Assembly: GCA_964276515.1 (NCBI GenBank) | Contig: OZ193909.1 | Span: 14,694,001 to 14,758,000, forward strand | Source: Gordius albopunctatus | Lineage: Eukaryota | Reading direction: 5' to 3' | DNA length: 64,000 nt | Shown here: piece after piece, positions 1 through 64,000 of the stretch | Layout of the letters: the number at the start of each line of letters is the position of its first letter | How positions within the stretch are numbered: the stretch's first letter is position 1 | Position numbers and translations under genes: made by a program | Notes under the pieces: generated by a model | Database searches by the model: none | The model's input: the letters and a program-made list of their open reading frames with translations, nothing else | Told to the model about the DNA's origin: nothing

Positions 1-277
1 ATTTTGCTTTATTATAAGTTTTGGTATACTTTACCAATTTGTCTAAGGAGATCGTTTTTACTGAGATCTTAAAAAAACGTTTTTTGCTACAATTTAACTA
101 CCTTTCCCCCTTTGACAAATAGCCAGAGCAGAGTTGATAAAGGTAATTAAATTGACGTTTTTAATTTGACTTTCGTACTACACTTGCTATAAATGTATCA
201 AGAGCGAAGTAGTTCAATCATAAAATCTACGAGGGGTGGGGGCAACATATTAAATAAGAGGCCTTTTTCTCGGAAAC

Positions 278-3200
278 CTTTTCGGATTCCTTGAAATCTT
301 TCATGAAATTTTGGTTGTCCAGGCTATATACACGTTCTGGGTAGCAGGTGAGGGTCTTGATGTAAGTCTTGAATTCTCGACCCAACAAGTGGTTAACTTC
401 GCTGTAATCGTAATCGTCGTGCCTTATGCCAAACATGCAATGGATGTAATTCCATATGGCTCGGCGGAAGATGCTAGTATCGATACCCTGAACCTTGCCC
501 ATCCTATGAGCCAAGTAGTAAATTTGAAAAAACACTCAAATAGACAAGTTGCATCAATGTTTTAACGTCTTAGTGTGGCAGATAAAATTCATTGGCGTTG
601 CCAAGCCCTGAATCCAAAAATGTGGTGAAATTTATTAAAATAACGGCTAAAATTTAAAAAAATGATAATTTTGCCCTCCCTAAATCATTATTGCCCGCCT
701 CTAATTCCAATGCTGGCTAAGCCCATGATAATATTGGTTAAAAAATTAAGGAGGGGGGTCCACACTTTTAAAGCGGGTTTTGTAGTTATTATAGTACACT
801 ATATTAATAAATTGAAACTATGGGGCAATAAAACAAAACTTTAAAATTAATTAGTATACTAGTGTAGCCAGTTAGCGAATCTAATTCTCCATAAGTTAAG
901 AAGAGGTTTATATTATATTTGCTTCCAAAGGAAATCAGAAATTGGCTTAATATCTCCTTTTACTAATTGAGTATCAAGTAAGGAAAAGAGCCGCACGCTT
1001 GAGAGTTCTCAGTAGTGCGACTAACAAAACTATGCCAAAGCCTTCAAGAACGATAAATCGTTCACGGTTATGTTGTTTTTATAAATTAATGATGGGGGGC
1101 TAACTAGCTTCAGTCATTACTGAAACGTCGGGTTATATACCGCAGCCGCTAATATAAATCGTTTTGCCATACACGGATCGACATTCAGAACTATAAAAAA
1201 AGTGTATCCTATTATTACGTGAGGTAAGTGAGGTTGTAAGCGGCCCTAAATTTATCGTCCAGGAGCGGACCCAGATCGGAACACAATCTGCTGACTAGAG
1301 AAAATCCGTGATGCTCCCAAGTGTAATCCTAAGGCACACAAAAGAATTAAATATGTGAAAATATAAAAATTAGCTAAAAGTGGCTTAAAAGCCAATAAAA
1401 TCTCGTTTACAAGACACGAGAAGGAGTCTTAGCGACAGATTTGATATGTATATACAGTGTATTAAGCATCAATAGACCAAAGATTTGTTGGTCAAACCTG
1501 GTCGAGTAAAACCAAGGGGTGGACCAAACAGAGCCCACCCGTTTTTACAACACTAGCAGAGACTAGATGATAGCTTGCTCATCAACTTTTAGCGCGCCGT
1601 TTTTGTGCCATTTTAAAGTGTGCACAGATGGGAGGAGGGCATATAGATTATATAATAATTTTAATTATTATTCAAAGCTTTAGAACAAAAGAAAAAAATA
1701 TTGAACTAGTTAAAAACGGCATTCCTAAAATATATATATCATTTACAAAATTCATAAAAATTAATAATTCTGTGATGATTTGATGTTGAAGTCGTTTGGT
1801 GCCATCTGCATTTTATTAAAAATGAGGATTCCATTTTAACAATGGGGTACACCGGAGATAGTTAAATCGAAAGAGTAAAAATAGTGGATGGATGAATGAG
1901 GAAGATACTTGTATTCTAAAGGTGGAAGCACGATTGGGTGAATCGCGTTTGGCAAAATCTTCGTACCCAAAGGCAGGATCTTCAATGAGGGGAGAGCTGG
2001 ACGGTTTTACGGAACCCTCGCTCTCCTCCAATGATCCCTGAGAATTTGACGAATGATTATCTTCTGTACGAAATATAATACACACACTTAACCATTTAAA
2101 TCGTGTTTTGTTCTATATTGCAAAGTAACATGACAATAGTTTTGACATGTTGCTCCTGATACAAAAAAACACGTTAATGTGCTTCTGAGAAAAAATTACG
2201 GAAAAGCCCGAGTGTCTTTGCCAAATGTGTTCGGCATATAGTAGAATTCGAGTGGCCGCATGCAAAACATGTTTTCATACAAAATGCATGAAATTTATAT
2301 GAATATATAATAAATATTGCGTATGTGTAATGTATTACGTTCAACGACGTTTTCATATCGTTGCAGCATTTCTTCGTGGGATGTGTCCAACTCGTGCTTC
2401 AACTGCTGATGCAATTTTTTCATTTTAACTACCAGCGCGTCGACTGTACCCTCTGGTTCGGACTGGTGAAAAAATGATGCAAAAATAAAACATGCTTTTC
2501 AAAAAGCAAATGGCAAATCAAACAAAATATTAAGGTTTCCATAATGATTATTGAAAAGCAAAGTTGGACAGGAGGGACGAACAACCAAAAACGAGCCCAT
2601 AGATTGCATAGCAATTAAAAATCATGGCCCATATTTTATAGTTTAAATATAAAACATACTTTCGCTTCGATTTAAAATTTTAACCCAAAATCTCACGAGT
2701 AAATCAAGGTTAAAATTCTTATAAATCCAAGGGCCAGGACTCCCAATTACAAAATTCCAAACTTTTTACTAACCCTATCGGTTAAATAAAGTGTTTCCCC
2801 AATAATACCGAAATACATTTAATCATATATAATTACTTCCGTCACACCGGTTTCAGCCTGAGATTCGGGGTGAGAGGGTGGCTTAACATCATTAACAGGG
2901 AGGAGGTTTTCAGCCAAATTCGGTGATGGCTTGGGCGGGGGCGGCACTTCTTCTTTAAAGCCGTACAACCAGGCGCAACCGTAAACCAGGCTGGAGAGGG
3001 CGTGGAAATGCGTCATGATGGCCACGGCAAATATCAATTCGGACAGGGACCAGTTATGGGAGGAGCCTTTGGTTAATTTCTATCCAAAGAAGCAATAGTT
3101 CTAGATTACACCTCAACGCTACTTACGATCGTTTTGTGAATGATAACAAAGTTGAGATTAGTGTTGTAAAAAGGGATGGGTTTTGGATTTTGTGCACATT

Positions 3201-6200
3201 AACGCTCGCTTCTGGTCTCCTTTTCAAATTTAGACTACTGAGCCTAGTCGTCGATCAAGATATTCGACAGCAAAAAATGTTTAGCCAGCTGTGTTTAGTC
3301 GACTAAAGAGAACAACCCACCCCTTTTTACAACGATATTTGAGATTTGCCCCAAGAGTGTTATCGCAATGGGCATTTTCTCACCTTAACTGCTAAATAAA
3401 AGGCAATATTATTATAACGCGCAAAAGAATAAACGGTGAAACGAATCCGTTCGCATTGATATCACTACTGTCACTAGTCATGAGGGTTCAACTGTAAAAG
3501 AAAAACAAAGATCTACTTTAGTAATTTATGCTTAGTTTTTATTCCATAAGGCTCAATAGTTAAAACAACATTTTAATAGAAATACTTAAAAATGACACAA
3601 GGTGAATCCTATAGCTCTTGATTTACAAGTGGGTAAAACTGTGAACACAAATAAACTGATTAAAAATGATCGATAAAGGATTGAAATAGGAAATATTTAT
3701 TCAAGCGATAGATGACAAAACCCAGCTATTACTTCGATGTGAGATTTATTGATGAGCCAGGGTTGGTGAGCTAAGACCTTGTTGATGTCTTGTAGATCCC
3801 TCAGTTTTGGGGCAACATTATCCAATCGTTCCAAGTACAAAGCGTCTCCGCCTTGAACCAAAAATTCGCGCTTTTGATACTCGATCAAACACTTGCAATG
3901 AAACCGGGATGCTGCCTGAAAAATGATTCACGCAAAATAACGACATAAATGAAAGCTTAAGGCTTTCTTAAACACAGAGTAAATACATAGGCGTGGCGAG
4001 CATTGGAATCAGAGGGGGCAATAATGATTTGGGGAGGGCAAAATGAACATTTTTTGAAATTTTAGCCCCATAATTTTTCAACAAATTTTTGGATTTAAAG
4101 GGGAGCGACCACCCCTCCCTGCCCCCCTTGGTTACGCCCATGAATAAATAGTTTCTTTGTTTCATAAAATTCTAGATAAATCTTAATACCGAATACAACA
4201 ATAGTAATAATAAAAGTAGGTATAGGCCTCGCGACTTTATTAGAACGACAAATATCATAAATTGAATTTTATTTCGGAACTAGAGCACTATTTGTCGGTC
4301 TAATTAAGCGTCTTACAATCATGGCGACGTAGCAACGGTCGGACAGCTTGAGGGGCCCGTTGCCTTGGAGCATGAAGATGTGAGCGCGATAGAAGGTATC
4401 AAAGTATTTGGGGTGCAAGTTGAGCAAGTAAGTCACTTTGTCCAACACATCTCCCCCCGCACCACCACCACCTACGACGACGACGACACATATGGTGGTG
4501 GTAAAACGACGACGACGAATTAATATGATCAAAAAATTAACTAATACTTTATAATCTCGTTAAAATTTTTACCTTTGTTAATGGGCGACTTTGTAAATTT
4601 AAAATAATGGATTCAGTTTGGGGTGCGAAAAAATGAGTGAAAATTCCTGTAATTAGGCAAAATTTAATGAACTAAGGGACAAGTGTGTAGGACAGTGCAT
4701 GAGGCAATGAAATTCTAAGTCGAGAGAGAGACTACACAAAACGTAATTCTCAAGATGATCACTTAACATGGTTATTATTAAGAAGAGGATAAAAAGGCCT
4801 TTAAGGAGTGCCGCAATTAACTTAAAAGTATACTCTAATTAGCGCCATCTATAGGCAATTTTAATTAGAGACAAGTTTGACGACTATATATCCCGATCTT
4901 TTTTAGCGGCTAGCAAAATAACTATGGCATACTGATGAGCTCTAATAAGAGCGAAAACGTTATATGTCTTTCTTCATATAGGGCTCGATTAGTCTCCAAT
5001 TAAAATTGCCCATAAGACGGCGCTAATTAGAGTATACTTTTTAGTTAATTGCGGCACTCCTTAAAGAGGTTATTAAATTATCTCCCCAAAAGTATATTAA
5101 CAAACCCGCAATTTATTAATTATGTTTCGAATAAGGTGATTATTATTATATTGTTACCGTCGCCTTTGGAATTCGTTTCGGTGGGATTGAGTTCGGCTTG
5201 ATTCGCGTGTGCGCCCTTCTTGCCTCGACCGGGATGTTTTAGCCTGTGTTCGGGTGGGCCCGGCAACAAGCCTGCTGGGGGAACGAGATTTTCCTTGCCC
5301 AACGCTGCCACGGGTAGCACGAGGTCGGGAAAAGGGGCGTCGCCTTGGATTGGTGGGGGTGAAGGGGCAGAACTCATTATCAGTATGTTTCCATCCGTTT
5401 CGTAGAGCGCCTCGTTTCCCCTGCACAAACGGACGGGCGATCAGTATTACTATGTTTGTACATGCATATGCCTTTATAATAGATGCGATGTTTGTGAACT
5501 TGGCGCCCAGGGTAACCCCCCCCCCCCCCAACTCGTATCACCACAAATATTTTGGGTTGAGTTCGGGTCGAAATCAAAATGACGTTGCAGAGCTCACCCA
5601 CGCAATATCTCATTCTCATAATTTGGATCTTTAATTTTGGTAATGCTGCTGCTGTCTTGAACACTTCTCGATCTAACTTCTAATTTACTGGCGTATTCAA
5701 AGAGTAGAGATCGGGGTAAAATCCAATTCAATCAAGGTCAATTTTGGTTGAAATTTTAAATTATTTTTTTTTGTGGCCTGTCGCCTGTACTAGTGTTGTA
5801 AAAGGGGTAGGGTTTTGTGTCGACTAAACATAAAACTAGTGTATCCCATGGACTCCACAACAACATCCTTTAGTCGGCTAGTTAACTTAGTGAGATTTCA
5901 GGGTACACCGAAGATCGCTACCTAATATGTATCTTCTTAAGACATCATCATACGCCAGCAACAACTAATTTATGCAACATGCTTAGGATTCTACACTTTT
6001 ATGCTCTTAATATGACACAAAACAAAATCAAATTTAAGAAATAATTTTTACGAGCTCCGAAATCGCATAAATTGCACATGGGCTTAGCTAGGAGGGGGTA
6101 TTAAAATTATGGCAAAAATTTCAAAAAAAAACAATCATTTTGCCCCTCCCCGCTGCGCAGCAAAATCCGATATTAAGAAAAGCCCTAAGAAATCTAAAAC

Positions 6201-8063
6201 ACATCCAATAATGCCATCCTAAATTTCATAAACGAAAGCTTGTATAAGCAACAATTCACTCACTTGTCTTCCCCGTCATAATCCGCTTCGACGCTTTGGG
6301 GCTGGACCGAGCGTTGAACCAAGCGCACGGCGGCAGCCTTGTCGTAGGGAGGGTGCGCCAATTGAGCGCTCGATCTACGGGGCGGAGTAGCCAGTAGCTG
6401 CTTATACTTGCGCGCTTCGGAAGAGGGTAGGAGGTGGTCCGACAGGGAGGAGGCAAATTTTTTCACTGAGCATCAAAGGGAATATTTTTATGGTTAAATA
6501 GTTCATGGGGATTAGGTTCGTTATCAAAAAAGCTATCTTAATTATTACGGGCGAATTAGTCAATTGGAAGCAGAGGTCAGATTTGTTAGGAATTTTATGC
6601 TCGAACCCGGCCCGGTCCAATTTTTTAACTTCATTGCCCGTCCGAAATATTAAATTTGCTTGATAGGCCAGAAATCTTGCGATCTCAAATTCTTTCAACC
6701 ACAATTAAAAAATAAGCATTAAATTCATGGCATATTTAATAAAACAAGTCCATGAAAATATTTATGTAGAAATCTTTGTAATTAAGTTTAAAGTTTACAT
6801 ATTTAATAAATAATATTACAATAAACGAAATTATACTCCCTTTTGAGTTAACCGGTTTGCCCTGCCCATAAATAAACTTCTTAATGAATAAAATTAGTTC
6901 AATTAGTCAATCTGTGCTCTGTTAAAACTTACCTTTTTGATAAAAAGACAATAATTTATCAATAGAATTTAAATGCAATTTATGGATAATTCTTTTAACC
7001 TAAAGCAAAAAAGAAAGGTATAGAAATTTTTTATCACGAAAATAAGTAGTAACTTAGCGAAAGCGACGAATGATAAGGGAATAATAAATGTTAATTGGAG
7101 AAACTTTGTGATGGCGAAATCAAGTTTCTTAACTTTTTTAGCATTTTAATATGCAATCAAATAAAACGTAACAAAATAATACACTATTTAAAAAATCTTA
7201 TTAAGCCCGAATTGCCCTAATCCTATTTTCGTGCCGGCCGCCCGAAAATCTCTGATTGGAAGGGTAAACGGGGAGATATTGTGAATAGCGACAGCGAATC
7301 AGTAGACTAAATTTGAAATGGGGGAATGGGGGCAAGAATCATGGGCGTAGCTAAGATTGGGGGGGGGGGGGGCAGAGAGGGGCGGCTTCCCCCTCTAAAT
7401 TAAAAAATTTGTGAGATTTATTGAAATTATGGCTAAAAGTACATCATTATTGCCCCCCCCCACCCCCCTTAAAAGAATATCAATAATGTATTAAAAGGGA
7501 GATTAATAATAATTTAACAAAACCAAGATTTTTGTATCTATGAAGGAAAGGGGGGGGGGCTGCTATTTTTATCTTTTTCTGGGTAAACCAACCAAAAGCA
7601 GCTATAATAGTAGGTTAACACCATGAATTAATCAAATTGAGTTGTAGAAGCCCTTGGGAGGCGGCCTCTCCAAAAATAAATATCATTAAAGCACACTCCT
7701 CCTCCCCCTCTCCACCCCCGTCTTTAACAACTAAAAGTTGAGGGGCCATTTAGCTGTGTCGCTCTTAAAGGGTACAGCAGCTATTATAGTACAAATAAAA
7801 TACACGACAAAAAATGGTATAAACTCTTTAAAAATATGTTTCGTTCGATTCTACCAAATTACGCGTCACGTAAAATTTAAGGGCAAACGATGCAATCCGT
7901 CGATTAAATAAAGCGTAAAAAACACAAGTAATAAATCACAAAAATAAATCATAAGATATGACAATTTTTACATAATCATCAAAAATAAAGTGTTATTATG
8001 TCATGGCAGAAAATAAACAAATATTGAAATACCTTCGATGCGAGAATCGAAATCCAGGGGCAT
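278..8063 (-). CDS. SESN: Sestrin (3'-partial; final exon lies left of the window)
   Basis: Phase-consistent GT-AG exons: 8033-8063 ([13 protein letters not shown]), 6264-6465, 5158-5420, 4317-4471, 3733-3915, 2837-3079, 2339-2462, 1909-2063, 1219-1328, 278-503. Sestrin motifs: LHPKY..GPL...[93 protein letters not shown]. The first three exons are supported by splice phase only. Confidence 0.93.
3159..3337. mobile_element. hAT-type MITE (TAGTGTTGTAAAA ends) in Sestrin intron
   Basis: TAGTGTTGTAAAAAGGG ... CCCTTTTTACAACGATA; flanks gttgagat/tttgagat (7/8, putative 8-bp TSD). Related ends near 1545, 5790 and 14690. Confidence 0.6.
3986..4142. mobile_element. hAT-type MITE of the CATGGGCGTAGCC family
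   Basis: CATAGGCGTGGC ... GTTACGCCCATG with flanks agtaaata/aataaata. The same terminal motif recurs near 7340, 9840, 14500, 19710 and 61335. Confidence 0.6.
4805..5060. mobile_element. MITE with long TIRs and TTAA flanks (Kolobok-like ends)
   Basis: TTAA|GGAGTGCCGCAATTAAC..AAAAGTATACTCTAATTAGCGCC ... GGCGCTAATTAGAGTATACTTTT..GTTAATTGCGGCACTCC|TTAA; imperfect inverted repeat of ~70 bp. Confidence 0.7.
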
Positions 8064-10245
8064 GATGGGTGCAGTAGGTAGGTAGGTGAGTTGGATTCAA
8101 AAGCGTTTTATATGATTACAAAATAGGGTCCTCTTGAAGGTAATTTTCAAGTTTTTTTCCGAATTGAATTTACAAATTGGTCACAAGGATGCAGCCAGGC
8201 TAGAATAATATAGTTTTCCAAAGGGTGCTTTGTTTTGTAGAGCTCGAAGGAGTTGAATAACGTCTTTTCGGTTAATAAATAGAATGGAGGGAGATGGGGG
8301 GGGGTTGTGTGTGTGTTATGATGAAGGGCGAACGCTTTTGTCTGGTTGTTTTTACGAAGTTCTTCTGTCTGGCGCGTGTGGCTAAAAAAAAGACATAAAT
8401 TCAATGGGCAAATTAATGGTTTTTTAGTGAGTGGGGGTAGGAGGAGGCAAACAAAGCGAAATCGAAACGATATTAGCCTAAAAAAGTTTAATGGGCGCAA
8501 CTAGGGGTTGGCAGGGAGGGGCGGCTGCCCCCCTCTTAATCCACAAAATCCTAAAAAAAATTATCAAATCGCTACCTGAGAATTGGAGTGCTCTATCTGC
8601 AATTTTTGAAAATTTTAATTAAAGGTGCTATTCGATAGATTTTTATATATTTTATGATAAACTTTTTATAAAATTTGGAAAACAAATTTTTTGGCTTCGC
8701 TATTAAGGTTCTTATTTCGCTTAAATCGCGAATATCCATATTTTTTAGAATTGGTTTGCTCTAACTGCAATTACCCAATCGCAAGCGCTCATTTAATCAC
8801 GTGAATAAATCATCTGCTTTTAAATTTTAATTCGAATAATATCTCTACAATTACTTATCACATTGTTGTATGTCAAACATTGATAAATAAGAACTATTTC
8901 GGATGAAGATAAGTAAAATTAATATAAAAATATAGCCATAACTAATATATAAGTCTCAAGGTGACAAATCGAAAAATTGTAAATGATGGTTGAAATCAGA
9001 CTACAGGCAAAATTTGTATAAATGATTAATAATAATATTAATTTTAGTCTTTGTTCATTATTGCGCATGGTAAAAAATGATTGTTATGGCCAAATCAATT
9101 TTGCAAGAGATAGGAAAAAATTAAATTTCAAAAGAGAATAAAGATTATTTAAAATTGAGAGATAAAATTTTAAAGGAAATATTTGTTTAAAAATAGATAT
9201 AATTGATTATACTTCCACTTGATATTCTTTTATATGTATCATTTATTTTATAAATAATAAATTGATAGTATTTTTTATAAATAATATGATTGCTACAAAT
9301 TGTTCACATTAAATATTTTTAGCTATATAAAGGATATAAATCATTATGATTGTTTTAGAAATTTAATTATATACTCAAATATATTTAAAAAATTTCATAG
9401 TTTACCTTAATGTAACCCAAAATTACAATATTTTTTTTATAATATTGAATAAATTTGAGTAATTAAGGTAATATAGTAATTATAATATATAACTAGTTTA
9501 ATAATCTCATATTCAAGTTATAAGTCATAAATCTAATGTCAATAAAACCTTAAAACTTGCGGTTAAAATGCAGATAGAGCAAAGTAGCTAAATTAATCAA
9601 TTTTTTTAATAAATAAAAGGAAAAATCCACATTTTTGGCTAAAATAATATAGATGCTAATACTTTACGCTATCAAACTTAATTTTAAGTCATACGAATAA
9701 TAAGTGTAGATTTTATAGCATTTCAAACTTTCAACTCAATTATCTCAGTTGGGAGTTTTGTGCAGGCAGATAGGGCACTCCAATTCTCAGCTAGCGAAAT
9801 TATGGCTAAATATTTTGCCCCCTCTACAGTCCTGCTCCTGGCTACGCCCATGCAAGTGTTTGAAGTATAATCAAAATGAAGGGGAAGATTTGGGGGGGGG
9901 GGAGAACAAAAAGGGTAAAGCTTAAATTTTGTAGCCACAAATGGCGCTTCTTAAAACCCGTTCTTGCTGAAACGCATTCCATTCTTTGATATCGTAAATT
10001 TTATATATTAGTAAATATATTTTGTCTACAAAAATCTTAAGAAAACGAAATTCTTAACGTAAATCAAACAGGCTCATCATTTTACAAGTTGACGACAAAT
10101 ATTTAAAAGCTAAATATCAAATTTTGCCCTTTAAGAAGAACAAGAGGTTGAAAAATGTTGAAAACAACACTGAAGTTGCAGACGCGACGATATATAATAT
10201 TTTTTGGGATCCAATTTTACTCCTGAATAGTTTGTTTAACCTTAA

Positions 10246-10833
10246 CCCTCGAGAGCACTCCTGAAAATCCCGAACGCGAGAGCATTCGTGGGGTATATTT
10301 GACCCCATTTTTTTAACTTCTTATAACTTTTTAAGTATTTTTTCAACCTTTTAAATTTTAAACATGTGTTTATAAAGGTCTTAAGATTGATGGTATAAAT
10401 TTTGATATGAATCTAATCAACATTACAAAACTTATTAACGATTTTCTTGACCCCCATTTTTATTTTGACTATTTTAGAGTTTTACCTCTTGACATCATAT
10501 ACCTTAAAATTAATCAAAATAAACGTGATTTTTTATTAAAAGAATGTCCAAAATATATTAAAAACACAAATTGTAAAAGATATCATCAAACAAAAAAAAA
10601 TACATACATTTTTTCCAATAGAAAAAAACTTACGTGAGAGCATTCGTGGGGTACACAGGACCCCTGTGGCCAAAAAGATGCTATATTTTAAAAAGTAGTG
10701 GGCCAAAAGTTATGAAATTTTCCTAAAACTTAGTTCTTGGTAAAATATTAGGCTACTGAAAAGGCCAGATCAATTCGCTTTTAAATGCGTTTTATATTTA
10801 AGTTTATAACTATCGTGGGGTCCCTCTCGAGGG
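10246..10833. mobile_element. piggyBac-like non-autonomous element
   Basis: TTAA|CCCTCGAGAG ... CTCTCGAGGG|TTAA; internal repeated GAGAGCATTCGTGGGGTA motifs. Confidence 0.7.
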
Positions 10834-10892
10834 TTAACTTTAACTCTTATTATGCTACTTCAGCGTGTCTAATTAAAAGAATTTTCCCAATT

Positions 10893-11047
10893 CAGGGGCG
10901 TAGCCAGGATCGGAACTAGGCAATAATGCTTTGGGGAGGTGGAAAATGATGATTTTTTGAAAATTAAACCATAATAAATTAAATTTTTAGGAATTTCTGG
11001 ATTTAAAGAGGACAGCAGCCCCTCTCTGCCAGCCGGCTACGCCTATG
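10893..11047. mobile_element. hAT-type MITE (CAGGGGCGTAGCC family)
   Basis: CAGGGGCGTAGCC ... GGCTACGCCTATG flanked by tcccaatt/ccccaatt (8-bp TSD, 1 mismatch). Confidence 0.65.
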
Positions 11048-11885
11048 CCCCAATTTAAAATGGTAAAAATTAAGGAAGGGGTACACAGGAAATAAATCAT
11101 GACTTTTAATCTCGCGTGAAAGTCGATAATAGAGATCGTAAGCTTATATAGATGGCAGTGCCAATAATAATAAAGTATGATACCGATATAACGAGCCGTA
11201 GGAATGATAATAATAAAATCAATGATAATCCAGCCTAGAATATAAATCGAAAGGAGGGTCAAAGGTTTGCCGAATGGGCTAAGTATATTTAAACTCGTAA
11301 ATTTGGATAGCAGTGATTATATCGAAGCTAAAATTCAAGGGGAACCAACAACGGGGGAACAAAGGAAAATTATTGTGGGGGGAAAATGGGAAAATTATCG
11401 ACTCTAAAAATCGAATCGCGTTTGTATACTAGTTGAGACGAAGAGTGAGGCTGGATAAAGCACCTCATCATCATTATTATGCATCAAGTCAGTTTTCCAG
11501 CCAGATGTCGGTGGGTGGAGGAAAGGTAGTAGGAGTGTACACACGGTGTCAGAGAGGAGATAAAACTGAAACAAAAATGAAAGATAGCACCCTCTTGCTA
11601 GTAGAATTCCTGTTGGCCTCCTCCTACCCTACCCTATCTCTACAGACAGACTACAGAGGGAGAGATAGGGAGCAAAGCTATCTATCTATAAGGTTTCAAA
11701 GCCAGCCACGTTACTTCATGAAATAAAGGAGAAGATTTCCTCGGGGACGAGACTAGGGGAAAATTAATTGACGAAATTTGAGCTTTGTCCGCATTATTAT
11801 TTACACGACGTGTACCGCGCTAATCTTATCCATTTGGGCGTTGTAAAAAGGGCCAAGTTTTGTTTTGTCGACCTTTGGCGTTTTA

Positions 11886-12336
11886 CCCCGCGTTCGTGAT
11901 GACGCGCAAAAGCGAAAAAAAGCGAAGTGAATTTTTGGGCTAATTTATCAAACTTTTAATTTTTTTATTAATATCTTTATATTCACCATGAAATTTAGCA
12001 TATATCAATGGTATTCATTGATAAGATAGTAATTATTCTATAAAAATATAGAATTATATAAAAAATACATACATAGCAAATTCAATGTTTTAACCATTGC
12101 GCGAAAAGTAGAAAATGATTTGTATCATATTTTCGTTCGCTTTTTGCCGCGGGTGAAAACAATCGTCTGCGGTTTCACTATAAACACCTCATATTTACAA
12201 TTGTTATTTTCGTGATATATATGATAAAATTCACGATGAATACAAAGATATTAAGAAAAATAATGAAAAGTTTGATGAATTGGCACAAAAATTCACTTCG
12301 CTTTTTTTCGCTTCGCGCGTCATCACGAACGCGGGG
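11886..12336. mobile_element. Palindromic MITE with long TIRs
   Basis: CCCCGCGTTCGTGATGACGCGC..AGCGAAAAAAAGCGAAGTGAATTTTTG ... reverse complement at ~12285-12336; inverted similarity extends ~120 bp. A partial copy lies at ~52080-52210. Confidence 0.7.
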
Positions 12337-14082
12337 TTAGTCTACTAAATATAGAGAGACGCCCAGAGGTTCTTTAGCCTCTTTTCCTTAGTTGACGAGT
12401 AGGCTAGTCGAAATGTGAAGAATAGGCCAGCAGAGTAGACCGTTGGTGTTTATTTTTGTTAGCGAATCGTAGAGTTAATTGAAATGAGTCCTTCACTACT
12501 TCAATAACTTAATTTAAAATATGGGAAAATTAAAAGGCGAGAGAAGTGATCTTTTTACTATTAAGGAAAAATAAATTTGATTCAAACTTTATGTGAGAGT
12601 ATCGCATAGTAAATGAAATGACTAAGAGAAGAGTTCGAGTCTTAAGTCATTACTAGGAATGTCGACCAAAAAACGCAAATATTCCTCTCGCTTTTAATCA
12701 TATTTTTTTGCAAAATAAAAAGGTTTACTTGAAATACCTTGGGCCAATAACGAGCTGGAATGGAAAATATTATAGCTCAGATAAGATGACAGTAGATGAT
12801 AACACGAGTATCAAAAGCATTTGTAGTAAAACGTTAAAAATAGACTTTTTATAATCAAAACCTTAAAGGCCTAATAAATTATATATTGGCAAGAGACTTA
12901 CTACAACTAACTGGTCTATTCTAACTAACCCTATTTAGACTCAATAAATCTTAGAATAATAATAAAATTCAGACGCAATGTTACGACTTACGAAAGTGAC
13001 CGAAATTGTCGACATTTAAAAGGAAATTAAGCTAGGCTAGACAAAACTAAGGTAAAAAAACACACATTCAAGCTGGAAAGTTACTAAAGTAAATCATACA
13101 TCTTTAAGTTTTAAAGCCCGGCCGGGGAACTGTCATATTTAGAGTTTCAGGCGGGCCCGGGTGGGCACCATGAAAAGATTCGGCCATAATGATATTTTTA
13201 TTTGGTGTATTATTTTGGTTTCATGTTTTATTTTGGAACTTTTTTAATTGTATAATATGATGTATTAATCCTAGTTCCTTTCCAAAAAATTAGAATTAAA
13301 TTACAAATTTTTGGAAAATATGACAAAATTACTAAAAAATTTAAAAAGTCCTCATTTCGGGCCGGACAGCTTTAATAATCCAGCATGGCGGAGCAGACAC
13401 TTAATAGGGTTCTGGCAAAATTTAAACAGATCAGACCTCTGGTCGCTAATTTTATACTAGAGATGGCTCGAGAAAATTTTATAAGTCTAAAAAGAAGTTA
13501 TAAAGGCCATTCACTAAAAAATACTATTAGCCATCGCCCAAATTGAAATTAATTGCCTAAAAATCAATAACTTACCGACGGTAAAGGTTTGAAAGAGCGA
13601 TAATTGGATTTTGCTTCGGTATAAATATTTAATGGTTTGGGAAAAATAGGCAATAACTAGATAACACCGTGGCGTGCCGGGTTCTGAAAAAATAACTTTT
13701 AGCGTTGGTATTGATTGAGAGTTATAATTTTTAAAGCATTCCTAAGAGCAAAGACATGCAAACAGCAAAATTATAATTTTAAATGTTTTCCCTTTTTAAA
13801 TATTACTATGTAGAATGTAATATATTATAAAAAATAATTGATTTTGGTGGCATCTTACAATTTAACCGAAGACACCGAGAATATGAACCAGGGGTGTGTA
13901 TTCCAATGGGAATGGGGGGTAAAATATACCGCATGCCTCCCGCCCCCTTTATGAAATTTCGCATGCATAAAAGGCAAAAATCAAAATATCTCCTTAAATA
14001 CTAAAAATACCTCCCCGTACCCAATTAAGAAAACGTAATTTGGTGTCGTTGGAATCAACTAGTGTCGAATAGTTGCAGCTTA

Positions 14083-14365
14083 CGGAAATTTCCGAATCTG
14101 GTGCAAAATCTAATATGTGCAAAATCTAATAATGTAATATTCGTATTTTAGAAATTGAGACCGGTTTTCACGCATATTCATACGCATGTAATATGTACTA
14201 AAAAACTACGTAATAAAAGGATACTATAATTTTTAATTGAAACAAAATAAGTTATATCAAAATGTATAATACTATTATATAAATAAATACATATTATCAA
14301 ATAAATCACTAAATCTAACCCTAACCCTTGCCTATATTAGATTTTGCACAGAAGTGAAATTTCCG
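14083..14365. mobile_element. MITE (CGGAAATTTC...TGCAAAATCTAAT inverted ends); duplicate at 31406-31688
   Basis: CGGAAATTTCCGAATCTGGTGCAAAATCTAATAT ... ATATTAGATTTTGCACAGAAGTGAAATTTCCG. Confidence 0.55.
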
Positions 14366-14745
14366 CTCAATATTGACGTCAATGCAGTAATTATGGGGTT
14401 AAGCCGTTAGAAATTATAGATTCCAATTATTGAGTAGCGAGATAGATTGACATTTTGTTCTTCTTGTGCCACCCCCCCCCCCGCCTAGTTCGAATCCTGG
14501 CTACGCCCATGTTTGCCTTAAATCAATATCGTCCAATGCGTAACTAAGGCGAACGAAGTTCTCTAACCATCAGAATATATAATAATCTAATTAATCCTTT
14601 GGTATGTTTATGTTTAGTTGACCACGAAGCTTGGTCGAATTAAAAAAAAATGACCAGATTCGAGCGTTAGTCTTAGTTTACCCAGCCATTTTTACAACAC
14701 CACACACTAGTAGGAAGAAGAATCAACGTATACGGAGGAAATTAA

Positions 14746-14840
14746 GAAAAGCAAAAAATGGGCGAAAAGTAAATTAATAAAAGCAAAATATGGGCGAAAA
14801 GTAAATTGAAAAAGCAAAAAATGGGCGAAAAGTAAATTAA
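14746..14840. repeat. Three tandem ~31-bp units (AAAAGCAAAAAATGGGCGAAAAGTAAATT); duplicate at ~32066-32160
   Basis: Direct tandem repeat read from the sequence. Confidence 0.75.
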
Positions 14841-15939
14841 GCGCGAGCTTTTCGCATAATTTTGTTTGGTTGACCCTCGGCTCGGTTCAACATAAACTAA
14901 GGGCCGCACTGGTCTGCTTTTCAATTTTGGACTAAGCCTAAAGAGGTCGGTCAAAAAAAGAGTCCAAAAAACGGTTGGACTTTATATGTATCGTGGAACA
15001 AGCATAATTCAGTACGGAGCAATAAAAATGGAACAACAACAAAAATAGTGGAGAATACTTTTCTACCGTAATTCCGTGAAGGAATCCTTCCCGTTTTATC
15101 CAATATAATGAAGCCAGGAAATCTTTGTAAAACGTGAAGGGGGGGGGGCTAAATCGTATAATTAATTGCCCGCCCGAGTAGGCAGAGCGCCGCTATATTG
15201 CTGCTTGCTCACTCTATCCAATTTTTCCAATTTATAGATTGGTTGTTTGTTGTACGCGATGCGAGGGTTTAATCAGGCATATGGTGGTGCGCGGCGCGGT
15301 GGTGAGAATGCAATATCAAGCAAGAGTACGTATTATTAAATTTTCTAAATAACCAACGATCTAATCGGCGCCCTGGCACGCTTTGATTAAATAGTACTTA
15401 AAAATAAGCATCAACTTACTTTTTCCCCCTTTCCTCTAGAGGTAGGGTAAAAATTGGTGAATTGGCCAATCGGTAAAACAATATATGATAGAGCTGAGAT
15501 CTATTTATGTGCACTCAATGTGGTGAGATTCCAAAATGTGTTTCCTAATTTATAGAATAAATAAGTGGACAGTTGCCAAAAAATTGGTTGCTGCGGAAAG
15601 ATGGGAGTTGGATCGGATAATTCGTTGGCGACCATTTTCCCATTTTAATCATTTTTTAATTAATTAAGTTGCGTCGCCAAAGTGGCTTTAGATAGCTAAC
15701 GCGTGCGGAAGGGGTCTGGGCAACCAGGCTATATACCGACCGACTATTAACTTAATATTAAAATCGCACCCATTTCTGACGGGTAGAGTTGTGAGGTGGT
15801 TATAATTTTTGTGCGACACAATGATATAATAAAATCACAACGACCCCATGTTCCCTCCCTCCTAGTTTTTGAAAGGTTTTGGGTCAACAACTCACGGCTT
15901 TTACAAACGGCTGCATTTTGGTTTTAGTTGACAAAACAT

Positions 15940-16200
15940 AAAGAGTACAAAGTTTCCAAGTCCGTTTTCCTGAGTCGCACATAAATAGGCACGCACATTC
16001 CAATAGCTGTTTGTTGTCACACTAAGGTGGCCAGCTTCTTTAGGTATTTGGATGAGGGGTCATGCTCGGCTATCCAGCCCTGACAGCCCTGGCGACCATG
16101 TGATTTTTTATCTTTTGAAATAAGTGGCAGAGGCGGGGGGGGATCGAACCTGCTAGCTCTTGCTTCAAAGACTAAAGCCTTTACCCACTACGCCCCTCAA
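15940..16200 (-). mobile_element. tRNA-derived SINE (tRNA-Gln-like head); duplicate at ~33260-33525
   Basis: Minus strand GGCGTAGTGGGT (A box) ... CTTTGAA loop ... GGTTCGATCC (B box) ... CCTCTGCCA, followed by a ~180-nt GC-richer body. The acceptor and anticodon stems are degenerate, so this is not a functional tRNA. The 3' boundary is approximate. Confidence 0.55.
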
Positions 16201-16427
16201 ATAGACACGCACACATCTCGGTAAAATCTTTAGTCTCTTCAGTTTTAGGCGCTTAAATAAAACCCAGCCTTTTTCACAACACGACTAGTCCACCCTTGTT
16301 ACTCCACAAAGTTAAGGCATAAAAAGGGCCCATCTGCCAAGCCTACGCTCTAAATCACGGATCAAATGTTTGGTTGTTATTTAGATGGATAAATGGATAT
16401 ATAGGCATTCGAATGCACGCCCTAGAC

Positions 16428-18798
16428 TAGTGATGGGGAAATAGCGTTTTTAAGGAGCTAAAGCTATAGCACATAGTCACTTTAAGTGCTATAAGCTATA
16501 GGAGATGGGAGGTTTGAGGTGCTATAAGCTATAGGAGATGGGAGGTTTGAGGTGCTATAAGCTATAGGAGATGGGAGTTTGAGGTGCTATGTGCTATAGG
16601 AGATGGGAGGTATGAGGTGCTATGTGCTATAGGAGATGGGAGGTTTGAGGTGCTATGTGCTATAGGAGATGGGAGTTTGAGGTGCTATGTGCTATAGGAG
16701 ATGGGAGGTTTGAGGTGCTATGTGCTATAGGAGATGGGAGTTTGAGGTGCTATGTGCTATAGGAGATGGGAGTTTGAGGTGCTATGTGCTATAGGAGATG
16801 GGAGGTATGAGGTGCTATGTGCTATAGCCGATTGCACTTAAATGCGCTACTCCTATAGCACCGGCGCTAACACTGGGAATAATTTCAATGAAAACAATAG
16901 AGTTAATATGAACTTGTGTGTAATCTAATAAACAATTTTCCATTAAAAATATATTGTTCGAAAAAACAAAATTAAAAAAGGGTGTTATTTAACTGCTAGG
17001 TAAATAATTACAAATTGCTAAGTAATTTATGCTAAGTATTTTAAATTATAAATTTTAAACAAAATGTTTAATATTTAAAAAAATACTTTTTTTCAATCGG
17101 GGAGGGGGGGGGTTAATTCAAAACCTAGTTATGCCCTACCCTACCCCATGTTTTTGAGAATAAAAAAATTAAACTCCCCCTTCCCTTAAGTTAATCCATA
17201 TCCCATCAGGGCGATTATGTTTCAATCAAAAGGAAAACCTAAGAGTAAGAAGAGTGAACTTTAATGCGTACTCAGAGTCTGAGTACGCATACTCACTCAT
17301 GGCATGTTATTTTTATTCAGTCAGTGATAAAAAGAAAATTAATTTTTCCCTCTCATCTTTAATATCTTTATCCTTTTCTTCAACTCAACATAAAAATATT
17401 AATTTTATGAAAAATAATTATTTACCTGGCTACGACTAGCCCCGGTCACCTCAACATAAAACTTATGTTAAGAATATTTAAAAAAGGTTATGGTTGGTCA
17501 CTAATTAATAACCAATATAAATCCGACTTAAATAACAAATTTAATCTTTAAGTGTAATATTTCCAATGTGTTTTATATCAGCCGGTTAAAGTACTTATTT
17601 TATGTTACATTTGGGAAATATAATAAAAGATTTCCCAAGTGAGATATCTTTATCAACGTCTATATCAAAACACACTCGTTAAAAATCACAAACTACGATA
17701 ACTTTATTTTCGACCATTTCGCATTATATATATATTAGTTATATTGATAAATATAATAAAACAGGCAAATATTTTGTTAATTATTGACGTAGATTCCTTT
17801 CCAGCTATTCATGCATAGCATTTGGTTTAAGGAAGTTGGAGATAACCGTGACCTTTTCTTGGTAATTATGACTCAGCTCAGACTTAGACTGTCTGAGTCT
17901 GAGTACGCAAACGCATAAAAGTTCACTCAATAGTATTGTTTTCCTTTTAATTGAAACATATTAACTTAAGGAAAGGGGGAGTTTAATTTTTTTATTCTCA
18001 AAAACATGGGCATAGGGCATAACTAGGTTTTGAATTAAGGGGGGGGCAAACGGTTAAAATAAAAGTTGAATTAGGGAGGGGCTAAATAAAAAAAAATTAT
18101 TAATTTGTAAGGGTTTTTTTACATTGGAAAAATTTTTTTTCCGTCATTCAGAGGGGGGCGGGGCGACTTATTGATAAAATAAATGTAGAAGCAATGCAAA
18201 ATAAAATTAAAGTCATATATTTAATTAAATATTTATATTAAAATAAGTCGTAGTTAGATGGTAAGATAGGGCAAAAAAATTATATTCAGATGTATTTTAA
18301 TATTTAATAAAAACAAAATAAACAATTAAAAAAATTATTCCCAGTGTTAGCGCCGGTGCTATAGGAGTAGCGCATTTAAGTGCAATCGGCTATAGCACAT
18401 AGCACCTCAAACTCCCATCTCCTATAGCACATAGCACCTCAAACTCCCATCTCCTATAGCACATAGCACCTCAAACTCCCATCTCCTATAGCACATAGCA
18501 CCTCAAACCTCCCATCTCCTATAGCACATAGCACCTCAAACTCCCATCTCCTATAGCACATAGCACCTCAAACCTCCCATCTCCTATAGCACATAGCACC
18601 TCATACCTCCCATCTCCTATAGCTCATAGCACCTCAAACCTCCCATCTCCTATAGCTCTAGCACCTCAAACCTCCCATCTCCTATAGCTTATAGCACTTA
18701 AAGTGACTATGTGCTAGTAGACATAGCGTATTTAATAGGCTATTCCCATCAGCGGGGAGGTGCTAAGCGCGCTAGTGCTAAGCGTTTTCCCACCACTA
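16428..18798. mobile_element. Non-autonomous hAT element with inverted minisatellite arms (copy 1)
   Basis: Ends TAGTGATGGGGAAA / TTTTCCCACCACTA; perfect 8-bp TSD ccctagac (16420-16427, 18799-18806); empty site with a single ccctagac in the duplicate region (~33745-33752). 32-33 bp tandem units run in opposite orientation in the two arms. Confidence 0.9.
17113..18038. repeat. Nested inverted-repeat segment inside the minisatellite-armed element
   Basis: TTAATTCAAAACCTAGTTATGCCCTA...AAACTCCCCCTT and its reverse complement at ~17960-18038; inner IR around GTGAACTTT..TGCGTACTCAGA. Confidence 0.65.
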
Positions 18799-21700
18799 CC
18801 CTAGACTGACACGAACACTACTAACTAATAACTTCGTGGATTAATCAAAACAAAAATTCTTTTGGCTTCGAGTCCTCCTGGCCTGGCTGTGGCTGATAAT
18901 AATAATTTCTCGGAAATTCGTGTTCAGATAATTCTGACTCTTCGGGATGCCAGATGAATTTTTTATGCGTGGCACGGTGCCATGTGAAGAGATAAACATG
19001 GTCGTCGTCGTCGTTACTTAAATTAAGTTATCCTACCCTGATAAGTAGCCAAATTTTGGGGAAGATTAAGGAAAATGAAATCAAGATACCAAAAATTTGA
19101 GAACGCGAAAATTGAATAGTAAGATAATTTCATTTCGGTGTTGTTTTAGATAAAGGTTGAATTTAAATTGATAAAAATAATAGTATTTTAATAAACGTAT
19201 CAAGCAATTTCTAACAAAAGTAGCTATGTGTATGCATTTAATACTACTAGGCATAATTTAAGGAACAACGGAGGCATATCAAATTTAGTAGATATAATAT
19301 CTGAAAATTAATTAATTTTAAGGTCGAATCGCGCTGTCAAGCAACAAACAAATATTATGACGCTGGCTGGGGGTGTGTCCTTAGGTTATTATTGTCGTTT
19401 CCCCTAGCTGCTAGCACATGCGTGCCTGCCTTTCCTCGGCGCAACCTAGATTTGGTCTGCCAAAAAAGTTTTTGCGCTCACGACAGAATTGCTAAACAGT
19501 AAAGAGCATCATATATAATTGAAATTATGATATTTTTCAAAAAATTAAAAAGATGCTTATCAATGGGTTAGGGTTAGGATTGAAACTAGAGGGGGTGGGG
19601 GGTGTAAAAGGATAATGTTCCTTAATTTTCGCCATATTTATATTAAACTTTGAAGAATTTTGGGATTTAGAGGGGGGGGGGCAGCCGCCCTTCCCTGCCA
19701 CCCCCTGGCTACGCACATGAGCTTATCCTATCTAATTTTATCATTCATATACTTCAAAGTCACTTTAAATTTTTTGTGGCGCTCAGAAATGGACCATATA
19801 AACTATATAAATTCTAAATGTTTGCAAAGCTGGAAAAACACCAAGAACACTTTAATTAAGTTTTATCGATAAAAAATAGGTGATATAGTTGCAATTTTAA
19901 AGACCAGAAGGGAAATTTAAGATTATCATTATGCTGGGAAACAAAATTAGGGTACATGAAAAAGTGCAAAAGTTTTGGAGAGAGACCGTATGGTAATAAT
20001 ATTTAGCGTGCATTTGTGACAGTGTAAAACCTGAGCGACCGCCTCGAGCAATTTTGGTAGACGATCGCGCATCATTTTGTGGGCCGGAAAAAACACGTTA
20101 AATTACATTGTATACCAACTAAGTACGCCATGCATCGTATTTAGGGAATTAAATTATGCAAAAAACTCGTCTGCGATATTAATGAGCACGCTAAAATTGC
20201 TAGAAATTTATATTAAAAAAAAACCTATCATTTTGGAATGGGATTGTCATTGCATACAAAATTGCGTTATTGGCAAATATATGGGATAATATGGAGTAGA
20301 AATTAGTTTTTGTATACAAATCAATATATTATTGGACATGTATAAACGTTATTTGGTATTAAACCTTATAGTTATACGCCTAGGGCTAAAATACAAGTTA
20401 AAAATGAACCTTAGCTTACAACTTATAAATCAACATGTTGTCAAAATTTTGACAATGAATGCTAGAAAGCGACCTTTTATCATTTATTACACAACTCACC
20501 AAGGGGTGTCCCCCTATTTTTTACACTCTTTCTCACCACCCCTGGTAAAACGAGGGTTAAAAATAGAGGGGGGGCAAACCAACGGGACAAATAACGGGAG
20601 GGGGGCAAAGTTCTTTATAATATATTTTACTTTTTTTATCACAATTTTTGGATTAATATATGATTGAAAAATATTGATTAGCATTATATGCCAATTGCCT
20701 GCTCAGCTATTACGCTATAATAAAATCTGCTGAAAATCATGTTTAGTTTCAAACAAGCATGCTAGATACCACGGTTTATATCAAGCAACTCTGCTCAATG
20801 CCCAGCTAGTTTATATCTTACTCAACCGGCAGCCATCAGCAGCTTTAATTTGCTAGTGCTAGTAACCGGGTTATTAAGCAGCATCTGCTCGTTATGCTGG
20901 ATGGGAATGGTAGGAGATAAGTGCCTATTACCAGGGTTGTGCATGTAGCATATAAGCATTTTAACATCTCTAAAGGGGGGTTAAAATGTGCTGATTAAAA
21001 TTGATTTTATCCATTAAATATTTTATATAACAAAATATGCAAAAAATTTCAATTGATTTAAATTATTTTGTGCTATAGATTTATAACAAATTAACCTATC
21101 TTTAATAAATTTACAAAATATCTGTCAAAAGTAAACATTAATATATAGATAACTCATATTTTACATTTAAACAAGTTTTTTAACATAATAAAAATATTTA
21201 AAAAACAATATTATTTAAATATTTTATATCATATAGATTGGTTTTATTCAGAGTTTAATTTATATATTAATTTAATAATTGATTTTGATAATCTTGCAAA
21301 TAACAAAATTTGTGCATGAACTTACTTTGATATTTTGATAAACAGATGATTGTACTATTGTTTGCTAAATCCACTAGGTAAGTTTTGCATCTTTTAAATG
21401 CTACAATACAATATTCCTTTTTTTATAGGCTGATATAAATCAAATTATACATTATTAAGCGTAGAACATATATTGATGTTATAAAATAATCTTATAAAAT
21501 CGAAATTAACTGATATAATTAATTAAATATAATTAATTTTATGAAACCATAGCTAGAATTACATGCAAAATAATGCGTCTTTTTGATTAAGCCATAAAAA
21601 CTGTGTGTGATAATGTTTTTTATTGGACCTCAATAATGCAACAAACATTTTGTTTTAAGTTTTATAAGCTATCTATTAAACAATATATCCAAGTTTATTT

Positions 21701-24700
21701 TGAATGCCATATATCCGAAAACTTTATTAGCATCTTAAACATCTAAAAAGCATTACACCTTCCAGTAGGAAAGACAATTGAGCATTGTATAATGGTTCCA
21801 TCAAACTCATAATAAGGAAAACCTACCATTAATCTAATGAATCAAGCTTACATATCAGACGTAAAAGATACACTGTTTAAATCTAATTTATGGCATTAAT
21901 ATTAGTGTATTTGATGAATAGCGGCTAACAAAACAACAAAGAATATTCTTAAGTTAATATGTCGATTGAATTATTTAAATCTTAGGCAATTAAGTTTGAT
22001 CAATGGAAATAAAATGAGCGTTGAACGGGAATAAGGTAATTAGCTCCTATTAAAGATAGGTATCAAAGCCTTTTACTGGCGACTCTTTAGCAACAAATTT
22101 GCGGCTTTTTATAGGTCGATACTGTAGCATTTAGGTGACTTTAATATTAACTTAGACCAAAACATTGAATTACATCTCTTTTCTCGAGTAGTCTAACAAA
22201 AAATAGCGTTGTTCCATGGAATAGCGAAAAAGTTCCAGAAGAATCCATAAGTAATGAAGAGTTTCTATATAAGCCAATCATGAACTCACTACTTAACACT
22301 ATTACCCTACTCTTCATACACTACTGGTGTTTTATATAATCATATCGTGTTTCGAGTTACAGTCCTCGTTTTTAATCGCAACTGTAACATTTATCCCTTT
22401 TATCCTTTTGATTTTTAATACACTCAATAAATTTTGAGAGGAGATCCTCTAAAATACCATGCTCATACTGTTTAGGTATAAATTTCCAATATATAATTTG
22501 TTTAAAAATTAATATTCATCCTTTTTTTATTTTGTAAATTAAATTTTAAGAAATACAATATATCATTAGGAACTGACTAAACAGCTTATTTAGAGCACAC
22601 TGACTCATCTGGTTTTAGCTTATTAAATATTACAAGGCAAAACACTGTGAAAGGTAATTATTTATCTAAAACTATAAATAAATAAAAACTAATATTATTA
22701 AAAATACCACATTTTATTTAAAATAATATTATTAGTCTTATACAAGATATTAAATTCAAATCACGATATATATGAGCTAATGTTCAGAGGCGCTGCCAGC
22801 CTTCCTCCGGGTTGGGGCCGAACTCAAGTTTACACCGATGGTGAGGGGTCAATGGCGATTATAAAAAAATTTTCCTTAGCAATTTTTCAAAAATTAATAA
22901 TCGGCTATTCCTTTGTGTAATTTTATTTTCAAAATCCACCTGGGAAAGAGGGGGGGGAGGGGGTAAGGGAGGACAAAGAGGGTAATAAGGGCCAATGGTG
23001 AAATTTGAAGCAGGGGGTCAGAAATATATACATTTTTGACCTAAAAGTTAGCCATCCACATCTACAAAATGGACAAATTTACAAAAAAAGTCACAAAAGA
23101 AAAGAACAAAATGGGTGATCTTTAGCCAAGGAACGGCTATCATTTATTTTCAGGCAAAAAAATTATTTTTGGGGAAAAGATTTATATTTGAAGCTATACC
23201 CTTTTAAGTTGAGATCAATATTATGTTCTCAAATTTTAGATATTCCAACTTTCGTTTACCTTCGACATATAAATGAGCATGCCAAATTAGAGAGATGCAA
23301 CGGACCTCTTAAGGTCAATCAGCCCACCCGTTATAAATATCTTAAGCCGAGTCCGGACCCATCAAACAAATTATAGACACGGCCCGCTAATTTTTTACAA
23401 AGCTCGAGCCCGGGACCGGATACATAAACTTTTATTTTGCATCTTTTACTATTCGATTGTATTTTTTTTACTAAATTCATCATGTAAAAAATAATATTCA
23501 TCTAAATATAAAATTTGCATATATAGATTTTAAAGGTATGATTGGAGGGGACAACGTCCATAAATAGTTTCTAATTAACACTTATCAATTTAAAATGCGC
23601 GTTGAGATATTGATGAATGAATGAATAACGAGAAAAATTTTCTTAAATTGATATGAAATATCATAAAACACATCTAGTTTGTACTTTAGTATACCCAAAA
23701 ATTATATATGATCACGGGCGCAGCTGGGGGGGGGGGGCAGCTCCATCTGCCCTCCTCTAAACCCCCTCCCCTCTAATTCCAACGCGGGCTACGCTCATTT
23801 TTATTATCTTGTAACGTGCTCAGCGGGACTTAATTTTATCTATGCACGGCCCAAGCCCGCTAAATTATTTTAAGGCCCGAACCCTAGCCGTTGTTTTTTA
23901 AAGCAAAGGCTTTCTCGTAATTTCACCTAGAGACCTGCACGGCCTTTAAATGAAATTACCCTTAATCAAATATTTTTTATTTATATTGCTAAAATGCAAC
24001 AACGGATCTATGTATAATTATAAAGATTATCTTAAGGCTACTACATAAATTTATGGGGCCTATAGTGAGTTTGTACAAATTTATAAAGACCAAAATGGAA
24101 CGGGTATAGACCGACAAGAGAAAATCGGTATAACTATCTATAAATAAAATTCATTAGGCATAGCGGAATGTTTTCCCAATATCTACGATTCTTAATTTTT
24201 TAATTTATTTATCTCACCTTCACAAAATATATGTTTTTTTTATAAAATTAATGAATGATTCCATTATCGTTCATTTTACCATGGGATAAGCGGATAATAT
24301 ACCATACATATTAGGTTTAAGTTTAAGGTTTTGTTTCTTGCTTTTAACAATTTATTAAGTCTGAATTTTCCGCCTTTTGCATTGCTTGTTAATAAATAAA
24401 AAGCGGAAATATAATATAAATAAGTCACTTAGCTCAATTAAAAATTTTCTTATTTAAAAAGTAATAAAAATAATTAATTTTAATTAAATTACGAATTAAA
24501 TAATTGCTTGGAGAGGCCAAAGAGGCCAGAAATTTTCCCTTTGGGGGGGGGGAAGATTATAATAAGAAAATACCACTAATAAGTACTCAATTTAAATGAT
24601 AATTTTATCATGCGATTTCATCATTTTATTCTTGCATGCTTCATTTGTAAGCATCAAAATTCAACTAAAAATTAATATTCCTCATGGTTTAGTAAATTTA

Positions 24701-25285
24701 TTTTTTAAGGTTTACCTTTTAATGATCATGACGTAGCTAACTTTATAAAAGCAAATACAACTGGCACCGCCAAAACCGGGCTGCAGGCGCTTTTTGTTAT
24801 AAATTGCGGGCCGCGCTTGGACGAACGCTATGGTAATAAAACAAGCACGGGACGGGCCTAGCTATTTGTAGAGGCAAAACTTTTTATTTTAATATATAAA
24901 AATGTTGTTTTTTATGATGGTAATCAAATTTTATTAATAAAACTTTACAGTATAATTAAATCTATATTAATATTTGTTCGTTAATTATTCAAATCTTATG
25001 ATTTTTAAATAATAGGATTCCGAGATTTTTTATAATTTAGTAAGGGGATCGCGAAAAATTAACTAAAATAGGTATAATTAATTATGTAAAATTAACCTTG
25101 CATAAAGTTTTAATTCTCATAAATGGTTTAATGCAGCTTCAAGCAGTGGCGTAGCACCAAGAGCAAAACCAGACTCCATGGCCCCTCCAAGGAAAAAATC
25201 TTGGGCCCCCGGGCCCCTTCCGCCCTTATTTTTTTTTAATCTTAATTAAGAAACAATATCAATATTATTATTATTGTTTCTGGAT

Positions 25286-27972
25286 TAACACTACCTACGA
25301 CGGTCCCAAGTCCGTGTGCAAAAAGTGGAGGGTTGGCGTCAGGTCGGAAACCGGCTATAAAAATCAACTCCAAAATTTATGATAGTTTCAAACGAGATTT
25401 TACAAGAAAAGGCTAGGGCGTCCTCCACAAACGACGCGCACTGCATACCCCGCCCGTGCAATGTGAAAAATACACTAGGGTTACTGCCTAACTCACAACG
25501 AAGGCGGTTAAGGAAACTAGTTGTGGAAAGAATGCGAATTACGTGCTGGAATGTGGGAACGTTGACGGGGAAGAGCATCGAGGTCGCACAGATGTTAAAA
25601 AAAAGAAAGGTACACATCGCCTGCCTACATGAGACGAGGTGGAACGGAACGAAAGCTCGGGAATTAGGAGAAGGATACAAGCTTTTCTACAGTGGGTCAC
25701 CAAATCGTAGAAACGGGGTCGGTATCGTTCTAAGCGAATCGTTCAAGGACAAGGTGGTGGAAGTCAAACGTTGTTCCGACAGGCTAATGTGGGTGAAGAT
25801 TGCGGATCAAGGGGGCCTCCTAACCGTTATGTGCGCGTATGCTCCCCAAATTGGGTGTTCGGAATCAGAGAAGGACTTATTCTTCGATTCATTGGAAAAG
25901 GAAATACGAGGAATCCGATAGGAGGAAAGGCTAATTATTAGGGCCGATTTCAACGTTCACGTAGGAAAAGATTGCCTCGGGTATGAACGCAATCATGGAG
26001 GCTATGGACATGGTCTGAAGAACAAAGAAGGGGAAAAACTTTTCCAAGTATACCAAGCATATGACATGGCGATCGTTAACACCTATTTTCAAAAGCGCGA
26101 AGATCATATTGTGACCTATAGAAGTGGGAAGCATTTTAGTCAAATTGACTATTTGCTTATACGGCGAAAGGACTTATGGAGTATCAAGGATTGCAAATTA
26201 ATACCGGGAGAATAAATCGCCAGGCAACATTGTCCCCTTGTTATGGATCTTGACAGAAGAGTATTTCCCAAAAGAAGAAAGGTCTATGAACCTCGAATTC
26301 GATACGAAAGGCTAAAGGATACGTCGACGAACAAAAAATACCATCAAAATGCCTGCTCACTCTTGGGTGCAAGGAAATTGCAAAGGGACGTAGACGACGA
26401 TTGGGAGACGCTATCTAAGGACATTAAGGAAACAGCGAATCGTGTTCTAGGACAGACAAAAGGAGGCAAAGCTATGAATAGGGACCTATGGTGGTGGGAT
26501 CAATCGGTTAAAGATTTCATCGAAAGAAAAAAAAATCTATATAGACGGTGGCATAAATCAAAAAAGTCGGAGGATTATCAAGAGTACAGGTACGCAAAGA
26601 GGGCCGCAAAAAAGGCCGTTGCAAAAGAGAAGAATGCCGCGTACACCGAGATGGCAAACAAACTGGATCATAAAGGGGGCAATAGGCTTATGTACTAATT
26701 GGCCAAGATAAGGGGTTAGAAAAGTCGCGATGTCGGAGTTCTTAAAATAGTCAAAAGCGAGAAGGGTCAAACCTTATTTAAGCCGAAAGAAGTGATGGAA
26801 AGGTGGAAAGGATATTTTAAGAAACTTATGAATATTGCAAATGACAAGAATTCCCTTCCCGAAATTGAGCCAAATATAAGTATGGTCAAACTCTTTCAGG
26901 AGGATGAAGTTAGGACACAAATGAACAAGTTGCAAAAAGGAAAAGCAAATGGCCCAGATGGAATACCTATGGAAGCATTGCTCGGATGTCGTGAAGAAGG
27001 AGTCACCACCATGACGAACCTCGTTAAAAAGATATTGGTAGAAGAGCGAATCCCTAATCAATGGAGAGCAAGCACGATTATACCCTTATTTAAAGGCAAA
27101 GGAGACCCTCAGGACTGCGGCAATCACAGAGGTATCAAGCTAACCTGCCACTCCTTGAAGCTTATGGAAAGGATCTTAGTAACAAGGCTGAAAACGAGGG
27201 GGAAAAATCGGCTAATCAATTCGGATTCGTGGCCGGCAAATCCACAATCGACCCAATCTTCGCACTAAGACAAATGATGAATAAGTATGGTGAAAAGAGG
27301 AAAGACCTACATATGGTTTTTATCGACTTGGAGAAAGCTTATGACACGGTCCCCCGCGATTTAATATGGTGGTGCCTGAGGAAACAAAATATCCCTCACG
27401 CATATATTCGACTTAAGAAATCTATTTATAAAGCCTTTAATTCTTGCGTTAGGACGACAGTTGGAGACTCTAACCCTTTCGGATTATAATTGGATTACAT
27501 CAAGGATCTGTTCTAATTCCTTTTTTTATTTAATATAATTATGGACACAATAACGAGAGACATTCAAAAATCATCGCCATGGTGTATGCTATATGCTACT
27601 GTGCAAAGAGACAAAAGAGAAAGTATTCGAAGAAACCAAAAAGTGGTCAAAGCGCTTAGCTGAATATGGTTTAAAGGTCAACGATCAAAAAACGGTATAC
27701 ATGGAGATGAACGTTACAGGCGCCCCATCGCTGGATGACCACCTAAAGTACCCAAAAGTAGACAGGTTTACTTACCTCGGCTCAATGCTACATCAAGAGG
27801 GAGGTTGCGCAACGGAAGTCAATGCCCGGATCCAAAAAGGATGGCTTTGTAATGTGCGACAAGAAAATGCCAATATGGTTGAAGAGCAAAGCTTACAAAT
27901 CCATCGTAAGACCGGTGTTACTCTATGGAAGTGAAACATGGGCATTAAACACCACGGAATTAAAGTTATTAC
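25286..27972 (+). mobile_element. RTE-clade LINE, degenerate (copy in haplotype A; 3' part lost in gap)
   Basis: APE endonuclease (TCWNVGTL, CLHETRW, NGVGI, AYAPQ, DFN) and RT (KGKGD..DCGNHRGIKL, FIDLEKAYD, LLYGSETW) in one ancestral ORF broken by stops and frameshifts. Confidence 0.92.
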
Positions 27973-28137
27973 TAGTGGTGGGAAAACGCTTAGCACTAGC
28001 GCGCTTAGCACCTCCCCGCTGATGGGAATAGCCTATTAAATACGCTATGTCTACTAGCACATAGTCACTTTAAGTGCTATAAGCTATAGGAGATGGGAGG
28101 TTTGAGGTGCTAGAGCTATAGGAGATGGGAGGTTTGA
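27973..28137. mobile_element. Start of minisatellite-armed hAT element inserted in the RTE (truncated by gap)
   Basis: gttattac|TAGTGGTGGGAAAACGC..., identical to 42930 onward. Confidence 0.85.
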
Positions 28138-28337
28138 NNNNNNNNNNNNNNNNNNNNNNNNNNNNNNNNNNNNNNNNNNNNNNNNNNNNNNNNNNNNNNN
28201 NNNNNNNNNNNNNNNNNNNNNNNNNNNNNNNNNNNNNNNNNNNNNNNNNNNNNNNNNNNNNNNNNNNNNNNNNNNNNNNNNNNNNNNNNNNNNNNNNNNN
28301 NNNNNNNNNNNNNNNNNNNNNNNNNNNNNNNNNNNNN
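28138..28337. other. Assembly gap (200 N)
   Basis: Run of n. Confidence 1.
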
Positions 28338-31229
28338 CGAAGAGCGAGTGCGGGTGCGCGCACCTGATTAAGTCGGTGCGGGTGCGCAATTGCGCTCCTG
28401 TTTTGCGCACATTAAGAGTTTTACAATTTATTAATTTATTCGAAATTGTATTATATCGCATATTTCACAAATTAAATTTCTACTGATTTACTATATATAT
28501 ATAACATACATCTATGTTCCTGGTGGAGAAGATAACAAAGCGGGAAATTGGTTACTATCGATAGACAATAAAAATAATCTAACCGCGATATTTCAATTTC
28601 ACATTATTCACGTATTTACTTTATCAATCAACGATTAATCTTTACACTTTTGATTTTTGAACCTATATTTGCTATCGTAAGTTTGATCACATATAATGAT
28701 CTAATTACAATTAATTTTCATTAAAATATATTAAATTAGTTAATTAATTTTAATTATTAATTTATATTATTTATTGTGTTGTTATCATAACTCCTTATCC
28801 AATTTTTTACTCTTTTCTTTTCTCACTGCTTATATATAACACTTTAATATGATAGTGAGTTATGGAAATAGAAGAATCAAGCATAAATATAGCAAGCACA
28901 TCATGCATGACAATTTTGCCATTTCCAAAATATGCTAATATGTTTAAACTTAAAGATAATCAGCATAATACACTTAATTTTGAGGTGCAATGTCTTTTAT
29001 GCAATGCCAAACTCAAGACTTCTTCTAGATCTTGTTTCAATTTGACTAGGCATCTAAAGGTAATCTTGTTACTTGTTTTATAAAAAAATTTAGAGATTTC
29101 ATAATAGTACATTACAAAAGCTTAGAAATGACAATAAGAAAAAGAAAGTCTTAGATAAATCTAACCAGAATATTGTAAACTTTACTAAAGAGGTAAGTCG
29201 GGAAGAAGCCTTGGTGAATTATGTCATCAACACAATTCAGCCTCTTTCAATTGTGGATAATCCATCCTTTAGAAAGCTACTAAGTGCTTTCTCAAAATCT
29301 CCTGTTGATGTCATGTGTCGACAGACATTAACATCTAGAATCACTTGTAGGTTCAATAAGTTAATTGCTAAAATCAAAGAAGAAATGCATAGTGCTGAGT
29401 TTATTTGTACAACAGCTGACTGCTGGAGCACTGGTAGAAGGTAATGATTTATAAAAAGTATAATATTTTTATACTCTAATTTATTTAGAGCTTATTTAGG
29501 CTTAACAGCACACTGGATTAATCAAAGCAACTTAGAGAGAAAATCAATTGGATTGTGTCTTAAAAGGATACAAGGAAAGCAAACTTATGATGTGATTGCT
29601 AAGAACATCATTGATGTACATAAGCAATTCAAAATTCACAACAAAGTTGTTCAAACCATTACCGACAATGGATCCAATTTTGTAAAAGCCTTCAGGTAAT
29701 ATTTATTTTTTTCTTAAAAAAATAAAGCATATGTTATAGGGTGTATGAAGAAGAGACAATACAATCTGATGTTCAGGAACAAGATGAAGATTTAGAGAGT
29801 GTGGATATTGATGATATAATAAGTAATTGTCCTGAAGAAGAATCAGAACATTTGCCAAAACATGGGCGCTGTGCTTGTCATTGTCTTAATTTGGTAGCCA
29901 GTGTTGATATCAAGGAAGCATTTTTGAATAACAATTTTAAAAAAATATTTCTTTCAACATTTAACAAATGTCAAAATTTGTGGAATAAGCAAAATATGTC
30001 CACTCGGTTGGCTGATATATATAAAGAGAAAATTGGAATATATTTAATTACCCCAAATAAAACTAGGTGGAATAGTTATTATGAGGCTGTGAATTTATTA
30101 AATAAATTGCTTGATACCAAAAAATCAGATTTCTATGATCTGTTTGATGAAATAGGCTTATCTAGGTTCAAAGAAGAAGAAAGAGTATTTATTCATGAGT
30201 ATTCTTTAGTAAGTTTTACATTTTAAGCAGATATAATAGCTGTTTATAAATTTACATATTAATTTATAGGTTATGGAACCATTAGCTAAATCTTTGCGCA
30301 TTTTGGAAGGAGATAAAACCGTTGAATTAGGATATCTTCTACCAACAATAACAGTACTAATAAAGAAATTAAAAAGGTTGTGTGATTTAGATATATGCCA
30401 ACCATTAGTGAATGCAATTATACAAGGGATTGAAAGAAGGTTTTATATATATAATAAACTTTAAATTATTCTTTGTATTTAAAAAGATTCCCAAATTTAT
30501 ATGACGATAATGTTATTGCAGCAGCAATTCTCAGCCCTTTATTTAAAACAAATTTCAGTTGGTGCTATCAAGATGAAAACAAACCTATATTAAAAAGAAT
30601 TATTCGATTAATTGAAAGTCAAATCACGCCAGACGTGGAGGAAAAAGAAGTCTATGAACGAAAAGACTTTGATGATTTTTTCGAAATAAATAATAAAGAA
30701 CATAAAACAACTTTTCAGGATTTTCTCAAATCCACTGATACAACTTTGGATATATTCCAAAAATTTCCTTCACTCAAGAATTTGTTCATCAAATACAATA
30801 CTCCTATACCTTCAAGTGCTCCTATAGAACGTATGTTCAGCAAAGCCAAGGCAATATTAAGTGAAAGAAGGGGTAACTTGACGGATAATCACCTTGAAAT
30901 GCTTTTACTCATGAATGTGAATAAAATGCTATGTTGATTATTTTATTTTATTGTATATCGATTATTTTTATAATTATAATAAATTCATTAGTTTTTTGCA
31001 TTAGACAAAATAAAGGTTATGCATTGAACATTGCTCTATATTTTGTTTTGTTATAGTGCAATAAAATTTTAGGTGCGGGTGCGAGTGCGCGCACCTTTAA
31101 TACTGGTGCGAGTGCGAGTGCGCGCACCTTTGTTAAAACTGGTGCGAGTGCGAGTGCCCGCACCGGATTTTCCTCAAAGTGCGAGTGCGAGTGCGCGCAC
31201 CGGTTTTTGAGGTGCGTTTAACAACTCTG
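28338..31229 (+). mobile_element. Autonomous-type hAT DNA transposon (left TIR lost in gap)
   Basis: Right end ...GGTGCGTTTAACAACTCTG; subterminal GTGCGAGTGCGCGCACC repeats at both ends; encloses the transposase gene; followed by ccgagaat, which is the uninterrupted site at 13875. Confidence 0.9.
28862..30937 (+). CDS. hAT transposase with BED zinc finger, ~613 aa, apparently intact, 5 short introns
   Basis: Exons 28862-29059, 29094-29440, 29489-29695, 29740-30208, 30270-30439, 30487-30937 (1842 nt, in frame). BED CLLC...HLKRFH; catalytic TADCW, TDNGSN, SAPIERMFS; CACH; TRWNS. Confidence 0.9.
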
Positions 31230-34200
31230 CCGAGAATATGAACCAGGGGTATGTATTCCAATGGGAATGGGGGGTTGAAATTTCGCATGCATAAAGGCAA
31301 AAATCAAAATATCTCTTTAAATACTAAAAATACCTCCCCGTACCCAATTAAGAAAATGTAATTTGGTGTCGTTGGAATCAACTAGTGTCGAATAGTTGCA
31401 GCTTACGGAAATTTCCGAATCTGGTGCAAAATCTAATATGTGCAAAATCTAATAATGTAATATTCGTATTTTAGAAATTGAGACCGGTTTTCACGCATAT
31501 TCATACGCATGTAATATGTACTAAAAAACTACGTAATAAAAGGATACTATAATTTTTAATTGAAACAAAATAAGTTATATCAAAATGTATAATACTATTA
31601 TATAAATAAATACATATTATCAAATAAATCACTAAATCTAACCCTAACCCTTGCCTATATTAGATTTTGCACAGAAGTGAAATTTCCGCTCAATATTGAC
31701 GTCAATGCAGTAATTATGGGGTTAAGCCGTTAGAAATTATAGATTCCAATTATTGAGTAGCGAGATAGATTGACATTTTGTTCTTCTTGTGCCACCCCCC
31801 CCCGCCTAGTTCGAATCCTGGCTACGCCCATGTTTGCCTTAAATCAATATCGTCCAATGCGTAACTAAGGCGAACGAAGTTCTCTAACCATCAGAATATA
31901 TAATAATCTAATTAATCATTTGGTATGTTTATGTTTAGTTGACCACGAAGCTTGGTCGAATTAAAAAAAAATGACCAGATTCGAGCGTTAGTCTTAGTTT
32001 ACCCAGCCATTTTTACAACACCACACACTTGTAGGAAGAAGAATCAACGTATACGGAGGAAATTAAGAAAAGCAAAATATGGGCGAAAAGTAAATTGAAA
32101 AAGCAAAAAATGGGCGAAAAGTAAATTGAAAAAGCAAAAAATGGGCGAAAAGTAAATTAAGCGCGAGCTTTTCGCATAATTTTGTTTGGTTGACCCTCGG
32201 CTCGGTTCAACATAAACTAAGGGCCGCACTGGTCTGCTTTTCAATTTTGGACTAAGCCTAAAGAGGTCGGTCAAAAAAAGAGTCCAAAAAACGGTTGGAC
32301 TTTATATGTATCGTGGAACAAGCATAATTCAGTACGGAGCAATAAAAATGGAACAACAACAAAAATAGTGGAGAATACTTTTCTACCGTAATTCCGTGAA
32401 GGAATCCTTCCCGTTTTATCCAATATAATGAAGCCAGGAAATCTTTGTAAAACGTGAAGGGGGGGGGGCTAAATCGTATAATTAATTGCCCGCCCGAGTA
32501 GGCAGAGCGCCGCTATATTGCTGCTTGCTCATCCTATCCAATTTTTCCAATTTATAGATTGGTTGTTTGTTGTACGCGATGCGAGGGTTTAATCAGGCAT
32601 ATGGTGGTGCGCGGCGCGGTGGTGAGAATGCAATATCAAGCAAGAGTACGTATTATTAAATTTTCTAAATAACCAACGATCTAATCGGCGCCCTGGCACG
32701 CCCTGATTAAATAGTACTTAAAAATAAGCATCAACTTACTTTTTCCCCCTTTCCTCTAGAGGTAGGGTAAAAATTGGTGAATTGGCCAATCGGTAAAACA
32801 ATATATGATAGAGCTGAGATCTATTTATGTGCACTCAATGTGGTGAGATTCCAAAATGTGTTTCCTAATTTATAGAATAAATAAGTGGACGGTTGCCAAA
32901 AAATTGGTTGCTCCGGAAAGATGGGAGTTGGATCGGATAATTCGTTGGCGACCATTTTCCCATTTTAATCATTTTTTAATTAATTACGTTGCGTCGCCAA
33001 AGTGGCTTTAGATAGCAAACGCGTGCGGAAGGGGTCTGGGCAACCAGGCTATATACCGACCGACTATTAACTTAATATTAAAATCGCACCCATTTCTGAC
33101 GGGTAGAGTTGTGAGGTGGTTATAATTTTTGTGCGACACAATGATATAATAAAATCACAACGACCCCATGTTCCCTCCCTCCTAGTTTTTGAAAGGTTTT
33201 GGGTCAACAACTCACGGCTTTTACAAACGGCTGCATTTTGGTTTTAGTTGACAAAACATAAAGAGTACAAAGTTTCCAAGTCCGTTTTCCTGAGTCGCAC
33301 ATAAATAGGCACGCACATTCCAATAGCTGTTTGTTGTCACACTAAGGTGGCCAGCTTCTTTAGGTATTTGGATGAGGGGTCATGCTCGGCTATCCAGCCC
33401 TGACAGCCGTGGCGACCATGTGATTTTTAATATCTTTTGAAATAATTGGCAGAGGCGGGGGGGGGGGATCGAACCTGCTAGCTCTTGCTTCAAAGACTAA
33501 AGCCTTTACCCACTACGCCCCTCAAATAGACACGCACACATCTCGGTAAAATCTTTAGTCTCTTCAGTTTTAGGCGCTTAAATAAAACCCAGCCTTTTTC
33601 ACAACACGACTAGTCCACCCTTGTTACTCCACAAAGTTAAGGCATAAAAGGGGCCCATCTGCCAAGCCTACGCTCTAAATCACGGATCAAATGTTTGGTT
33701 GTTATTTAGATGGATAAATGGATATATAGGCATTCGAATGCACGCCCTAGACTGACACGAACACTACTAACTAATGACTTCGTGGATTAATCAAAACAAA
33801 AATTCTTTTGGCTTCGAGTCCTCCTGGCCTGGCTGTGGCTGATAATAATAATTTCTCGGAAATTCGTGTTCAGATAATTCTGACTCTTCGGGATGCCAGA
33901 TGAATTTTTTATGCGTGGCACGGTGCCATGTGAAGAGATAAACATGGTCGTCGTCGTCGTTACTTAAATTAAGTTATCCTACCCTGATAAGTAGCCAAAT
34001 TTTGGGGAAGATTAAGGAAAATGAAATCAAGATACCAAAAATTTGAGAACGCGAAAATTGAATAGTAAGATAATTTCATTTCGGTGTTGTTTTAGATAAA
34101 GGTTGAATTTAAATTGATAAAAATAGTAGTATTTTAATAAACGTATCAAGCAATTTCTAACAAAAGTAGCTATGTGTATGCATTTAATACTACTAGGCAT

Positions 34201-37200
34201 AATTTAAGGAACAACGGAGGCATATCAAATTTAGTAGATATAATATCTGAAAATTAATTAATTTTATCATAATTAGCTTTAAAGGTCGAATCGCGCTGTC
34301 AAGCAACAAACAAATATTATGACACTGGCTGGGGGTGTGTCCTTAGGTTATTATTGTCGTTTCCCCTAGCTGCTAGCACATGCGTGCCTGCCTTTCCTCG
34401 GCGCAACCTAGATTTGGTCTGCCAAAAAAGTTTTTGCGCTCACGACAGAATTGCTAAACAGTAAAGAGCATCATATATAATTGAAATTATGATATTTTTC
34501 AAAAAATTAAAAAGATGCTTATCAATGGGTTAGGATTAGGATTGAAACTAGAGGGGGTGGGGGGTGTAAAAGGATAATGTTCCTTAATTTTCGCCATATT
34601 TATATTAAACTTTGAAGAATTTTGGGATTTAGAGGGGGGGCAGCCGCCCTTCCCTGCCACCCCCTGGCTACGCACATGAGCTTATCCTATCTAATTTTAT
34701 CATTCATATACTTCAAAGTCACTTTAAATTTTTTGTGGCGCTCAGAAATGGACCATATAAACTATATAAATTCTCAATGTTTTCAAAGCTGGAAAAACAC
34801 CAAGAACACTTTAATTAAGTTTTATCGATAAAAAATAGGTGATATAGTTGCAATTTTAAAGACCAGAAGGGAAATTTAAGATTATCATTATGCTGGGAAA
34901 CAAAATTAGGGTACATGAAAAAGTGCAAAAGTTTTGGAGAGAGACCGTATGGTAATAATATTTAGCGTGCATTTGTGACAGTGTAAAACCTGAGCGACCG
35001 CCTCGAGCAATTTTGGTAGACGATCGCGCATCATTTTGTGGGCCGGAAAAAACACGTTAAATTACATTGTATACCAACTAAGTACGCCATGCATCGTATT
35101 TAGGGAATTAAATTATGCAAAAAACTCGTCTGCGATATTAATGAGCATGCTAAAATTGCTAGAAATTTATATTAAAAAAAACCTATCATTTTGGAATGGG
35201 ATTGTCATTGCATACAAAATTGCGTTATTGGCAAATGTATGGGATAATATGGAGTAGAAATTAGTTTTTGTATACAAATCAATATATTATTGGACATGTA
35301 TAAACATTATTTGGTATTAAACCTTATAGTTATACGCCTAGGGCTAAAATACAAGTTAAAAATGAACCTTAGCTTACAACTTATAAATCAACATGTTGTC
35401 AAAATTTTGACAATAAATGCTAGAAAGCGACCTTTTATCATTTATTACACAACTCACCAAGGGGTGTCCCCCTATTTTTTACACTCTTTCTCACCACCCC
35501 TGGTAAAAAGAGGGTTAAAAATAGAGGGGGGGGGGGCAAACCAACGGGACAAATAACGGGAGGGGGGCAAAGTTCTTTATAATATATTTTAATTTTTTTA
35601 TCACAATTTTTGGATTAATATATGATTGAAAAATATTGATTAGCATTATATGCCAATTGCCTGCTCAGCTATTAAGCTATAATAAAATCTGCTGAAAATC
35701 ATGTTTAGTTTCAAACAAGCATGCTAGATACCACGGTTTATATCAAGCAACTCTGCTCAATGCCCAGCTAGTTTATATCTTACTCAACCGGCAGCCATCA
35801 GCAGCTTTAATTTGCTAGTGCTAGTAACCGGGTTATTAAGCAGCATCTGCTCGTTATGCTGGATGGGAATGGTAGGAGATAAGTGCCTATTACCAGGGTT
35901 GAGCATGTAGCATATAAGCATTTTAACATCTCTAATGGGGAGTTAAAATGTGCTGATTAAAATTGATTTTATCCATTAAATATTTTATATAACAAAATAT
36001 GCAAAAAATTTCAATTGATTTAAATTATTTTGTGCTATAGATTTATAACAAATTAACCTATCTTTAATAAATTTACAAAATATCTGTCAAAAGTAAACAT
36101 TAATATATAGATAACTCATATTTTACATTTAAACAAGTTTTTTAACATAATAAAAATATTAAAAAAACAATATTATTTAAATATTTTATATCATATAGAT
36201 TGGTTTTATTCAGAGTTTAATTTATATATTAATTTAATAATTGATTTTGATAATCTTGCAAATAACAAAATTTGTGCATGAACTTACTTTGATATTTTGA
36301 TAAACAGATGATTGTACTATTGTTTGCTAAATCCACTAGGTAAATTTTGCATCTTTTAAATGCTACAATACAATATTCCTTTTTTTATAGGCTGATATAA
36401 ATCAAATTATACATTATTAAGCGTAGAACATATATTGATGTTATAAAATAATCTTATAAAATCGAAATTAACTGATATAATTAATTAAATATAATTAATT
36501 TTATGAAACCATAGCTAGAATTACCTGCAAAATAATGCGTCTTTTTGATTAAGCCATAAAAACTGTGTGTGATAATGTTTTTTATTGGACCTCAATAATG
36601 CAACAAACATTTTGTTTTAAGTTTTATAAGCTATCTATTAAACAATATATCCAAGTTTATTTAGAATGCCATATATCCGAAAACTTTATTAGCATCTTAA
36701 ACATCTAAAAAGCCTTACACCTTCCAGTAGGAAAGACAATTCAGCATTGTATAATGGTTCCATCAAACTCATAATAAGGAAAACCTACCATTAATCTAAT
36801 GAATCAAGCTTACATATCAGACATAAAAAGATACACTGTTTAAATCTAATTTATGGCATTAATATTAGTGTATTTGATGAATAGCGGCTAACAAAACAAC
36901 AAAGAATATTCTTAAGTTAATATGTCGATTGAATTATTTACATCTTAGGCAATTAAGTTTGATCAATGGAAATAAAATGAGCGTTGAACGGGAATAAGGT
37001 AATTAGCTCCTATTAAAGATAGGTATCAAAGCCTTTTACTGGCGACTCTTTAGCAACAAATTTGCGGCTTTTTATAGGTCGATACTGTAACATTTAGGTG
37101 ACTTTAATATTAACTTAGACCAAAACATTGAATTACATCTCTTTTCTCGAGTAGTCTAACAAAAAATAGCGTTGTTCCATGGAATAGCGAAAAAGTTCCA

Positions 37201-40200
37201 GAAGAATCCATAAGTAATGAAGAGTTTCTATATAAGCCATACATGAACTCACTACTTAACACTATTACCCTACTCTTCATACACTACTGGTGTTTTATAT
37301 AATCATATCGTGTTTCGAGTTACAGTCCTCGTTTTTAATCGCAACTGTAACATTTATCCCTTTTATCCTTTTGATTTTTAATACACTCAATAAATTTTGA
37401 GAGGAGATCCTCTAAAATACCATGCTCATACTGTTTACGTATAAATTTCCAATATATAATTTGTTTAAAAATTTATATTCATCCTTTTTTTATTTTGTAA
37501 ATTAAATTTTAAGAAATACAATATTTCATTAGGAACTGACTAAACAGCTTATTTAGAGCACACTGACTCATCTGGTTATAGCTTATTAAATATTATATTA
37601 CAAGGCAAAACACTGAGAAAGGTAATTATTTATCTAAAACTATAAATAAATAAAAACTAATATTATTAAAAATACCACATTTTATTTAAAATAATATTAT
37701 TAGTCTTATACAAGATATTAAATTCAAATCACGATATATATGAGCTAATGTTCAGAGGCGCTGCCAGCCTTCCTCCGGGTTGGGGCCGAACTCAAGTTTA
37801 CACCGATGGTGAGGGGTCAATGGCGATTATAAAAAAATTTTCCTTAGCAATTTTTCAAACTTAATAATCGGCTATTCCTTTGTGTAATTTTATTTTCAAA
37901 ATCCACCTGGGAAAGAGGGGGGGGGAGGGGGTAAGGGAGGACAAAGAGGGTAATAAGGGCCAATGGTGAAACTCGAAGCAGGGGGTCAGAAATATATACA
38001 TTTTTGACCTAAAAGTTAGCCATCCACATCTTCAAAATGGACAAATTTACAAAAAAAGTCACAAAAGAAAAGAACAAAATGGGTGATCTTTAGCCAAGGA
38101 ACGGCTATCATTTATTTTCAGGCAAAAAAATTATTTTTGGGGAAAAGATTTATATTTGAAGCTATACCCTTTTAAGTTGAAATCAATATTATGTTCTCAA
38201 ATTTTAGATATTCCAACTTTCGTTTACCTTCGACATATAAATGAGCATGCCAAATTAGAGAGATGCAACGGACCTCTTAAGGTCAATCAGCCCACCCGTT
38301 ACAAATATCTTAAGCCGAGTCCGGACTCATCAAACAAATTATAGACACGGCCCGCTAATTTTTTACAAAGCTCGAGCCCGGGACCGGATACATAAACTTT
38401 TATTTTGCATCTTTTACTATTCGATTGTATTTTTTTTACTAAATTCATCATGTAAAAAATAATATTCATCTAAATATAAAATTTGCATATATAGATTTTA
38501 AAGGTATGATTGGAGGGGACAACGTCCATAAATAGTTTCTAATTAACACTTATCAATTTAAAATGCGCGTTGAGATATTGATGAATGAATGAATAACGAG
38601 AAAAATTTTCTTAAATTGATATGAAGTATCATAAAACATATCTAGTTTGTACTTTAGTATACCCAAAAATTATATATGATCACGGGCGCAGCTGGGGGAG
38701 GGCAGCTCTATCTGCCCTCCTCTAAACCCCCTCCCCTCTAATTCCAACGCGGGCTACGCTCATTTTTATTATCTTGTAACGTGCTCAGCGGGACTTAATT
38801 TTATCTATGCATGGCCCAAGCCCGCTAAAATATTTTAAGGCCCGACCCCCATAGTCGTTGTTTTTTAAAAGCAAAGGCTTTCTCGTAATTTCACATAGAG
38901 ACCTGCACGGCCTTTAAGTGAAATTACCCTTAATAAAATATATTTTATTTATATTGCTAAAATGCAACAACGGAACTAAGATTATCTTAAGGCTACTACA
39001 TAAATTTATGGGGCCTATAGTGAGTTTGTACAAATTTATAAAGACCAAAATGGAACGGGTATAGACCGACAAGAGAAAATCGGTATAACTATCTATAAAT
39101 AAAATTCATTAGGCATAGCGGAATGTTTTCCCAATATCTACGATTCTTAATTTTTTAATTTATTTATCTCACCTTCACAAAATATATGTTTTTTTATATA
39201 AAATTAATGAATGATTCCATTATCGTTCATTTTACCATGGGATAAGCGGATAATATACCATACATATTAGGTTTAAGTTTAAGGTTTTGTTTCTTGCTTT
39301 TAACAATTTATTAAATCTGAATTTTCCGCCTTTTGCATTGCTTGTTAATAAATAAAAAGCGGAAATATAATATAAATAAGTCACTTAGCTCAATTAAATA
39401 TTTTCTTATTTAAAAAGTAATAAAAATAATTAATTTTAATTAAATTACGAATTAAATAATTGCTTGGAGAGGCCAAAGAGGCCAGAAATTTTCCCTTTGG
39501 GGGGGGGGGAAGATTATAATAAGAAAATACCACTAATAAGTACTCAATTTAAATGATAATTTTATCATGCGATTTCATCATTTTATTCTTGCATGCTTCA
39601 TTTGTAAGCATCAAAATTCAACTAAAAATTAATATTCCTCATGGTTTAGTAAATTTATTTTATAAGGTTTACCTTTTAATGATCATGACGTAGCTAACTT
39701 TATAAAAGCAAATACAACTGGCACCGCCAAAACCGGGCTGCAGGCGCTTTTTGTTATAAATTGCGGGCCGCGCTTGGACGAACGCTATGGTAATAAAACG
39801 AGCACGGGACGGGCCTAGCTATTTGTAGAGGCAAAATTTTTTATTTTAATATATAAAAATGTTGTTTTTTATGATGGTAATCAAATTTTATTAATAAAAC
39901 TTTACAGTATAATTAAATCTATATTAATATTTGTTCGTTAATTATTCAAATCTTATGATTTTTAAATAATAGGATTCCGAGATTTTTTATAATTTAGTAA
40001 GGGGATCGCGAAAAATTAACTAAAATAGGTATAATTAATTATGTAAAATTAACCTTGCATAAAGTTTTAATTCTCATAAATGGTTTAATGCAGCTTCAAG
40101 CAGTGGCGTAGCACCAAGAGCAAAACCAGGCTCCATGGCCCCTCCAAGGGAAAAATCTTGGGCCCCCGGGCCCCTTCCGCCCTTATTTTTTTTTAATCTT

Positions 40201-43094
40201 AATTAAGAAACAATATTAATATTATTATTATTGTTTCTGGATTAACACTACCTACGACGGTCCCAAGTCCGTGTGCAAAAAGTGGAGGGTTGGCGTCAGG
40301 TCGGAAACCGGCTATAAAAATCAACTCCAAAATTTATGATAGTTTCAAACGAGATTTTACAAGAAAAGGCTAGGGCGTCCTCCACAAACGACGCGCACTG
40401 CATACCCCGCCCGTGCAATGTGAAAAATACACTAGGGTTACTGCCTAACTCACAACGAAGGCGGTTAAGGAAACTAGTTGTGGAAAGAATGCGAATTACG
40501 TGCTGGAATGTGGGAACGTTGACGGGGAAGAGCATCGAGGTCGCACAGATGTTAAAAAAAAGAAAGGTACACATCGCCTGCCTACATGAGACGAGGTGGA
40601 ACGGAACGAAAGCTCGGGAATTAGGAGAAGGATACAAGCTTTTCTACAGTGGGTCACCAAATCGTAGAAACGGGGTCGGTATCGTTCTAAGCGAATCGTT
40701 CAAGGACAAGGTGGTGGAAGTCAAACGTTGTTCCGACAGGCTAATGTGGGTGAAGATTGCGGATCAAGGGGGCCTCCTAACCGTTATGTGCGCGTATGCT
40801 CCCCAAATTGGGTGTTCGGAATCAGAGAAGGACTTATTCTTCGATTCATTGGAAAAGGAAATACGAGGAATCCGATAGGAGGAAAGGCTAATTATTAGGG
40901 CCGATTTCAACGTTCACGTAGGAAAAGATTGCCTCGGGTATGAACGCAATCATGGAGGCTATGGACATGGTCTGAAGAACAAAGAAGGGGAAAAACTTTT
41001 CCAAGTATACCAAGCATATGACATGGCGATCGTTAACACCTATTTTCAAAAGCGCGAAGATCATATTGTGACCTATAGAAGTGGGAAGCATTTTTGTCAA
41101 ATCGACTATTTGCTTATACGGCGAAAGGACTTATGGAGTATCAAGAATTGCAAAGTAATACCGGGAGAAGAAATTGCCAGGCAACATCGTCCTCTTGTTA
41201 TGGATCTTGACAGAAGAGTATTTCCCGAAAGAAGAAAGGTCTATGAACCTCGAATTCGATACGAAAGGTTAAAGGATACGTCGACGAACAAAGAATACCA
41301 TCAAAAAGCCTGCTCACTCTTGGGTGCAAGGAAATTGCAAAGGGACGTAGACGACGATTGGGAGACGCTATCTAAGGACATTAAGGAAACAGCGAATCGT
41401 GTTCTAGGACAGACAAAAGGAGGCAAAGCTATGAATAGGGACCTATGGTGGTGGGATCAATCGGTTAAAGATTTCATCGAAAGAAAAAAAAATCTATATA
41501 GACGGTGGCATAAATCAAAAAAGTCGGAGGATTATCAAGAGTACAGGTACGCAAAGAGGGCCGCAAAAAAGGCCGTTGCAAAAGAGAAGAATGCCGCGTA
41601 CACCGAGATGGCAAACAAACTGGATCATAAAGGGGGCAATAGGCTTATGTACTAATTGGCCAAGATAAGGGGTTAGAAAAGTCGCGATGTCGGAGTTCTT
41701 AAAATAGTCAAAAGCGAGAAGGGTCAAACCTTATTTAAGCCGAAAGAAGTGATGGAAAGGTGGAAAGGATATTTTAAGAAACTTATGAATATTGCAAATG
41801 ACAAGAATTTCCTTCCCGAAATTGAGCCAAATATAAGTATGGTCAAACTCTTTCAGGAGGATGAAGTTAGGACACAAATGAACAAGTTGCAAAAAGGAAA
41901 AGCAAATGGCCCAGATGGAATACCTATGGAAGCATTGCTCGGATGTCGTGAAGAAGGAGTCACCACTATGACGAACCTCGTTAAAAAGATATTGGTAGAA
42001 GAGCGAATCCCTAATCAATAGAGAGCAAGCACGATTATACCCTTATTTAAAGGCAAAGGAGACCCTCAGGACTGCGGCAATCACAGAGGTATCAAGCTAA
42101 CCTGCCACTCCTTGAAGCTTATGGAAAGGATCTTAGTAACAAGGCTGAAAACGAGGGGGAAAAATCGGCTAATCAATTCGGATTCGTGGCCGGCAAATCC
42201 ACAATCGACCCAATCTTCGCACTAAGACAAATGATGAATAAGTATGGTGAAAAGAGGAAAGACCTAAATATGGTTTTTATCGACTTGGAGAAAGCTTATG
42301 ACACGGTCCCCCGCGATTTAATATGGTGGTGCCTGAGGAAACAAAATATCCCTCACGCATATATTCGACTTAAGAAATCTATTTATAAAGCCTTTAATTC
42401 TTGCGTTAGGACGACAGTTGGAGACTTTAACCCTTTCGGATTATAATTGGATTACATCAAGGATCTGTTCTAATTCCTTTTTTTATTTAATATAATTATG
42501 GACACAATAACGAGAGACATTCAAAAATCATCGCCATGGTGTATGCTATATGCTACTGTGCAAAGAGACAAAAGAGAAAGTATTCGAAGAAACCAAAAAG
42601 TGGTCAAAGCGCTTAGCTGAATATGGTTTAAAGGTCAACGATCGAAAAACGGTATACATGGAGATGAACGTTACAGGCGCCCCATCGCTGGATGACCACC
42701 TAAAGTACCCAAAAGTAGACAGGTTTACTTACCTCGGCTCAATGCTACATCAAGAGGGAGGTTGCGCAACGGAAGTCAATGCCCGGATCCAAAAAGGATG
42801 GCTTTGTAATGTGCGACAAGAAAATGCCAATATGGTTGAAGAGCAAAGCTTACAAATCCATCGTAAGACCGGTGTTACTCTATGGAAGTGAAACATGGGC
42901 ATTAAACACCACGGAATTAAAGTTATTACTAGTGGTGGGAAAACGCTTAGCACTAGCGCGCTTAGCACCTCCCCGCTGATGGGAATAGCCTATTAAATAC
43001 GCTATGTCTACTAGCACATAGTCACTTTAAGTGCTATAAGCTATAGGAGATGGGAGGTTTGAGGTGCTAGAGCTATAGGAGATGGGAGGTTTGA
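31230..43094 (+). repeat. Copy 2 of the large duplication (probable haplotype B)
   Basis: Colinear with 13875-28137 apart from SNPs, small indels and absence of the 16428-18798 insertion. Confidence 0.9.
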
Positions 43095-53528: not shown

Positions 53529-56500
53529 TTAATAAAAATTAAGAGAGTTAGAGGTGATGCGAATAGTTTCGTTATCGGATAAAAGTTCGGAAGCAACATC
53601 AGCTGGATACAAGATGGATCCTTCATCTGTTTTAATCATTATGTCATTTTTAATATCGATCGAATCCAAACGTTTGTCTGATTTTTTTTCTGGGTATATG
53701 GTAAAGTAACGCTTGAGGGCTTCTCGGCCTAACCAAGCTACCGTCTTATCCGCATCTCGCCTGCGAAAATATTTAATTTTAAAACGAGGAAAAGGGAAAA
53801 TATATTATATAAAAATCGGTATAAAACTAAAGGCAAGTGACCTCAATAAGGCAACTTATTAAATGGTAAACCTGAATAAGAAGTTTATCTTAAATGTAAT
53901 TGTAAAACATGTTCATAATCAATTACAAATCAACTATAAGGAGATTGAGACTTAACACAATATAAATCCCTTTAAATTCCCCCCCCCCGGTTAAATCCTG
54001 CGAAATCAGAACGGAACCAATTAAGAGTATGCATTAAGTGCTTGCAATCTAAACATATTCTGACCCCAAAACCAAAAATTGATCCCTTCCATATAGTAAG
54101 TTTACAAAATAAAAAAAGTTTATTTGCAGTTATCTGCAGAAGACAAATAAAGTTTTGAGCTTATAAAAATCTCAATCCAAAATCACTTTGATGAGAAGAC
54201 TTCGACTTAGTTCGGTACCAATATTTTTACGTTCGAATGTTGTATACTTTAAGGAGAGCGGTATCATTATTTTATGCCCGTCAATGAAAACGTTTATCCT
54301 CATTACGGGTCGCTGGGAGGACGGGATAGCTGTGCTACGGCTACTTATAACGGGAGACGAAGAACGACCCGAATCTTTAGATTGATTCATGTGTGCAAGC
54401 TGATCGCCACTACATTCGGCATGGAAGGCTGAGGCGGGAGGTCTGATGTATTGCCTCAGGAAGGTTTTATTACCACTACTTATACTTTCGACGGCAAGAG
54501 AGGACGTTGGAGCGATTCCCAAAATTGGAGATTTACTTCTAATAGCGTTATTTTGGTCTAAAATCTCTACGGGGTTTTGATCGAAAGGCGAGGTCGGGCG
54601 AGGTGAAATCAATCTTTCATTAATGCTCTTGCCCGATGCTCGAGAGTCTTGAGATGAATTCTCGTCGAGAGCGTTGTCTGGGATTAACCAATCGTCAACT
54701 ACATTTTCCCTTTCCCTAATCAGCGCGGGAATGCATTTTTTAACGGCCGGCTCAGCTAAAACGGTGTTTGCCGGTGGCGGCCTCTTGATAGCTTTCATGG
54801 CTGCCCTATATTCGGCATAGGAAGAAGATCCACACTTGCTCTCGCTCCTTATGTCCTTTGAGGTCGAATAACTTTTACGAGATCTTAACAAATGATCAAC
54901 TCTTTCCCCATCATGCTCCCTCTTTTTCGTTCCGATATCAAAACACGTGTTTTCTTCGTTATCATCTATAATTTGGACAGACGGACGGGCTCTAACGATT
55001 TCACGATAGTCTTTACTATTGGTTTGATCGTGGGGGAAAGCAAATTTTTTACGAGTTTTAGGCGAGGAAGTGGCTTTAGGAGTAAATACGCTTGATGATT
55101 GCTTACCGTCATAGGCACCCACTTTTCCATGTATCCTAGGCTCGATGTTTTCTGAGATTTGAGAAAAAGCATTATGACTATTTATACAATTTGCAATTGA
55201 ATAACATGCAAACAAAAGTGTTATCATAAGATACGGCATGGTTGTATAACGAGTGTAAGATTTGATTTAAGCAAAATAATAAAAAATTCAAATAGGTTAA
55301 AACATTATTTCAAGCTATCTAGCAGGTACAATGTTAAAAGGCAAAAAATTATTTATAATATTAAATAAAAACACACTAGCTTTCATCCGTTTCAATAAAA
55401 GGTTTTCCATCCCGTGCCAAGCTGCACGTGTTTCGGCATCCATATCATCGCAATTTGACATGCGCCATTCGACCAACGTATCGTAAGGAGTATTTCCCTA
55501 ACGATTATAAGGAATTCAAAGTTATTAAGTGATAAAATCCTAACAAATATTTGATAAAAGTGGCCACCAACAGACTTAAGTAGTAATGAGAAATAAATCA
55601 AAATTTCTGATCTATTTCAAAGTATTATATTAAAAAGTTTTAGAAAGGGGATACGAAAATGTGAAATATTAACTAAAATTATTTCACCTCAATAGTCTTT
55701 TTACCTATAAAAGACTAATAATCTCGTGCTAAGTATGCAGCTTTTATAGAGCTCGGTATAACTATAATTGTCCACCAACTAAATATAAAGGATCGAGATT
55801 TAAAAAAGTCACATATCAGCTCAGGCAAATAAAAGTGAGCTGTGAATTTCAAACCTTAACATCACAACTTAACTTTGCCAAGACAAAATAGATTACACTC
55901 CTAAATTTAAATTCAATTCCAAAATACAATTAAAAGCGGTCATAAAACGACTATACTTTAGATTAAAATAAAAAGCATTGCAAGAATTATAAATAATCAT
56001 TACGTGATCGTCTCGAAGCAAAGGGTCTGCCCCGTGTTTCAACAAAAGTTGCATCGTACTGACGTGCCCCACAGAAGCTGAATCGTGTAACGGCGTAATT
56101 CCATCACACATATCATTGTTGTAGTCGGAAGCATCTCTTTCATCCCGACCCCTATCATTGATTCGAGCCCCGTGTGACAGCAAATATTCAACTACCTCAT
56201 CACACCCATAGTTACAGGCTTCGTGCAGGGGCGTCCAACCACAATTATCTCTAACATTGACGGGATGGCCCTGAAAGATTTATTATAATAATAATAGTGT
56301 TTGTTTCGCAATTTAGACAAGTTGCAAAAAGTATTATATAAAGTTAATCAGTGAAAAATCGATAAACTCGAATACCGTAAAAGAGTTTAAGAATGATATA
56401 GTATATTTGACGACCCTACTTTTACTCTCCATCGTTTCCCCCCTCGTGTATTATTGAACCCTTGACTCTCGTCGGCGTGGAAAATTTTAATTCTATCCCC

Positions 56501-59500
56501 TTCTCTTGGTTAAATTCGTTTATGCCAAGAAGAGCCTCGTCGAGAAAGAATATCCCTGACACCACTCCCCTTAATAAGTATTTTTCCAAGTTCACGTCCC
56601 TCAGTAAGATCCATTCATCGACGCAAAACGCCCTGATGACCTCCCCAGATAAATCTTCCACTGGTGCCACCATCAGCAGTGACGCATTAGGATCTGAATC
56701 AATGGTTAAGATGATTCTGGATCGGCTAGCGGCTATGGACGCCAAGATCGAAAGAAATCTGCTGGACAGAAGTGAGGAAACGATCGGTGGGGTTGAAAAC
56801 ACACTACACTGGGCCCCATCACCGGTTGCCGAAACAGTTACAATGACACGGGCCGAGTTGGACACGCTCTTAGCAAGGGAAAGAGCGCGCCCCACCAATT
56901 TACCTAGCTCCAACACGGAAATCCTAAAGCTCCGGTTAAAAGACCTCCGTGAAGCTATTGAAACCAATTATACGATGCCAGCCTATCAAAAACACGAAGC
57001 GGAGTTCCTACTCAGCTTGGGCGATTCCATTGATGATTACAATAAGACTGTTGACAAATTCTCGGATAGGGTCAGGACACTTGCCATGGCGTCATACTAC
57101 GGTTGGCAGGCCGTCACAGGCAAATCTAAAGACTGGGCAGAAAAGATGGGCATGGGCCAGTATACCGAGCCGGTCCAGCTTTTTCGTGCGCCTGATCCAA
57201 GGTATGCTCCGAGGAAGAAAGGCTCTCAATCCAAAGGGCCACCTCCGCCTCGGGCGGAGAGAGCGTAGTTATGTAAGGACGGTAGCGGCGACCCTCGGCA
57301 GTGGTGATAACCCGCCGAGGTCGGTGAGGAATGGAAATGCACCAACATGGCTCTCTAATTACACGGCCATAGCTAGGAGCATCGCTATCAACTCCATTTC
57401 TCCCGACGATGGCCCGGAGCTGGAGGAGTCGATACACCCCTTCAGTACGCCGCTACCCGAACATACAAATGTGCTGGGACATCTCACATCTCAATGGACG
57501 GAGGTGGGCTTGAATAGCGAAGCCCCACCTATCATCAGCGAACTCTCCAACCCCTGCATTCCCTTCCCACCCCCTTTCCTCATATACACACTTCAATCTC
57601 CCTCTTTCTATTCGGACAACGGTATTGAAACCACATCGTTTACAAAGCAACTTTACCCGGAGAATCGCCACTCATGGTTTCAAGCCAAGCTATCGCGTAA
57701 AGCAATTGTTGAAAACCAAGGCAGATACCATGTCCCAAGCATAGACAAACCTTTTTTCTTTACCTCTCCTGTTCGAACAAAACGGCACAGCGCAAAACGC
57801 CATTGCGTGATATAGGACGGTAGTGTTCATCAAAATGGAGGCAAATTTCACACACAATTTGCCATATGGAACATATGACATGGGCAGTCTATGTAGTCTA
57901 TGGTCCCAAGATACGTCAAGGCGATTCCTCGTGAACACAAACCCCTAGTGGACGAGATCATTCTGTCGGATATCGTCCGTGCTAATTCCGACACCATCCC
58001 TTCACCAATGTATTTCATCCCTAAGAGGGATGGCTCTCCACGACTCATCGCTGATTTATCACAAATTTCCAAGAATTTCGTTAAATACCCCTTTTCATTA
58101 AAATCTATCCCATTAATTGCTTCTTCGTTATCAGAAGCAAAATTCATGACCAAGATAGATATAAAGGCAGCGTTTTTCTCCATTCCGCTGGCGCCGGAGT
58201 CATACAAATTCTTCGGGTTCCGGTACAGGAGACGCAAATATTCTTATAAGGTGCTTCCGATGGGAGCCAGCTTCTCCCCATATGTGCTGCAACAAATGAT
58301 GCTTGATCTTTGCAAGAAATCAATCACTAGGTCCAAGTATAATGTATACCTCGATGACATTCTGATATACGGACCCTCCGATACCCTGGTCCTGGCGGAT
58401 ACCTGGATCCCCCTAACTCTTGTTTTATTTATTGATATTTCCTCATGTAATATTATAAACAGCGAACGCGTATATAAATGTAAGATATGAAAGTAAACCG
58501 CGAGAAATTTTCCACGCCGACGAGGGTCAAGGGTTCAATAAGACACGAGAGGGGAAAGCATCACTTGTTGCAGTGTGTTGGAGGGTTCGCTGATGATAGG
58601 TGGGCCTTCGCTATTCAAGCCCACCTCCGTCCATTGAGATGTGAGATGTCCCAGCACATTTGTATGTTCGGGTAGCGGCGTACTGAAGGGGTGTATCGAC
58701 TCCTCCAGCTCCGGGCCATCGTCGGGAGAAATGGAGTTGATAGCGATGCTCCTAGCTATGGCCGTGTAATTAGAGAGCCATGTTGGTGCATTTCCATTCC
58801 TCACCGACCTCTGCGGGTTATCACCACTGCCGAGGGTCGCCGCTACCGTCCTTACATAACTACGCTCTCTCCGCCCGAGGCGGAGGCGGCCCTTTGGATT
58901 GAGAGCCTTTCTTCCTCGGAGCATACCTTGGATCAGGCGCACGAAAAAGCTGGACCGGCTCGGTATACTGGCCCATGCCCATCTTTTCTGCCCAGTCTTT
59001 AGATTTGCCTGTGACGGCCTGCCAACCGTAATATGACGCCATGGCAAGTGTCCTGACCCTATCCGAGATACCTGGATCCCCCTAACTCTTGTTTTATTTA
59101 TTGATATTTCCTCATGTAATATTATAAACAGCGAACGCGTATATAAATGTAAGATATCTTTTTTGATTGGCTCGTAAATTTTGCTGAAAGTGGCTTGCAT
59201 AGGTAATTGTCAAATTTTTCTTTTCCTGGACTTCTTTACAGCATTTATGCCTTTGGAGATGAGTGTTCCATATTAAGCATTATCAAAACAAGCTTAAATA
59301 ATTACCTGATGAGCAGGAATTATAGGATAACACATTCCTGCAAATCTTACAAAAAACAAAATCTATTTTATTATAATCTCCATACTACTTTACAAAAAAA
59401 ATTTCCGAATATTTTCAGCTATTAGCAGTCGATCTTTTTTGTTCCATACTTAATTGTATATTAGGACAAGCGTGAAATGAATAAATGAGTGTTTAACAGA

Positions 59501-62500
59501 TTCAATAACTTGTATTTAATTTTTGAAATTTTATAGATTGATGTAAACAGAATAAAAAACTACTTAGGCTCTTCTAAATTATTCCGGGCCGGGCCTATAA
59601 TTTATAAATTAGGTCCGGCCCGGAATTTTAAATCCTTAAAATTTAAGGCCCGAGCCCGTCCGAACTTTTGCCGACCGGGCCTCCGGCCGCCCGTGCAGGT
59701 CTCTAGTCGGAGCACACAATAGAAATGGAGTTTCGGCTCGGGCGAATTCGGAAAATTTAAAGCCAATCAGCGGTCATTAGCTAGTCTTTATGAAGAAGCA
59801 AACCAGCCTTTTGCAGAATTATAAGTTTCCGTTATTATAAAACCGAGAAAATAGGACTGGACAACCAAAAGTGAGCCCCTAAATTGCATAGCAAAAAATG
59901 TTATTCAACGTGCATTGCATAACGCAGAAATCTCCAAAGGTGACACATAAGATATGTTTCGTAAATTTTAGTTGATTGGAGGCAAGGAGGTACAAAGATA
60001 GGATAGAATGAAGAAGCATCCGCCTTTATGGCACACAATGGAAAATAGTTCGTTTCCATTGTTCCAGCTTAAAATTTACTATAAATTGACGTTTTGTTAG
60101 CAAAACTTAGCAGCGATTACGAGATGCCAAACTTAGGTTTGCGTCAGTCAGAGTCACCTTTAGATTTAAATCTACAAAACAAGTTTTGTCAAAATTAATA
60201 TGAAAATTTATTTTAATAAATCTTAATCGTATAAAAATTGTAAATCACAAATTAATCTTATTTCTAACTTTAAATGGGCTTTAAGTTTTGTATATCCACA
60301 CACACCAAAAAAAGTTAGAGAGCGTAATGGATTACTCAAAGCGATTCAACTCTAAAAGGTTTATTGTCCAAAGAATAATAATAATTAAATAAGAGCAGGT
60401 CGCAATACCTTAATCTTAAAATGCTAGGCGATTAAAAAAATTATCGTGTTTTAATTTTGTCCAAATAAATTTAGCTTAAACTAAATGAGAAAATGAAATA
60501 TTCTTCTTTAATTTCTTCCCCACCCCTAACCCCTAAATTTGGTGAGATATTGTCATATCCTATTATAGGTAAATTTACCATTTCTACGAGCTTAACAACT
60601 CTTTTAAGGTTGCCATCAATACACGCTTTGTGCAAGATTGTTTCGCCTTTTTCATTCCTCTTCACTGCAAAACTATTTCTAACGCTCGTGGAATTACCTT
60701 CTTTACAGCCTTTCAAAATGTCCGATTCTTCGTCCCCTATTAATGATTTATAATTTCCTATCAATTAATAATCAATTCGATTATAAAATTTTTGGCGAAA
60801 TGTTAGCTATTTAAAACGATACATTCCCTAAAGCTTTTTTTTTACTATAGAAATATTTACATAATTAATGATCACTCAAAATTCTTATTAATTATAATCG
60901 AGCGTTTCTGGTTCTCGCGTAAAATTTTTTGACCTAGGGGTTTTGAAGCCTTTGGCTTTGAACTTTAAAAAAAGTCTTTTAGGCACTCTTTCCTAATCCC
61001 ATACGTATAATTAATTCCAAATTTAAGAAATCCATAAAAATTGGTGTCAATTGTAATTAAAAAACTGCATTAAATTTGTTATCAACTTGACCTAATGTAT
61101 GGCGCCATTAATTAATTTCAGGCATAGCGTACCGAACTCACTCCCCTCCCTTCAACCAATCCATTAATTAAACTTTATTTTAATTTAAAAAACAATGAAG
61201 TTTTGAAATAAAAGTGCATGGTTAAAAGATATTAATATATAAAGTCATGTGCTAAGCAAGCCCTATAAATCCTAAAAATTTAATATAATTATGTCTAAAA
61301 ATTACTATTTTGCCCCCCCCCCAAAAATCCTGGCTACGCCCATATATAAAGTCATTTTTAAATATATGCTACGATAACAGGAAGCAAATGTCATTTGAAA
61401 GCTTCTTAAAAATAGCTTAACTAGACTATGGCATTTTACCCGAAGAATTAGAGCTTGGGGGATCGGAGGAAAAACAGCTCTGATCATCACTGATTTCTTG
61501 GTCAACCACACTCGTCTCTTCACCTCTATCCAGAGCAATTTCCAATCGTTTCAATAATTTCCCCAGCCCAAGCACTAAATCATCTTTTTCCCAGTCTGTA
61601 CTCATCGAGAAATCTTTTGTGCTGCGCAGTAAATACAGCTGGGCATCGATCCAGGCAGCGTATAGCTTGACCGCTTCGTTCCTATACCTGGTAAAACTAG
61701 AGCCGAGCGAGACGTTAAAGAAAGCGCCGTACATTTTAATGGTACACAAATCTTTCCAGCAAAATTCATCGGACTTTTCAGTGTCTCTCGTCAACTTAGC
61801 AGTGACCAAACTTAGCCCGTACTGGCACATATTGAGCAGCGTTTTAGCGACGTCGCGCGACTTTTCTTCGTTGAAAACGTGGTTGTGGTGAGACTTATCA
61901 ATCAGTTGAACTTGAGTTATTTCGCGACTTAAAAAATCGCGAATTTCCCGAGGTGCGTTGAAGTGAATCGTACCTTCAAAGCCGTAACATTTAAGTTCCA
62001 AGTATCCAAAGTCTATGGCTTTAGAAAAATTTCGTAAATCGGCATAGCTCTGAGCTACGGAGTAGTAGAGGGGAGCTAGGTCGCTGAGTGGCATTTCTAG
62101 CATTGTAGCAAGTTCGACCGCTTTACTGTAATGTGTCAAGGCTTGGTTGTAGCAAGAAAATTCGGAAAAATAATCGCCCAACTTTTCGTGATACTTACAG
62201 GCTCGGTGTAATTTCGGTGAGTTCCTGAGGTTGGAATTAGTTGATTCCTCCAACGAAGATATCTCCTTTTCTTGCTGTTCGACGATGTCTTTATGTTGGT
62301 TCAACCAGTCGTTTTTGTGGCATAACTTCTTTACTAAATCGTTACAAAAATACGATTGAAGCTACAAATTAAATACTTTTTAACAAGTTTAAACATCGAT
62401 GATACTTATGAAGTCTAAAATTCTCACACTTTTCATGAAATCTCATTGAAATTTTAACCAGCATTCAAAAGAGCAATCATAGCTATTAGCAAATGCTAAA

Positions 62501-63931
62501 TAAGCAATACTTGGTGTAACCCTTTATTCACGTAAGATTAATAATATTAACAGCAAAATCAATAAAAACCACATTTATAATGCTTTAGGATCTACCATTA
62601 TTCATAGACAAAAACTGGCTACAATATTATGAAGTAATTTTGTAAAATTTACTTGCTCTCAGATATTTTTGAACTTTTTCCACATTGTCATTTGATTGCA
62701 CAAGGGATGCACATCTCTTAAACAAAAATTTACCTCTGGGATAATTTCCCACTTTAACCATAACCTATTTTAGCATGTAAATTCATAGTACATAAAACGT
62801 TATATGAATTTATCATTTATAAAAATTATATTATACTAAAATTTTAATATTCTGTTTTGATTAAATTAAAGCCATTATATCCAAAACACCAAACTTATGT
62901 AAATTAAAGTAATAAATAATTTTTAAAGTATAAATGTAACAAACAACACCTCAGCCTGACGTGTCAATGCATCTATCTCTGCACAGGGTTCTTTTAGTTT
63001 TTGACTGCAAAGTATTGCTTGTTCCAAAATTGTAATTGCTTGTGCATAATCTTCATCTCTTACAAAAATTTCTGAGAGTGAGAAGTATATTTTTTGCATT
63101 TCTTCCATAAAATTTTCCAGTCTGTAAATTATTTACATTTTGTTTAAATACCATAATCTTATTAATAGAAATAAAAATCACTTAAAAATAATGAATATTT
63201 TAACTAAAAATCATATTTACAGGGCTAATATAAAATTAATAGTTAAATAATCTGAGCAAGTGTACAACAAAATATTCCTAAATATCCTAAGTTATCAAAT
63301 ACCGATTAAAATTGATATCAAGCATCAAATTTGTTTTTATATAATTTACAAGATTTTAAATGTTCTGGACAAAAAAGACTCACTTGGCTATTTTAAGAGC
63401 TTGCTGGAGAAGCATAGCACATTTTTGGTAGTCTTTTCTTAGTTCACACACAATGCCTAAGTTTAAATACCCTCTTACCATCATTTGTTTTAATTCCTTA
63501 TCATTTATTTGTCCTTTTAGTTTAGAGCATAAATTAAGTGCCTACATTATATATTAGAAATAAATTAAAAATAATTACTTTGGCACATTCTGCTTCACTG
63601 GATTTTAAAGTTTCACTTGCTCTCTGTCTTGCTTTTAAATATTCTTCTACATTTGTATATATTTCATCTTCATTGCAAGATATTTCCTCAAATTCTAACA
63701 TTAGTATTCTCCCCAAAGTAGTGTGAGCACGTTGTTGTTCAATTAAGGTTTTAGTTCCAATGCTTAGGTTCAAGTATTTGAGGGCATGAGATTTTGCTAA
63801 ATCAAAACTTTTTAGCATGCTATAACATTCAGCTATTTTTCTGTGTGCTATTGCTTTTCCTAAACTATCTTGTAAGTCTTGAACAATATTGAGCTCTTGC
63901 AAGTGCTCACTAAGAGCCTCCTTATGCCTAT
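53529..63931 (-). CDS. TONSL: Tonsoku-like DNA repair protein (5'-partial): TPRs, ankyrin repeats, UBL domain
   Basis: Phase-consistent exons 63579-63931, 63384-63541, 62950-63121, 62653-62764, 61440-62333, 60579-60757, 56004-56270, 55377-55497, 54248-55151, 53529-53760. Motifs AIAHRKIAECY, IEQQRAHTTLGR, YLNLG, EKLGD, LAPLYYSVAQSYAD, RNEKGETILHKACIDG, RDNCGWTPLHEACNYG, CDGITPLHD, RINVFIDGHKIMIP, TVAWL. Confidence 0.9.
56522..57268 (+). CDS. ORF1 of the retroelement: gag/core-like protein, 248 aa from the first ATG
   Basis: Uninterrupted ORF upstream of and overlapping pol; coiled-coil-like segments; RVRTLAMASYYGWQAV resembles the A..GW motif of DIRS-group gag; basic Pro-rich C-terminus. Confidence 0.65.
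   Translation: MPRRASSRKNIPDTTPLNKYFSKFTSLSKIHSSTQNALMTSPDKSSTGATISSDALGSESMVKMILDRLAAMDAKIERNLLDRSEETIGGVENTLHWAPSPVAETVTMTRAELDTLLARERARPTNLPSSNTEILKLRLKDLREAIETNYTMPAYQKHEAEFLLSLGDSIDDYNKTVDKFSDRVRTLAMASYYGWQAVTGKSKDWAEKMGMGQYTEPVQLFRAPDPRYAPRKKGSQSKGPPPPRAERA
57740..57902. mobile_element. hAT-type MITE inserted in pol of copy C
   Basis: CATAGAC ... GTCTATG with perfect 8-bp TSD gtcccaag; its removal restores YHVPRYVKAIP. Confidence 0.88.
58398..59157 (-). mobile_element. Rearranged inverted pieces of the retroelement (copy D): 3' end + ORF1/pol fragment + 3' end
   Basis: 58572-59068 is the reverse complement of ~57060-57550. A ~90-nt 3'-terminal block occurs twice (58398-58488, 59067-59157). 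58505-58557 is the reverse complement of 56435-56487. Confidence 0.85.
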
Positions 63932-64000
63932 CTGAGTCCAATAATTAATTTTAACTAAGTATTAAAGCTTAAAAATAAGATACATTAAGACTACTTTTAA

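What the first reader, a model, noticed from the sequence alone, without database searches (positions are those of the whole stretch)
56363..58432. Terminal architecture suggests self-priming by the element's own 3' end
Seen: (i) the sequence upstream of ORF1 (56363-56487) recurs downstream of pol, at 50/53 identity to inverted 58505-58557 and recognisably to 49879-49997 of copy A, giving a terminal direct repeat. (ii) Right after the 5' repeat and just before the ORF1 ATG lies TATCCCCTTCTCTTGGTTAAATT (56494-56516). It is imperfectly complementary to the 3'-terminal motif AATAAAACAAGAGTTA(A/G)GGGGAT, which is conserved between divergent copies A (50073-50095) and D although the neighbouring UTR is not. 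Inference: this is the geometry of a retroviral primer-binding site. The RNA 3' end could fold back, prime a strong-stop copy of the 5' repeat, and jump to the 3' repeat. The layout differs from LTR, DIRS ITR/ICR and Ngaro split-repeat arrangements as I know them.
Basis: partly seen in the sequence, partly recalled or inferred. Interest (0 to 1): 0.78.

Follow-up and report, generated by a model that had tools for sequence, protein, structure and literature searches.

The report
Integrase-less retroelement with repeated ends
This is a multi-copy jumping-gene family in an animal genome that encodes a reverse transcriptase but no enzyme for inserting itself and has a repeat at both ends; it likely starts copying at its conserved tail using loose DNA ends, and the proposed fold-back self-priming at its front end is not borne out.

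Summary
The anatomy is real; the primer-binding-site mechanism is not supported. The window holds broken copies of three diverged subfamilies (A, B, C/DE) of one retroelement: X - spacer - ORF1 - RT/RNase H - X - Y - c, with no integrase, tyrosine recombinase or endonuclease frame. Closest named proteins are from the nematomorph Gordionus (38%). X (~125 nt) and the 24-nt end motif c (23/24 identical between subfamilies whose synonymous sites are saturated) are confirmed. The 5' site c' pairs with c (-19.6 kcal/mol; 24/3000 spacer shuffles, 80/1500 UTR shuffles), but X holds equally good complements, predicted c:c' pairing is 0.00 in competition, half of c' forms a hairpin over the AUG, and c contains AATAAA 17 nt from the end. 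A strong-stop-and-jump cycle would yield ends without Y-c, yet 3 of 3 3' ends carry Y. Both loci are tail-to-tail pairs in which one copy's minus strand starts exactly at c and is joined to another copy's sense strand. Best reading: RT initiates at c on free DNA 3' ends; repair inserts the product. Family not found in the papers searched; HEART membership untested.

The parts
56363..56487 (+). Copy C, 5' copy of terminal repeat X (first ~75 nt X1, last ~53 nt pyrimidine-rich X2)
   Evidence: family depth starts in the bin 56350-56439 and a single-copy contig spans the host junction with 0 differences
56435..56474 (+). Two sites inside X that are complementary to the end motif c
56500..56533 (+). 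Predicted hairpin pairing the distal half of c' with the ORF1 start codon region
   Evidence: z -2.5; 5 of 200 shuffles
56522..57268 (+). ORF1, 248 aa, helical, basic ends; Gag/capsid-like role inferred from position only
   Evidence: no homologue, low-confidence fold
56940..58406 (+). Copy C pol frame (overlaps ORF1), interrupted by a MITE and cut shortly after YLDD
57740..57902 (.). 163-bp MITE inserted in C pol (CATAGAC ends, 8-bp target duplication); not part of the element
   Evidence: very high depth
58407..59068 (-). Copy DE: one 5'-truncated, internally deleted copy (ORF1 end/pol start 98.6% to 57060-57558, ~18 nt of RT, X2, Y, c), tail-to-tail with C
   Evidence: junctions covered by short-read contigs
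58505..58557 (-). 3' X2 of copy DE
58407..58430 (-). End motif c of copy DE (contains AATAAA, ends GGGGAT)
59067..59157 (-). F: exact 91-bp duplicate of 58398-58488, includes 9 nt of C beyond the c junction
48067..50095 (+). Copy A: 5'-truncated pol (in-frame stop at 48413-48415; RT-RNase H 48416-49861), 17-nt gap, X, Y, c
49879..49997 (+). 3' X of copy A; X1 folds as a long hairpin
   Evidence: z -3.6
50072..50095 (+). End motif c of copy A
50096..52019 (-). Copy B: 5'-truncated, stop and frame change near 51355-51391, X at 50282-50165, 3' end 19-20 nt short; tail-to-tail with A
   Evidence: X1 z -4.7

Best explanation
This is a retroelement family encoding ORF1 and an RT-RNase H polymerase, with a ~125-nt repeat X at both ends, a conserved 24-nt 3' terminus c and no integrase, recombinase or endonuclease frame; its RT likely starts minus-strand DNA at the last base of c, likely primed by a free DNA 3' end rather than by folding back on the 5' site c'. 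Shown: the layout, selection on pol and on c, precise ends at GGGGAT in two subfamilies, two tail-to-tail loci, no target duplication. Inferred: c is both poly(A) signal and RT initiation site; the primer is a chromosome break or another copy's plus strand caught by 0-2 nt of microhomology; X lets the cDNA switch template to rebuild the 5' end or promoter; host repair seals the product; c:c' or c:X pairing is at most an end-bridging or translation switch.
For: c is 23/24 identical in A and DE while synonymous sites between subfamilies are saturated (pS 0.76-0.80, pN 0.06-0.14). In 2 of 2 loci one copy's minus strand begins exactly at ATCCCC and is continuous with another copy's 3'-truncated sense strand; the C|DE junction lies in a short-read contig with 0 differences (record 6). 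A and B are separate lineages, so A|B is not a fold-back. 3 of 3 3' ends carry Y after X. DE shows two microhomology template jumps and F a third. No target duplication longer than 5 nt at either locus. No other sense frame over 94 aa in A; RNase H stops 17 nt before X. c:c' loses to other partners in folding.
Against: Only two loci and one c'; the other copies' ends were seen only in fragments. No junction of c with host DNA is seen, so how a first, whole copy enters the genome is unexplained. Tail-to-tail joining of two finished linear DNAs would look alike (about 1 in 16 for two of two if orientation is random). B stops 19-20 nt short, the span that c' can cover, which this model treats as chance. 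c:c' complementarity is above chance in the spacer. No RNA data; folding is a thermodynamic prediction without protein.
Confidence: 0.45

Rival explanations
1. Hepadnavirus-like protein priming: the pol N-terminus primes at a structured signal in X, and pairing of c with X or c' brings the ends together for primer transfer, like HBV epsilon and phi.
For: X is terminally redundant and X1 is a strong hairpin in A and B (z -3.6, -4.7; one compensatory pair). Pol has a conserved N-terminal extension (68-89% between subfamilies). Best Foldseek TM-scores in the viral library are an unnamed 634-aa protein (0.55) and HBV P (0.51). Phi is needed for minus-strand primer translocation (PMC8632529, passages; its pairing with epsilon seen only as a reference title there).
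Against: No TP family match; residues 1-103 unfolded in the model; no profile match before residue 123 to the ~750-aa relatives; pol scores 123 bits against that group versus 203 DIRS-like and 243 short RT-RH group. 3' X is followed by Y, so the genome is not a unit circle. X1 is not a significant hairpin in C, the only 5' copy (z -0.7).
Confidence: 0.17
2. Reverse-polarity self-priming: c is the primer-binding site and a cut 5' RNA piece ending in c' is the primer (Tf1-like, but annealed at the 3' end), so the minus strand copies Y, X and pol without a first jump.
For: Keeps Y in the product. c' can pair with the last 19 nt of c and copy B lacks exactly its last 19-20 nt. 5'-RNA self-priming exists in Tf1/Tj1 (PMC4600332, passages).
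Against: One event, in a subfamily whose c' is unknown. A and DE keep all of c. No route to rebuild c is evident, since c is not the exact complement of c'. Predicted c:c' pairing is 0.00.
Confidence: 0.12
3. Local snap-back priming: c folds onto the adjacent 3' X and its 3' OH primes directly, as proposed for a 3' hairpin of DIRS-1.
For: In DE 12 of the last 16 nt pair with X2 at P>=0.7; the DIRS proposal is in PMC7192593 (passages).
Against: The DE fold is not better than shuffles (29 of 200); in A the pairing is spread over several sites; this route also leaves Y-c uncopied; a poly(A) tail would block it.
Confidence: 0.1
4. One reading: c primes on c', copies X as a strong-stop DNA and jumps to the 3' X.
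For: Geometry is right: the duplex pairs the last base of c and leaves X as template; best site for c on C's sense strand when local structure is ignored.
Against: Predicts ends X-spacer without Y-c (0 of 3 seen); c' is not a fresh copy of c; out-competed in folding; a second copy lost the C-run; AATAAA spacing.
Confidence: 0.08
5. These are recombinase-less derivatives of a DIRS/Ngaro-type element whose YR is supplied by copies elsewhere in the genome.
For: DIRS-like proteins are among the next relatives; DIRS-1 RT acts in trans (PMC7192593, passages).
Against: Three subfamilies with saturated synonymous sites share the recombinase-less 3' layout; no ITR, ICR or split B repeat; named Gordionus homologues show only RVT_1.
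Confidence: 0.08

Closest known systems
DIRS-order YR retrotransposons (DIRS-1, PAT, Ngaro, VIPER/TATE)
   Same: ORF1 then RT-RNase H with a similar RNase H end (NPAD..SR); terminal repeats thought to rebuild ends; DIRS-1 inserts into its own copies and its primer is unknown (PMC7192593, passages).
   Different: No tyrosine recombinase or methylase frame; repeat is direct, with no ITR/ICR and no B1 of the A1-B1-A2-B2 pattern (PMC6681497, passages).
Blubervirales (hepadna-, nackedna-, proto-nackednaviruses) and HEART retroelements
   Same: Integrase-less RT-RNase H polymerase with N-terminal extension, terminal redundancy with a hairpin; best structural matches include HBV P.
   Different: No TP detected, no core or surface homology found, 3' repeat followed by unique Y-c so not a unit circle; many integrated copies under selection. 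HEART anatomy could not be read (Gong and Han 2018 not held).
Tf1/Tj1 self-priming LTR retrotransposons
   Same: Element RNA complementary to a site next to the 5' repeat.
   Different: There the 5' RNA end is the primer and the element has LTRs and an integrase (PMC4600332, passages); here no integrase and an extra Y-c beyond the 3' repeat.
Endonuclease-less Penelope-like elements (recalled, no call)
   Same: No endonuclease, priming on free DNA ends, 5' truncation, partial tandem and inverted pairs (F resembles a short pseudo-LTR).
   Different: RT here is of the LTR/DIRS/hepadna type with RNase H; no ribozyme found.

Membership tests
LTR retrotransposon (incl. Tf1 self-priming group) | Integrase after or before RT-RNase H | tested here: not met
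   RNase H stops 17 nt before X in A; no other frame over 94 aa; longer-form search found only distant integrase-bearing proteins, lengths 983-2805 only
LTR retrotransposon (incl. Tf1 self-priming group) | Element ends with the 3' LTR; 4-6 bp target duplication | tested here: not met
   Y(-c) follows the 3' X in A, B, DE; only chance 5-mers off the boundaries, though both loci are compound
DIRS-like | Tyrosine recombinase ORF | tested here: not met
DIRS-like | Inverted terminal repeats with an internal complementary region | tested here: not met
   X is direct; no inverted copy of Y-c beyond chance in A (53 of 100 shuffles) or C (52 of 100)
PAT/Ngaro/VIPER | Split direct repeats A1-B1-A2-B2 | tested here: not met
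   no direct copy of Y-c upstream in A (57 of 100 shuffles as good) or in C (89 of 100)
DIRS order | RT-RNase H groups with DIRS-order sequences | tested here: inconclusive
   Gordionus clade support 1.0, position unresolved, references mostly unnamed
Blubervirales | Terminal protein domain | tested here: inconclusive
   no Pfam or profile match, N-terminus unfolded; but the ~750-aa relatives also miss the Pfam TP model
Blubervirales | Circular genome whose terminal redundancy repeats the 5' end | tested here: not met
   5' X is followed by spacer-c', 3' X by Y
Blubervirales | Core protein homologue | tested here: inconclusive
   ORF1 has no homologue; model pLDDT 51
HEART retroelements | RT clade and genome layout of HEART1/2 | not testable with these tools
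   paper not held; no named HEART sequence among hits
Retroviral-type PBS | Site recopied from, and covarying with, the primer | tested here: not met
   c' differs from the complement of c by a 2-nt gap and distal mismatches; covariation itself untestable with one c'
Penelope-like / retrozyme | Hammerhead ribozyme in the terminal repeat | tested here: not met
   Rfam scan of 47500-59500: one chance hit, E 4.7

The most novel reading that the evidence does not exclude
A new class of autonomous retroelement between DIRS and hepadnaviruses that has no integrase, recombinase, endonuclease or tRNA primer and primes reverse transcription with its own RNA: the 5' site c' anneals to the conserved 3' terminus (as cut primer or as end-bridge), and pairs of genomes are joined tail-to-tail before host repair inserts them.
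Probability: 0.2. Interest if true: 0.88.

Novelty: new variant of a known kind. Interest (0 to 1): 0.6.

Why it matters
The primer of DIRS-type reverse transcription is still unknown (PMC7192593) and hepadnaviruses are proposed to descend from invertebrate retroelements (PMC12691608). A multi-copy animal element with this kind of RT-RNase H, terminal redundancy, a sharply defined conserved 3' end and no insertion enzyme gives a natural test case for how such polymerases start and how integrase-less elements persist. A public chromosome-scale relative (Gordionus proteins on 30-94 Mb contigs) makes the end-covariation test directly doable.

Tried and rejected
No whole genome is held, so other copies were seen only as short-read contig pieces; ends of the A/B subfamilies in other copies remain unseen. 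No RNA holder listed. IMG/VR scans gave 5 and 3 loci, all long single-polyprotein LTR-type elements by their ORFs: rejected. Metagenome scan with the pol alignment: 383 candidates, 0 relatives. Motif scan: 1 hit, L009, 31/34 nt but no RT or ORF1 in 8 kb: treated as chance. ORF1: 0 of 713 candidates, no Atlas hit, fold too poor to search; its likeness to Ngaro ORF1 (A...GW..V) and of a pol N-terminal W.E.GL...P stretch to the ~750-aa relatives is by eye or recalled, and the second was not recovered by HHalign. A/B as one fold-back event: rejected by saturated synonymous divergence. F as a 91-bp target duplication: rejected because Y runs on in register inside the supposed insert. Joint 56520/58505 is ambiguous (X joined to the ORF1 start without a recognisable c', or c' joined to Y) and is not used. 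Organism B flank contigs stop aligning at 56280, the exon edge, so no empty site could be shown. A maximum-likelihood tree run returned nothing. Earlier findings: none returned. Literature: 10 searches showed no description of this family; subscription papers, Repbase and supplements were not seen.
Full report
Setting. The window is AT-rich eukaryotic DNA; no whole genome is held. Copy C and its neighbours lie between two ankyrin-type exons of a minus-strand TPR/ankyrin gene (Pfam; 'Tonsoku-like' is recalled). The 481-aa frame at 48416-49861 matches only RVT_1 in Pfam and ends in an RNase H with NPADAPSR. Its closest proteins are uncharacterised ones from Gordionus sp., 37-45% identical, so the host is probably a nematomorph or near relative (inference).

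Anatomy. Labels: X terminal repeat, c' the 5' complementary site, Y the 3' unique UTR, c the last 24 nt. C (56363-58406, +) is X, spacer with c', ORF1 (56522-57268), pol in an overlapping frame, a 163-bp MITE with an 8-bp target duplication, and a cut just after YLDD. A (about 48067-50095, +) is 5'-truncated pol, 17 nt, X, Y, c. B (52019-50096, -) is the same but 19-20 nt short at its 3' end. F (59067-59157) repeats 58398-58488 exactly and includes 9 nt of C, so it was copied after C and DE were joined. A, B and C are separate subfamilies: 78-91% amino-acid identity in RT-RNase H, pN 0.06-0.14, pS 0.76-0.80. No sense frame other than pol exceeds 94 aa in A, so there is no room for a recombinase, integrase or endonuclease.

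Other copies. Four contig sets were laid on 55900-58570 (two from the same organism, possibly the source). Summed depth rises about 25-30-fold from the 56350 bin, which shows a multi-copy family but is no copy number. A single-copy contig spans the host-C junction and another spans C|DE, each with 0 differences, so these are not assembly errors. Two contigs diverge before 56363 with sequence like the RNase H end of A, which places the left edge of the 3' X at the same base as C's 5' end. One contig about 89% identical runs through X, spacer and ORF1 (record 8), so that layout is a family trait. Another, deleted copy has X followed by a 26-nt spacer that keeps TTGGTTAA but has lost the C-run (table 5c); by eye its pairing with c is weakened, not abolished. 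Only the best-supported rows were shown (for example 24 of 743 loose ends).

The observation. X, the conservation of c and the c:c' duplex are as described. The duplex has 14 bp, a 2-nt bulge, and pairs the last base of c. It is the best site on C's sense strand when local structure is ignored. Chance: 24/3000 spacer shuffles and 80/1500 UTR shuffles for D's c, 11/3000 and 14/1500 for A's; 5/3336 and 8/706 background windows.

Why it is probably not a primer-binding site. First, X holds two other complements of c, one at -19.1/-19.4 kcal/mol against -19.6/-19.9 for c'. Co-folding C's first 238 nt with Y-c gives P(c:c') 0.00, with c going to X instead. In DE, c folds onto its own adjacent X (12 of 16 nt at P>=0.7; 10.7 kcal/mol to open), although that fold is not better than shuffles (29/200) and A shows no single equivalent helix. 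Second, the distal half of c' pairs with the AUG region (5/200 shuffles), and this is the half the deleted copy keeps. Third, following the proposed cycle through: priming on c', copying X and jumping to the 3' X gives a DNA ending X-spacer and leaves Y-c behind as primer; all three 3' ends instead carry Y, two with all of c. Fourth, a retroviral PBS is recopied from its primer every cycle (established knowledge), yet c' is not the complement of c in its own subfamily. Fifth, c begins with AATAAA 17 nt before the end, the spacing of a poly(A) signal (inference; no RNA holder was listed). In favour of some role for c': above-chance complementarity next to the start codon, and B's 3' end is short by the 19 nt that c' can cover.

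What the junctions say. Both loci are tail-to-tail. In each, one copy ends exactly at GGGGAT and its minus strand continues the sense strand of a 3'-truncated partner, with 0-2 nt of overlap; the host junctions are at 5' ends, with no target duplication found. This fixes c as the start of minus-strand DNA in two subfamilies and suggests that RT takes any nearby DNA 3' end as primer (inference). X would then serve to rebuild the 5' end by a template switch. Its first half is a strong hairpin in A and B (1/200 and 0/200 shuffles) but not in C (44/200), with 1 compensatory pair of 12 in a three-sequence alignment; DE's deletion lands at the 3' foot of that hairpin, as an RT pause would give (one event).

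Relatives. A profile of pol, two Gordionus proteins and one distant hit found 274 proteins at E<=1e-30. In a FastTree of 142 sequences (17 dropped for short coverage) the window and Gordionus proteins form a clade with support 1.0 whose position is unresolved. Group profiles without them score pol 243 bits (unnamed RT-RNase H proteins, those looked up on 2-5.5 kb contigs), 203 (DIRS-like), 123 (about 750-aa group, taken by me to be proto-nackednavirus-like from size and contig length) and 113 (gypsy-like); the groups came from the same search, so this is a ranking, not a placement. The AlphaFold model (pLDDT 82, residues 1-103 unfolded) matches RT-RNase H folds broadly; top TM-scores are an unnamed 634-aa viral protein and HBV P. 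No terminal protein was shown.

Literature seen. PMC12691608: first third and passages. PMC7192593, PMC6681497, PMC11551314, PMC4600332, PMC8632529, PMC6282271 and 10.1101/829473: passages only. Gong and Han 2018 (HEART) and three other papers were not held. No supplements were read; HEART layouts there or in Repbase could lower the novelty.

Verdict. A real, apparently undescribed integrase-less RT-RNase H element with a terminal direct repeat and a conserved 3' terminus. Interest 0.6.

Noticed in passing
window 13952-28137 and 31276-43094: Near-identical tandem duplication (98.6-98.9%) on both sides of a 200-N gap at 28138-28337; may be a haplotype duplication in the assembly.
   Followed up: no
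window 25361-27934 and 40318-42891: Broken endonuclease-RT LINE (RTE-like by eye), present in both halves of the duplication.
   Followed up: no
window 16486-16827, 18390-18697, 43031-43952, 44330-44735: 32-33 nt G-rich satellite arrays in both orientations, two of them facing each other as inverted pairs.
   Followed up: no
window 57740-57902: Very high-copy 163-bp MITE with 8-bp target duplication (hAT-like), even more abundant in the second organism's contigs.
   Followed up: partly
window 57250-57430: Family depth peaks 5-10-fold at the ORF1/pol junction, synonymous divergence is reduced there, a hairpin follows the ORF1 stop, and A and B both begin within about 90 nt of it: possible subgenomic start, recoding signal or RT stop.
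   Followed up: partly
window 54172-63944 (-): Host gene with TPR and ankyrin exons (Tonsoku-like, recalled) carries the C/DE/F cluster in an intron.
   Followed up: no
proteins P0036, P0038, P0061, P0070, P0074, P0090, P0109, P0124, P0155: Several unnamed lineages of RT-RNase H-only proteins with acidic N-termini on 2-5.5 kb contigs; neither clearly DIRS nor proto-nackednavirus.
   Followed up: partly
window 45065-45173 and 53174-53282; 11922-12301 and 52018-52194: Short dispersed repeats (LINE 3' end fragment; a second repeat directly abutting B's 5' end).
   Followed up: no
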